A stretch of 31,157 nucleotides of DNA, taken from positions 1 to 31,157 of the forward strand of contig JBBIHW010000001.1 of the NCBI GenBank assembly GCA_037446795.1. The letters run 5' to 3'. This stretch comes from Acidobacteriota bacterium. GTDB lineage: Bacteria; Acidobacteriota; Polarisedimenticolia; Polarisedimenticolales; JBBIHW01. Made by a program: the position numbers and the translations under genes. The notes beneath the pieces were generated by a model, which did no database searches, was not told where the DNA came from, and saw only the letters and a program-made list of their open reading frames with translations. Positions 1 through 31,157 of this stretch are shown here, piece by piece (position 1 is the stretch's first letter; each line of letters starts with the position of its first letter).

Positions 1-1593
1 CGCACCGGGCTCGCCGGAGGCGGCCTCGGCGAGGGTCTGGATCTCCTTGAGGTCGGGCGGGGGCGGCGGCGCGGGACGCTCGCCCGGGATCGCCGGCGCG
101 TGCGCCGCGGGTTCCGCCTTCTCCCGCGGGAAGAACTCGAACTCGGCCTCGTGCCTGAGGAGGGAAGCCTTGGGCTCGACCGTGACCCTCACGGCGAAGC
201 GGCGCTCGAGCTGCGAGAGGTCTTCCCGCTTGTGGTTGAGGATCCAGAGCGCGACCTCGGGTGGCACCGCCATGCGAATGCGCCCGTAGCTGCCCCCGGC
301 CAGGCGCGTGTGGAGCTTGCGAAGCGCCGAGAGGGCGGCGGGCTCGACGTTCTTCACGAGGCCGAACCCCTCGCAGGTGGGACACGTCGTGTAGGATGCG
401 CCCACCTTCTCCCCCTTGATCCTCTGCCTGGAGATCTCCATGAGGCCGAGCTTCGAGATGCTCGTCACGTCGTACTTGGCCTTGTCGGCCTTCAGAGCGT
501 CCCGCATCGCCTTCTCGACGCGCTTGCGGTTGCGCGGGGAGGCCATGTCGATGAAGTCCACGACGATCAGGCCGCCGAGGTCTCTGAGCCGGAGCTGACG
601 CGCGATCTCCGCCGCGGCCTCGAGGTTCGTCTGCACGGCGGTCTCCTCGGCCGCGCCCGCGCGCGCCGTGCGGCCGCTGTTCACGTCGATGGCCGTGAGG
701 GCCTCGGTCCCGTCAACGACGATCTCTCCTCCCGAGCGCAGCCGGACGCGGCGCTTGTAGATGCTCTCGATCTGCTCCTCGAGGTTGAACTCGCTGAAGA
801 TCGGCCGGTCGCCGGTGTAGAGCTTGAAGATGCGGGCCTTGCCCGGCATGACGTCCCGGACGAACTCGAGGGCGCGCTCGTGGCTCTCCCTGCTGTCGAT
901 CCAGACCTCGTGGACGTCCGGCGCGAGGTAGTCCCTGAGGGTGCGCAGCACCAGGTCCCGCTCCCGGTGGACGAGCCCCGGGAAATCGGTCTCCCGCGAT
1001 CCTCGCTGGATGGACTCCCACAGCCGCAAGAGGTACCGGAGGTCGCGCTGCAGCTCCGTCTTGGTCTGGTCCATGCCCGCGGTGCGGACGATGAGACCGA
1101 ACCCCTCGGGAAGCCGCAGCTCCTCCATCAGGGTTCTCAGGCGCTCGCGCTGGTCGGGGTCCTCGATCTTGCGGGAGATCCCCGAGGCGTCCACGCCGGG
1201 CATGAGCACCAGGTAGCGGCCCGGCAGGGAGAAGTAGGTCGTGACCGTCGGGGGCTTGCCCGCGAACGCCTCCCGGACGACCTGCACCATGATCCTCTGC
1301 CCCGGATGGAGGTGCTGGCCGATACGTCCCTTCCCGCGGCCCTCGTCGCGGGCCGGAAGGAGCCGGAAGTTGACCTCGTCCAGGGGCAGGAAGCCTTTGA
1401 GGTCGTCGCCGATCTTCACGAAGGCCGCGTCAATCGAGGGGAGCAGGTTCTCGACGACGGCGTTGTAGATGTTCCCCTTGATGCTGGCCCGGTTGACCGT
1501 CTCGATCTCGTACTGCTCGAGGACGCCGTCGTTGACGATCGCGACGCGCGACTCCTCCACGTGGGTCACGTTGACGAGCATGATCTTGGCCAT
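1..1593 (-). CDS. rne: Ribonuclease E/G family (Rne/Rng), 3' end runs off the window
   Basis: Manual translation from ATG at 1593: MAKIMLVNVTHVEESRVAIV...KGNIY (S1 domain), YLVLMP, AIDVNSG, LRLRDLGGLIVVDFIDM and Zn-link CPTCEG, then a Pro/Ala-rich tail open to position 1. Absent from the ORF track because there is no stop in the window. Confidence 0.93.
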   Translation of the reverse strand, partial: MAKIMLVNVTHVEESRVAIVNDGVLEQYEIETVNRASIKGNIYNAVVENLLPSIDAAFVKIGDDLKGFLPLDEVNFRLLPARDEGRGKGRIGQHLHPGQRIMVQVVREAFAGKPPTVTTYFSLPGRYLVLMPGVDASGISRKIEDPDQRERLRTLMEELRLPEGFGLIVRTAGMDQTKTELQRDLRYLLRLWESIQRGSRETDFPGLVHRERDLVLRTLRDYLAPDVHEVWIDSRESHERALEFVRDVMPGKARIFKLYTGDRPIFSEFNLEEQIESIYKRRVRLRSGGEIVVDGTEALTAIDVNSGRTARAGAAEETAVQTNLEAAAEIARQLRLRDLGGLIVVDFIDMASPRNRKRVEKAMRDALKADKAKYDVTSISKLGLMEISRQRIKGEKVGASYTTCPTCEGFGLVKNVEPAALSALRKLHTRLAGGSYGRIRMAVPPEVALWILNHKREDLSQLERRFAVRVTVEPKASLLRHEAEFEFFPREKAEPAAHAPAIPGERPAPPPPPDLKEIQTLAEAASGEPGA

Positions 1594-1793
1594 GGTGCTC
1601 GGGGTCTCCCCAGGTCCTTCCGTCAAGCCGGGCCGTCGGGCGCCGGCCGGGCCGCGGCGCCAGGAGCCCCGGATCCGTCGTCTCGGGGCCTCTCCGGCGT
1701 CATCGCGGCGGGCGCCGCCGGCTTCGACCGCCAGGGGTCCTGGGGGGGCTCCGGCCTGCTCGAGGGCGCCTCCCGGGGCCGCTGGGCGAGCGA

Positions 1794-1802
1794 AAGATAG
1801 CA
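1794..1802 (-). promoter_or_regulatory. Candidate extended -10 promoter for rne (TGcTATCTT)
   Basis: The minus strand reads TG-C-TATCTT about 200 nt upstream of the rne ATG. There is no recognisable -35. Confidence 0.4.
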
Positions 1803-1899
1803 CACCGGCAGCGCGCGCGGTCTCCGTTTTCGCTCGCGGCCGTCGGGCACGAGAGAGGTCGAAGGTCCCGCGCCGGCGCGGGCACCCGACCTGCCCCGG

Positions 1900-1928
1900 T
1901 TGACTTCGCGGGAGGCGGTGCCGAGATT
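1900..1928 (+). promoter_or_regulatory. Candidate sigma70 promoter for the SBP-kinase operon
   Basis: TTGACT (1900-1905), 17-nt spacer, GAGATT (1923-1928). The -10 is weak. Confidence 0.3.
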
Positions 1929-1987
1929 CTGCCGTGACCCAGAGCTCGCTCGCAGGGGAGGGACCCCCGAGAGGGAAAGGGCCGCCG

Positions 1988-3625
1988 GTGGCGAAGCGCA
2001 CCTCGTTCCGCGCGCGGATCGTCGCGATCGCTGGCGCCGCGCTCCTCCATGCCTCGTGCGACGGCTGGCCGGAAGCCGCGGATTCCGGAGATCGGGGCGC
2101 GCAGGGGCGACCCTCGAAGGGGGGGGTCCTGCGCCTGGTCCAGGAGGGGCCTCGGACCCTCGACCCGGTCTTCGTGGACTCGGTCTACGAGGGGCTACCG
2201 GTCCACCAGATCTTCGACGGCCTGGTGGCACTCGACCCCAGTCTGAACACGATCCCCTCGCTGGCCGCGACGTGGACGATCGCCGATCAGCGGGAGTACG
2301 TCTTCCACCTGAGGCCCGGCGTTCTCTTTCATGACGGCACCCCGCTCACCTCCGAGGACGTCGCCTTCACCATCCGGCGGGTGCTGTCACCGCCGCACGG
2401 GCGGCAGAGCCTGGCCACGCCGTACCTGCTGGTCGTCGAGGGCGCCCGCGACTTCTGCGCGGGAAGGTCGAGAAAGCTTCCCGGAGTGAGCACGCCCGAT
2501 CCGCTCACGGTCCGGATCCGGCTCGAGCGGCCGTACCCCACGTTCCTCGGGGTTCTCGCCATGGACGCGCTGAGGATCGTCCCTCGCCGCGTGGTGGAAC
2601 GGATCGGGGACGCGGAGTTCGGCCGCCGCCCCGTGGGCACGGGCCCCTTTCGCCTCGCCCGCTGGGACCAAGGGCTCGTCCGGCTCGAGGCGTACCCGGC
2701 TCACTTCGCGGGACCGCCTCACCTCGACGCGATCGAGATCCACGTCCCCGGGCCGGACGAGCCGGAGGGGGGCATCGCGCGCTTCAACGAAGGGCACGCC
2801 GACCTGATCGAGGCGCCCTCGGCGCAGCTCGAGCGCCTCGCTTCGAGCCCGGGCGTGAAGATCCTGCGGTATCCCGAGCTGAGTCTGAACTTTCTCGGCC
2901 TCGACACCGGCTACCCGCATCTCGAGGACGAGAGGGTGCGCCGCGCCATCGCCCACGCCATCAACCGGGAGCGGATCGCCTCGCAGCACCCGACGATCCG
3001 CAGGCTCGCAACGGGCATCCTTCCTCCGGGCCTTCCCGGCTACTCGCCGAGGCCGAAGACACTTCCCTACGATCCCGACCGCGCCAGGGCACTGCTGGCG
3101 GAAGCGGGCCACCCGGCCGGCGCGCGGCTGCCCCCGCTCGCCGTGTACACCGCCAACAGGAGTGCTGCGGCGCAGCAGCTGCTCGCCTCCCTGAGCGAGG
3201 ACCTCCGCGCGGTGGGAGTGCGGGTCGAGGTGCAGATCGTGAGCTGGCCGGAGTTCTCCCGTCGCCTCGAGACCCACTCGGCGCCCGCGTTCCTGCTCGG
3301 ATGGATCGCCGACCTCACGGATCCCGACGCCTTTCTCCGGTCGCTGTTCGAGCCGGGAGCGGCCGCCAACTACTTCAACTGCCGCGACCCGCAGGTGTCG
3401 GCGCTGCTGGACCGCGGCGCGCGGGAGCTGCATCCGGTGGAGCGCGCGAAGATCTACCGCGCCGTGGAGGAGCGGATCCTGGCCCACGCGCCCATCGTTC
3501 CGCTCTACTACAACGTCCGCGCCCTGGCCGTCCGTGGCGCGGTCCGCGACCTCGAGCCGAGCCCCCTCGGCCTGTCCGCCGTGGACTTCCGCGAGGTCTG
3601 GCTCGCCCGGGGGGAGGCGTCATAA
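1988..3625 (+). CDS. ABC-type solute-binding lipoprotein, family 5 (DppA/OppA-like)
   Basis: The GTG at 1988 gives a signal peptide with lipobox-like LHASC. Motifs TLDP, IFDGLV, YVFHLRPGVLFHDGTPLTSEDV, PVGTGPF and RVRRAIAHAINR. The track start at 1934 is an upstream alternative. Confidence 0.9.
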   Translation: MAKRTSFRARIVAIAGAALLHASCDGWPEAADSGDRGAQGRPSKGGVLRLVQEGPRTLDPVFVDSVYEGLPVHQIFDGLVALDPSLNTIPSLAATWTIADQREYVFHLRPGVLFHDGTPLTSEDVAFTIRRVLSPPHGRQSLATPYLLVVEGARDFCAGRSRKLPGVSTPDPLTVRIRLERPYPTFLGVLAMDALRIVPRRVVERIGDAEFGRRPVGTGPFRLARWDQGLVRLEAYPAHFAGPPHLDAIEIHVPGPDEPEGGIARFNEGHADLIEAPSAQLERLASSPGVKILRYPELSLNFLGLDTGYPHLEDERVRRAIAHAINRERIASQHPTIRRLATGILPPGLPGYSPRPKTLPYDPDRARALLAEAGHPAGARLPPLAVYTANRSAAAQQLLASLSEDLRAVGVRVEVQIVSWPEFSRRLETHSAPAFLLGWIADLTDPDAFLRSLFEPGAAANYFNCRDPQVSALLDRGARELHPVERAKIYRAVEERILAHAPIVPLYYNVRALAVRGAVRDLEPSPLGLSAVDFREVWLARGEAS

Positions 3626-5946
3626 TCCGGAACGTGCTCGAGCGGTGGCGCCTGGAGCACAGCTTCGAGCTGTCCACGACCCTGCTCGTGCTCTTCATGA
3701 TCAGCACGACCATCGGCGTGGTGCACACCCGCATGGCGGCGGGCATGCGCAGGACGTTCGAGGCGCGGGGGATCTCCATCGGCCGGAGCATCGGGGCCGT
3801 CGCCACCCCCTCCCTCCTCTCCTACAACTACCCGGCGCTGCAGGCGGCCGCGGAGGGTGCGGCGGCGGACGACGGCCTCGACTACGTCGTCATCCACGAC
3901 AAGGAAGGCGTCGTGGCGGGCATCGCGAGCGGCTCGGGTCTCGAGGAGATGATCCCGAAGTCGTTGTCCCTGGGGCCCCGCGAGCCCTCCAGTCACGACG
4001 TCCGGTTCGAGGGCCTGCGCGGCCAGGAGGTCAGAGTCCTCGAGGTCGTGGTCCCGGTCCTGGTGGAGGGGGTCGAGGAACCGTGGGGCGTCGTGCGGGT
4101 GGGTCTTTCCCACGCGCCGATGCTCGCCGAACTGAGGCGCCTCGATTTCGATCTCCTGGTCCTCGGCGTGATGCTCGCCGCCGCAGCGGTCCTCGCGGCC
4201 CGTGTCCTCGCGCGCCGCATCACCGCTCCGCTGCGGAGGCTCGCCGAGGGGACGGAGGCGGTCTCGTCCGGTGATCTCGACCACAGAATCCCCGTCCAGG
4301 GCGCTCGCGAGCTCGCGGACCTCGCCCGTGCCTTCAACGCGATGGCGGAGCGCGTGCGAGCCAAGGCGAGGGAGGCGGCGGAGTTCCAGAAGGCCCTCGA
4401 GGAGCTGAACGCGAGCCTGGAGCAGCAGGTGCTCGAGCGCACCCTCGCGCTCCGCGAGTCCGAGGCCCAGTACAAGACCCTGGTCGAGCACTCTCCCGAC
4501 TCGATCCTGATCGTCCAGGACGGCCGTCTCCGCTTCGTGAACCCCACCTTCACGGAGACGTTCGGTGTCGAGGCGGAGGAGGCGACCTCGGGCCGCTTCG
4601 ACCTGACCACGGCGTTCAACACGTCCTCGGCCGCCCTCGTCCGCAGCAGGATCGCGCAGTGGGAGCGGGGCGAGCCGGCCGCCCCGGTCGAGGTCCTCGG
4701 GCAGGACGCCAGCGGCCGGCAGCGCTGCTTCGAGCTTCGGGGCAGCAGGATCGAGTATCAGGGGCGCTCGGCTGCCGAGTGCCTCCTCGTGGACATGACC
4801 GAGGCCCGCCGCCTGAGGGAGCGCCTGGCCGAGACCGAGAAGCTCCGGGCGCTCGGTGAGCTCGCGGGCGGCGTCGCCCACGACTTCAACAACCTCCTCG
4901 GGGCGATCCTCGGTCGGACGCAGCTGCTCCGACGGCGCGGGTTCGACCCGGAGGTGGACCGCGAGCTGTCCGTGATCGAGAAGGCGGCGCTCGACGGACG
5001 GGAAACGGTCCGCAGGATCCAGGAGTTCTCCCGCGTGCGCCGGGACCGGCGGTTCGGACCCGTGGACCTCGCCGAGGTCGTGAAGGACGCGGTGGAGATC
5101 ACGCGGGGACGGTGGAAAGCGGAAGCCGAGCAGCGGAACGTGGCGATCCAGGTGGAGCTGGACACGGCGGAGGCGCCCCCGATCCTGGGCAGCGCGGCCG
5201 AGCTGCGCGAGGTGTTCACCAACCTGATCCTCAACGCGGTGGACGCGATGCCCCAGGGAGGCAGGCTCCGCCTGCGATGCAGGCGCCAGGGGGACCGGGT
5301 CGTGGCCGAGGTGGAGGATACCGGGGTCGGGATGACCGAGGAAATCCGGCGGCACGTCTTCGACCCCTTCTTCTCGACGAAGGGCTCGAGAGGCATGGGC
5401 CTCGGCATGAGCGTCGTCTACGGCATCGTCACGCGCCACGAGGGGAGGATCGAGGTGGACACCGCCCTCGGCCGCGGCACCAGGTTCCGCCTGGACTTCC
5501 CGGTGGCCGAGGAACTCCCCGCTCCCGTGGAACCGGACGGCGAGCAGGCTGCGGCGCCGGTGCGGCCCGGCCGCATCCTCGTCATTGACGACGAGCCCGA
5601 GGTGGCCGCCGTCGTTCGAGACGTCCTGACGCTCGAGGGGCACGAGGTGGACACCGCCTTCCGGGCGAACGACGGGATTCGCATGGTGTCCGTGTCGCCG
5701 TACGACCTGGTGCTCACGGATCTGGGGATGCCGGACATGTCCGGTTGGGAGGTGGCGGAGAAAGTGGCCGACATGCGACCCGGACTTCCGGTGGCCCTCA
5801 TCACGGGCTGGGGGACCAGCCTCGACGAGGACGAGGCGCGCCGGCGCGGGATCGTGGCCGTCGTCCACAAGCCGTTCGAAGTGGACGAGCTCGTCCGCGT
5901 GGCGGGCGCGGCTCTGTCGCGCAGCGCCGCCGGGGGGACGGGCTGA
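3622..5946 (+). CDS. Membrane hybrid sensor histidine kinase (2 TM + extracytoplasmic domain, HAMP, PAS, HisKA, HATPase_c, REC)
   Basis: H-box AHDFNNLL, N-box EVFTNLILNAVDA, DTGVG, FDPFFSTK, GMGLG, and a receiver with IDDE...TDLGMP...KPF. The start is uncertain: ATA at 3622 after GGAGG, or GTG at 3634. The ORF-track start at 3301 overlaps the SBP gene and is unlikely. Confidence 0.9.
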   Translation: MIRNVLERWRLEHSFELSTTLLVLFMISTTIGVVHTRMAAGMRRTFEARGISIGRSIGAVATPSLLSYNYPALQAAAEGAAADDGLDYVVIHDKEGVVAGIASGSGLEEMIPKSLSLGPREPSSHDVRFEGLRGQEVRVLEVVVPVLVEGVEEPWGVVRVGLSHAPMLAELRRLDFDLLVLGVMLAAAAVLAARVLARRITAPLRRLAEGTEAVSSGDLDHRIPVQGARELADLARAFNAMAERVRAKAREAAEFQKALEELNASLEQQVLERTLALRESEAQYKTLVEHSPDSILIVQDGRLRFVNPTFTETFGVEAEEATSGRFDLTTAFNTSSAALVRSRIAQWERGEPAAPVEVLGQDASGRQRCFELRGSRIEYQGRSAAECLLVDMTEARRLRERLAETEKLRALGELAGGVAHDFNNLLGAILGRTQLLRRRGFDPEVDRELSVIEKAALDGRETVRRIQEFSRVRRDRRFGPVDLAEVVKDAVEITRGRWKAEAEQRNVAIQVELDTAEAPPILGSAAELREVFTNLILNAVDAMPQGGRLRLRCRRQGDRVVAEVEDTGVGMTEEIRRHVFDPFFSTKGSRGMGLGMSVVYGIVTRHEGRIEVDTALGRGTRFRLDFPVAEELPAPVEPDGEQAAAPVRPGRILVIDDEPEVAAVVRDVLTLEGHEVDTAFRANDGIRMVSVSPYDLVLTDLGMPDMSGWEVAEKVADMRPGLPVALITGWGTSLDEDEARRRGIVAVVHKPFEVDELVRVAGAALSRSAAGGTG

Positions 5947-5995
5947 GGGCCCCCACCCGATTCCGGGGCTCCGCCCGCGCGCGCGGCGGGTTCTG

Positions 5996-6001
5996 TATAA
6001 T
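5996..6001 (+). promoter_or_regulatory. Candidate -10 box (TATAAT) for the atuA-like operon
   Basis: Perfect TATAAT in a GC-rich intergenic gap about 60 nt before ATG 6061. No -35 match. Confidence 0.4.
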
Positions 6002-6060
6002 CCGGCTCTCCTGCCGATCGCACGGCGTTCCCTGATCCCGGAGGAGGAGACCGCGAGCCG

Positions 6061-7428
6061 ATGTCCGGGCCACGCGTCGTCCGCATCGCCAACGGGCAGG
6101 GTTTCTGGGGGGACTCCGTGGACGCGCCGGTCCGCCTCGTCCAGGAGGGGCCGCTCGACTACCTCACGCTCGACTACCTCGCCGAGGTCACGATGTCCAT
6201 CCTCCAGAAGCAGCGCCAGCGCGACCCCGCCAGGGGCTACGCGACGGACTTCGTCGAGCTCGTGCGCCGCATCCTTCCCTTCCTGGTGGCCCGCGACATC
6301 CGGGTGGTCACGAACGCGGGGGGGGTCAATCCCGACGCCTGCCGGCAGGCGCTGCTCGAGGTGGCGCGAGAGCAAGGCATCCGCGGGATCCGGATCGGCA
6401 CGGTCACGGGAGACGACATCCTCGAGCGCCTGGACGAGCTCGTGGCCGCAGGCGTGAGCTTCAAGAATCTGGACGACGGCCGTCCGTTCTCCGAGGTGCG
6501 CGACCGCGTGCTTTCGGCCAACGTCTACATCAGCTCGTTCCCGGCCTCCGAGGCGCTGCGGCGCGGGGCGCAGATCGTGGTGAGCGGGCGCTCGACCGAC
6601 CCCGGGCTCGTCCTCGCCCCCCTGATCCACGAGTTCGGCTGGGGGCCGGAGGACTGGAACCTCCTGGCGGCCGGGACCGTGGCGGGCCACATCGTCGAGT
6701 GCGGGGCCCAGTGCACGGGGGGAAACTTCTCGCGCTGGTGGGAGGTGGAGGGCTGGGACCGGATCGGCTACCCCGTCATCGAGGCTCGAGCCGACGGCAG
6801 CTTCGTCGTCTCGAAGCACGAGGGGACGGGCGGGCTCGTCACGGTGGACACGGTCGCCGAGCAGCTCGTGTACGAGATGGGGGACCCGCGCCGGTACGTC
6901 ACGCCGGACTGCGTGGCCGACTTCACGACGATCCGGCTGGAGCAGGTGGGCCGGGACCGCGTGCGCGTGTTCGGGATCGAGGGGCGGCCCGCGACCGACA
7001 CCTACAAGGTCTCGATCTCCTACCTCGAGGGGTACAAGGCCGTCGGACAGCTCACCGTGAGCGGTCCCGATCCGCTGCCCAAGGCGCGCATCTGCGCCGA
7101 GGCGCTGTGGGGCCGCCTCGAGCGCGCGGGCTACCGCTTCGAGGAGACCATCACCGAGTTCCTGGGCGTGGACTCCTGCCACGGGCCGCTCACGCCGCCG
7201 GCGGGGCGCGTCAACGAGGTCGTGCTCCGAGTCGGCGTCAAGGACCGCGACTGGAGCAAGGTGGAGCGGTTCGGCAAGGAGCTCGCCCCCCTGGTCACGT
7301 CGGGGCCCCCGGGCGTCACCGGATTCGCCGGGGGACGGCCGCACGCGACGGAAGTCCTCGGCTTCTGGCCGGCGCTGATCCCCAAGCACCTGGTCCATCC
7401 GCGGGTCGCCGTCGAGGAGGTCTCTTGA
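6061..7428 (+). CDS. Acyclic terpene utilization AtuA family protein (DUF1446), N-terminal part
   Basis: RIANGQGFWGD, DYLAEVTM, TNAGG, GHIVECGAQCTGGN and EQLVYEMGDP are characteristic of DUF1446. Confidence 0.88.
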   Translation: MSGPRVVRIANGQGFWGDSVDAPVRLVQEGPLDYLTLDYLAEVTMSILQKQRQRDPARGYATDFVELVRRILPFLVARDIRVVTNAGGVNPDACRQALLEVAREQGIRGIRIGTVTGDDILERLDELVAAGVSFKNLDDGRPFSEVRDRVLSANVYISSFPASEALRRGAQIVVSGRSTDPGLVLAPLIHEFGWGPEDWNLLAAGTVAGHIVECGAQCTGGNFSRWWEVEGWDRIGYPVIEARADGSFVVSKHEGTGGLVTVDTVAEQLVYEMGDPRRYVTPDCVADFTTIRLEQVGRDRVRVFGIEGRPATDTYKVSISYLEGYKAVGQLTVSGPDPLPKARICAEALWGRLERAGYRFEETITEFLGVDSCHGPLTPPAGRVNEVVLRVGVKDRDWSKVERFGKELAPLVTSGPPGVTGFAGGRPHATEVLGFWPALIPKHLVHPRVAVEEVS

Positions 7429-7817
7429 AGAGGCTCCCGCTCTACGCCCTGGCTCACGCCCGGTCCGGGGACAAGGGCAACGGCTCGAACGTCGGCGTGC
7501 TCGCCTACGACGAGCGCGGCTACGGGATCCTGAAGGCGTTTCTCACGCCCGAGCGGGTCCGGGAGCACCTCAAGGGCATCGTGCGGGGCGCCGTGGAACG
7601 GTACGAGCTTCCGAACCTGCGCGGTCTGAACTTCATCCTCCACGATTCGCTGGGAGGCAGCGGGTCGGCGAGCCTCAAGAACGACGCGCAGGGGAAGACC
7701 CACGCGATGGCGCTGCTGCGGATGATGGTGGAGGTCCCGGACGACTACGAGCCGCCGCGCGTCGGGACGGCGGGGCCCTTGTCTCCCGGCGGCGAGCTCG
7801 GCGGGCTGACGCCGTGA
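7425..7817 (+). CDS. AtuA C-terminal-domain-like small protein
   Basis: TTG start overlaps the upstream TGA (TTGA) after GGAGG. Motifs AHARSGDKGN...YELPNL...LGGSG..SL..DAQGK match the C-terminal part of full-length AtuA. Confidence 0.8.
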   Translation: MKRLPLYALAHARSGDKGNGSNVGVLAYDERGYGILKAFLTPERVREHLKGIVRGAVERYELPNLRGLNFILHDSLGGSGSASLKNDAQGKTHAMALLRMMVEVPDDYEPPRVGTAGPLSPGGELGGLTP

Positions 7818-8596
7818 GCGCCTTCCGGTGGGTCTCGATGGAGGCCGCGGAGTCGGGCGTGCGGACCCTCACGCTCGCCCGGCCGCCGGTGAACGCCCTC
7901 GGTCGGGAGCTCGTCGAGGAGCTCGGCCGCGCCGTGGAGGCCGCCGCCGCCGACCGCGAAGCGCGCTGCCTCGTCGTTCGGACCGGCCTGGAGCACTTCT
8001 CGGCCGGCGCCGACCTCAAGGAGCGTCAGGCGATGTCGGTGGACGACGTCCGCGAGTACGTGCCCCGCCTCGCCTCGACGTTCGCGGCGCTGGCCTCGCT
8101 CCCGTTCCCCACGATCGCGGCGGTCCGCGGCACGGCCGTGGGCGGTGGGTGCGAGCTCGCCCTGGCCTGCGACCTGCGGGTCCTGTCCGAGGACGCTCGG
8201 ATCGGGCTGCGGGAGACCGCCCTCGCGATCCTGCCCGGCGCCGGGGGGACGCAGCGTCTCGCCCGCGTCGCGGGGCTCGCCCGCGCGAAGCGGTGGATCT
8301 TCACCGCGCGCCTGCACACCGCTCGAGAGGCGCTCGCCGACGGCGTCGCCGACGAGGTCGTCCCTGCCCGGGAGCTCGACGCGCGAGCGCTGGCCCTGGC
8401 CGCCGAGATCGCGGCCAACGGTCCCGTGGCGGTCCGGCTGGCGAAGCGGGCGATTGACGGGGGGTTCGGCCGACCGCTCGAGGAGGGTCTCCTGCTCGAG
8501 TGGGACTGCTACCAGGGAGTTCTCCACACCGAGGACAGGCTCGAGGCGCTGCGCGCCTTCGCCGAGAAGAGGCCGCCGAGGTTCACGGGACGCTGA
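7814..8596 (+). CDS. Enoyl-CoA hydratase/isomerase (crotonase) family, methylglutaconyl-CoA hydratase-like
   Basis: FSAGADLKE, GGGCELALACDLR and ETALAILPGAGGTQRL (both catalytic Glu present). GTGA overlap with the upstream gene. Confidence 0.9.
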   Translation: MSAFRWVSMEAAESGVRTLTLARPPVNALGRELVEELGRAVEAAAADREARCLVVRTGLEHFSAGADLKERQAMSVDDVREYVPRLASTFAALASLPFPTIAAVRGTAVGGGCELALACDLRVLSEDARIGLRETALAILPGAGGTQRLARVAGLARAKRWIFTARLHTAREALADGVADEVVPARELDARALALAAEIAANGPVAVRLAKRAIDGGFGRPLEEGLLLEWDCYQGVLHTEDRLEALRAFAEKRPPRFTGR

Positions 8597-8641
8597 CGGC
8601 GGCCTCTGCCCGCGAGGGGCGGCGCGAGCCGGTCGCGGCTG

Positions 8642-8669
8642 TTGAGTCCCCGCGAGAGCGATGTACAGT
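8642..8669 (+). promoter_or_regulatory. Candidate sigma70 promoter for the M24 peptidase
   Basis: TTGAGT (8642-8647), 16-nt spacer, TACAGT (8664-8669), 46 nt before ATG 8716. Confidence 0.45.
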
Positions 8670-8715
8670 AGGCGCGCGGAGGGCGACCGCCCGGGAGGCG
8701 CCGCGAGCCGTGCCG

Positions 8716-9900
8716 ATGAAGCTCGAGGCCATCCAGGCCGCACTCAGGGAGGCCGGGCTCGACGGCTGGCTGTTCTGCGACTTCCACCATCGCGACCTCA
8801 TGGCCTACCGCATCCTCGACCTGCCCACCTCGGGCATGACGACGCGGCGGTGGTTCTACTGGGTCCCCGCCGAGGGCGCTCCCGTGAAGCTCTGCCACCG
8901 CGTGGAGCCGCGCAAGCTCGAGGCGCTGCCCGGCCGGCAGGAGCACTTCCTCTCCTGGCAGGAGCTGCACGAGAAGCTGCGCGAGGCGCTCGGGCCGCCC
9001 TGCCGCCTGGCGATGCAGTACTCGCCCATGAACCACATCCCGTACGTTTCGGTCGTGGACGCGGGCACGGTGGAGCTCGTGCGCTCGTTCGGCCACGAGG
9101 TGGTCAGCTCCGCCGACCTCGTCCAGCGGTTCGAGGCGGTCCACGGGAGCGAGGGCTGGGAGAGCCACACCTGGGCGGGCGAGCGTGTGCAGCGCATCAA
9201 GGACGAGTCCTTCGCCCTGATGGACGGGGCGCTCCGGCGCGGCAAGCCCCTCAGCGAGCACGACGTGAAGGAGTTCATCCTCGCGCGCTTCCGCGACGAG
9301 GGGCTCACCAGCGACGGGGAGAGCCCGATCGTGGCCTTCGACGATCATGCAGCGGACCCGCATTTCGAAACGACGCGGGAGGGGGCCTACGGGCTTCGGC
9401 CCGGCCGGGCGATCCTCGTGGACCTGTGGGCCAGGCGCGCCGAGCCGCCGGGCATTTACTACGACATCACCTGGTGCGGCTTCGCGGGCGCCGAGCCGCC
9501 GGCGCGGCTGCGGGAGATCTTCGAGGTCGCCTGCCGCGCCCGCGATCGCGCCCTCGCGCTTCTGGAGGAGCGGTTCCGTGCGGGACGCGCGGTGCACGGA
9601 TTCGAGGTGGACGATGCCTGTCGCGAGGTCGTCCGCGAGGCGGGCTACGGCGCGTTCTTCCTCCACCGCACCGGGCACAGCATCGGGACGTCGGTACACG
9701 GCAACGGGGCCAACCTCGACAACCTGGAGACCCGCGACGAGCGGCGCCTCGTTCCGGGTGTCTGCTTCTCCGTCGAGCCGGGCATCTACCTCGAGGGGGA
9801 GATGGCCGTCCGCACGGAGATCAACGTGTTCCTGGCGCACGACGGCCGCCCGCACGTGTTCGGGCCGGTCCAGGATGCGCTAGTCCTCGTGGGCGCGTAG
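8716..9900 (+). CDS. M24 family metallopeptidase (Xaa-Pro amino/dipeptidase-like)
   Basis: Pita-bread metal ligands VDLW, YYDIT, HRTGHSIG, SVEPGIY and RTEIN. ATG 8716 (MKLEAIQ) is preferred over the track start at 8500. Confidence 0.88.
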   Translation: MKLEAIQAALREAGLDGWLFCDFHHRDLMAYRILDLPTSGMTTRRWFYWVPAEGAPVKLCHRVEPRKLEALPGRQEHFLSWQELHEKLREALGPPCRLAMQYSPMNHIPYVSVVDAGTVELVRSFGHEVVSSADLVQRFEAVHGSEGWESHTWAGERVQRIKDESFALMDGALRRGKPLSEHDVKEFILARFRDEGLTSDGESPIVAFDDHAADPHFETTREGAYGLRPGRAILVDLWARRAEPPGIYYDITWCGFAGAEPPARLREIFEVACRARDRALALLEERFRAGRAVHGFEVDDACREVVREAGYGAFFLHRTGHSIGTSVHGNGANLDNLETRDERRLVPGVCFSVEPGIYLEGEMAVRTEINVFLAHDGRPHVFGPVQDALVLVGA

Positions 9901-10521
9901 ACACCAGTCCGCGGCTTCGACCACGCGCGCCGCCGCCTCGGTCACGCGCCCCTCGAACAGGTGCGAAGCTCCCGGGACCTCGTAGAGACGCGCCAGAGGT
10001 GCGAGGGGAGCGATCGCGACCCGCACCTCCCGGGGCGGGCCGAACTCGTCCGCGCCGCCCTGAACGACCGCGAGCGGCCGGGACGTCCTGCGGATCTCTT
10101 CGTGAGGCAGGTACCGGAGCGGCAAGCCGAGCGCCACGAGGCCCCTGGCTGCAGGCTCGCGCGCCGCGTAGCGGATCGCGCAGGAGGCCCCGAACGACGT
10201 GCCGACGAGGAGGAGGGGGAGCCCGTGCGCGATCCTCCGGAGCCACGCCGCCGCCGCCGCCAAGTCGTCCACCTCGCCCCTTCCCTCGTCGTGAAGCCCG
10301 TCGCTCGAGCCAGCGCCCCTGAAGTTGAACCTCAGGGTCAGGAACCCCGCACGGTTCAGCTCGCGGTCTGCGTGGAAGACGACCGGGTTGTGCAGCGAGC
10401 CTCCGAAGAGAGGATGCGGGTGGGCGAGGACGGCCGCAGCGCGAGCCGGCAGGGCGAGCCGGAAAGCCGCCTCCAGCCGGCCGGCCGGCCCCTCGATCCA
10501 GAGCCTGGCGGGGTCGCCCAA
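9880..10521 (-). CDS. Alpha/beta-fold hydrolase
   Basis: HPHPLFGGSLHNPVV, FNFRGAGSSDG, nucleophile elbow GTSFG, QGGADEF and GASHLF. TTG start at 10521 lies 5 nt after GGAGG. Confidence 0.87.
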   Translation of the reverse strand: MGDPARLWIEGPAGRLEAAFRLALPARAAAVLAHPHPLFGGSLHNPVVFHADRELNRAGFLTLRFNFRGAGSSDGLHDEGRGEVDDLAAAAAWLRRIAHGLPLLLVGTSFGASCAIRYAAREPAARGLVALGLPLRYLPHEEIRRTSRPLAVVQGGADEFGPPREVRVAIAPLAPLARLYEVPGASHLFEGRVTEAAARVVEAADWCLRAHED

Positions 10522-10685
10522 GGCGTCCTCCGTTCGAGGTCCGCACGCGAAGCATAGCGAGGGCGGCGTTTCCGCGCGACGAGCCGTGGCGTTGCACAGG
10601 GGCAACGCCCGACGGTGCCGAGCGGAGCTCGGTCCCTACCTTATTCTGATCGGGGTCCCGCGACGCCTCCGGGGGAGCGTTCGGC

Positions 10686-11201
10686 ATGGCGACGCGCGCG
10701 AGAGGTCGGCGGTCCGCGTGGACGCGCCGGCTGGCCGGCGGGATCTGGCTCGGCGCCTGGATCGTGGTCCTCTACCTCATGGCCGCGCCCTGGAGAGATC
10801 TCGGCGGGATCGAGGAGGAGAGACTGCGCTGGCTGGAGGGGTTCGTGCTCCTCGCAGGCGTCTCCGTGGGCTTCACCCTGGGCCGCTTCGGCCGCGACAT
10901 GGCGGTGGCCGGCACGGGACGCACCCACGCCCAGCTCTTGCGGTTCGTCCTTTACCCGCCCGCGATCCTGACCGCGGCGGCGCTCATCGCGCTCTCGTTC
11001 CTGGGCGAGCGCGGTGCGGTCGGGGTCACGGCAACGGCGTTCCTCGCCTACTGGGCCGGCCTCGACCTCGCCTTCGGCGCGGTTCCGCTGATGGAAGGAA
11101 GGCCCTATGCCTTCGATCGCCCGCTGGAAGGGGATCCGGAGGAGCTGGAGGACCCCGCTCGGTCCGAGGAGAGCTGGGTTCCTCCGTGGGAGAGACCGTA
11201 G
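10686..11201 (+). CDS. Hypothetical membrane protein (about 4 hydrophobic segments, acidic C-tail)
   Basis: ATG with upstream GGGGAG, GC3-rich codons, four hydrophobic stretches. No recognised family. Confidence 0.7.
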   Translation: MATRARGRRSAWTRRLAGGIWLGAWIVVLYLMAAPWRDLGGIEEERLRWLEGFVLLAGVSVGFTLGRFGRDMAVAGTGRTHAQLLRFVLYPPAILTAAALIALSFLGERGAVGVTATAFLAYWAGLDLAFGAVPLMEGRPYAFDRPLEGDPEELEDPARSEESWVPPWERP

Positions 11202-11289
11202 CGACGCTCCCGCCCCGGTCCGCGGCGATCCCGGCGGCATTCTCCGGGCGGCGAGAGACCGACTTCCCGACGGGTCTCGCCGGAGGCTG

Positions 11290-11532
11290 TCAGGCCGACA
11301 GGCGGGCGCGGACGGCTTCGAGGATCCTCCTGGCGGAGGGGAGGACTCCGAGAAAGGCGAGCGCTCCTGCGTCCACGATCGGCTCCCCGTCCACGAGCAC
11401 CTTGAACTCGCCGTAGCGACCGTGGACCATGTCCACCTCCGCTCCGAGCTCCCGCCGGATGCGCGCCGCCACCCGGGCGGCGTGGAGCGAGGAGACTCAG
11501 TACGCGCAGTAACGAACCGCGACGCGACTCAT
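11290..11532 (-). CDS. Putative selenoprotein, SelW/SelT/SelH (Rdx) family, CxxU motif (UGA at 11499-11497)
   Basis: GGGAGG precedes ATG 11532. Translation: MSRVAVRYCAY(UGA)VSSLHAARVAARIRRELGAEVDMVHGRYGEFKVLVDGEPIV..., 80 aa with read-through. Shows the Rdx pattern YCxxU...G..GEFxVxVDG and has a downstream hairpin. Confidence 0.8.
11464..11482 (-). promoter_or_regulatory. Putative bacterial SECIS element
   Basis: The mRNA reads CGCCGCC-CGGGU-GGCGGCG: a perfect 7-bp stem whose G-containing loop begins 21 nt after the in-frame UGA. Confidence 0.6.
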
Positions 11533-11596
11533 CGAGAAGGCCCTCCCGCGCCCCCGCCGGTGCGGCATGGGGTCCGTCCGAACCCAGCGTGCGCCG

Positions 11597-11605
11597 ACCT
11601 TAGCA
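11597..11605 (-). promoter_or_regulatory. Candidate extended -10 promoter for the selenoprotein gene (TGcTAAGGT)
   Basis: TG-C-TAAGGT on the minus strand in the 102-nt gap between the PFOR stop and ATG 11532. Confidence 0.33.
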
Positions 11606-11634
11606 GAGAGCAGCGACCCGGGACCAGAGGGGGG

Positions 11635-14600
11635 CTATGCTCCCGCTCGGACCCTCCCCGGTCGCTCCACGGAACCCCTCGTCGGCGGGCTCGCGACCGA
11701 GAGCTTCGCCAGGTGCTGCAGGATCGCCGCGCGCCGCTCCACGATCTTCCGGGTCGCCTCGACGAACCTCCGCGCGGCCTCGGGGCCCGCCTCCCCGACG
11801 GCGCGGAAGCGTCCCTCGCGGCGGAGGAACCCCTCGACAGGGACCCTGGGAGCGGGGGAGTCCAGCACGAGCGGCGGCTGGCCCGCCTCCGCGCGGCGGG
11901 GGTCGAACCGGTAGAGCGGCCAGATCCCCGAATCCACGGCGAGCTTCTGCTGCTCGGTCCCGTGCACGAGCTCGTAGCCGTGGGCGACGCACGGGCAGTA
12001 GGCGATCACCAGCGAGGGACCTCGGTAGGTCTCGGCCTCGACGAGCGCCCGCACCGTCTGGGCGTCCTTGGCGCCGAGGGCCACCTGCGCCACGTACACG
12101 TGGCCGTAGCTCATCGCCATGAGGCCGAGGTCCTTCTTCGGCGTCCGCTTCCCCGTCACCGCGAACTTGGCCGCGGCGCCGAGCGGGGTGGCCTTCGACT
12201 GCTGGCCGCCCGTGTTCGAGTAGACCTCGGTGTCCAGCACGAGGACATTGACGTCCCGGCCGGTCGAGAGCACGTGGTCGAGCCCGCCGAAGCCGATGTC
12301 GTAGGCCCATCCGTCCCCGCCGACGATCCAGACCGTCTTCCGCACGAGCCAGTCGGCGATTCGCTCGAGCCTCCTCGCCTCGGGAAGCTCGGCCCCCCGG
12401 AGGCGGCGCTTCAGTTCGGCGACGCGCTCCCGCTGCGCGGCGACCTCCGCCTCGCTGCGGGCCTCGGTCTCGAGGATCGCCCGGGCGAGCGCCTCGCCCA
12501 CGTGCGGGGACAGCCGGACCAGAAGCTGCGCGGCCTGCCCGGCCAGGCTGTCCACGGCCAGCCGGAACCCGAAGCCGAACTCGGCGTTGTCCTCGAACAG
12601 GGAGTTGCTCCACGCCGGCCCTCGGCCCTCCCGGTTCGCGCACCAGGGGGTCGTCGGCAGGTTTCCGCCGAAGATCGAGGAGCAGCCCGTGGCGTTGGCG
12701 ACGAGCAGGCGGTCGCCGAACAGCTGGGTCAGGAGCTTGAGGTAGGGTGTTTCGCCGCAGCCGGAGCACGCCCCCGAGAACTCGAACAGCGGCTCGAGCC
12801 ACTGCGATCCCTTGACGTCGAGCCGCACCGTCTCCCGCGGAGGGTCGGGGAGGCCGAGGAAGAAGTCCCAGTTCGGCCGCTCCCCCTCGCGCAGCGCCGC
12901 GGCCGGCTCCATGCGGAGCGCCTTGCGCGACGGTTCCTGCTTGTCGTGGGCCGGGCAGACGGCCACGCACAGGGCGCAGCCGGTGCAATCGTCCGGAGCG
13001 ACCTGCAGCGCGTAGGACCACCCGCGGAAGTCGCGGCCCTCGTACGCGGTCGTCCTGAACCCCTCCGGGGCGCCCTCGAGAGCCTCCGGCGGGACGACCT
13101 TCGCGCGGATCGCCGCGTGAGGGCACAGCAGCGCGCACTTGTTGCACTGGATGCAGAGGGCCGGCTCCCAGACCGGCAGCTCGCGGGCGATCCCCCGCTT
13201 CTCCCAGCGCGAGGTGCCGACGGGCCAGGTGCCGTCCACGGGGAACGCGCTGACGGGAAGGTCGTCCCCGTGACCGGCGAGCATCGCGGCCGTGACGCGC
13301 TGGACGAAGTCCGGCGCCTCGGCGGGAACGACCGGCAACCGGCTTCGCGGGGAGGTCGCCCGGTCCGGGATGCGGACCTCGTGCAGGTGGGACAGGGCCG
13401 CGTCCACCGCAGCCAGGTTGCGGCGCACGGTGTCCTCTCCGGATCTCGCGTAGCTCCGGCGCACCGATTCTCGGATGCGGGCGAGCGCCTCCTCCCGCGG
13501 AAGCAGCCCGGCGAGCTCGAAGAAGCAGGTCTGCATGATCGTGTTGATGCGCCCGCCGAGGCCCACCTCTCGGGCGAGGCGGTGGGCGTCCACCACGAAC
13601 ACCGCAACCGCTTGGCGACGATCTCCTCCTGGACCTCCCGAGGCAGGTGGTCCCAGACCTTCTCCGGAGGATAGGGAGCATTGAGAAGAACCTTGCCCCC
13701 GGGCTCGGCCCGCTCCAGCACCCGGTGGCGCTCGAGGAGGGGGAACTGGTGGCAGGCGACAAGCTCCGCCCGCCGGAGGAGGTAGGGGGAGCGGATCGGC
13801 TCGCGGCCGAAGCGGAGGTGGGACACGGTCACCGCGCCCGACTTCTTCGAGTCGTAGACGAAGTAGCCCTGGACGTTGAGGTCCGTCGCCTCGCCGACGA
13901 TCTTCACCGAGCTCTTGTTGGCTCCTACGGTTCCGTCCGAGCCCAGCCCGAAGAACAGGGCGCGGAAGCGGCCGGCGGGCTCGATGTCGAAGTCGGGGTC
14001 GAACGGCACCGAGCTGCCGGTGACGTCGTCCACGATCCCGACCGTGAAGTGGTTTCGCGGCGCGTCCCGGCGAAGCTCCTCCAGGACGCCGCGGACCATG
14101 GCGGGGGTGAACTCCTTCGAGGACAGGCCGTAGCGGCCGCCCACGACGGTCGGGGGCCGCTCGCCGGCCAGGACGCCCGAGCCCCAGGCTTCCCGCACGG
14201 CGGCCACCACATCGAGGTAGAGCGGCTCGCCGACGGCGCCCGGCTCCTTCGTCCGGTCGAGCACGGCGAGGGCCCGGGTGGATCGGGGGAGGGCGGCCGC
14301 GAAGTCCGGAACGGAGAAGGGCCGGAACAGGCGGACCTGCACGACCCCGACCTTCTCCCCCCGGGCGGCGAGGTGCTCCACGGTCTCCCGGGCGGTCTCG
14401 GCCGCCGAGCCCATGACGACGACGACCCGCTCCGCCTCGGGGTGGCCGGCGTAGTCGAAGAGGCGATAGGCGCGGCCCGTGCGCGCGGCGAGCTCCTCCA
14501 TCGTCGCCCGAACGATTCCGGGGCAGGCGAGGGTGTACGGGTTCGCGGCCTCCCGCGCCTGGAAGAACGTGTCGGGGTTCTGCGCCGTCCCCCGCAGCAC

Positions 14601-15242
14601 CGGCCGGTCGGGTGTCAGCGCCCTTTCGCGGTGGGCGTGGACGAGCTCTTCGGGGACGAGGGCGCGCAGATCCTCGTCGGAGAGCTCCTCGATCCTCGTG
14701 ATCTCGTGCGACGTTCGGAACCCGTCGAAGAAGTGCAGGAACGGGATCCGGGAGCGGAGCGACGCGAGGTGCGCCACGAGCGCGAGGTCGTGCGCCTCCT
14801 GGACCGACGCCGAGGCGAGCATGGCGACGCCGGTCTGCCGGCAGGCCATGACGTCCGAGTGGTCCCCGAAGATGGAGAGCGCGTGCGTCGCCACGGTGCG
14901 CGCGGCGACGTGCAGGGTGAGCGGCGTCAGCTCTCCTGCGATCTTGAAGAGATCGGGGATCATGAGCAGCAGTCCCTGCGAGGCGGTGAAGGTCGTGGCG
15001 AGCGATCCCGCCTGGATCGCTCCGTGAAGGGCCCCGGCGGCACCCGCCTCGGACTGCATCTGGACGACCTCGGGAACGGCTCCCCACACGTTGCGCATCC
15101 CGCGAGCCGACCACTCGTCCGCCGCCTCGCCCATGGCCGACGCGGGCGTGATGGGATAGACCGCGATGACCTCGCTCAGCCGATAGGCCACCGAGGCGGC
15201 CGCTTCGTTTCCATCCACGGTGATCCGACGGGGTGCCGGCAC
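11635..15242 (-). pseudogene. nifJ: Pyruvate:ferredoxin (flavodoxin) oxidoreductase, NifJ-type homodimeric, with one apparent frameshift at about 13601-13603 (true lesion or sequencing error)
   Basis: GTG 15242 after GGGAGGGAG. The N-terminal frame has DGNEA, YPITPA, MQSEAGAAG and GLGSDGTVGANK; the C-terminal frame has RINTIMQTCFF, CIQCNKC..CP, DCTGC..C..CP, FSGACSGCGE, NATGCSSI and GGDGWAYDIG. Adding one base yields about 1202 aa. Confidence 0.92.
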
Positions 15243-15287
15243 GAGACTCCCTCCCGCAGCGCTCGGGCTGCCCTCGGGACGACCGGG

Positions 15288-15303
15288 TGCACGATCGAAG
15301 CCA
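15288..15303 (-). promoter_or_regulatory. Candidate sigma54 -24/-12 promoter for PFOR
   Basis: TGGCTTCGATCGTGCA has exact GG-N10-GC spacing and lies about 46 nt before the start codon. It deviates from TGGCACG at three positions. Confidence 0.4.
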
Positions 15304-15595
15304 GGCCGGACGCGCCTTCCGCCGCACCGGTCGGCCGCGCGCGGCGCAAACATTGCGATTCGCCCGGGGCGGACGCGCTTTTTTCGGGCCCGCAGGCCGC
15401 GGGGCGCCGGCCCGGGATCCGGGCCGCGGACCCGGCGGGCAGCGGAGCCCATCCTGCTCCCTTTCGGACGGCGGCCGTCTGTTTGCGGAGCGCGCGCGAG
15501 CCCGGCAGGGCGCGCCGGCCCTCTTCCGGTATCGGACAGGTCCGAGGCGATCGGCGCCGCTTCGCGGCCTCTCCGGGCAGACAGCTTCTCGCTCA

Positions 15596-15611
15596 GGGCA
15601 CGCTTGTTGCG
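15596..15611 (+). promoter_or_regulatory. Sigma54 -24/-12 promoter for the cytochrome c-HybA-HybB operon
   Basis: GGGCACGCTTGTTGCG matches GGCACG-N4-TTGC. It is followed by GGAGGAGG and GTG 15643. Confidence 0.65.
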
Positions 15612-15642
15612 ACCTCGCCAGCTCGGGAGGAGGACTGCGACG

Positions 15643-16002
15643 GTGCGCCGGCCCGCTCTCGTGGCTCCGCTCGTGGCGGGGATCGCGGCGGCCGCTCTGG
15701 CGGCGGGCGCGGCGGGGGAACCTGCCAGGTGGCGCCTGCCGGCCGCGATCGTCTTCGAGGGGAATCCGGAGTCGCCCGGACGGGTGGTGTTCCGCCACGA
15801 CAGCCACGTCTCGCTCCAGCCGAAGGCCTGCCTCGGCTGCCATCCGGCGCTGTTCCCGATCCTCAGGCCCGTTCGCACGACGAGCCACGCGCGCATGGAG
15901 GCGGGCGATTCCTGCGGCGCCTGTCACGACGGAGGAAAGGCGTTCTCGGCGCGAGACGGAGGGGCGTGCGAGGTCTGTCACGTCCAGGGGGAACAAGGGT
16001 GA
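15643..16002 (+). CDS. Triheme c7-type periplasmic cytochrome c
   Basis: Signal peptide followed by FRHDSH, CLGCH, CGACHDG..AF and CEVCH (three CxxCH) plus a Met before heme 2. This pattern resembles c7-type triheme domains. SD GGAGGAGG. Confidence 0.88.
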   Translation: MRRPALVAPLVAGIAAAALAAGAAGEPARWRLPAAIVFEGNPESPGRVVFRHDSHVSLQPKACLGCHPALFPILRPVRTTSHARMEAGDSCGACHDGGKAFSARDGGACEVCHVQGEQG

Positions 16003-16784
16003 GCGCCGGACTCCTGATCGACGCCACCCTCTGCGTCGGATGCGGCGCCTGCGAGGCTGCCTGCAAGGAGGCCAACGGGCTCCCGCTCCCGGTCGAAGAG
16101 CGGACCACGGCCTACACCTGGACCGTCGTGCAGCAACGCGAGGGGCAGTACGTGCGCAGGCTGTGCATGCACTGCCTCGAGCCGACGTGCGTGTCGGTCT
16201 GTCCCGTGGGCGCGCTTTCGAAGACGGAGGCCGGGCCCGTCGTCTACGACCCGAAGCGGTGCATCGGGTGCCGCTACTGCATCATGGCCTGCCCGTTCGG
16301 CGTCCCGAAGTACCAGTGGGACCGGCCCGTGCCGGTGGTGGGGAAGTGCGTGCTGTGCGCGGGCCGCCTCGAGCAGGGGCTCGCGCCTGCGTGCGCCGCC
16401 GTCTGCCCGACCGGCGCCTCGCTCTTCGGCCGGCGGGACGAGCTGCTGCAGGAGGCGCGAGCCCGGATCGCCTCGGAGCCCGGCCGTTACGTGAACCGCG
16501 TCTACGGCGCCGAGGAGGCGGGCGGGACCTCCGTCCTCCTGCTCTCGAGCGTCCCGTTCGAGCGGCTCGGGTTTCCCGCCGGCCTGCCGAAAGAGCCGCT
16601 TCCGCTCCGGACGTGGCAGGTCCTGTCCAAGATCCCCGACTTCGTGGTTCTCGCCGGCGTGTTTCTCTACGGGCTGTTCTGGATCACCAGGCGCCGGGAG
16701 CAGGTGCGGGCCGCGGAGGGCGAGCCGCGCGAGGCGGACCTGGACGAGCGGCCCGCTCCGGGAGACGGGGAGGCAGCCCCGTGA
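15999..16784 (+). CDS. HybA/FdnH/NrfC-like 4x[4Fe-4S] electron-transfer protein with C-terminal membrane anchor
   Basis: CVGCGACEAAC, CMHCLEPTCVSVCP, CIGCRYCIMACP and KCVLC...PAC...CP, ending in a C-terminal TM helix. GTGA overlap with the cytochrome gene. Confidence 0.92.
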   Translation: MSAGLLIDATLCVGCGACEAACKEANGLPLPVEERTTAYTWTVVQQREGQYVRRLCMHCLEPTCVSVCPVGALSKTEAGPVVYDPKRCIGCRYCIMACPFGVPKYQWDRPVPVVGKCVLCAGRLEQGLAPACAAVCPTGASLFGRRDELLQEARARIASEPGRYVNRVYGAEEAGGTSVLLLSSVPFERLGFPAGLPKEPLPLRTWQVLSKIPDFVVLAGVFLYGLFWITRRREQVRAAEGEPREADLDERPAPGDGEAAP

Positions 16785-17974
16785 ACGCCGCGCGGCCCGC
16801 GTCCGACCCGCCGGGCGCCGTCAGGTTCTGGCGCGCCGTGTTCGCCCTGGTGGTCGCGGCCTTCGCCGTGGCCACGGTTCTGCGGTTCGGGCTCGGGCTC
16901 GGCGCGGTCACGAACCTGTCGGACCGCTTCCCGTGGGGCCTCTGGATCGGCTTCGACGTCCTGTGCGGCGTCGGTCTCGCGGCCGGTGCGTTCACCCTGA
17001 CCGCCGTCGTGCACCTGCTGAACCTCCGGCGCTTCGAGCCGATCCTCCGCTCCACGGTGCTCACGGCGCTGCTCGGTTATCTGCTCGTGATCGTGGCCCT
17101 GCTGTTCGACCTGGGGCAGCCGTGGCGCATCCGGCACCCGCTCGTGTTCCGCAATCCGCACTCGGTCATGTTCGAGGTGGCCTGGTGCGTGATGCTCTAC
17201 ACGACCGTGCTCGCCTTCGAGTTCGCGCCGGTCGTCTTCGAGAGACTGAGCCTCCACACCCTCGGGAGCGTCCTCCGCGCCGTCTCGACGCCGCTGGTGA
17301 TCGCGGGGGTCATCCTCTCGACGCTGCACCAGTCCTCGTTGGGCTCGCTCTACCTGATCGTCCCGGAGAAGCTCCACCCGCTCTGGTACACGCCCCTGCT
17401 GCCCCTGTTCTTCTTCATGTCCGCGGTCGGAGCGGGGCTCGGGATGGTCGTTCTGGAGTCGTGGCTGTCGGGGCGCGCCTTCGGCCGCGAGCTCGAAATG
17501 GATCTGCTCGAGCCCCTCGCGCGGGCGATGGCGGTCGTGCTCGGGGTCTACGGCCTGCTCCGCCTCATCGTTCTCCGGCGCGCCGGGGCGCTGGCGCGTT
17601 TCGCCGATCCCGGCTACGAGGAGGCGATGTTCGCCGTGGAGCTCGCCCTGGGCGTCCTGCTGCCCGTCGGGCTGCTCGCCCTCCCGCGCGTGCGCCGGAG
17701 CGGCCGCGGGCTCGTGGTCGCGGCGTTCCTGGCGGTGCTCGGGCTCGTCGCCAACCGCCTGAACGTGAGCGTGACCGGGATGGAGGCAGCTGCCGGGGCC
17801 CGATACCTTCCCTCGGTGATGGAGGTCCTGGTCTCTCTCGGGCTCGTCGCGCTCGGCTTTGCCCTGTTCGCGTTCGCCGCGCGGTGGCTGCCCGTCTTCC
17901 CCGAGCGCGGCGCGACGACGCCCGGGAGGCGGGCCGAGACGGCCCGCCCGGTCGCCGAGCCCGTGGAGGTCTAG
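16781..17974 (+). CDS. NrfD/PsrC-family quinone-interacting membrane protein, HybB-like
   Basis: TNLSDRFPWGLWIGFDVLCGVGLAAG, DLGQPWR, SVMFEVAWC and LSTLHQSSLG; polytopic. GTGA overlap. Confidence 0.9.
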   Translation: MNAARPASDPPGAVRFWRAVFALVVAAFAVATVLRFGLGLGAVTNLSDRFPWGLWIGFDVLCGVGLAAGAFTLTAVVHLLNLRRFEPILRSTVLTALLGYLLVIVALLFDLGQPWRIRHPLVFRNPHSVMFEVAWCVMLYTTVLAFEFAPVVFERLSLHTLGSVLRAVSTPLVIAGVILSTLHQSSLGSLYLIVPEKLHPLWYTPLLPLFFFMSAVGAGLGMVVLESWLSGRAFGRELEMDLLEPLARAMAVVLGVYGLLRLIVLRRAGALARFADPGYEEAMFAVELALGVLLPVGLLALPRVRRSGRGLVVAAFLAVLGLVANRLNVSVTGMEAAAGARYLPSVMEVLVSLGLVALGFALFAFAARWLPVFPERGATTPGRRAETARPVAEPVEV

Positions 17975-17976
17975 TG

Positions 17977-19887
17977 GTGCGTTCGCGGCTCGGGACCCAG
18001 GTCGTCCTCGGCGTGGCGCTGACCAGCGTTCTCACCCTGGGCGCGATGATCGCGTTCGTGCTCCGAGCTCACCGCGCAGCTCTGACCGGGGAGCTCCACC
18101 GCGTGGCGGACCAGCTCGGCGCGACGATCAAGACCGCGACGCACGACGACATGCTGGAAAACCGCCGCGACCGCCTCCGCCGCCAGATCGAGGCCCTCGG
18201 CCGCCAGGAAGGCATCCAGAGCGTGCGCGTGTACAACAAGGAAGGTCGCATCGTGTTCGCCTCCGACCCTGCCGAGACGGGCCGGGCCGTGGACAAGCGC
18301 GCCGAGGCCTGCTACGCGTGCCACGCCGAGGACCGCCCGCTGGAGCGCCTGCCGACCCCGGCGCGATTCCGGATCTTCCGCGGTCCCGACGGCGAGCGCC
18401 TGCTGGGGATCATCCATCCGGTCCAGAACGAGCCGAGCTGCTGGACGGCCTCCTGCCACGCCCACGACCCCGAGGACACCGTCCTCGGGGTCCTGGACGT
18501 CACGGTGTCGCTCGCTCAGGTGGACCGCAACATCGCCTCGAGCCAGCGGCGCATGGCGGCGCTGGCCGCGGTCGCGATCGCCGCCAGCGCCTTCATCCTG
18601 TGGTGGCTGATCCGCCGGCTCGTGCTGAAGCCCGTCCGGGCCCTCGCCGCCGGCACGCGACGCGTGGCCGAGGGCGACCTGACCGCCACCGTCCCCGTGG
18701 CCGCGCGCAACGAGCTCGGCGAGCTGGCCCGGTCCTTCAACGAGATGACCGTCCGGCTCGCCGAGGCGCAGCGCCAGCTCACCCAGGCGGACAAGCTGGC
18801 GTCGGTGGGGCGACTCGCGGCGGGGATGGCCCACGAGATCAACAACCCTCTGACGGGCGTGCTCACCTACGCCTCCTTCCTGCTCAAGCGATGCGAGTCG
18901 GACCCCGCCCTCCGGGAGGATCTCGAGGTCGTCGTCCGCGAGACGAAGCGCTGTCGGGACATTGTGAAAGGACTCCTCGACTTCGCCCGCCCGGCCCCGC
19001 CCCGCCGCGTCCCGGCCGATCTCAACGACGTCGCCCGGCGGGCGGCGCGGATCCTGATGAACCAGCTCGCCCTCAACCGCGTCGGCCTCGCCCTCGACCT
19101 CGCCGAGGATCTGCCCGCGGTTCCGGCGGACGCCAACCAGATCCAGCAGGTGCTCGTCAATCTGCTGGTGAACGCGGCGGACGCGATCGGAGAGGAGGGG
19201 GGCACGATCCGGGTGTCCACGCGGCTCGTGCGGCTGCCGCCCCGGGGGAATCGGCCGATCCGCTCGGCGCGGTGCCCGAAGGGATGCGACCTCCTGGACG
19301 TCGCGTGGAGGATCGGGGGGCTTCCGTCCATCCGCGTCCTGCGGAGGTGCGGAGATCAGGAGGCGGCCTACCACCTCGACCCGACCTACGGGCGCTTCAA
19401 CCACAGGGCCGGAGCGCCGTGCGAGGAGGGCGTCCTCGCCGGCTTCGAGTGCCCGCGCTGCCGGACCGCGCTCGTGGTTCCGGACGTCCGCTGCGACAGC
19501 TGCGGCGCTCCGGCCTTCGCCGTCTCGACCGTGGAGGGAGGCCGGGTCCTGTGGTGCACGCGCAACGGTTGTCACTGGTCTCGGTGGGACTGGGCGGAGG
19601 CAGCGGGCGAGGAGCCGGGGGTCGAGATCGCCGTCGAGGACACCGGGCGCGGGATTGCGGCCTCGGACCTGCCCCACGTTTTCGAGCCCTTCTTCACCAC
19701 GAAGGGGCCGCGCGGGACGGGCCTCGGCCTGTCCATCTCCTGGGGGATCGTCAACGCCCACGGCGGGACCATCGAGGTGTGGAGCGAGGAAGGCAGAGGA
19801 AGCCGGTTCACCGTGAGGCTGCCCGTCGGCGCGGTCGCCCCGGCGTCGCCTGCCGCCGCGGCCGACGCCGCGGCCGCCCGGGCGTGA
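17977..19887 (+). CDS. Sensor histidine kinase with extracytoplasmic heme-c motifs, HAMP, HisKA, and HATPase_c carrying a Cys-rich insertion
   Basis: TM-CYACH...CWTASCH-TM-HAMP, H-box AHEINNPL, N-box QVLVNLLVNA, an insert with 10 Cys, then DTGRG/FFTTK/GTGLGL. Start GTG 17977 (or 17974) after GGAGG. Confidence 0.9.
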   Translation: MRSRLGTQVVLGVALTSVLTLGAMIAFVLRAHRAALTGELHRVADQLGATIKTATHDDMLENRRDRLRRQIEALGRQEGIQSVRVYNKEGRIVFASDPAETGRAVDKRAEACYACHAEDRPLERLPTPARFRIFRGPDGERLLGIIHPVQNEPSCWTASCHAHDPEDTVLGVLDVTVSLAQVDRNIASSQRRMAALAAVAIAASAFILWWLIRRLVLKPVRALAAGTRRVAEGDLTATVPVAARNELGELARSFNEMTVRLAEAQRQLTQADKLASVGRLAAGMAHEINNPLTGVLTYASFLLKRCESDPALREDLEVVVRETKRCRDIVKGLLDFARPAPPRRVPADLNDVARRAARILMNQLALNRVGLALDLAEDLPAVPADANQIQQVLVNLLVNAADAIGEEGGTIRVSTRLVRLPPRGNRPIRSARCPKGCDLLDVAWRIGGLPSIRVLRRCGDQEAAYHLDPTYGRFNHRAGAPCEEGVLAGFECPRCRTALVVPDVRCDSCGAPAFAVSTVEGGRVLWCTRNGCHWSRWDWAEAAGEEPGVEIAVEDTGRGIAASDLPHVFEPFFTTKGPRGTGLGLSISWGIVNAHGGTIEVWSEEGRGSRFTVRLPVGAVAPASPAAAADAAAARA

Positions 19888-19895
19888 GGCGCGCC

Positions 19896-20297
19896 ATGCG
19901 ACCGCGCTGGGACGTTCTGGTCGTGGACGACGAGGAGGTCGTCAGGAGCGGCGTGTCGCGGGTGCTCTCCGAAGCGGGCTACGAGGTCGCGACCGCGGCC
20001 GACGGCACCGCCGCCCTCGCGCACCCGGCGGCCTCCTCGTGTCGGCTCGTCCTGCTGGACCTGATGCTCCCCGACAGGTCCGGCATCGGCCTGCTCGAGG
20101 CTCTGCGCGAGCTGCGGCCCGACCGGCCGGTGGTCGTGATCACCGGCTACGCCACCTCCGAGAGCCTCGCGCGAGCTCTCGAGGCGGGCGCCGCCAGCGT
20201 GCTGGCGAAGCCGTTCGACGCCGCGGAGCTCCTCGATGCGGTCCGAACCGCCCTCGCCGAGACCGCTCCGGCGGGCGCCAGGAGGGATCCACCATGA
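19896..20297 (+). CDS. Single-domain response regulator (receiver only)
   Basis: VVDDE, LLDLMLP, ITGY and KPF; 133 aa with no output domain. Confidence 0.88.
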   Translation: MRPRWDVLVVDDEEVVRSGVSRVLSEAGYEVATAADGTAALAHPAASSCRLVLLDLMLPDRSGIGLLEALRELRPDRPVVVITGYATSESLARALEAGAASVLAKPFDAAELLDAVRTALAETAPAGARRDPP

Positions 20298-21403
20298 CCG
20301 CGCTGCTCGTCCTGCTCCTGTTCGCCGGCTTCGCCGTCGTGGACATCCTGGTGCGGGTCGGGGCGCGCCGCCTCGCGCAGGCGCGCGCGCGCCGGGAGCG
20401 GGAGGCCATCCTCGCCACCTCCGTCCGCCTGGACTTCACCCAGGAGGCGCCCACCCTCAAGCGGGTGGAGGTGCCGGACGCGCTCGCGCGCATCCTGGCC
20501 GTGGACGACGAGCCGATCGTCCTCGACAGCTTCCGGAAGATCCTGGTTCTCGCCGGCTTCAGCGTGGATACGGTGGAGAGCGGCCCGGAAGCCCTCGGCC
20601 TCGTCCAGCGGCGCGACTACGACTTCGTGTTCACGGACCTCAAGATGCCCGGCATGGACGGGGTCGAGGTGGTCAAGGCGGTGCACCACCTGCGGCCCGA
20701 CGTGGACATCGCCGTCATCACCGGCTACGGGACCATCGAGTCGGCGGTGGAAACCATGCAGCACGGAGCCGTGGACTACGTCCAGAAGCCGTTCACGGAG
20801 GAGGAGCTGGTGGCCTTCGCCCGCAGACTGCTCCTCCGGCGGCAGGCGCGCCTCGAGCGCGAGCGACGTCCCTCGGTGCGGCTGGTGGCCCCGGCCCTCG
20901 CCGACGCGGCGCCCGGCGGCGAGTACCGGGTCCCGGGCGGCGTGTTCCTCTCCGAGGGGCACACCTGGGCTCGGATCGAGCCCGACGGCAACGTCCGGGT
21001 GGGCCTCGACGACTTCGCGCGCCGGGCGCTGGGGCCCATCGAGCGCGTCGAGGCGGCAGCCCGCGGGACCGCCGTGCGGCGCGGGGAGACCCTCTTCACG
21101 GTTCGGAGCGGGAACCGGGCGGCGCGCCTTCCGGCTCCGTTGAGCGGGCGCGTGGTTCGCGTTCACGAGGCGCTCGCCCGCGACGGCTCTCCGGTGAGCG
21201 AGAGCCCGTACGAGCGCGGCTGGGTGGTCGTGCTCGAGCCCGCGAACCTCGCCCGGGAACTCCCCGGGCTCAGGATCGGCGGCCCCGTGGTCGCCTGGTA
21301 CCAGGAAGAGATCGCACGCCTCCGGCAGATGGGCGAGGTGCCGGAGGACTGGTCGGCGTTCGAGAGCGAGTTCCTGCGCGCCCGCACGGCGACTCCGATC
21401 TGA
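20294..21403 (+). CDS. Membrane-anchored response regulator fused to a glycine-cleavage H-protein-like domain
   Basis: N-terminal hydrophobic helix; receiver AVDDE...TDLKMP...ITGY...KPF; then GHTWAR...VGLDDFA..ALG...APLSGRV...SPYERGW (GcvH fold). ATGA overlap. Confidence 0.87.
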   Translation: MTALLVLLLFAGFAVVDILVRVGARRLAQARARREREAILATSVRLDFTQEAPTLKRVEVPDALARILAVDDEPIVLDSFRKILVLAGFSVDTVESGPEALGLVQRRDYDFVFTDLKMPGMDGVEVVKAVHHLRPDVDIAVITGYGTIESAVETMQHGAVDYVQKPFTEEELVAFARRLLLRRQARLERERRPSVRLVAPALADAAPGGEYRVPGGVFLSEGHTWARIEPDGNVRVGLDDFARRALGPIERVEAAARGTAVRRGETLFTVRSGNRAARLPAPLSGRVVRVHEALARDGSPVSESPYERGWVVVLEPANLARELPGLRIGGPVVAWYQEEIARLRQMGEVPEDWSAFESEFLRARTATPI

Positions 21404-21487
21404 GGCGCGGGACGCGTCCGTGGGACCGGCGGCAGGCGGGCGACTTGCGGGTGGCATCGCGAAGCGCCCCGAAACGGGCGGAATCCC

Positions 21488-21781
21488 GTGTTGATCGCCG
21501 GAGCGGGGAGGCCTACGCTGCCACGCGGGATGAAGAGGAGCGGCGTCCGCTCGCCTCCGCGCGCAGGCGGCGCTCGCGGGGCCTTCGCTCCCGCTTTCGG
21601 GCCGCGCGACCGCATGGCGGCTTCCGCCGGGCACGCCGGGACGAAGCTGCGCCTCGACGATCCCGCAGGCCTCGTGCTCCGACACGAGCTCGATCCGGCG
21701 CGATCCGGCGCCGGGGACGACCGTCCGCCGTACCGGATCGTCCTGCGGTGTCACCTGGCCGGGGAGAGGGAGCTGCGTTAG
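21488..21781 (+). CDS. Possible small hypothetical protein
   Basis: Fills part of a 400-nt gap, and the 3' half (from ATG 21614) has coding-like GC3. There is no clear SD and no recognisable motif. Confidence 0.2.
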   Translation: MLIAGAGRPTLPRGMKRSGVRSPPRAGGARGAFAPAFGPRDRMAASAGHAGTKLRLDDPAGLVLRHELDPARSGAGDDRPPYRIVLRCHLAGERELR

Positions 21782-21809
21782 GGGCGGCGCGCCGCGCGCG
21801 GAGGGACAG

Positions 21810-22034
21810 ATGAGGGAGCCCCGTCGCGCGGGCGACGGCGGCCCGGGGAGGGCGAGGGAGGCCGCGGGCCTCCGTCGGGCGGCCGGCGGAGCGCTCCTGG
21901 ACCTCCGGCAGACGGGCTGCTGCGGCGAAGCCCAGGCGGACGGCGTCCCCTGTCCTTCCGTCGGCTCCGACTGCGAAGCCTGCGCGCAGGCGGGGAGCGT
22001 TCGGGTCCGCTTTCGGGACCGCCGCCACGCGTAG
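21810..22034 (+). CDS. Small Cys-rich hypothetical protein (CC-x9-C-x6-C-x2-C)
   Basis: GGAGGG SD 4 nt before the ATG. Five Cys are clustered in GCCGEAQADGVPCPSVGSDCEAC. Confidence 0.55.
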   Translation: MREPRRAGDGGPGRAREAAGLRRAAGGALLDLRQTGCCGEAQADGVPCPSVGSDCEACAQAGSVRVRFRDRRHA

Positions 22035-22062
22035 GATCCTCTCGCGGGAGCAGGGGGCCGCG

Positions 22063-22536
22063 ATGGCCGACAGCGAGATCGAATCGGGCGCCCTCGCGAG
22101 GGAGTTCGAGCGCGCCCTCGAGGAGCACCGGGAGTGCATGCGGCGGGTCGCCGAACTCGAGTCGTGCCTCGGCGAGCGGGCCGATTCCGAGCTCCGATCC
22201 CTCGGCGAGCTGCGCGGCTGCCTCGCCGCCGTCTCGGAAACGTTTCGCGCCCACTTCGCCTCGGAACAGCAAGGCCCGCTCTTCCGCGAGTTCCCCGCCA
22301 CGTTTCCGCAGTTCTCCTTCCGGCTCGGAAAACTCGCGACCGAGCACGCGACGCTGCTCGCCGAGGCGGCCGAGCTCGAGGCTCGAGTCGAGCAGCTGCG
22401 CGAGGCCCACGCCCGCGAGATGCGCTCCATCGAGGCCCGCGTGCGCCTGCTCGTCGCGAGGCTGCGGCGCCACGAGGCGGAGGAGGACGAGATCCTCCTC
22501 AGCGCCTACTGGGACGACGCCGGCCTCGGAGACTGA
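22063..22536 (+). CDS. Hemerythrin/HHE cation-binding domain protein
   Basis: Helical protein with EH...HFASE...EH...HEAEE (H, HxxxE, H, HxxxE pattern). Confidence 0.78.
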
Positions 22537-22585
22537 TCTGCCGGCCCGGGCAGCGCCCGGCCTTCCGCCCGGCGTCGGCCCCATT

Positions 22586-22622
22586 CGAGACCGACGGCGT
22601 CCGATGGAGACGCCCGGTCTCG
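22586..22622. repeat. Strong inverted repeat/hairpin, possibly a terminator or operator
   Basis: CGAGACCG-AC-GGCGTC-loop(7)-GACGCC-CGGTCTCG: 14 bp with a 2-nt bulge. It lies between the hemerythrin stop and the sigma54 motif. Confidence 0.5.
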
Positions 22623-22637
22623 GGCACACTTTGTGCT
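22622..22637 (+). promoter_or_regulatory. Sigma54 -24/-12 promoter for the kor-hdr-flx operon
   Basis: GGGCACACTTTGTGCT shows GGCAC...TGC with GG-N10-GC spacing, about 55 nt before GTG 22692. Confidence 0.55.
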
Positions 22638-22691
22638 GCGCGGGAAGCCCGGCGCCGCGCGTCCGGCGGCGCCTCGGAGCAGGGAGGAACG

Positions 22692-23003
22692 GTGCTCGGG
22701 ACGCTGGCGCGAGAGGCGGGCCGCGAGCGGCGTCCGGTCGTCCGGAGGCCGCCGCCCGTCCGCGGATCCGTCCACATCCGACCGGACCGCTGCAAGGGCT
22801 GCGGCTTCTGCGTCGAGTTCTGCCCGAACGACGTGCTCGTGCTCTCGAGCGAGTTCAACGCGAAGGGGTTCCACTACCCCGTCGTCGTCGCGGATGCGTG
22901 CGTGGACTGCAAGCTGTGCACGCGCCTCTGCCCCGAGTACGCGATCTTCTCCACGCCGCTGCCCGAGGGCGCTCGCCCGGCGGGAGCGGGGAGGAACCCG
23001 TGA
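22692..23003 (+). CDS. korD: 2-oxoacid:ferredoxin oxidoreductase delta subunit (2x[4Fe-4S] ferredoxin-like)
   Basis: [12 protein letters not shown]...FNAKGFHYP...[19 protein letters not shown] after GGGAGG; GTGA overlap with the alpha subunit. Confidence 0.85.
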
Positions 23004-24190
23004 GCGACGGCGGCCTTCTGACCGGAGAACACTTCATGCTGGGCGACGACGCGCTCGCCGAAGGGGCGATCGCCGCGGGGTGCAGGTTCTTCGCTGGCTA
23101 CCCGATCACACCCTCCACCGAGACGGCGGAGCGGATGGCGAGGAGGATGCCGCAGGTCGGAGGGGTCTACCTCCAGATGGAAGACGAGATCGCCTCCATC
23201 GCCGCGATCCTGGGGGCCGCCTGGGCCGGCGCGAAGGTCATGACGGCGACCTCGGGCCCGGGCTTCTCCCTCATGCTGGAAAACCTCGGTCTCGGCATCA
23301 TCACCGAGACCCCCGCGGTCATCTGCAACGTGCAGCGGGCCGCCCCCTCCACGGGGCTGCCGACCCTCGTGGGTCAGGGCGACATGCAGCAGGCCCGCTG
23401 GGGTTCCCACGGCCACTACGAGATCATCGCGCTCGCGCCCTGGACCGCGCAGGAGTGCTTCGACCTGACGGTGCGCGCCTTCAACCTGGCGGAACGGTTC
23501 CGTCTGCCGGTGCTCGTGATGGCGGACGCCGAGGTCGGCCACCTGACCGAGAAGGTCGTCATCCCGCCGCCGGACATGCTCGAGGTCTGGGACCGCCCGG
23601 CGCCGGCCGAGCCCCCCGACCGTTTCGACCCGAGCGCGACGAGGGACCTCGTCCCGCCGATGCCGAAGGCGGGCGACGGCTACCACGTGTTCGTGGAGAG
23701 CCTCACCCACGACGAGCGCGGCTATCCGGTCATGACCGCCGAGGCGCAGGGCAAGCTCGTGCGCCGGCTCGTCGCCAAGATCCAGGAGAACCGGGCGTGG
23801 ATCGAGGACGTGGACGAGCGCGGGGTCGCCGAGGCCGAGGTGATCGTCGTCTCCTACGGCATCTCCGCGCGCGTCGCGACGCGGGCGATCGAGCGGGCGC
23901 GGCGGCGCGGCCTCGCCGCGGGGCTCCTGCGGCTGCGCACCGTGTGGCCCTTCCCGGACCAGAGGATCCGGGCGCTGTCGGCCCGGGTGCGCGGCTTCGT
24001 CGTCCCCGAGATCAACCTGGGGCAGATCGTCCGGGAGGTGGAGCGGTGCGCCGTCGACCGCTGCCGCGTCGCGCTGGTCCCTCACGCGGGAGGGGCGCTG
24101 CACGATCCCGAGGAGATCGCCGACGCCATCGCCGCGGTCGCGGCGGGCCGCGCCCCCTGTCGCGGGGAGCTCGCCGGGCGAGGAGCCTGA
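23000..24190 (+). CDS. korA: 2-oxoacid:ferredoxin oxidoreductase alpha subunit (four-subunit Kor/Oor type)
   Basis: [35 protein letters not shown] and [10 protein letters not shown]. Substrate specificity is not determinable. Confidence 0.9.
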
Positions 24191-24191
24191 G

Positions 24192-26195
24192 GTGGCGCGG
24201 ATCGGCGTGTTCGTCTGCCACTGCGGGGAGAACATCGCCCGCACGGTGGACGTGGCGCGCGTGGCCGGCGAGGCGCGGAAGATGCCCGGGGTCGCCTTCG
24301 CCACCGACTACCTTTACATGTGCTCGGCGCCGGGCCAGAAGCTGCTCGCCGAAGCGATCGCCGAGCACGGCCTGACCGGTGTCGTCGTCTCCGCCTGTTC
24401 GCCGCAGCTCCACGAGCCGACCTTCCGCGCGGCGGCGGCGCAGGCCGGCCTCAACCCGTTCCTCTGCGAGATGGCCAACATCCGGGAGCAGTGCTCCTGG
24501 GTGCATCCGTCCCGGGAGGCGGGGACCGCCAAGGCGTGCCGGCTGGTCGCCGCCGCCGTCGAGAAGGTCCGCCACGCGCGGCCGCTCGAGCCGGCGGGGG
24601 TGCCCGTCACCCGCAGGGCCCTCGTGATCGGGGGCGGGGTGGCCGGCATCCGGGCGGCGCTGGACATCGCCTCGGCAGGTCACGAGGTCGTGCTCGTGGA
24701 AAAGCAGCCCTCGATCGGCGGCAACATGGCGCGCCTGTCCGAGACGTTCCCGACGCTCGACTGCTCGCAGTGCATCCTCACGCCGCTCATGGTAGAGGCG
24801 GCGCGCCACCCGAACATCGAGTTGCTGACCTCCGCGGAGGTGGAGGAGGTCGGCGGCTACGTGGGCTCCTTCCGCGTGCGCATCCGCAGGAAGCCCGCCT
24901 ACGTGAAGCCCGACCTCTGCACAGCATGCGGGGACTGCGCGTCGGCCTGTCCCGTGTCGGTGCCCAACGAGTTCGACCGCGGCCTGTCCTGGCGCAAGGC
25001 GATCTACATCCCGTTCCCTCAGGCCGTGCCCGCCACCTACACCCTCGACGCGAACAGCTGCCTCAACGCCAAGCAGGAATCGGCGACCGGCTACCGCGTG
25101 CTCGCCTGCGAGAGGTGCGCGGAGGCATGCGACCGGCAGGCCATTGACTACGACGCCCGGCCGGAGATCCTCGAGCGGGAGGTGGGCGCCATCGTCGCGG
25201 CCACCGGCTACGAGCTGCTGCCCCGCGGCTCGCTCGAGGAGTACGGCTACGGTCGCTACGCGGACGTCGTGGACGGCCTGGAGTTCGAGCGGCTGCTGTC
25301 GGCCTCGGGACCGACCGAGGGGGAACTCCGCAGGCCCTCGGACGGGCGCCCGGTGCGCGACGTGGTGTTCGTGCAGTGCGCGGGCTCGCGCGACCCGCGC
25401 CGCGGCGTGCCGTACTGCTCGCGCATCTGCTGCATGGTGACCGCGAAGCATGCGCTGCTGTTCAAGCACAAGGTCGCCGACGGGCGCGCCACGGTCTTCT
25501 ACATGGACATCCGCGCCGGAGGAAAGGGGTACGAGGAATTCGTCCGGCGCGTCATGGAGGAGGAGCGCGTCCTGTACGTCCGCGGGCGTGCGAGCCGCGT
25601 GGTACCGCACGACGGCGAGCTGGTGGTGTTCGGCGCGGACACGCTGTCCGGGCAGCCCGTGCAGGTGCGGGCCGATCTCGTGGTCCTGGCCACCGCGATG
25701 ACGCCCGCGCCGGGCGACCTCGCGGCCCGCCTCCGGATCCCCACGGACCCGCACGGCTTCTTCCAGGAGGCCCACCCGAAGCTCCGGCCTGTGGAGACCC
25801 TCGCCGCGGGGGTCTACGTCACGGGCGCCGCGCAGGCCCCCAAGGACATCCCGGACACGGTGGCGCAGGCCTCGGCCGCCGCCTCGAAGGCGCTCGAGCT
25901 GCTGTCCAGGACCGAGCTGCGGCGCGAGCCGACGACCGCCCGCGTCCGCGAGGCGCGCTGCATGGCCTGCTTCGAGTGCGCCCGGGTCTGCCCGTACAAG
26001 GCCGTCGCCGTCGAGGAGATCCGCGACCGGGAAGGGAAGGTCGTCAGGCAGGTGGCCGCCGTGCGGGTCGCGATGTGCGAGGGGTGCGGTGCGTGCGTGG
26101 GTGCGTGCAGGACCGGGGCGATGGACCTGGACGGGTTCGCGGACGAGCAGCTGTTCGCCCAGATCGAGGCGCTCGCGCGGAGGGAGGCGGCGTGA
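24192..26195 (+). CDS. hdrA: Heterodisulfide reductase subunit A (FAD, Fe-S; flavin-based electron bifurcation)
   Basis: RIGVFVCHCG, CSP..HE..FR, NIREQCSWVH, GGGVAG, TFPTLDCSQC, inserted ferredoxin CTACGDC..CP, CSRICCM and C-terminal ferredoxin motifs. Confidence 0.95.
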   Translation: MARIGVFVCHCGENIARTVDVARVAGEARKMPGVAFATDYLYMCSAPGQKLLAEAIAEHGLTGVVVSACSPQLHEPTFRAAAAQAGLNPFLCEMANIREQCSWVHPSREAGTAKACRLVAAAVEKVRHARPLEPAGVPVTRRALVIGGGVAGIRAALDIASAGHEVVLVEKQPSIGGNMARLSETFPTLDCSQCILTPLMVEAARHPNIELLTSAEVEEVGGYVGSFRVRIRRKPAYVKPDLCTACGDCASACPVSVPNEFDRGLSWRKAIYIPFPQAVPATYTLDANSCLNAKQESATGYRVLACERCAEACDRQAIDYDARPEILEREVGAIVAATGYELLPRGSLEEYGYGRYADVVDGLEFERLLSASGPTEGELRRPSDGRPVRDVVFVQCAGSRDPRRGVPYCSRICCMVTAKHALLFKHKVADGRATVFYMDIRAGGKGYEEFVRRVMEEERVLYVRGRASRVVPHDGELVVFGADTLSGQPVQVRADLVVLATAMTPAPGDLAARLRIPTDPHGFFQEAHPKLRPVETLAAGVYVTGAAQAPKDIPDTVAQASAAASKALELLSRTELRREPTTARVREARCMACFECARVCPYKAVAVEEIRDREGKVVRQVAAVRVAMCEGCGACVGACRTGAMDLDGFADEQLFAQIEALARREAA

Positions 26196-27613
26196 ACGGG
26201 ACCCTGCTCGAGATCGGGCCGCCCGCGGCGCGGGAGGAGCGGTCGGGGTTCGAGCCCGTGGTCGTGGCCATCGTGTGCAACTGGTGCACGTACGCGGGAG
26301 CCGACATGGCGGGGACGACGCGCAGGGCGTACCCGCCGAACGTGCGGCTGCTGCGCGTGCCGTGCACGGGACGCGTCAGCCCTCTGCAGGTCCTCAAGGC
26401 TTTCGAGCAGGGCGCGGACGGCGTGCTCGTGTCCGGCTGCCATCCCGGCGACTGCCACTACGTCCACGGGAACCTCGTCGCACGCAGGCGCCTCGCGATC
26501 CTCCGGGCGCTGCTCGACTTCGTCGGCCTCGACGCGCGGCGCTTCCACGTCTCGTGGGTGTCCGCCTCCGAGGGGGTCCGCTGGGCGCGCGTGGTCGAGA
26601 CGGTGACCCGTGCCGTGCGGGAGGCGGGGCCCCTCGACGCCTGGAGTCCCCGGGACGGCGAAGAGCCGGTCCGGCTCCCCGAGCCGCCCCCCGCCCCGTC
26701 TCCCCCCGCGTCGCCGGAGGAGCAGGAGGCGGTCGGCCGCAACCTGCGATCGCTCGCCGCGAGCCTCCTCGGGGAGGGCCGAGTGACCGTCTTCCTCGGC
26801 TACGGGGAGGCGACCCTTCCCGGCCGCGCCGTCCCGCTGCTCGCCACGGACCTCGCGGAAGCCAGCGCGCTGGTCTGGAACGACCGCTGCCACTCGAACC
26901 TCGCCGTGTACCTCGCCGGGCCGAACCGCGTCCCGGGGAAGGTCGCGGTCGTCCTCAAGGCCTGCGACGCGCGCGCGGTCATCGGGCTGCAGCAGGAAGG
27001 GCAGCTCCGGCGCGAGGACTTGGTCCTGGTCGGCGTGCGCTGCCCGGGAGTCCGCGAGGAGGACGGCCGGCTCGCGCTCAAGTGCCATGCCTGCGACGGG
27101 GAGGTCGCCGCGGGCTGCGACTTCACCGTGTCGGCCGATGGGGTGGAGACGGGCGCTGCGAGGTCGGCCGCTCCGCGCGCGGTGGCCCCGGACCCGCGCG
27201 ACGCCGCGATCGCCTTCCTCGAAGGGCTCCCTCCCGCGCGGCGCTGGGCGTTCTGGCGAGAGCAGTTCGACCGGTGCCTGCGGTGCTACGCGTGCCGTGC
27301 GGTCTGCCCGCTCTGCTACTGCGGCACCTGCATCAGCGAGCACCACCGGCCGCAGTGGATCCCCGCGTCCATCGGCCCGCGCGGGAACGCCTCGTGGAAC
27401 GCGATCCGGGCGTATCACCTCGCGGGCCGCTGCGCGGGCTGCGACGAGTGCACGCGGGCGTGCCCCGCGCGGCTGCGGCTCGACCTCCTCAACCGCCGCC
27501 TCGCCCTCGAGGTGGAGCGGCGGTTCGGCTACCGCGCGGGGGAGGACCCGAGCGCGGCGCCGCCCCTCGCCGCCTTCCGTCCGGAGGATCCGCAGGAGTT
27601 CGTCCACGCATGA
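26192..27613 (+). CDS. flxCD: MvhD/FlxD [2Fe-2S] domain fused to an FlxC-like 4Fe-4S domain (FlxCD fusion)
   Basis: CNWCTYAGAD, VPCTGRV and GCHPGDCHY (MvhD), then a Pro-rich linker, then CLRCYACRAVCPLCYC and HLAGRCAGCDECTRACP. Confidence 0.85.
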   Translation: MNGTLLEIGPPAAREERSGFEPVVVAIVCNWCTYAGADMAGTTRRAYPPNVRLLRVPCTGRVSPLQVLKAFEQGADGVLVSGCHPGDCHYVHGNLVARRRLAILRALLDFVGLDARRFHVSWVSASEGVRWARVVETVTRAVREAGPLDAWSPRDGEEPVRLPEPPPAPSPPASPEEQEAVGRNLRSLAASLLGEGRVTVFLGYGEATLPGRAVPLLATDLAEASALVWNDRCHSNLAVYLAGPNRVPGKVAVVLKACDARAVIGLQQEGQLRREDLVLVGVRCPGVREEDGRLALKCHACDGEVAAGCDFTVSADGVETGAARSAAPRAVAPDPRDAAIAFLEGLPPARRWAFWREQFDRCLRCYACRAVCPLCYCGTCISEHHRPQWIPASIGPRGNASWNAIRAYHLAGRCAGCDECTRACPARLRLDLLNRRLALEVERRFGYRAGEDPSAAPPLAAFRPEDPQEFVHA

Positions 27614-28677
27614 GCACCGCCTTCGATCGAAACGGGAGCTGGTCGCTGGACGCGGCCGATCTGCGAGCATGGATCGGAGGGCTCGTCGGCTCGGGCGCGC
27701 GCGTCGTGGCGCCCGCCGAGCGGGAGGGGCTGTGGACCTTTCGCCCGCTGCGCTCCGGCGAGGAGCTGGCGCTTCCCGCCGGATTCCCCGCGTGGTCGCC
27801 GAAGGAGTTCCTGTTCCCGAGGACGGAGACCCTGTTCCGGTACGAGTCGTCCGGAGGCGAGCCGGGGCTCGAGGATCCGGTGCGCGAGGACGTTCCGCAG
27901 GTCCTGTTCGGCCTGGCTCCGTGCGACGCCGCGGGGCTCGTCCGGCTCGACGCGGTGCTCGGCGCCGACCCGGCCTACGCCTCGCGCCGGGCGCTCACGA
28001 CGGTCGTCACGCTCGCCTGCGACGCGGCCCGCCCGGAATGCTTCTGCACCACGGTGGGCGGGAGCCCCCACGGCGAAGAAGGCGGCGATCTCCTCCTCGT
28101 CCCGAGCGACGGGGCCTTCCTGCTGCGGCCGCTCACCCGGAAGGGGACCGAGCTCGCGGCGGGGGCGTCGGCGAGCTGGGCGCCAGCGACCGCCGAGGCA
28201 TGGGAGCGCGCCCGAGCTCGCCTCCGCGAGGTCGCCGAGGCGGTGGGCCGGAGCCCTCTCGCGCATGGATTCGCCGAAGGGCTCGAGCGGCGGTTCGGCT
28301 CCCGGGCCTGGCAGCAGGTCGGCCGGCGCTGTCTCGGCTGCAGCATCTGCACCTACGTGTGCCCCTCCTGCTCCTGCTTCGACATCCAGGACGAGGGCTC
28401 GCCGGGCTGCGGGCGGCGCTGCCGGATCTGGGACAGCTGCACCTTCGGCCTGTTCACGCTGCACGCCTCCGGCCACAACCCCCGCCCGAACCAGGCGGCG
28501 CGCTACCGGCAGCGCGTGCTCCACAAGTTCAGCAGCTACCCGCTCGAGCACGGAGGGGTCCCGATGTGCGTCGGCTGCGGCCGGTGCGTGCGCCTGTGTC
28601 CGGCGGGCCTCGACGTGCGGGAGACCGTCGAGCGGGTCCTCGCCGAGGGAAAGGAGCCCCGGCATGCCGGCCCCTGA
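27610..28677 (+). CDS. flxB: FlxB/AsrA-like 4Fe-4S protein
   Basis: SPKEFLFP, PCD, CFC, CLGCSICTYVCPSCSCF, WDSC, RYRQR..HKF and CVGCGRCVRLCP. ATGA overlap. Confidence 0.85.
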   Translation: MSTAFDRNGSWSLDAADLRAWIGGLVGSGARVVAPAEREGLWTFRPLRSGEELALPAGFPAWSPKEFLFPRTETLFRYESSGGEPGLEDPVREDVPQVLFGLAPCDAAGLVRLDAVLGADPAYASRRALTTVVTLACDAARPECFCTTVGGSPHGEEGGDLLLVPSDGAFLLRPLTRKGTELAAGASASWAPATAEAWERARARLREVAEAVGRSPLAHGFAEGLERRFGSRAWQQVGRRCLGCSICTYVCPSCSCFDIQDEGSPGCGRRCRIWDSCTFGLFTLHASGHNPRPNQAARYRQRVLHKFSSYPLEHGGVPMCVGCGRCVRLCPAGLDVRETVERVLAEGKEPRHAGP

Positions 28678-29551
28678 CCCCGCCTCGGCCCCGTCGCTCT
28701 CCCGCGAGGCGCCGGGAAACGGGAACGCGAGCCCGTTCCGGCCCCGCCTGTTCCGGATCGCGAGCTATCGGGACGAAACACCCGACGTGCGGACGTTCCG
28801 GCTCGAGCGGGCCGACGGGGGAGGGCCGCTTCGCTGGAGGCCGGGACAGTTCGTTCACGTCTCGGTGTTCGGTGCGGGCGAGGCGGTCTTCACCCTCGCC
28901 AGCTCGCCCTCCCGCGGCGAGACGGTGGAGTGCACGGTCCGCGCGGTGGGCAAGGTGACCGAGGCGCTGCGCGGCCTCGGCGAGGGGGACGTCGTCGGCG
29001 TGCGCGGCCCCTATGGAACTGCGTTTCCGGTGGACGAGTGGCGCGGATCCGACCTGGCGTTCGTCGGCGGCGGGATCGGCATGGCCGCGCTCCGGGCGCC
29101 GCTGCAGTGGGTGCTCGATCACCGGGAGGAGTACGGCGAGATCGTCGTCCTGAACGGCGCGCGCACCGTGGCCGACCTGGCCTACAAGGACGAGATGGGC
29201 GAGTGGGGCGCGGTACCCGCGACGCGCGTGGTCCGGACCGTGGATCCCGGAGGCGAGAGCCCGGGCTGGGACGGGGAGGTGGGCCTCCTGCCGCAGGTGT
29301 TCGAGAGGCTCGCTCTCGCCCCGCAGGGGCGGATCGTGGTCACGTGCGGCCCGCCGGTGATGCTCCACTACATGTTCCTCGCCCTCGGGCGCATGGGCTA
29401 CGCGCCCGAGCGCGTGGTGACGACGCTCGAAAACAAGATGAAGTGCGGGTTGGGCCTGTGCGGGCGCTGCAACGTGGGGCGCTTCTTCGTGTGCACGGAC
29501 GGCCCCGTGGTGACGTGGGCGAGGCTCCAGGGCCTGCCCGAGGACCTCTGA
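28664..29551 (+). CDS. flxA: FlxA/AsrB-like FAD/NAD(P)-binding oxidoreductase with [2Fe-2S]
   Basis: PGQFV, VRGPYG, GGGIGMAAL, CGPPVM and KMKCGLGLCGRCNVG...CTDGPV. AAGGAG SD. Confidence 0.9.
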   Translation: MPAPDPASAPSLSREAPGNGNASPFRPRLFRIASYRDETPDVRTFRLERADGGGPLRWRPGQFVHVSVFGAGEAVFTLASSPSRGETVECTVRAVGKVTEALRGLGEGDVVGVRGPYGTAFPVDEWRGSDLAFVGGGIGMAALRAPLQWVLDHREEYGEIVVLNGARTVADLAYKDEMGEWGAVPATRVVRTVDPGGESPGWDGEVGLLPQVFERLALAPQGRIVVTCGPPVMLHYMFLALGRMGYAPERVVTTLENKMKCGLGLCGRCNVGRFFVCTDGPVVTWARLQGLPEDL

Positions 29552-30465
29552 TGGAGGAAGGCATGAGGCTCGCGCGGGAGTGCGAGGAGGAGCCGGCGGA
29601 GCGGAGCTGGGCGCCGCAGGCGCTCGAGGGCGCGTTCGAGCACCCGGTGGAGGAGGCGCTTCGCAAGGACCGCCTCCCCCACATCTGGTGCCCCGGATGC
29701 GGCATCGGGACGGCGATGGGCGCCTTCATCGAGGCCCTCGACGACGCCGGCATCGTCCGCGACCGGCTGGCGATGGTGTCGGGCATCGGCTGCAGCGGCC
29801 GCGTGTCCGGCTATACCGACTGCGACAGCTTCCACACGACCCACGGCCGCGCGATCCCCTTCGCCCTCGGCCTCCACGTGGCGAACCCGGATCTGGAGGT
29901 CGTGGTCTTCAGCGGGGACGGCGACCTGGTGGCGATCGGGGGCAACCACCTCCTGCACGCAGCGCGTCGCAACGCGGACATCACCGTGATCTGCGTGAAC
30001 AACTTCAACTACGGGATGACCGGGGGTCAGCACGGCCCCACGAGCCATCCCGGCGCCCGCACGACCACCACACCGTACGGGAACCTGGAGCCGGCCTTCA
30101 ACCTGCCGCTGCTCGTGGGGGCGGCCGGGGCCACGTACGTGGCCCGCTGGACGGTGCTCGACCTCGGTCGCCTCAGGCGGTCCATCGCGGAGGCCCTGAG
30201 GCACGTCGGCTTCGCCTTCGTCGAGATCCTCTCGCCGTGCCCGATCTACTACGGCCGGTTCAACCGGAAGGCCGAGGCGCTCGACGAACTGCGGTCGTAC
30301 CAGGATCGGACCGAGGTCAAGAACTTCGCTCCCCTCGAAGAGTGCGCCCTGACCATGGACGGCAAGATCGTCGTCGGCAAGCTCGTCGAGCGCCGGGCCC
30401 CCACCCTCGTGGAGCTGGTCCGCGGCGAGCTGCCCCGGAGGGCGCTCGTGCGGGGCGGGAGGTAG
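29551..30465 (+). CDS. korB: 2-oxoacid:ferredoxin oxidoreductase beta subunit (TPP-binding)
   Basis: WCPGCG, SGIGCS, HTTHGRA and GDGD...NN..YGMTGGQ. TGATG overlap with flxA; ATG 29563 is an alternative start. Confidence 0.92.
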   Translation: MEEGMRLARECEEEPAERSWAPQALEGAFEHPVEEALRKDRLPHIWCPGCGIGTAMGAFIEALDDAGIVRDRLAMVSGIGCSGRVSGYTDCDSFHTTHGRAIPFALGLHVANPDLEVVVFSGDGDLVAIGGNHLLHAARRNADITVICVNNFNYGMTGGQHGPTSHPGARTTTTPYGNLEPAFNLPLLVGAAGATYVARWTVLDLGRLRRSIAEALRHVGFAFVEILSPCPIYYGRFNRKAEALDELRSYQDRTEVKNFAPLEECALTMDGKIVVGKLVERRAPTLVELVRGELPRRALVRGGR

Positions 30466-30469
30466 CCCG

Positions 30470-31045
30470 ATGGCCTCGAAGGGTCACGCGGAGGTGCGGA
30501 TCAGCGGCTTCGGCGGGCAGGGGGTCGTCCTGGCGGGCATCGTGCTGGGCCGCGCCGCTGCCGTCCACGAAGGGCGCAATGCCGTCCTCGCCCAGAGCTA
30601 CGGCCCCGAGTCGCGCGGCGGCGCCTCGTGCGCGGAGGTGGTCATTGACGACGGCGACATTGACTACCCGCACGTGGTGTCGCCGGACGTGGTCGTCGCC
30701 CTCTCGCAGCAGGCTTATGCGACCTACGGGGTGCGGCGTCCCGAGGGCGCGCTGCTCATCGCGGAAGAAGACCTGGTCGAGCTCGATTCCGAGGCGGAGC
30801 GGGGCCGGAGGGTGCTCCGCGGGCGCTTCACCGCGATCGCCGAGCAGGTCGGCCGGCGGATCGTCCTCAACATGGTGGCGCTCGGGTTCCTGGTCGGCGC
30901 CACCGAGATCGTCTCCCGAGAGGCGGCGCGCGACGCGATCGCGGCCACGGTGCCCCGGGGAACCGAGGAGCTGAACCTGCGCGCCTTCGACGAGGGCTAC
31001 GCCCTCGGCGCGCGGGCCACCGCACAGGAGGAGGCGCGGCGATGA
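30470..31045 (+). CDS. korC: 2-oxoacid:ferredoxin oxidoreductase gamma subunit
   Basis: SGFGGQGVVLAG, QSYGPESRGGAS, NMVALG and NLRAFDEG. Confidence 0.92.
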   Translation: MASKGHAEVRISGFGGQGVVLAGIVLGRAAAVHEGRNAVLAQSYGPESRGGASCAEVVIDDGDIDYPHVVSPDVVVALSQQAYATYGVRRPEGALLIAEEDLVELDSEAERGRRVLRGRFTAIAEQVGRRIVLNMVALGFLVGATEIVSREAARDAIAATVPRGTEELNLRAFDEGYALGARATAQEEARR

Positions 31046-31157
31046 TCCAGTCGCCCCGCCCGCCTGCGGACCTGGCTGCCGCCCACGAGCTCTGGGCGTG
31101 CTACCAGTGCGGCAAGTGCACCGCCGACTGCCCGTTCGGCCTGAGCCCGAGCCTCGT
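31042..31157 (+). CDS. hdrC: HdrC-like 4Fe-4S protein, truncated by the window end
   Basis: ATGA overlap with korC after GGAGGAGG. MIQSPRPPADLAAAHELWACYQCGKCTADCPF resembles the HdrC motif CYQCGKCTAGCP. Only 38 codons are visible. Confidence 0.6.
   Translation, partial: MIQSPRPPADLAAAHELWACYQCGKCTADCPFGLSPSL

Follow-up and report, generated by a model that had tools for sequence, protein, structure and literature searches.

The gene considered here lies on the minus strand of a 31,157-nucleotide stretch of DNA (hereafter the window, meaning the whole stretch that was analysed), which has a G+C content of 72.5%. When the TGA at codon 12 is read as U, the gene extends over positions 11290 to 11532 and encodes a product of 80 residues, from an ATG at 11532-11530 to a terminal TGA at 11292-11290. 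The translated frame begins with M-S-R-V-A-V-R-Y-C-A-Y-U-V-S-S and continues with no further stop until the terminal codon, just as the original prediction had read it (YCAY-UGA-VSS, open afterwards). The in-frame UGA occupies positions 11499-11497 and would supply the selenocysteine (Sec) of a C-x-x-U motif, whose cysteine, Cys9 of C-A-Y-U, is encoded at 11508-11506. A Shine-Dalgarno-like sequence, GGGAGGG, can be read at 11547-11541, and 9 nt separate its GGAGG core from the ATG. The mechanical list of open reading frames contains only a fragment of this gene, of 60 amino acids and with a GTG start (11290..11472); both this truncation and the presence of an SD-ATG twenty codons 5' of the fragment had been pointed out previously and were confirmed. 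The complete reading frame is backed by GC3 phase analysis over 11200-11530, by the Pfam Rdx family, and by orthologues that are collinear with the window protein along its full length.

The gene that precedes it on the same strand encodes a pyruvate:ferredoxin oxidoreductase (PFOR) and extends from 11635 to approximately 15200, as defined by Pfam domains in two frames and by the GC3 phase. Its TAG stop (11637-11635) is 102 nt before the ATG of the selenoprotein gene, in agreement with the original description of a position directly downstream of PFOR. In this assembly a 1-nt indel near 13600-13603 (minus strand) divides the PFOR gene between two frames, and a change of GC3 phase is seen at about 13.5-13.6 kb. 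One frame includes POR_N, PFOR_II and positions 1-105 of POR, and the other POR 102-172, EKR, Fer4 and TPP_C; the switch occurs at K-R-L-R / F-V-V-D-A-H (13595-13610) and fits one missing base. This frameshift could be an assembly error in a MAG of 457 contigs, or it could reflect a real pseudogene. At the other end, a convergent ORF of 171 residues (10686-11201, plus strand) supported by GC3 has its stop 88 nt away from that of the selenoprotein gene, and no Pfam match was detected for it.

The 80-residue product belongs to the Pfam family Rdx (PF10262, formerly PF05169), which it matches over residues 3-54 with 27.5 bits against a gathering cut-off of 22.6; the 52 orthologues scanned all match this family at E <= 0.01. 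When the Sec codon is treated as a stop instead of as Cys, as in a six-frame search, the score is 19.7 bits, slightly below the cut-off. The NCBIfam models TIGR02174 (CXXU_selWTH, 14.4 bits versus 34.2) and NF041051 (SelTWH_Campy, 33.3 bits versus 88) are not reached; therefore, this clade is missed by the models that NCBI uses for naming such proteins. An AlphaFold2 model built on 52 sequences (pLDDT 91.4, pTM 0.80) shows β1 at residues 4-8, a helix at 13-29, three strands, a short helix at 56-60 and a helix at 67-79, with the redox motif C9-A-Y-U12 located between β1 and the start of helix 1. The 21 best PDB hits obtained with Foldseek are chains of 2ojl, 2oka, 2obk, 2fa8, 3dex and 2p0g (TM 0.71-0.83), and after these bacterial SelW-related entries MIEN1 and then mouse SelW are listed. 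According to this model, the predicted protein has a thioredoxin-like β-α-β-β-β-α fold in common with the solved SelW-related proteins.

A hydrophobic C-terminal segment, GALAFLGVLP, had been singled out as an unusual feature of this protein. The segment is indeed present, and it is conserved in the clade; nevertheless, it is not unusual, given that it falls inside the Rdx fold (in β4, the short helix and the loop that leads to helix 2) and that with hhalign it aligns, with a 3-residue insertion, with the region FSKK..GRFP of classical SelW-like proteins. A transmembrane or hydrophobic tail could be ruled out, since the segment is modelled confidently within the globular fold and is aligned to classical members. 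On the basis of the model, GALAFLGVLP is best described as a clade-specific surface variation and no membrane segment.

The conservation of the gene was examined in a species-level scan with one genome for each of 185,579 species, in which approximately 105 stretches were found and 80 loci were returned. These come from Acidobacteriota (Vicinamibacteria, Thermoanaerobaculia, Blastocatellia and Terriglobia), Gemmatimonadota, Planctomycetota, Chloroflexia, Eisenbacteria and others, and the identity among orthologues is 55-77% across phyla (loci L047-L126). Codon 12 was compared in 76 orthologues from Acidobacteriota, Gemmatimonadota and other phyla, and it is TGA in 73 of them and TGC in three; the TGC was read directly in locus L043. 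Likewise, when 41 related genomes were searched in six frames with read-through, 29 had matches, each match with an in-frame TGA at C-x-x-U, and among 52 sequences the C and the U/C of the motif are invariant. It had been anticipated that homologues would have C or U at this codon and would align 5' of the UGA, and this is what the 76 orthologues and their upstream codons show.

Comparison of the loci also bears on the role suggested earlier for this protein, the possible maintenance of PFOR or of other Fe-S/thiol enzymes, and on a stricter form of it, in which the protein is a dedicated partner of the adjoining PFOR, co-transcribed with it and keeping its thiols or Fe-S clusters reduced; such a role is compatible with the product being a selenoprotein. 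The short distance between the two genes, their common strand, and a window that is rich in redox genes beyond 11.3 kb are in line with this idea, as is the lack of a promoter- or terminator-like pattern between them; this last point carries little weight, as the scan of 11100-11800, which detected nothing, covers only sigma-70 and intrinsic-terminator patterns and says little on co-transcription with PFOR. Nevertheless, when PFOR was searched within 1.5-3 kb in 85 orthologous loci it was present at none of them, the sole match being the window itself. With tblastn, neither the C-terminal half of PFOR nor the convergent downstream ORF had a match in the first 19 loci, orthologous or paralogous, and when the flanking ORFs were clustered all against all, nothing emerged but artefacts from antisense ORFs and small clusters, none larger than 10 loci, with no recurring neighbour family; a conserved operon partner was rejected on these grounds. 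The contexts at other loci are different: ABC binding proteins, IS elements and an aminotransferase are among the neighbours, and one lineage has a PrdB/GrdB-like selenoprotein there. Since PFOR is absent from the 85 loci and no other neighbour recurs, its adjacency in the window is, as far as the comparative data tell, a local coincidence. The proposal that the protein keeps PFOR functional has no comparative support, and we consider a dedicated partnership improbable.

The PrdB/GrdB-like gene mentioned above was observed in locus L040 (3043-3960), and also in L041 and L042 (GCA_040961665.1), where ORFs of 166 and 132 residues are located directly upstream of the Rdx orthologue. It was detected neither at the other loci nor, using the L040 sequence as the query, in the genome of the window (90.8% complete). 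The two ORFs are joined by an in-frame TGA (V-P-A-U-P-F-C-C) into a product of approximately 305 residues with a weak match to the GrdB/PrdB family, which is probably another truncated selenoprotein.

In the public annotation, gene calls of 58-76 residues begin right after the UGA. According to this reading the UGA is a true stop that closes an 11-codon leader peptide, and a protein of approximately 60-68 residues is initiated separately. The first codon after the UGA (codon +1) is GTG in 16 of 75 orthologues, which would agree with such a start; however, in most cases it is no start codon (ATC 19, GTC 18, GTA 6, CTG 5), and in the window it is GTC, with the first in-frame start 20 codons beyond. 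At the protein level the 11 codons located 5' of the UGA are conserved: Tyr and Cys are found in 100%, Met in 91%, and the two Arg in 91% and 95% of the sequences, and the codon just before the UGA specifies Tyr or Phe across the orthologues. The third positions of these codons vary, with an entropy of 1.0-1.8 bits in nine of the ten sense codons; the Cys codon has 0.49 bits. Judged from the alignment, this pattern is characteristic of translation that runs in this frame to the UGA. These upstream codons, under selection at the amino-acid level, supply β1 and the Cys of CxxU, and a shortened product would be devoid of the first strand of the sheet and of the active site; moreover, TGC replaces TGA in the three orthologues mentioned above. 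Separate initiation is accordingly given very little credence, and continuous translation from the upstream ATG is the reading that will be followed here.

The second element of the gene is a hairpin with a 7-bp stem and a 5-nt loop, located on the minus strand at 11482-11464. The 5' arm corresponds to 11482-11476, the loop, CGGGU, to 11475-11471, and the 3' arm to 11470-11464. The original prediction was right about the 7-bp stem and wrong about its distance from the UGA, which it set at 21 nt; this is where the loop is found, and the stem starts at 14 nt. Counting the U of the UGA as 1, positions 18-24 pair with 30-36, and the stem codes for His-Ala-Ala-Arg-Val-Ala-Ala of helix 1. The hairpin is inside the coding sequence, its stem is pure G+C with no evident bulged U, and its small apical loop contains G and U; a small G-containing apical loop shortly 3' of the UGA is also what characterizes bacterial SECIS elements, and the spacing between UGA and loop is similar to theirs.

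Pairing of the stem is maintained in 97.1% of the stem cells of 50 sequences. In three of the seven pairs (18-36, 21-33 and 24-30) both partners are synonymous third positions. Covariation is seen at the outer pair (C-G 29, U-G 6, U-A 4, G-C 1 and unpaired 10, n=50), and the six inner pairs are invariant in pairing; a switch between Ala and Val at codon +7 turns a C-G into a U-G with the pairing kept, and it is the sole variation of that pair. Given that compensatory changes are absent from six of the seven pairs, the support for the stem comes from the invariance of synonymous sites and from one covarying pair, and not from broad covariation. This invariance is pronounced, i.e., the stem codons are nearly fixed as GCC for Ala +6 (75 of 75), GTC or GCC for Val/Ala +7 (73 of 75), GTG for Val +9 (75 of 75) and GCG for Ala +10 (74 of 75). 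At the third positions of these four stem codons the entropy is 0-0.2 bits, versus 1.1-1.95 bits at the other codons from +1 to +22, and the four-fold sites that adjoin the stem codons vary freely. In the clade the loop is CG(G/U)GU (CGUGU 41, CGGGU 28), the third position of the Arg codon being only U or G. Owing to the GCC/GCG repeats, an alternative register shifted by -3 pairs at 92% as well.

In the single-sequence fold the hairpin is the element of minimum free energy; however, its folding energy is no better than chance when compared with dinucleotide shuffles (z -0.87 and +0.27). In such a G+C-rich context the case has to rest on the comparison of orthologues, and it is only through this comparison, and not alone, that the predicted hairpin is significant. 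An Rfam scan of the whole window at gathering thresholds detected no family and no SECIS model.

The original prediction called for a search of the selA, selB, selC and selD genes. In the genome of the window, which is distributed in 457 contigs, the tRNA-Sec (70.9 bits; called by ARAGORN as tRNA-SeC, anticodon tca), selA (518 bits, cut-off 268), selB (326 bits, cut-off 242) and selD (376 bits, above the family cut-off) were all found, each one above its cut-off. This genome also has a second Rdx selenoprotein gene, of the classical type, in contig C118:3885-4091 (locus L127:1498-1725), with a score of 62.9 bits and one TGA. Its product reads I-E-Y-C-T-E-U-N-Y-E-P-R, and a GCCGCC-GGUCU-GGCGGC hairpin is located 15 nt past its UGA. 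Two predicted Rdx selenoprotein paralogues coexist, then, in the same genome. From the full pathway and the second Rdx gene, we infer that the organism uses selenocysteine and has several selenoproteins. The selD gene itself has an in-frame TGA at the active site (S-C-A-G-U-A-S-K; contig C183:3445-4383, locus L018, TGA at 1531-1533), with two candidate hairpins 14 and 29 nt 3' of it.

These results also bear on the idea that the UGA is recoded as an amino acid other than Sec, either by near-cognate read-through with Trp or Cys or through an alternative genetic code. Two database homologues, P0002 and P0004, have W and L, respectively, at the Sec position in their protein records, as this idea would allow. 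On the other hand, TGA also terminates the window gene and many of its orthologues, and therefore it is not a genome-wide sense codon; the Sec pathway of the genome is complete; and the alternation of the codon with Cys codons, together with a position-specific conserved hairpin, is a signature of SelB-dependent decoding. We regard recoding to another residue as highly improbable. The fragmented assembly and the 1-nt frameshift of the adjoining PFOR gene might also suggest that the TGA is an artefact of sequencing or assembly, or that the gene is a pseudogene in this MAG. The likelihood of this is negligible, since 76 independent assemblies, which represent several phyla, have TGA at the same codon in 73 cases and TGC in the other three, which makes a base-calling error implausible, and purifying selection is observed on both flanks of the UGA.

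It is very probable, from the comparative sequence data, that this gene encodes a genuine bacterial selenoprotein of the SelW-like/Rdx type, a member of a divergent clade of a long-known family. The main claim of the original prediction, i.e., an Rdx/SelW-like CxxU selenoprotein with a SECIS element that gene callers truncate, is in this way fully supported by comparative evidence. Translation would initiate at the ATG at 11532, and SelB with Sec-tRNA(Sec) would be recruited to the UGA at 11499-11497 by the G+C hairpin at 11482-11464, 14 nt 3' of it, so that selenocysteine would be inserted at the UGA rather than translation being terminated. The expected product is an 80-residue β1-CxxU-α1-β2-β3-β4-α2 protein with Cys9 and Sec12 at the N-terminus of helix 1. 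Considering the motif and the fold, this pair most likely alternates between a selenenylsulfide and a thiol/selenol form, and the protein would act as a small thiol-dependent oxidoreductase.

Bacterial SelW-like selenoproteins were catalogued by Zhang, Fomenko and Gladyshev in 2005 (PMC1088965) and by Zhang et al. in 2006 (PMC1794560). In the first of these reports, SelW-like CXXU proteins ranked first in abundance among the bacterial selenoprotein families of the Sargasso Sea and the function of the bacterial proteins was described as unclear (PMC1088965); in the second, it was noted that Cys homologues of SelW-like proteins are few or absent in organisms that use Sec (PMC1794560). The window clade resembles the classical SelW-like proteins in its size of approximately 75-80 residues, in the location of CxxU right after β1, in the scarcity of Cys forms and in the truncation by gene callers. 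In both, the UGA is followed, 14-15 nt further on, by a 6-7-bp GCCGCC/GGCGGC hairpin that codes for Ala-Ala-x-x-Ala-Ala of helix 1. Because the classical paralogues carry their GCCGCC-GGUCU-GGCGGC hairpin at the same distance from the UGA, the element is considered homologous across the SelW-like family, with a different loop in the V-R-Y-C-x-Y-U clade.

Despite these similarities, the profiles of the window clade and of the classical SelW-like proteins are only about 25% identical (hhalign, 98.5% probability, E 2.7e-15, 25% identity over 72 columns). The N-terminal region reads V-R-Y-C-x-Y-U-V-S-G-L-H in the window clade versus I-E-Y-C-x-E-U-N-Y-x-P-R in the classical proteins, and the region before helix 2 is G-A-L-A-x-L-G-V-L-P-S, with the 3-residue insertion, versus F-S-K-K-x-x-G-R-F-P. 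The hairpin loop is also different, being CG(G/U)GU in the window clade and GGUCU in the classical SelW-like genes; the classical paralogues of these genomes have a GGUC-type SECIS loop. Regarding the solved bacterial SelW-related structures (2fa8, 2ojl, 2oka, 2obk, 3dex and 2p0g), the model superposes on them over 77-83 columns with TM 0.75-0.83 and an rmsd of 1.9-2.8 Å. For one of them, 2fa8 (Agrobacterium Atu0228), a weak sequence similarity to the window protein is detectable (E 0.0037). However, the solved entries have CxxC, are approximately 100-108 residues long as deposited, and are only 19-32% identical to the window protein. Mammalian SelW (2npb) and MIEN1 (2ljk) show the same thioredoxin-like Rdx fold with CxxU/CxxC at the start of helix 1 (TM 0.66-0.68); they differ in their low identity (approximately 19-22%) and in the eukaryotic SECIS, which is of another type and is located in the 3' UTR. 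Glutathione and 14-3-3 have been reported as partners on the eukaryotic side, and the bacterial proteins are not known to have equivalents of them.

In an even sample of the phylum to which the window belongs, the clade was found in 4 of 301 genomes, all of them with TGA, and it is present in 5 of the 41 closest genomes. As identified by sequence, the clade occurs sporadically in Acidobacteriota, Gemmatimonadota and other phyla, mostly in MAGs from soil and groundwater, and its high identity across phyla together with this patchy occurrence suggests horizontal spread. It is conceivable, and we put it forward only tentatively, that the V-R-Y-C-x-Y-U clade constitutes an Rdx subfamily of its own, functionally distinct and Sec-obligate, which current annotation does not show, with a specialized redox function that has spread horizontally in soil and sediment bacteria; this possibility is raised because the clade coexists with a classical paralogue in the same genomes, is 60-77% identical across phyla although only about 1% of the sampled genomes of its phylum have it, and differs from the classical type in its SECIS loop and in the surface region that precedes helix 2.

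The public databases contain 961 detectable relatives of the protein, and among the best 120 of these 961 almost all are fragments of 58-76 residues that start after the UGA; those with a name are designated as 'hypothetical protein', for instance a 68-residue entry from Vicinamibacterales. The importance of the finding lies mainly in annotation, as the window gene and hundreds of its orthologues are stored without β1 and without the Cys/Sec active site. It opens no new mechanism, since both Sec decoding and the SelW-like family are textbook matters. A subfamily-specific model combined with the conserved hairpin would recover the truncated genes, and with these the numbers of selenoproteins counted for Acidobacteriota and Gemmatimonadota would be sharpened, both being soil phyla with thin coverage in the classic selenoproteome surveys.

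A third Rdx selenoprotein type, of intermediate character, was observed in two relatives of the window organism (loci L025 and L026, from genomes G034 and G022). It reads I-R-Y-C-x-x-U-G-Y/M, and its hairpin, GC(U/C)(G/A)CC-(G/C)GUGC-GGCGGC, occupies the same position as in the other Rdx types. Based on these sequences, at least three predicted Sec-containing Rdx clades are present in the order of the window organism.

Follow-up and report, generated by a model that had tools for sequence, protein, structure and literature searches.

A heme-motif sensor histidine kinase with an eight-cysteine domain inserted into its ATP-binding domain

Geobacter and Anaeromyxobacter are described as having heme sensors that carry either one or two CX2-4CH motifs (in sections of PMC8396549 and PMC3831638), and the former source states CX2-4CH as the signature of the Geobacter proteins in its section on these sensors. 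In GSU0935, Cys140, Cys143 and His144 are used for the heme together with Met60; reduction brings a spin and ligand switch, and the protein binds NO and CO, as the passages on it in PMC8396549 report. The PF21563 sensors GSU0935 and GSU0582 (PDB 3B42 and 3B47) have been reclassified as sCache_heme (preprint 10.64898/2026.02.01.703092). GSU0591 and GSU0599 of Geobacter and Adeh_2011 and Adeh_3383 of Anaeromyxobacter are transducers with two c-heme motifs inside a periplasmic PAS-like domain, which we liken to the kinase presented here by description only. GSU0599 is a two-component protein, and the parts of PMC8396549 and PMC3831638 devoted to these four report no insert in an ATPase domain.

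Here we describe a histidine kinase from an Acidobacteriota genome that joins a sensor of this kind to a modified catalytic half. It is encoded in the window, by which we mean the whole 31,157-nucleotide stretch that was analysed, at 17977..19887 on the + strand, as are all features given below. In translation the frame is open over 636 amino acids. It starts with GTG, 3 nt past the stop codon of the preceding NrfD-like gene, and its N-terminus aligns with those of homologues, more than 120 of which are full-length. Pfam matches to HAMP, HisKA and a split HATPase_c, combined with hydropathy, give the domain order TM-sensor-TM-HAMP-HisKA-HATPase_c. A 19-residue hydropathy scan detects just two hydrophobic segments, TM1 (17998..18063, residues ~8-29, peak centred at 14-22) and TM2 (18550..18618, residues ~192-214, peak centred at 201-208). 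The HAMP domain after TM2 (18607..18762; PF00672, E 3.4e-16) leads into a HisKA/DHp domain (18808..18993, residues 278-339; PF00512, E 1.8e-15), where the H box holds the phospho-accepting histidine, H286, in an HEINNP motif that is invariant (25/25). The GHKL boxes are all found (NLLVNAADA at 395, DTGRGI at 555, FEPFF at 569 and GTGLGL at 580), so that, as in the core of the ZraS/AtoS/NtrB type, none of the H, N, G1, F and G2 boxes is disrupted. AtoS and ZraS are the top NCBIfam models, each below its own cut-off, and ZraS (structure 9JFJ) is the best solved relative of the DHp and CA domains (E 3.8e-38), its sensor domain being unrelated to that of the kinase. By its sequence, the protein belongs with the ZraS/AtoS/NtrB-like two-component sensor kinases, and its predicted activities are ATP-dependent autophosphorylation and phosphotransfer to a receiver.

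The kinase gene is embedded in a conserved neighbourhood. Upstream lie genes for a c7-type triheme cytochrome (15600..16002; PF14522, E 1.5e-15; three CxxCH motifs), which a preliminary description of this DNA had rightly recognised as co-encoded, an NrfC-like 4Fe-4S subunit (15990..16784; Fer4_11, E 6.7e-22), the starts of both being approximate, and an NrfD-like membrane subunit (16781..17974; PF03916, E 1.4e-23). Two receiver genes follow directly, encoding a receiver-only response regulator (19884..20297; PF00072, E 1.3e-28) and a membrane receiver-GcvH-like protein (20294..21403; PF00072 and PF01597, and synteny). Hdr-Flx proteins are also encoded downstream. The order NrfC-NrfD-kinase-receiver recurs in all eight related loci compared, three of which also have the c7 gene. 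We propose that the kinase is co-transcribed with a c7-NrfC-NrfD module, which would carry out quinone-linked electron transfer, and with the two receiver proteins.

The new part of the kinase is an insert in its ATP-binding domain. Pfam splits HATPase_c into two stretches (PF02518, E 4.2e-23; the second covers residues 547-617). The first part (19009..19230) contains the N box and the first strand of a β-hairpin, and the second (19618..19827) contains the second hairpin strand and the G1, F and G2 boxes. Between them, 129 amino acids (19231..19617, residues 419-547) separate the N box from the G1 box, which matches the placement that the preliminary description had given to the motifs CPKGC, CPRC, CDSC and CTRNGCH. 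In the alignment with ZraS, residues 19-157 and 164-237 of 9JFJ pair with positions 1-140 and 274-348 of the query, leaving ~6 residues in ZraS as opposed to 133 in the kinase at this site. The insert replaces this ~6-residue turn of the β-hairpin before G1. In the general GHKL fold, this turn faces away from the pocket that takes up the nucleotide. The ATP lid is found elsewhere, after G1/F and ahead of G2 (residues ~555-585), and the earlier proposal that the insert gates it finds no support. Rather, the topology would place the insert between the N-box and G1-box strands, away from the lid.

To define the insert, we used an alignment of the kinase with 119 listed homologues, 120 family members in all. 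C433, C492, C495, C506, C509, C527 and C532 are present in 120/120 sequences and C437 in 118/120, the other two having a histidine; H533 is less conserved (99/120). All ten cysteines counted earlier are present in this kinase, but C458 (27/120) and C482 (82/120) are not conserved, so eight, not ten, define the insert. They form four pairs: C433-x3-C437 (CPKGC, 19273..19287), the zinc-ribbon-like second and third pairs C492xxC495 and C506xxC509 (19450..19503; CPRC at 19450-19461 and CDSC at 19492-19503), and C527-x4-C532 (19555..19572) within CTRNGCH (19555-19575). In an alignment of the domain from 67 sequences, the first cysteine of pair 1 is invariant, as are pairs 2, 3 and 4 (67/67). Across identities of 59-91%, the insert keeps a length of 128-132 residues in 119 of the 120 sequences, and it has several unvarying Gly, Pro, Asp and Arg residues besides the eight cysteines. 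The conservation on which the preliminary description had staked its reading is there, with the eight cysteines invariant or nearly so. Their persistence across the 120 family members, like that of the heme motifs discussed below, argues that neither set arose by chance.

Modelled alone, the insert reaches a pLDDT of 92.9 and a pTM of 0.85, and inside the full-length AF2 model its pLDDT is 87-96; it forms a self-contained all-β domain with four Cys pairs. Two CxxC knuckles (C492xxC495-(10)-C506xxC509) flank a β-hairpin, and strands are predicted to both sides of them. This spacing resembles that of zinc-ribbon or rubredoxin-type knuckles rather than a ferredoxin-type cluster. Fe-S binding, which the preliminary description had entertained, finds no support, and a site of the ferredoxin type is rejected, as we found neither CxxCxxCxxxC(P) spacing nor a Fer4 match at E<=1. 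No Pfam or NCBIfam family model matched the insert, and Zn-ribbon models in Pfam gave sub-threshold matches. The Foldseek comparison with the PDB that had been suggested as a check gave no convincing fold match (best E 1.0), nor did VIA-align against 48,161 representatives (best Z 3.3), in which the structural echoes were TFIIS/Rpb9 ribbons at Z 2.6-3.3 over 43-50 residues. A sequence-profile search of the PDB returned generic zinc-finger matches only, and the ESM Atlas returned only ‘hypothetical protein’ clusters and automatic MetRS-knuckle labels. The insert keeps the codon bias of the kinase frame (GC3 0.89-0.93), and because this bias is continuous, origin by frameshift or from a foreign element is rejected. 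The insert is an undescribed, putatively metal-binding module of eight cysteines. With the cysteines paired as the topology suggests, the ATP-binding domain would carry a β-rich domain with two Cys4 metal sites.

The same domain occurs in other proteins. Its profile retrieves 486 representative clusters (50% identity) at E<=1e-3, and most of the representatives listed are stand-alone proteins. In other contexts it is joined to a NuoE-like subunit or encoded next to one, lies in hydrogenase-like sensor clusters or accompanies CBS domains; a scan of 71 representatives found PF01257 (NuoE-like) in 15, HATPase_c in 8 and CBS in 4. In a sample of 301 genomes from the phylum, 41 have the domain. Among 29 domain loci in the phylum sample, 11 have NuoE/NuoF contexts, and three of these 11 include a HydS-like gene and an ATPase-only gene. 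Fusion is to the C-terminus of NuoE-like proteins (NuoE/HydC/BfuC type, PF01257, thioredoxin-like [2Fe-2S]), and in NuoEF/Bfu-type clusters the domain can have a gene of its own, flanked by the HydS-like gene and NuoE and accompanied by a kinase-type ATPase that stands alone. Domain and ATPase are separate proteins in NuoE-type systems; the kinase instead has the domain built into its ATPase fold. A stand-alone domain protein of 133 aa adjoins an ATPase-only protein at locus L098, and a Rex-like protein is among the recurrent partners. The legend to Figure 1 of PMC9304861 notes, for a Bfu operon, a hisK gene that does not belong to the enzyme itself; the eight-cysteine domain is not mentioned in that portion of the account of the operon. 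A literature search, in which subscription journals were thinly covered, found no description of a Cys or zinc-ribbon insertion in a kinase ATPase domain, of this domain with NuoE/HydS, or of clusters combining DRTGG, hydrogenase, NuoE and kinase genes.

Because 14 of the 29 loci have unrelated neighbours (Ser/Thr kinase-FHA, an AMP-binding enzyme, DsbD_2 and others), the redox association of the domain is a tendency and not a rule. The window’s genome (completeness 90.8%) contains no NuoE-linked or stand-alone copy, and L085 and L086, of the 150-aa stand-alone subfamily nearest to the insert, have no shared neighbours. The domain is an independent evolutionary module, found elsewhere joined to or next to NuoE-type [2Fe-2S] subunits of NuoEF/Bfu-like flavoenzymes, and also in those hydrogenase-like sensor clusters in which a kinase-type ATPase is encoded as a separate protein.

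Taking these contexts together with the architecture, we favour, at slightly better than even confidence, the explanation that this is a heme-sensing kinase in which an inserted two-site Cys domain serves as an added cytoplasmic input. The insert would most likely report a thiol or metal redox state, or the docking of a redox partner protein, and would modulate the contact that the ATPase domain makes with the phospho-accepting helix. A competing view, which we judge somewhat unlikely, is that the insert is purely structural, a zinc-ribbon surface for docking or oligomerisation that has no redox sensitivity and leaves the kinase with a single periplasmic input. Such a surface could bind, for instance, the receivers, the GcvH-like effector or another kinase dimer. 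The CxxC...CxxC knuckle spacing is typical of structural Zn ribbons, the sole structural echoes and the sub-threshold Pfam matches point the same way, the Cys pairs at the N- and C-terminus would hold the two ends of the inserted domain together, and the neighbours in 14 of the 29 domain loci are diverse. The recurrence of the domain with NuoE/NuoF, Rex-like, CBS and HydS-like partners points instead to redox or nucleotide-state biology, and Zn-Cys4 sites can act as redox switches themselves, as is established for Hsp33 and RsrA.

One close orthologue lacks the insert altogether. This kinase (L001; 72% identity, same operon) has a 6-residue turn at the site. In a tree of the kinases built without the insert columns, the kinases that have the insert group in a single clade (SH-aLRT 97), within which L001 branches (97), and two changes are needed: the insert was gained once in the kinase clade and cleanly lost once in L001. 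A locus search by full-length alignment identified 5 of 80 loci as full-length relatives, among many generic kinases. The clean loss means that the kinase is able to exist without the insert, and would fit an evolutionary passenger, tolerated in a surface loop that is permissive and affecting signalling little; the hairpin turn commonly differs in length among GHKL domains. We nevertheless think a passenger very unlikely, given the near-constant length of the insert, its invariant cysteines and other positions, and selection on the domain across 486 clusters, which argues for function.

The sensor half of the kinase is a variant of an already known kind of heme sensor. AF2 topology (helix-β2-helix-β3) and sub-threshold family matches identify a Cache/PAS-like extracytoplasmic domain (18064..18546, residues 30-190). 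As the protein has only two hydrophobic segments, both heme motifs fall in the inter-TM loop, at the very coordinates given for them in the preliminary description. CYACH (18310..18324; C112/C115/H116) is a canonical heme c motif and would mark a second, accessory site. The putative core site is CWTASCHAH (18439..18465; C155/C160/H161/H163), in which CWTASCH (18439-18459) conforms to Cx4CH, a rarer heme motif. Met59 (18151..18153) is a candidate distal ligand by its conservation and its parallel with Met60 of GSU0935. C112, C115, H116, C155, C160, H163 and M59 are present in 120/120 family members and H161 in 119/120. In seven distant orthologues, two Bacteroidota among them, Cx4CHAH and M59 are always kept, and the CYACH site is kept in six, the exception (L020) having CIPCAD. 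AF2 confidence drops below 50 exactly at the two heme motifs, as expected for a model built without cofactor, and the pocket is absent from the model. The genome contains cytochrome c assembly genes (four PF01578 matches).

The only sequence match of the sensor in the PDB is 3B42 (E 0.25), whose CQSCH aligns with CWTASCH. Against PF21563, the kinase scores 20.9 bits as a whole protein and 23.8 as the sensor alone, short of the cut-off of 27; the family has precomputed matches in 2 of the 120 listed homologues and sub-threshold matches in 5 of the 7 orthologues (E<=0.05, best E 2e-5), and sCache_3_2 matches 4 of the 7 below threshold. With a score under the cut-off and few matching homologues, we file the sensor, on sequence grounds, as a divergent relative of the Geobacter c-heme PAS/Cache-like sensors and not as a PF21563 member. 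Like GSU0935 and GSU0582, it has a between-TM extracytoplasmic domain of Cache/PAS-like α/β topology, a heme motif that aligns with theirs ahead of the last strand and a conserved Met on the N-terminal helix. By contrast, the kinase has Cx4CH where they have CxxCH, carries a further CxxCH between strands 2 and 3 and an invariant His two residues beyond the proximal one, and has a histidine kinase instead of a chemoreceptor as its output. The heme reading of the preliminary description finds support in these extracytoplasmic and invariant motifs, in the assembly genes and in the alignment with 3B42. That the periplasmic Cys and His residues form disulfides or a metal site without heme, the kinase sensing thiol oxidation or a metal ion, is the least probable alternative: Cx4CH is non-canonical, CIPCAD stands in place of CxxCH in one distant orthologue and the sensor is below the PF21563 cut-off, yet a His follows the second Cys in 120/120 and 119/120 sequences at the two motifs, Cx4CH pairs in alignment with the heme site of a solved structure, the position of the distal ligand has a conserved Met, the genome has maturation genes, and CX2-4CH is the Geobacter heme-sensor signature in the relevant section of PMC8396549.

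In the heme-sensing kinase that we favour, the extracytoplasmic domain would bind c-type heme covalently. By analogy with GSU0935, the proximal ligand at the family-wide Cx4CH site would be His161 and the distal one Met59, and a second heme would most likely be attached at CYACH in this lineage. The likely readout is one shared with GSU0935, as far as the passages on that protein in PMC8396549 describe it: a redox-linked ligand switch and the binding of NO or CO, through which the sensor would report periplasmic redox potential or these gases via TM2 to HAMP. The kinase probably reads extracellular redox state through bound heme, and the ‘dual redox’ kinase of the preliminary description is plausible.

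A bolder reading, which we regard as unlikely although worth stating, is that the eight-cysteine domain is a regulatory module for redox or NAD(H) state on GHKL ATPases, welded here into a two-sided comparator that tunes NrfCD. If so, the domain would link the NuoE subunit to the stand-alone kinase-type ATPase in NuoEF/Bfu and HydS-like clusters, the kinase would compare periplasmic heme potential with the state of cytoplasmic electron carriers, and the NrfCD quinone module would be tuned directly by the membrane receiver-GcvH-like effector and not by transcription.

Inputs to histidine kinases are usually viewed as entering on the N-terminal side of the catalytic core. Control through a conserved, independently folding metal domain within the ATP-binding domain would take another route, and the natural insert-less orthologue makes such control directly testable. 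The domain represents a sizeable uncharacterised family, with 486 clusters, whose recurrent partners (NuoE/NuoF, HydS-like, Rex-like and CBS proteins) connect it with how electron-bifurcating-type flavoenzymes are regulated or assembled; accessory kinase-like ATPase genes of these enzymes have been noted without explanation. With the sensor half, the range of c-heme Cache/PAS sensors comes to include Acidobacteriota and Bacteroidota, and its fixed genomic partner, NrfCD, suggests what these heme sensors monitor.

The kinase is encoded by a stop-free frame of 636 amino acids (17977-19887, forward strand) that starts 3 nt past the stop of the NrfD-like gene and yields an N-terminus alignable with those of its homologues. 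A hydropathy scan finds only two hydrophobic segments, centered at residues 14-22 and 201-208, and residues ~30-190 therefore form an extracytoplasmic loop. Pfam assigns HAMP to residues 211-262, HisKA to residues 278-339, and HATPase_c as a two-piece match with its second piece at residues 547-617; the top NCBIfam models, AtoS and ZraS, each score far under their cut-offs. The preliminary description had reported two heme c motifs, CYACH (18310-18324) and CWTASCH (18439-18459), and a cysteine-rich domain inserted into the ATPase (about 19231-19620; here placed at residues 419-547, 19231-19617). This observation is confirmed, with all motifs it named located exactly where it placed them. In a window of 70-75% G+C, the GC3 of the kinase frame (0.89-0.96) is maintained across the insert, which is therefore translated in frame and is neither a foreign element nor an artefact of a frameshift.

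In a protein search the kinase has more than 120 full-length homologues (59-91% identity, about 620-680 amino acids), and we aligned it with the 119 other matches listed (n=120). On the sensor side, C112, C115, H116, C155, C160, H163 and M59 are conserved in 120/120 sequences and H161 in 119/120. In the insert, which measures 128-132 residues in 119 of the 120, seven cysteines (C433, C492, C495, C506, C509, C527 and C532) are conserved in all sequences and an eighth, C437, in 118, the other two having histidine; C482 (82/120), H533 (99/120) and C458 (27/120) vary. Thus, the cysteines of what had been called a 10-Cys insert are indeed conserved, but eight rather than ten define the domain, as four pairs: Cx3C, CxxC, CxxC and Cx4C. 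C326 (18952-18954; motif ETKRCR), in the second DHp helix, is likewise invariant (120/120) and might be an additional thiol site of the kinase core. The low-GC family member P0239 has identical sensor motifs plus the insert. At locus L103 (7794-9553), an insert-bearing orthologue is matched in two reading frames, both sensor and core; this gene is frameshifted or contains assembly errors.

The sensor, modeled with AlphaFold2 from a 25-sequence alignment, comprises a long N-terminal helix, two strands, the CYACH helix, two strands, the short CWTASCH helix and a last strand that continues into TM2. The topology of this model is single Cache/PAS-like. At both motifs the confidence is under 50, which is expected of a model lacking the cofactor. 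The sole PDB sequence match, 3B42 (a Geobacter chemoreceptor heme sensor), is weak (E 0.25) and places CQSCH opposite CWTASCH. PF21563, built on the 3B42 family, matches five of seven orthologous sensors (best E 2e-5) and sCache_3_2 matches four of the seven, all below cut-off. Cx4CHAH and Met59/Leu60/Asn62 are invariant across the seven, two of which are Bacteroidota at 21% identity; CxxCH is present in six and replaced by CIPCAD in the remaining one. PF01578, the cytochrome c assembly family, has four matches in the genome. In the Geobacter periplasmic sensor GSU0935, PMC8396549 describes heme bound via Cys140/Cys143/His144, a redox-dependent distal ligand, Met60, and binding of NO and CO; the same paper counts one or two CX2-4CH motifs in twelve G. 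sulfurreducens signal transducers. PMC3831638 reports that some Anaeromyxobacter sensors have one more heme motif, and a preprint (10.64898/2026.02.01.703092) moves the GSU sensors to the Cache domains, as heme-bearing members. We conclude that the sensor belongs to a divergent branch of the Geobacter type whose putative ancestral heme site is Cx4CH, with CYACH as a putative second site. The sensor half is a variant of already known c-heme sensors.

Three observations locate the insertion point. The insert-less L001 orthologue (72% identity, same operon) reads ...IRLSTRATASEAGPGAEIVVEDGGSGI there, a short hairpin; the ZraS structure 9JFJ aligns on both flanks with ~6 residues between; and AlphaFold2 strands 409-420 and 546-555 flank the insert. 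The insert therefore substitutes for the turn of the hairpin before G1. Because the ATP lid comes after G1, the proposal that the insert gates the lid is without support. In a maximum-likelihood tree of 33 kinases with insert columns excluded, rooted by assumption on two Bacteroidota sequences, insert-bearing kinases form one clade (SH-aLRT 97) and L001 nests within a five-member subclade (97), giving two changes, one gain and one loss. All insert-bearing full-length kinases observed belong to this one family.

The domain itself is more widespread. Searched against 61 related genomes, it matched 11. The matching proteins are three kinases that carry this insert, two ~150-residue stand-alone proteins (40-42% identity), several stand-alone proteins of ~133 residues (25-28%) and one NuoE-like protein, matched at its C-terminus. 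A 13-sequence profile, run on 1.84 billion representatives, detected 486 proteins at E<=1e-3, of which 241 reached E<=1e-10. With Pfam we scanned 71 of the 150 representatives listed, selected to take in nearly all above ~160 residues: the partner domain is NuoE-like PF01257 in 15 (a receiver being present as well in one), HATPase_c in 8 (fragmentary or complete kinases), CBS in 4, and Cyclase/AAA_16, Mur ligase and TauE in one each, the rest having no partner or tandem copies. The metagenomic protein P0142 (523 amino acids) joins a double zinc ribbon, an adenylate/guanylate cyclase, AAA_16 and a C-terminal eight-Cys domain closely like that of the L087 NuoE fusion; either a genuine fusion or a chimeric contig could explain it. 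Across a 67-sequence alignment seven cysteines never vary, and the eighth position holds Cys or His. Modeled alone, the domain is all-beta (pLDDT 92.9, pTM 0.85). Foldseek gave no match under E 1.0, VIA-align a best Z of 3.3 with partial TFIIS/Rpb9 ribbon matches, and an Atlas search only hypothetical-protein clusters; Pfam and NCBIfam hold no model for it and returned only sub-threshold zinc-ribbon matches. As literature searches, both family databases and PDB fold comparison gave no description or match, neither the inserted domain nor its placement has, to the extent of our searches, been described.

The domain occurs in 41 of 301 sampled genomes of the phylum, and we broke down the neighbors of 29 loci from this sample. 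It is fused or adjacent to NuoE, followed by NuoF, at 8; at 3 the order ATPase-only/HydS-like/domain/NuoE/NuoF is repeated; 2 are kinase inserts; 2 carry tandem copies, in one case next to a CBS protein and a Rex-like/NuoE-like fusion; and 14 have other neighbors, including Ser/Thr kinase-FHA in 2, an AMP-binding enzyme in 2/2 tested and DsbD_2 in 2. Locus L098 (G001, contig 4, 5407-14418) encodes, in this order, two DRTGG proteins, an ATPase-only protein (HATPase_c, 150 amino acids), a Fe-hydrogenase-like protein with Fe-S domains, the eight-Cys protein (133 amino acids), NuoE, NuoF and a GltD/molybdopterin fusion (1255 amino acids). This regulatory-looking cassette lies upstream of a NuoEF-type enzyme, with the same core order in L119, L120 and L123. 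At L106 (G172, 3-2355), a Rex-like protein with a DNA-binding N-terminus, a CoA-binding domain and a partial NuoE-like tail adjoins a CBS protein and a tandem eight-Cys protein. A Bfu hydrogenase operon contains a hisK gene whose product is not part of the enzyme, according to PMC9304861. NAD(H)-linked flavoenzymes and kinase-type ATPases are recurrent, though not universal, partners of the domain. In the genome of the window itself (90.8% complete), there is no copy besides that of the kinase.

By Pfam, the kinase is preceded by a c7-type triheme cytochrome, an NrfC-like 4Fe-4S protein and NrfD, and followed by a receiver-only protein and a membrane receiver-GcvH-like protein. In each of eight related loci examined (MAGs of Vicinamibacteria, Terriglobia and Bacteroidales, and three further relatives), the genes run NrfC-NrfD-kinase-receiver, with GcvH-like matches close by; the c7 gene is present in three. 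Elsewhere in the window, a second, hybrid kinase (3634-5946, forward; sCache_3_2-HAMP-PAS-HisKA-HATPase_c-receiver) is without the insert. A nifJ-like pyruvate:ferredoxin oxidoreductase gene (11635-15996, reverse) spans two overlapping frames, 11635-15996 and 12729-15896, with a switch near 13400-13600 and POR_N, PFOR_II and POR matches in its N-terminal part; a frameshift or an assembly error accounts for the split. At 22692-31157 (forward), 2-oxoacid:ferredoxin oxidoreductase genes are interspersed with HdrA-like, MvhD/FlpD, Fer4_22 and FAD/NAD-binding genes.

The earlier reading, a kinase integrating redox on both sides of the membrane, is partly supported, ATP-lid gating aside. By analogy, the sensor most likely works as GSU0935 does: a redox-linked shift in heme ligation or spin would be relayed to HAMP. 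Because the NrfCD partnership is fixed, what the sensor monitors is probably the periplasmic side of the NrfCD module, including the c7 cytochrome where present. The insert is predicted most likely to hold two Cys4 metal sites, pairs 2 and 3 forming a ribbon and pairs 1 and 4 clamping the domain termini. Since L001 has lost it, the insert counts as accessory; it would add a cytoplasmic input to the kinase, through thiol/metal redox chemistry or partner docking.

Follow-up and report, generated by a model that had tools for sequence, protein, structure and literature searches.

The 31,157-nucleotide stretch of acidobacterial DNA analysed here (the window) encodes a membrane-anchored response regulator, P0001, in which a receiver domain is fused to a glycine cleavage H-protein fold that has lost its lipoyl lysine (GcvH*). 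The gene closes an operon that also encodes an Fe-S/NrfD quinone module and a sensor kinase, and this arrangement recurs in many phyla. We lean towards reading GcvH* as an accessory or docking component that serves the Fe-S/NrfD quinone module from the cytoplasm and would here be placed under direct phospho-control. The signal would then probably act directly on the respiratory module and not on gene expression, because GcvH* is encoded beside one type of Fe-S/quinone module in nearly every case.

Domain architecture of the response regulator

The coding sequence and its parts are as follows.

20294..21403, + strand: P0001, TM-REC-GcvH* response regulator (369 aa; open reading frame without internal stops)
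20297..20359, + strand: N-terminal transmembrane (TM) anchor, aa 2-22, with Asp17 and Arg21 invariant in a 45-sequence, multi-phylum alignment
20492..20815, + strand: receiver domain (Pfam), aa 67-174, with acidic pair D71/D72, phospho-acceptor D115, T143 and K165
20933..21256, + strand: GcvH* domain, lipoyl Lys absent; Asn274 at the Lys position and Glu at -3 changed to Arg/Lys
21257..21400, + strand: family-specific C-terminal helical extension, conserved columns LRIGxPVVxWYQEEIxRLR ... DWxxFExxFL

Translation starts at the ATG at 20294, downstream of a Shine-Dalgarno sequence (AGGAGGG); this ATG forms an ATGA overlap with the TGA that ends the lone receiver gene before it (REC1), and all orthologues share the same MTALL... 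start. Two Pfam domains exceed their curated cut-offs, Response_reg (aa 67-174, E 2.8e-29) and GCV_H (aa 221-321, E 1.8e-20), and together with the TM helix at aa 2-22 they bear out the TM-REC-GcvH architecture proposed in the initial annotation. That annotation had also described a two-component set lacking a DNA-binding output, and domain searches agree: P0001 contains the receiver and GCV_H domains alone, with no DNA-binding or enzymatic output domain, and the lone receiver has no DNA-binding domain either.

The N-terminal hydrophobic segment (aa 2-22) is followed by an Arg-rich stretch, and residues 2-43 form a single helix in the AF2 model of the protein (mean pLDDT 89.8); the predicted orientation has the N-terminus outside and the remainder of the protein in the cytoplasm. 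The phospho-acceptor site is intact, with D71/D72, D115 (codon at 20636-20638), T143 and K165 invariant in the 45 sequences from many phyla. The receiver resembles the NtrC family, with fold matches to the receivers of DctD, NtrC1 and NtrX, a long alpha5-linker helix (aa 169-191) and 39% identity to the receiver of a sigma-54 regulator from a sister cassette (L082, see below).

Loss of the lipoyl lysine in the GcvH fold

The C-terminal domain was confirmed as a GcvH fold by the Pfam match and by structure, since in the AF2 model it superposes on the E. coli H-protein with a TM-score of 0.89-0.93 and an rmsd of 1.2-1.9 A; the Foldseek matches in this range were 3a8i, 3ab9 and 1onl. Compared with canonical GcvH (PF01597, TIGR00527; 3A7L/3AB9 from E. 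coli and 1ONL from T. thermophilus), it has the same fold at ~30-35% identity and keeps the core motifs HxW, G(I/L)xD(F/Y)A, APxSG and PYxxGW. It differs in its fusion to a TM helix and receiver, in the additional C-terminal helical extension (modelled as helices 330-346 and 353-361), in N274 with Arg/Lys at -3, and in genomic setting, with gcvT and gcvP both missing from the 31-kb window and from the neighbourhood conserved in the P0001 family. The domain also scores below the NCBIfam equivalog cut-offs (TIGR00527, 59.9 vs 115.85 bits; NF002270, 74.6 vs 117).

The proposed replacement of the lipoyl lysine by asparagine, encoded by AAC at 21113-21115, is upheld by several alignments. Ungapped phmmer alignments with the H-proteins of M. 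tuberculosis (3hgb) and T. thermophilus (1onl) place N274 opposite the lipoyl Lys of VES(T/V)K, as does comparison with the canonical gcvH that the same genome retains, Lys included, on another contig (Pfam score 154.8 bits): GTVESVKAVSDIYAPVSG vs FTVRSGNRAARLPAPLSG. The loss extends across the family, with Lys at this position in 6/200 P0001 orthologues and in seven of the 185 domains of the wider GcvH* family. Within the GcvH* domain, variability among the 200 orthologues peaks in the hairpin. Judged from its sequence, GcvH* is not a cofactor carrier, and the fold cannot carry lipoic acid. Alternative lipoylation at K271 or K275 was considered and rejected, since Arg, His and others also occupy these positions.

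Operon organization

P0001 is preceded by five genes and a putative promoter element.

15597..15610, + strand: sigma-54-like -24/-12 element (GGCAC-N5-TTGC, one mismatch), ~33 nt before the first operon gene
15643..16002, + strand: small exported triheme c7-type cytochrome with three CxxCH motifs (NCBIfam TIGR04257, 2.3e-19, above cut-off)
15999..16784, + strand: HybA/HmcB-like four-cluster Fe-S protein with C-terminal TM helix (Pfam Fer4_11)
16781..17974, + strand: NrfD/HybB/HmcC-like quinone-interacting integral membrane subunit (Pfam NrfD)
17971..19887, + strand: sensor histidine kinase (Pfam HAMP, HisKA and HATPase)
19896..20297, + strand: lone receiver REC1 with complete active site (Pfam Response_reg, 5.3e-27)

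Start/stop overlaps run along the operon (15643-21403), which in its sequence appears self-contained and translationally coupled, in the order cytochrome c7, Fe-S protein, NrfD-like subunit, kinase with haem-c motifs, lone receiver and TM-REC-GcvH*. The sigma-54-like element is included in view of the sigma-54 regulator that sister cassettes carry. With 11 matches in the window vs 18.7 expected, the pattern shows no enrichment and is weak evidence for a promoter. The cytochrome gene, which has a GTG start with GGGAGGAGG before it, is an accessory gene of a 'long' form of the cassette and lies upstream of the HybA-like gene in 16/67 loci.

In NCBIfam, the two module genes, both of which begin with a GTGA overlap, score best against HmcB/HmcC of Desulfovibrio and HybA/HybB of E. 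coli hydrogenase-2. The Fe-S protein matches HmcB (1.3e-71) and HybA (8.5e-67) from profile position 36-39 onwards, as well as FdnH in the PDB (5.7e-32), and the membrane subunit matches HmcC (8.6e-98) and HybB (9.4e-82). As in those systems, a 10-TM NrfD-family subunit is paired with an Fe-S protein that has four clusters and a C-terminal TM helix. The window proteins fall below the equivalog cut-offs, however; the cassette is without a hydrogenase or large cytochrome; its Fe-S protein lacks a Tat signal peptide in a comparison of N-termini across the family; and the module is accompanied by GcvH* proteins and a haem-motif kinase.

The ten predicted helices of the NrfD-like subunit leave both termini cytoplasmic, with a Lys+Arg bias of 16.8 on the cytoplasmic side vs 5.9, and this positive-inside bias is identical in the NrfD partners of HybA proteins that bear Tat signals. 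The C-tail of the HybA-like protein beyond its TM helix is Arg-rich. A Tat-less Fe-S protein residing in the cytoplasm, on the same side as GcvH*, is disfavoured by the NrfD bias and the Arg-rich C-tail, and a periplasmic location is predicted for the Fe-S domain. Conservation of the NrfD cytoplasmic loops is moderate (0.75 for loops 2 and 6, ~0.5 for loops 4 and 8).

The kinase carries CxxCH and Cx4CH motifs in its periplasmic domain, and the four haem-motif Cys residues are kept in 93-95% of 77 orthologues; a Cys-rich insert of ~130 aa in the HATPase domain is found in ~35% of the same set. The lone receiver REC1 is 43% identical to the receiver of a soluble REC-GcvH* protein in locus L070 vs 36% to that of P0001, and soluble REC-GcvH* genes take its position in L068-L080; by these comparisons it probably corresponds to the soluble REC-GcvH* paralogue found in other phyla.

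Conserved neighbourhood and distribution

Among the 55 loci with enough flanking sequence, drawn from many phyla, the HybA-like and NrfD-like genes flank TM-REC-GcvH* in 54, and a HisKA/HATPase kinase lies directly upstream in all 55. The linkage to a redox complex suggested by the initial annotation is thus found across genomes. All-against-all clustering of open reading frames returned no other neighbour conserved across phyla. In one locus (L051) the kinase and regulators are present and the module is not nearby. In Holophagaceae a four-gene cassette, in which TM-REC-GcvH* is the sole receiver, sits between housekeeping genes (neighbours GroES/GroEL and ScpA), and this minimal form occurs in cultured Geothrix species (L033, L035, L045 and L047).

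The cassette is present in at least 522 species-level genomes, from Acidobacteriota, Methylomirabilota, Binatia, Eisenbacteria, Gemmatimonadota, KSB1, Ignavibacteria and other groups, and the GcvH* domain is matched by ~4,600 cluster representatives. Public sequencing data gave weak DNA matches in hot-spring metagenomes and no RNA run. Literature searches on REC-GcvH or GcvH-NrfD combinations, and on receiver-less sister cassettes, returned nothing.

Receiver-less relatives and sister cassettes

GcvH* proteins without a receiver and without the lysine (P0139, P0144, P0147, P0170 and P0201) adjoin Fer4_11 and NrfD genes in all five of their contexts. They include TM-only forms and fusions of a PBP-like domain and TM helix, and share with P0001 the C-terminal extension (LRIG...W...E / W..F...F); P0139, at 45% identity, also has the D17/R21 motif in its TM helix. 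A class of ~560 aa considered as a Rosetta-stone fusion of GcvH* with NrfD proved instead to consist of a signal peptide, PBP-like periplasmic domain, TM helix and GcvH*; this class too adjoins Fer4_11 and NrfD genes.

Four of the five contexts are cassettes with a sigma-54 regulator, and such sister cassettes were seen in L081, L082, L085 and two metagenome contigs. They have the same GcvH* domain, C-terminal extension and TM motif, a homologous Fe-S/NrfD pair and a haem-motif kinase that is homologous through its sensor domain (38% identity). They differ in that their GcvH* carries no receiver and the kinase output is a REC-AAA+-HTH activator, and they additionally contain a second, Cys-rich GcvH* and a Peptidase_M54 gene. 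L081 holds two GcvH* genes with Fer4_11 and NrfD and no kinase nearby. GcvH* is also fused to an FAD-oxidase/Fer4/CCG enzyme (P0156), from which it follows that its partner need not always be NrfD.

Proposed mechanism

In the mechanism that we consider best, P0001 would be the membrane-tethered response regulator of the operon. In sister cassettes, GcvH* occurs as separate receiver-less proteins, one TM-anchored and one soluble and Cys-rich, and the kinase would signal to a sigma-54 activator of transcription; the cassette type of this window lacks that regulator and has its receivers fused to GcvH*. The c-type haem motifs of the kinase, if occupied, would read the redox state of the periplasm or quinone pool, the kinase would phosphorylate D115, and the NtrC-like receiver with its alpha5 linker helix would shift dimer state or orientation, so that GcvH* would bind to or let go of the HybA C-tail or the NrfD-like subunit on its cytoplasmic side. 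With a predicted periplasmic Fe-S domain and a cytoplasmic GcvH*, contact would be restricted to the cytoplasmic NrfD loops and the C-tail. Electron or proton flow would be tuned without transcription, which would amount to post-translational control of electron flow.

A more specific version, which we put forward tentatively and with less confidence than the docking role itself, is that GcvH* regulatory subunits control how quinone or protons reach the HmcBC/HybAB-like module on its cytoplasmic side. Phosphorylated directly by a haem-sensing kinase, they might give the respiratory complex a built-in two-component switch free of transcription that evolved from a sigma-54-controlled ancestor as receivers moved onto the subunits. 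Standing against the favoured explanation are the L051 locus, the P0156 fusion, and the restricted contact surface together with the only moderate conservation of the NrfD loops.

Phosphorylated receivers that control protein-protein contact and not transcription are well established in CheY-FliM, RssB, CpdR and DivK; P0001 differs from these in its unrelated output domain, its membrane anchor and its presumed target, a respiratory membrane module. Cofactor-less barrels of the lipoyl/biotinyl type are found at the cytoplasmic face of membrane electron-transport complexes in RnfC_N (PF13375) and the NqrA N-terminus, and one GcvH* repeat of P0156 gives a weak RnfC_N match. These barrels belong to another subfamily, have no attached receiver and no signalling role, and serve as an analogy only.

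Alternative explanations

The strongest competitor, to which we give a clear minority of the weight, treats the Fe-S/NrfD module, with its cytochrome, purely as a sensory antenna that equilibrates the periplasmic haems of the kinase with the quinone pool, the target of GcvH* being encoded elsewhere (another respiratory complex, a metabolic enzyme, or enzymes that recognise H-proteins, for which GcvH* would be a decoy). There is precedent for sensor input from a respiratory complex in the cbb3 oxidase, which feeds the PrrBA system, and the joint conservation of haem motifs and module, the L051 locus and the P0156 fusion all fit. Gene neighbourhood would look alike whether GcvH* acts on the module or the module feeds the sensor. 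Receiver-less GcvH* genes nevertheless adjoin Fer4_11 and NrfD even where no kinase is nearby (L081), no other neighbour is conserved across phyla, and the hairpin recognised by H-protein partners is the least conserved part of GcvH*. The L081 arrangement speaks equally against the unlikely proposal that GcvH* proteins regulate the kinase, not the quinone module, as scaffold, feedback inhibitor or phosphate sink, with TM-REC-GcvH* and REC1 competing for phosphoryl groups and so modulating output to a regulator encoded elsewhere. The kinase is indeed the most constant neighbour (55/55), two receivers per kinase are typical of sink or branch designs, and a sigma-54-like element precedes the operon with no activator in the window; but a sink requires a main acceptor, and in Holophagaceae TM-REC-GcvH* is the only receiver of the cassette.

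The H-fold had been proposed as a protein-interaction output docking onto either of two nearby systems. The part directed at the HybAB-like module is supported by the neighbourhoods (54/55 loci, and 5/5 receiver-less contexts), and docking onto the downstream Hdr/Flx/Kor complexes was rejected on lack of conserved adjacency and is now very improbable. That idea drew on LbpA, a GcvH-like lipoate-binding protein that partners the sulfur-oxidising sHdr complexes and needs its Lys, and on the Kor-HdrA-MvhD-Flx operon that begins 660 nt downstream of P0001 in this window only; across 80 loci there was one Kor set and one PFOR nearby. The operon is preceded by a sigma-54-like element of its own, and the 660-nt gap showed no Rfam match and no terminator-like or sigma-70-like site; orf97 has no Pfam match and does not recur among the 80 loci. 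LbpA is lipoylated on a conserved Lys, soluble, and encoded with sHdr genes (hdrC1B1A-hyp-hdrC2B2), whereas GcvH* lacks the Lys, its partner module is HybAB/HmcBC-like and its Hdr linkage is not conserved. There are no sHdr-type genes here, the window's Hdr being an HdrA-MvhD-Flx set inside kor genes, and the comparison with LbpA is one of analogy, not of membership. LbpA is established as a GcvH-like protein serving a redox complex instead of glycine cleavage (cf. bioRxiv 10.64898/2026.10.01.755906, abstract). Least probable of all is a GcvH* that still works as a swinging-arm carrier through modification elsewhere, for instance on a basic residue beside the hairpin tip: Lys is common at 271 (85/200) and at 275, but both positions alternate freely with Arg, His and others, leaving no conserved Lys for modification, and Arg/Lys stands in place of the Glu at -3 that the canonical H-proteins compared have in common.

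Significance

To our knowledge, almost all two-component systems studied end in transcription, chemotaxis, second-messenger turnover or proteolysis, and a receiver joined to a lipoate-free H-protein fold is an undescribed output class. We propose, from conserved gene context, that GcvH* accessory proteins of HybAB/HmcBC-like modules form an undescribed family. The occurrence of the minimal four-gene form in cultured Geothrix species makes the system open to experiment. If GcvH* docks on the Fe-S/NrfD module, it would provide a direct and fast signalling link to a quinone-coupled respiratory complex, and thousands of proteins now labelled 'glycine cleavage system H' would gain a functional assignment.

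Domain architecture of the response regulator

The protein under study, P0001, is encoded by an uninterrupted reading frame of 369 codons (window 20294-21403, forward strand), whose ATG shares the bases ATGA with the stop codon (TGA) of the receiver gene before it. A longer frame from GTG 20039 was rejected as the gene: AGGAGGG precedes ATG 20294, and the starts of the orthologues, all of which begin MTALL.../MVAL..., agree with 20294. Pfam assigns Response_reg to aa 67-174 (2.8e-29) and GCV_H to aa 221-321 (1.8e-20), with no further match of weight. A hydrophobic segment (residues 2-22) precedes a run rich in Arg. In NCBIfam the receiver lies nearest the NtrC/AtoC/NtrX/FixJ types, and H-protein models match with scores below their equivalog cut-offs. 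An AF2 model built on a 45-sequence alignment (mean pLDDT 89.8) predicts a single long helix (aa 2-43), then a receiver of canonical form whose alpha5/linker helix (169-191) is extended, and a beta-rich domain followed by two C-terminal helices. Foldseek placed the C-terminal domain on the E. coli, bovine and Thermus H-proteins (TM-score 0.88-0.93, rmsd 1.2-2.3 A), which, together with the Pfam pair and the hydrophobic N-terminal helix, bears out the TM-REC-GcvH architecture proposed in the initial annotation. Since the receiver must meet the cytoplasmic kinase core, the protein is probably N-out/C-in, with a cytoplasmic GcvH-like domain.

The lipoyl-lysine position was examined with two alignments. 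Using phmmer, aa 213-321 aligned without gaps to the M. tuberculosis and T. thermophilus H-proteins, with N274 (AAC, 21113-21115) opposite the lipoyl-bearing Lys in the VES(T/V)K motif. A different contig of the same genome encodes a canonical gcvH (Pfam 154.8 bits), in which FTVRSGNRAARLPAPLSG aligns with GTVESVKAVSDIYAPVSG of P0001. The initial observation, the Asn at this position included, is therefore borne out in every detail. The alignment check proposed with it, run on 200 orthologues, found Lys in only 6, alongside D46, A30, G26, T20, S19, E18, R12, Q8 and N7, the remainder being other residues; the Glu at -3 is replaced by Lys/Arg. Conservation within the domain is lowest in the hairpin, and the structural core (HxW, GxDDFA, APxSG, PYxxGW) is retained. 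Among 185 domains of the wider lysine-less family, seven carry Lys at the canonical position. P0001 is thus a response regulator with a GcvH-fold output and is neither a GcvH nor an LbpA, because a defining feature of those proteins was tested for and found to be absent. Below, GcvH-like denotes this lysine-less domain.

Operon and flanking genes

Overlaps of the form GTGA, GTGA and ATGA couple translation along the genes between 15643 and 21403.

Features of the operon, in order
33 nt upstream of the cytochrome gene: GGCAC-N5-TTGC element
from 15643: triheme c7 cytochrome (TIGR04257), first gene of the operon
15999-16784: HybA/HmcB-like four-cluster Fe-S protein, C-terminal TM helix, no Tat signal
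16781-17974: NrfD/HybB/HmcC-like protein, 10 TM
next gene: HAMP-HisKA-HATPase kinase, CxxCH and Cx4CH in the periplasmic domain
19896-20297 (+): lone receiver (REC1), directly upstream of P0001
last gene: P0001

The window shows no enrichment of this pattern, so the upstream element is only a lead; a GGCAC-N5-TGTGC element lies at 22622-22636 in the Kor/Hdr/Flx operon region. Of 77 kinase orthologues, 93-95% retain the four haem-motif Cys. The HATPase domain of the window's kinase contains a Cys-rich insert of ~130 aa (CPKGC, CPRC, CDSC, CTRNGCH; window 19230-19620), found in ~35% of the orthologues; these form the subgroup that also has cytochrome c7 and REC1. The Fe-S protein and its orthologues in loci L002-L064 and L082 begin right at the first ferredoxin motif, M-x-x-GLL-x-D-x-x-x-C-x-G-C, with no twin-arginine signal; the distant orthologues of L066, L075, L079 and L080 have RRxFLK signals.

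The 660-nt gap after P0001 (21403-22063) has no recognisable feature: no Pfam or Rfam match and no terminator-like site. One frame within it, orf97 (21488-21781), has coding-like GC3 and no conservation in 80 related loci. A separate operon follows (22063-31045, forward strand), encoding a hemerythrin-like protein first, then KorD, KorA, HdrA, an MvhD fusion, Flx-like proteins, KorB and KorG, so that korD/korA are split from korB/korG. On the reverse strand, a large nifJ-type pyruvate:ferredoxin oxidoreductase gene (11638-15896) is spread over two frames, POR_N/PFOR_II/POR in one and the POR end with EKR/Fer4/TPP_C in the other. The two overlap near 13.6-13.8 kb, an apparent frameshift that may be a sequencing error or a genuine break.

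Distribution and conserved gene linkage

A word-indexed search returned more than 4,268 proteins at E <= 1e-5; the best 120 are 63-79% identical to P0001 and all contain REC and GCV_H. When one genome per species was considered, at least 522 genomes were found to encode a relative. These genomes belong to Acidobacteriota (Holophagaceae and four cultured Geothrix species), Methylomirabilis, Binatia, Eisenbacteria, Gemmatimonadota, KSB1, Ignavibacteria, Elusimicrobia and others. In an alignment of 45 sequences with identity down to 46%, the receiver active site (D71, D72, D115, T143, K165), D17 and R21 within the TM helix, and a number of positions in the GcvH core and the C-terminus are invariant. 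Locus L065 (Candidatus Zhuqueibacter) encodes three TM-REC-GcvH paralogues, 52-54% identical to P0001, together with additional receivers within 20 kb, adjoining a pentahaem cytochrome and a Tat-signal HybA/NrfD pair. Databases label these proteins 'response regulator' or 'CheY-like/glycine cleavage H', so the pair was already visible; full-text literature searching yielded no publication that treats REC-GcvH, lysine-less GcvH output domains, or GcvH together with NrfD.

Window proteins were searched by tblastn against 80 genome loci, 55 of which had enough flank. HybA-like and NrfD-like genes were found in 54/55 and the kinase in 55/55, a conserved linkage to a HybAB-like module, and all-against-all ORF clustering revealed no other widely conserved neighbour. 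In Holophagaceae, a four-gene cassette lies between groES/groEL and scpA. The cytochrome (16/67 loci), REC1 and the kinase insert are confined to the 'long' form, as in the window.

Receiver-less relatives

When only the C-terminal domain served as query, receiver-less proteins sharing the lysine-less hairpin and C-terminal extension were recovered; an exhaustive representative search matched 4,576 proteins at E <= 1e-3, of which 1,491 reached E <= 1e-10. The commonest architecture is a TM helix with a GcvH-like domain (~220-250 aa). Others are a ~560-aa form (signal peptide, PBP-like periplasmic domain, TM helix, GcvH-like domain), REC-GcvH, tandem domains, and one three-copy fusion, P0156 (1391 aa, metagenomic representative), to an FAD-linked oxidase, a Fer4 dicluster and two CCG (HdrD-like) domains; the domain is therefore not restricted to NrfD modules.

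All five usable receiver-less contexts (P0139, P0144, P0147, P0170, P0201) directly adjoin Fer4_11 and NrfD genes, four in the order TM-GcvH, Fe-S, NrfD, second GcvH-like copy; in the three of these with annotation, a kinase, a sigma-54 REC-AAA+-HTH regulator and Peptidase_M54 follow. One of the five contexts (L081) has no kinase nearby. In the sister cassette L082, the TM-GcvH protein retains the ...VDYLR... helix motif, the Fe-S protein likewise lacks a Tat signal, the kinase is 38% identical to that of the window through the haem-motif sensor, and the sigma-54 regulator receiver is 39% identical to that of P0001, linker helix included. The two cassettes can be matched component by component: the sister TM-GcvH corresponds to TM-REC-GcvH, and the sister soluble copy to a soluble REC-GcvH, of which the window retains just REC1 and which Holophagaceae have lost; the sigma-54 regulator is absent from the window's type. 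Loci of KSB1, Ignavibacteria and Gemmatimonadota have a soluble lysine-less REC-GcvH (~265 aa) in place of REC1; REC1 is more similar to the receiver of this soluble protein (43% identity) than to that of P0001 (36%). The second copy of the sigma-54 cassettes (L082:9311-10228, L081:5678-6544, P0147) has an N-terminal C-x10-12-C-D-x4-C-x2-C motif that could bind a metal or Fe-S cluster.

Topology and proposed mechanism

The NrfD-like family has 16.8 Lys+Arg on the N-terminus/even-loop/C-terminus side versus 5.9 on the other, a strong positive-inside bias. Members paired with twin-arginine-signal HybA show the same bias, so the NrfD orientation is canonical and a periplasmic Fe-S domain is expected; contact with the GcvH-like domain would therefore be limited to loops and tails on the cytoplasmic side, where loops 2 and 6 show moderate conservation.

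The initial annotation had also suggested docking onto Hdr/Flx/Kor complexes. These genes do not recur across the 80 loci (Kor set in one, PFOR in one), leaving that part of the proposal unsupported and this target, adjacent as it is in the window, very improbable. Scarcely credible is a cryptic carrier role through another residue. That the domain modulates the kinase, its constant neighbour, is improbable too; somewhat less so, if still unlikely, is that the module is a mere antenna of the kinase and the GcvH-like domain acts elsewhere.

We lean slightly towards control of the module itself. The haem-c kinase would sense periplasmic or quinone redox state and phosphorylate D115; the NtrC-type receiver and linker helix would then shift dimer state or orientation, and the GcvH-like domain would engage or free the NrfD-like cytoplasmic face or HybA C-tail, changing electron or proton flow. 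The anatomy and gene linkage are the observed part of this scheme; we infer binding by the GcvH-like domain, the direction of control and haem occupancy of the kinase. The simplest account is that the GcvH-like domain is a cytoplasmic accessory part of an Fe-S/NrfD quinone module and that this lineage has shifted the phosphoryl signal of the kinase from a transcription factor onto the GcvH-like parts themselves.

Follow-up and report, generated by a model that had tools for sequence, protein, structure and literature searches.

The closest described relatives of the locus considered here are the Tfr-Hdr-Kor-Flx rTCA clusters of Ca. Endoriftia, the Escarpia symbiont and Thioflavicoccus mobilis (PMC6315080; PMC11636981); such a cluster has also been noted in the Bipolaricaulia UBA7950 (bioRxiv 10.1101/2023.11.26.568696). 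In tubeworm symbionts, Rubin-Blum et al. 2019 (PMC6315080) reported clusters in which hdr, flx and tfr genes lie among the kor genes and proposed direct bifurcation onto OGOR; co-expression of the cluster was shown by Mitchell et al. 2024 (PMC11636981), with the interpretation likewise being a proposal. Thus, an earlier sequence-only reading of our locus, which knew of no described complex with such an arrangement, was mistaken: the idea of bifurcation onto Kor has been in print since 2019 and is not new, although it remains a proposal. Other points of comparison are the FlxABCD-HdrABC system of D. vulgaris (Ramos et al. 2015), the “succinate operon” of Pseudoclostridium thermosuccinogenes with a fumarate hydratase, Flx-Hdr and a novel fumarate reductase (Koendjbiharie et al. 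2020, PMC7282089), and the methanogen Hdr-Fdh/Mvh-Fmd/Fwd super-assemblies (5ODC, 7BKB; Nature 2026, PMC13518236), which set the precedent for wiring the low-potential outlet of HdrA directly to a CO2-fixing enzyme. What is new here is a kor order split by the hdrA-flx genes, the breadth of its distribution, and the subtype found in the window, which is without TfrAB or DsrC.

The window, i.e., the entire stretch of 31,157 nucleotides analyzed, is one whole contig; the host MAG comprises 457 contigs, and the contig end cuts the operon. Using frame analysis, inspection of starts and junctions, and Pfam and NCBIfam scans, we delineated a nine-gene operon at 22692-31157, with all genes on the forward strand, in the order korD-korA-hdrA-flxDC-flxB-flxA-korB-korC, followed by a ninth gene of which 38 codons are present before the contig ends. 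The junctions are overlaps of 4, 4, 4, 14, 1 and 4 nt and gaps of 1 and 4 nt, confirming the gene order and tight packing (overlapping or at most 4 nt apart) of the sequence-only reading; its estimate of about 5.4 kb between the alpha and beta subunits agrees with a measured korA-korB separation of 5,360 nt. Hence, the kor genes of a 2-oxoglutarate-type ferredoxin oxidoreductase and a putative NADH-fed electron-splitting Hdr-Flx module share a real operon.

The delta subunit encoded by korD (22692-23003; 103 aa) has two 4Fe-4S motifs, with matches to Fer4_7 and OGOR_delta below the curated cut-off, and its gene is kept at the same position in all split-order loci. The korA gene (23000-24190; 396 aa) encodes the alpha subunit of a KorAB-type 2-oxoacid:ferredoxin oxidoreductase with POR_N and PFOR_II domains; it scores 538 bits against NCBIfam PRK08659 (cut-off 411), and its closest solved structures are 1YD7 and the 2-oxoglutarate synthase 8YS5. 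The TPP-binding beta subunit, KorB (29551-30465; 304 aa), contains TPP_enzyme_C, is closest to chain C of 8YS5 and scores 247 bits, under the cut-off, with the OGOR beta model; the gamma subunit, KorC (30470-31045; 191 aa), matches POR gamma with 104 bits and PRK08537 with 222 bits, slightly under its cut-off of 235. Scores of the Kor subunits with the NCBIfam OGOR-specific models fall under the cut-offs, and the substrate would most likely be 2-oxoglutarate.

Between the two halves of Kor lies hdrA (24192-26195; 667 aa; HdrA2 model, 810 bits), which encodes a full-length bifurcation-type flavoprotein with N-terminal, inserted-ferredoxin and C-terminal ferredoxin domains; residues 3-663 align to chain A of 5ODC with 686 bits and retain the cluster motifs. 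This is followed by a flxDC fusion (26192-27613; 473 aa; FlpD, 160 bits) that joins an MvhD/FlxD-like 2Fe-2S domain, resembling at the N-terminus the MvhD of 7BKB/5ODC, to a FlxC/FdhB-C-terminal-like Fe-S domain, with residues 354-466 resembling the C-terminal Fe-S domain of FdhB in 7BKB. The AsrA/HydB-like Fe-S subunit encoded by flxB (27610-28677; 355 aa; Fer4_22 and the ShyB, HydB and AsrA models) is identical in length in a relative locus (L002), with the same 4-nt overlap. The flxA product (28664-29551; 295 aa), an FAD/NAD(P)H-binding 2Fe-2S flavoprotein with FAD_binding_6, NAD_binding_1 and DHODB_Fe-S_bind domains and HydG/AsrB-like affinities, is the presumed NAD(P)H entry point.

The last gene (gene 9; 31042-31157) starts in an ATGA overlap with korC, carries a CxxCxxCxxxCP motif and runs off the contig end. 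Its remaining 367 aa lie on another contig of the same genome (C207; L085:4953-6056, minus strand), in the sole CCG-domain gene of that genome. What had been called hdrC displaced behind korC thus has the expected HdrC-type N-terminus but belongs to an HdrC-CCG fusion rather than a plain hdrC; because the rest of the gene is on C207, the hdrB expected downstream is present solely as the CCG part of this fusion. The homologs of gene 9 have GlpC as their best family match, and its CCG motifs, with 4+4 rather than 5+5 cysteines, are incomplete; the fused product is GlpC-like and differs from a canonical HdrB.

Upstream of the operon, 55 nt before korD, a sigma54-like -24/-12 motif (GGCAC-N5-GTGC; 22622-22637, forward strand) differs by two mismatches from TGGCAC-N5-TTGCW. 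The single sigma54-type promoter proposed earlier is unproven: the motif exists and rpoN is present in the genome, but such near-matches occur at chance level in the window (68 against 66 expected from shuffles), the -12 element is not retained in the closest relative, and a scan of the region ahead of korD in 23 other loci found no motif in 22 of them. It is thus a weak promoter candidate.

Like the tubeworm-symbiont cluster, the operon is co-directional and combines a four-subunit Kor, HdrA, FlxABCD and an HdrC/CCG protein; in both, the putative mechanism splits electrons from NADH directly between OGOR and a high-potential partner. However, kor is a single block in the symbionts (frdBA-hdrC-hdrB-korDABC-hdrA-flxDCBA-aclBA-idh), whereas in the window hdrA-flxDCBA splits korDA from korBC, FlxD is fused to FlxC, HdrC is fused to the 4+4-cysteine GlpC-like CCG protein, and tfrAB, acl and idh are not adjacent. 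With the D. vulgaris system (Ramos et al. 2015), it shares FlxA/B/C/D-, HdrA- and HdrC-type domains and presumed NADH bifurcation; it differs in the absence of a canonical HdrB and of adh and in the complete Kor embedded in it. Moreover, neither DsrC nor dsrA was found in the host genome, so that the partner may be something other than the disulfide of the sequence-only reading. The P. thermosuccinogenes operon couples Flx-Hdr to a soluble fumarate reductase as the high-potential sink, a pairing matched by subtype A2 relatives of our locus (see below), but has no Kor, whereas the window has no fumarate reductase in or near the operon. The methanogen assemblies share the homologous full-length HdrA and the MvhD-type and FdhB-type input domains; in the window, the donor would be NAD(P)H through Flx rather than H2 or formate, the CO2-fixing partner would be a TPP-dependent OFOR rather than formylmethanofuran dehydrogenase, and there is neither polyferredoxin nor CoM-S-S-CoB.

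Misassembly or a one-off insertion in the host MAG might be invoked for the interleaving, given the fragmentation into 457 contigs and the operon cut at a contig end. Independent JGI metagenome contigs, a complete Ca. Eisenbacteria chromosome of 3.6 Mb and the genomes of about 20 other species carry the identical order, which refutes this. The order, whose restriction to one genome had been named as a sign of artefact, instead recurs across 8 named phyla or candidate phyla and a MAG labelled Deltaproteobacteria, with representatives in Ca. Eisenbacteria, Rokubacteria, Binatia, Actinomycetota, Armatimonadota, Chloroflexota, Ignavibacteriales, Planctomycetota and others. The gene set as a whole occurs in more than 10 phyla in four orders, namely the split order, korDABC-hdrA-flxDCBA-hdrCB, hdrCB-hdrA-flxDCBA-korDA and the published hdrCB-korDABC-hdrA-flxDCBA. 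In an HdrA tree of 82 rows, the link to Kor maps as one change on a branch with 98% SH-aLRT, with the Kor-linked HdrAs all on one side of this well-supported branch; the distant HdrA loci (at most 61% identity) with enough flank to judge are all hdr-flx without kor (38/38). The Hdr-linked KorAs of all phyla likewise form one tight group, where both the HdrA and KorA groupings cover proteins other than the gammaproteobacterial ones of the published cluster. The functional link of Kor and Hdr-Flx read from the window is thus strongly backed by gene neighborhoods and phylogeny, and having korA and korB separated by hdrA-flx seems to be the ancestral state among Kor-linked HdrAs.

That linkage could still reflect separate, co-regulated enzymes served by a free ferredoxin shuttle, with no supercomplex and an interleaving devoid of structural meaning. 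We consider this unlikely: the korA/korB split is kept in the 8 named phyla or candidate phyla and the Deltaproteobacteria-labelled MAG, and the operon has no ferredoxin gene, although both points do no more than hint at a closer association. Nevertheless, kor is a self-contained four-gene block both in the Acidobacteriota subtype and in the gammaproteobacterial cluster described earlier, KorD is a ferredoxin-like subunit of the ordinary two-cluster kind, we found no Kor-Hdr gene fusion in any locus examined and no clade-specific insertion in HdrA, and the D. vulgaris Flx-Hdr presumably uses free ferredoxin (Ramos et al. 2015).

We favor, with a probability of about one half, the reading that the nine genes specify one NAD(P)H-fed, HdrA-centered bifurcating unit whose low-potential outlet serves the KorDABC OFOR, most likely acting on 2-oxoglutarate. 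Every part of such a unit is present and tightly coupled in the operon, with a full-length HdrA comparable to the solved bifurcating 5ODC and a FlxDC matching the MvhD and FdhB Fe-S domain of 7BKB, which feed HdrA there. FlxA would oxidize NAD(P)H and pass electrons via FlxB, the FlxC-like domain and the MvhD-like domain to the HdrA flavin, where pairs would be split. [quoted passage not shown] Where relatives encode canonical HdrBC, a TfrAB-like fumarate reductase would take up this electron; for the subtype in the window, the acceptor may be a quinone, with a disulfide as the other candidate. Points against this reading are that no TfrAB-like gene lies near the window's operon, that no close TfrA was found in the host genome or in a complete genome of Ca. 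Eisenbacteria with the same subtype, that DsrC was not found, and that the CCG motifs of gene 9 have the reduced cysteine sets. Kor may be docked onto HdrA or be served by free ferredoxin, and a physical supercomplex with KorD-HdrA wiring would be pure inference. The pairing, seen in many phyla, probably powers a hard CO2-fixing step; to our knowledge, many of the host phyla are not known as autotrophs.

The direction of the reaction could be the opposite, with low-potential electrons from a 2-oxoacid and high-potential ones from a thiol or quinol merging at HdrA to reduce NAD(P)+, which would yield two NAD(P)H per oxidized 2-oxoacid with no need for free ferredoxin. Bifurcating enzymes are in principle reversible, the host is probably a member of a lineage rich in heterotrophs, and ATP-citrate lyase was not found in its genome by a search run without a positive control; citrate synthase is present and a 2-oxoglutarate dehydrogenase E1 was not found, so some Kor must work oxidatively. 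However, ordinary Kor loci on two further contigs (C36 and C50) are available for oxidation; given these and the missing E1, the Hdr-linked Kor is thus an extra, specialized copy, as in Endoriftia. The published clusters, moreover, are surrounded by and co-expressed with genes of the rTCA cycle (aclAB, idh). Standard potentials are -320 mV for NADH, about -520 mV for succinyl-CoA+CO2/2-oxoglutarate and +30 mV for fumarate/succinate, so that, with fumarate/succinate as partner, bifurcation in the reductive direction is exergonic and confurcation endergonic (mean of -520 and +30 against -320 mV). We therefore regard confurcation as improbable.

A still more distant prospect is that HdrA does not bifurcate and, like the Fe-S subunits, serves solely as a wire in a plain NAD(P)H:2-oxoacid oxidoreductase, or that the substrate of Kor is a 2-oxoacid outside the TCA cycle. 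There is precedent for OFORs that carry additional flavoprotein subunits and use NAD(P) directly, e.g., the NADH-dependent phenylglyoxylate dehydrogenase and the Azoarcus NADP-dependent KGOR; the PadE/G/I models match weakly here, the substrate-specific OGOR models stay under their cut-offs, and the degenerate CCG motifs could signal a vestigial high-potential branch. Against this, HdrA keeps all domains of the solved bifurcating enzyme, and, across all subtypes, a CCG protein is kept in every locus retrieved far enough to include the end of the cluster where it lies. The second branch also has a clear role in subtype A2, where the operon continues in four loci (L008, L032, L040 and L043) with hdrC, hdrB, one gene resembling the N-terminus of TfrB and another resembling TfrA; a single operon therefore covers the reductive steps on either side of succinate, and this TfrAB-bearing subtype fits NADH bifurcation onto Kor and fumarate.

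Because the window is 72% G+C, raw ORF lists were full of spurious frames, and the genes of the operon were defined by third-position G+C per frame combined with start-codon inspection and Pfam/NCBIfam scans. As a means of gene calling, third-position G+C failed in this DNA since antisense frames score equally, and a codon-usage scorer trained on the operon was used instead. These analyses bear out the interleaved series of 2-oxoacid:ferredoxin oxidoreductase (kor), hdr and flx genes proposed in the sequence-only reading, which form one unbroken set on the + strand: korD (22692-23003; two 4Fe-4S motifs), korA (23000-24190; POR_N and PFOR_II domains, PRK08659 at 538 bits versus a cut-off of 411), hdrA (24192-26195; HdrA2 model, 810 bits), flxDC (26192-27613; 473 aa, an MvhD/FlpD domain fused to an Fe-S domain), flxB (27610-28677; Fer4_22, AsrA/HydB-like), flxA (28664-29551; FAD/NAD and 2Fe-2S), korB (29551-30465; TPP-binding), korC (30470-31045; POR gamma) and a ninth gene, which starts at 31042, has a CxxCxxCxxxCP motif and continues past the window end. 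Neighboring genes either overlap by 1-14 nt or leave a gap of 1 or 4 nt, and korA is separated from korB by 5.36 kb. All four Kor subunit architectures were recovered by Pfam, namely alpha (POR_N + PFOR_II), beta (TPP-binding), gamma (POR) and delta (2x4Fe-4S).

The HdrA protein aligns end to end with chain A of the bifurcating structure 5ODC (686 bits); the alignment takes in the cluster motif at the N-terminus as well as the inserted and the C-terminal ferredoxin domains, and the cluster-binding cysteine motifs are kept. FlxDC matches MvhD and, in its C-terminal part, the FdhB Fe-S domain; in the methanogen complex 7BKB it is MvhD and this FdhB domain that feed HdrA. Compared with FlxABCD-HdrABC (Ramos et al. 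2015), the operon thus has FlxA, FlxB, FlxC and an MvhD-like FlxD, the latter two as a fusion, as well as an HdrA with the FAD domain and Fe-S domains of the bifurcating version. It differs in that the window lacks a canonical HdrB (two CCG, i.e., cysteine-rich, domains with 5+5 cysteines) or a separate HdrC, whereas certain relatives (subtype A2, see below) do have a canonical HdrB. As for dsrAB and the DsrC partner of the known complex, searches of the 90.8%-complete metagenome-assembled genome (MAG) with PF04358 and TIGR02064 found neither DsrC nor dsrA, although genes may be missing from an assembly of that completeness. Several HdrA homologues from related genomes (G024:C96, G016:C29, G038:C102 and G036:C7) contain one in-frame TGA, which probably encodes selenocysteine; the HdrA of the window has none.

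The MAG comprises 457 contigs, of which the window is the whole of one (C1). A tblastn search with the ninth gene of a close relative placed the remaining 367 codons of gene 9 at the end of another contig, C207, in a stretch that contains the sole CCG domain of the genome. The next gene on C207, directly after gene 9 and on the same strand, is a 1120-aa ORF with an MtrB/PioB-type outer-membrane porin domain (L085:1559-4921, - strand; 213 bits), and hence the operon consists of nine genes. The position of such a porin beside a redox operon hints at extracellular electron transfer. Gene 9 codes for an HdrC-like two-cluster domain fused to two CCG domains, and the top NCBIfam model of its homologues, aligned over the full length, is GlpC (197 bits versus a cut-off of 278) rather than HdrB. 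In all eight sequences from subtype A1 loci, to which the window belongs, the eight HdrC-type cysteines are kept, the first cysteine of CCG motif 1 is replaced by aspartate, and CCG motif 2 has a single cysteine at its end; their CCG cysteines are 4+4, as opposed to the canonical 5+5 in the separate HdrB proteins of relatives. A PDB sequence search with the CCG half of gene 9 returned no solved relative. Thus, the hdrB gene that had been expected downstream is there in the form of CCG domains, but these belong to a GlpC-like fusion, with neither a canonical HdrB nor a separate HdrC.

HdrA homologues number in the thousands; among the source names given for some of the 120 best matches, none points to an isolate. 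We surveyed 80 species genomes around the relatives of HdrA by mapping them with the proteins of the window. The identical nine-gene order is found on contigs from two JGI metagenomes (HdrA identity 88%) and on a complete Ca. Eisenbacteria chromosome (78%), as well as in further genomes. The order is therefore not unique to this genome, and its recurrence in independent genomes rules out a misassembly or one-off insertion. The Kor-Hdr-Flx feature is thus real and conserved, and it is probably functional.

The Kor-linked loci were grouped by gene order into types A to D. Type A, the split order (korDA-hdrA-flxDCBA-korBC-hdrC...), is found in Ca. Eisenbacteria, Rokubacteria, Krumholzibacteriia, Binatia, Actinomycetota, a Deltaproteobacteria MAG, Armatimonadota (including Ca. 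Fervidibacter sinensis), Ignavibacteriales, Chloroflexota and Phycisphaeraceae. It further splits into two subtypes: A1 (the window, L002 and six other loci) ends with the fused GlpC-like gene, whereas A2 (L008, L032, L040 and L043) continues with a separate canonical hdrC, hdrB, an Fe-S protein resembling the TfrB N-terminus and a TfrA-like flavoprotein of the thiol:fumarate reductase (Tfr) type. Five Armatimonadota loci (L029, L031 and L036-L038) have separate hdrC and hdrB genes and stop before any tfr position. These same Fervidibacter-type loci carry an insert of roughly 3 kb between hdrA and flxDC, which in the only annotated case (L036:12010-14483) codes for an Old-Yellow-Enzyme-type flavoprotein and an AraA-like protein; a weak second korB-like stretch (34-38% identity) precedes korB in the Fervidibacter-type Armatimonadota. 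Type B (korDABC-hdrA-flxDCBA-fused HdrC-HdrB) is found in the Thermoanaerobaculia and allied Acidobacteriota. Type C, from the Holophagae, has extra HdrA-like genes between kor and hdrA. In the type C loci L012:1-10000, L014, L016 and L021 (Holophagae/Thermoanaerobaculia), korC and the main hdrA are separated by genes for a 982-aa HdrA-like/Pyr_redox protein, a fused HdrC-CCG protein and an Fe-S/MvhD protein, along with separate hdrC and hdrB; taken together, these extra genes give the impression of a second Hdr module added to the first. Type D (hdrC-hdrB-hdrA-flxDCBA-korD-korA...) is represented by a locus from the same taxonomic order as the window (L105, G037:C51:1-14000; hdrC-hdrB-hdrA-flxDC-flxB-flxA-korD-korA), which runs off the contig start. 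The conserved unit consists of HdrA, a Kor of four subunits, FlxABCD and an HdrC/CCG protein, with TfrAB as an optional addition.

In all 38 loci with an HdrA identity of 61% or less and enough flank to be judged, kor is absent and the order is hdrCB-hdrA-flxDCBA. In an 82-row HdrA tree, all the Kor-linked HdrAs fall to the same side of a branch whose SH-aLRT support is 98%; the Kor link is explained by a single state change when three type C loci, whose fetched range falls short of kor, are left uncounted, and by four changes if these are scored as kor-less. The Hdr-linked KorA proteins from all phyla likewise form one tight group well apart from the ordinary KorAB-type paralogs; both trees were computed without the gammaproteobacterial (Endoriftia/Thioflavicoccus) proteins. 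When the HdrA tree is rooted on the kor-less versions, the earliest Kor-linked branches are the split-order Chloroflexota, Ignavibacteriales and Armatimonadota, and type B, with its contiguous kor genes, is nested and requires a single change. Hence, the split order looks ancestral among the sampled Kor-linked HdrAs, subject to this rooting. A search for indels specific to the Kor-linked HdrAs that might mark a docking site yielded none of note. We did find 15 residues diagnostic of Kor-linked versus kor-less HdrAs, and the inserted ferredoxin domain holds four of them (269, 283, 292 and 304; codons at about 24996-25103), e.g., tyrosine versus proline at position 283; these four may be part of a surface specific for the partner.

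Of the 40 genomes searched from the order and class of the window, only two have a Kor-linked cluster, and the gene order differs between the two. This rarity, together with the fact that the window's proteins are closest to homologs from Ca. Eisenbacteria and Rokubacteria, points to lateral spread of the whole cluster. In G029, a genome from the same taxonomic order as the window, the cluster is 79% identical at the nucleotide level to that of a Thermoanaerobaculales MAG.

The sequence-only reading knew of no described complex with this arrangement; the mechanistic idea is, however, already in print. Rubin-Blum et al. 2019 (PMC6315080) reported that korABCD and tfrAB show "conserved interspersing" with flxABCD-hdrABC in Thioflavicoccus mobilis and in the symbionts of tubeworms, in the order frdBA-hdrCB-korDABC-hdrA-flxDCBA-aclBA-idh, and proposed a complex bifurcating directly onto 2-oxoglutarate:ferredoxin oxidoreductase (OGOR) and thiol:fumarate reductase. 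Operon-like co-expression of this cluster was subsequently reported in Endoriftia (Mitchell et al. 2024, PMC11636981), the same cluster was noted in Bipolaricaulia (2023 preprint, bioRxiv 10.1101/2023.11.26.568696), and a coupling of Flx-Hdr to fumarate reductase was proposed for P. thermosuccinogenes (PMC7282089). As in the published cluster, the korABCD genes of the window all run in one direction and are interspersed among hdrA-flxABCD and an hdrC/CCG gene. Unlike it, the window lacks tfrAB in the cluster (they are present in the A2 relatives). The published cluster sits among the reverse TCA cycle genes aclAB and idh; the window has no acl or idh. The literature that we found on Kor-Hdr-Flx clusters reports no purification or assays, nor does it describe split kor genes, so broad a distribution or a GlpC-like subtype; that on Sulfomarinibacter and Fervidibacter does not mention the Kor link. 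Bifurcation onto Kor has thus been proposed before, and the split kor arrangement and the sink module of the window are new. To the 2019 proposal the present analysis adds that the pairing extends over more than ten phyla in four gene orders, that it defines one HdrA group, that the form with kor split around hdrA-flx is apparently the oldest, and that one subtype replaced the HdrBC-TfrAB sink with a GlpC-like subunit, all of which offer clear targets for a first biochemical test.

The nearest solved relatives of KorA and KorB are the Pyrococcus furiosus 2-ketoacid enzyme 1YD7 and the 2-oxoglutarate synthase 8YS5, and the OGOR-specific NCBIfam models score below their cut-offs (alpha 331 versus 579, beta 247 versus 364, delta 69 versus 125). 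The adjoining TfrAB of the A2 relatives and the reverse TCA cycle neighbors of the published cluster make 2-oxoglutarate the likely substrate. No 2-oxoglutarate dehydrogenase E1 was found in the MAG, which has one citrate synthase, one hdrA and one CCG protein. Two further Kor-type loci were found: a contiguous korDABC on contig C36 (about 8026-10760), with an FrdA-like fragment at the contig start, and a two-gene korAB on contig C50 (about 3946-5698). The Citrate_bind domain of ATP-citrate lyase (PF16114) had no match in this genome, nor in any of the control genomes.

Reductive carboxylation of succinyl-CoA needs electrons near -500 mV, and their supply is a central question for the reverse TCA cycle and anaplerotic 2-oxoglutarate synthesis. 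In the mechanism envisaged here, NAD(P)H would enter at FlxA and its electrons would pass through FlxB, FlxC and FlxD to the HdrA flavin; one electron of each pair would be raised to the potential of Kor for the carboxylation of succinyl-CoA, and the other would fall to the CCG module. In the A2 relatives the sink would be a soluble fumarate reductase, such that one operon would cover both reductive steps around succinate. Given potentials of -320 mV for NADH, about -520 mV for the Kor couple and +30 mV for fumarate, the overall reaction with a fumarate sink would be exergonic in the reductive direction and endergonic in reverse. Kor may dock physically on HdrA, of which the conservation of the split order is suggestive, or it may be supplied by free ferredoxin; the idea of a bifurcating complex in the sequence-only reading is reasonable. 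If Hdr-Flx is wired to Kor, ordinary NADH would drive the carboxylation, paid for by the simultaneous downhill reduction, and the Hdr-Fmd principle of methanogens would have its first counterpart in bacteria.

For the subtype of the window, a classical heterodisulfide acceptor is argued against by the GlpC-like gene 9, its incomplete CCG cysteines and the lack of any DsrC or TfrA match in the searches. The MAG has no close TfrA-like protein: its best FrdA-like match shows 35% identity over most of the query, alongside a 99-residue fragment at 37%. Neither does the complete genome of Ca. Eisenbacteria, which belongs to the same subtype (best match 34%). A type C Holophagae genome has a TfrA-like protein at 60% identity elsewhere on its chromosome. 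Candidates for the high-potential acceptor of the window's subtype are a quinone or another carrier. In its most far-reaching form, the reading would be that NAD(P)H is bifurcated between a docked Kor and (mena)quinone or another non-disulfide acceptor, making the complex a ferredoxin-free, NADH-driven 2-oxoglutarate synthase; we hold this to be unlikely, with a probability of 0.15. If true, it would represent a new class of Hdr-type bifurcating enzyme, with an "Hdr" module that has no heterodisulfide substrate. [quoted passage not shown]

The genes upstream of the operon in the window include a cytochrome c7/Fe-S/NrfD set, a sensor kinase, two receiver proteins, a hemerythrin-like gene and a large single-chain pyruvate:ferredoxin oxidoreductase-type gene (PFOR; 11635-about 15200, - strand; POR, EKR, Fer4 and TPP_enzyme_C domains), which is divergent from the cytochrome c7/Fe-S/NrfD genes. 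With the exception of the PFOR, this neighborhood is common to the A1 locus L002 but not to Ca. Eisenbacteria, and it therefore lies outside the conserved unit. A sigma54 promoter remains a possibility for the operon: the proposed motif is plausible and the genome has rpoN, but the motif class is not enriched and the site is not conserved. Among public sequencing runs, the sequence turned up in only four, all of them DNA metagenomes from hot springs with 5-8% of the sampled words, and in no RNA run. A receiver-GcvH-like fusion (20294-21403, + strand; Response_reg and GCV_H) recurs upstream of the operon in loci L002 and L003. The hemerythrin-like gene (22063-22536, + strand; 157 aa), 155 nt upstream of korD, is kept in the same two loci but not in Ca. 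Eisenbacteria, and its product could be an O2/iron sensor or a protectant for an oxygen-sensitive operon. Further away, at 6061-8596 (+ strand), AtuA, an AtuA ferredoxin-like protein and an enoyl-CoA hydratase are encoded in a small overlapping set unrelated to the operon.
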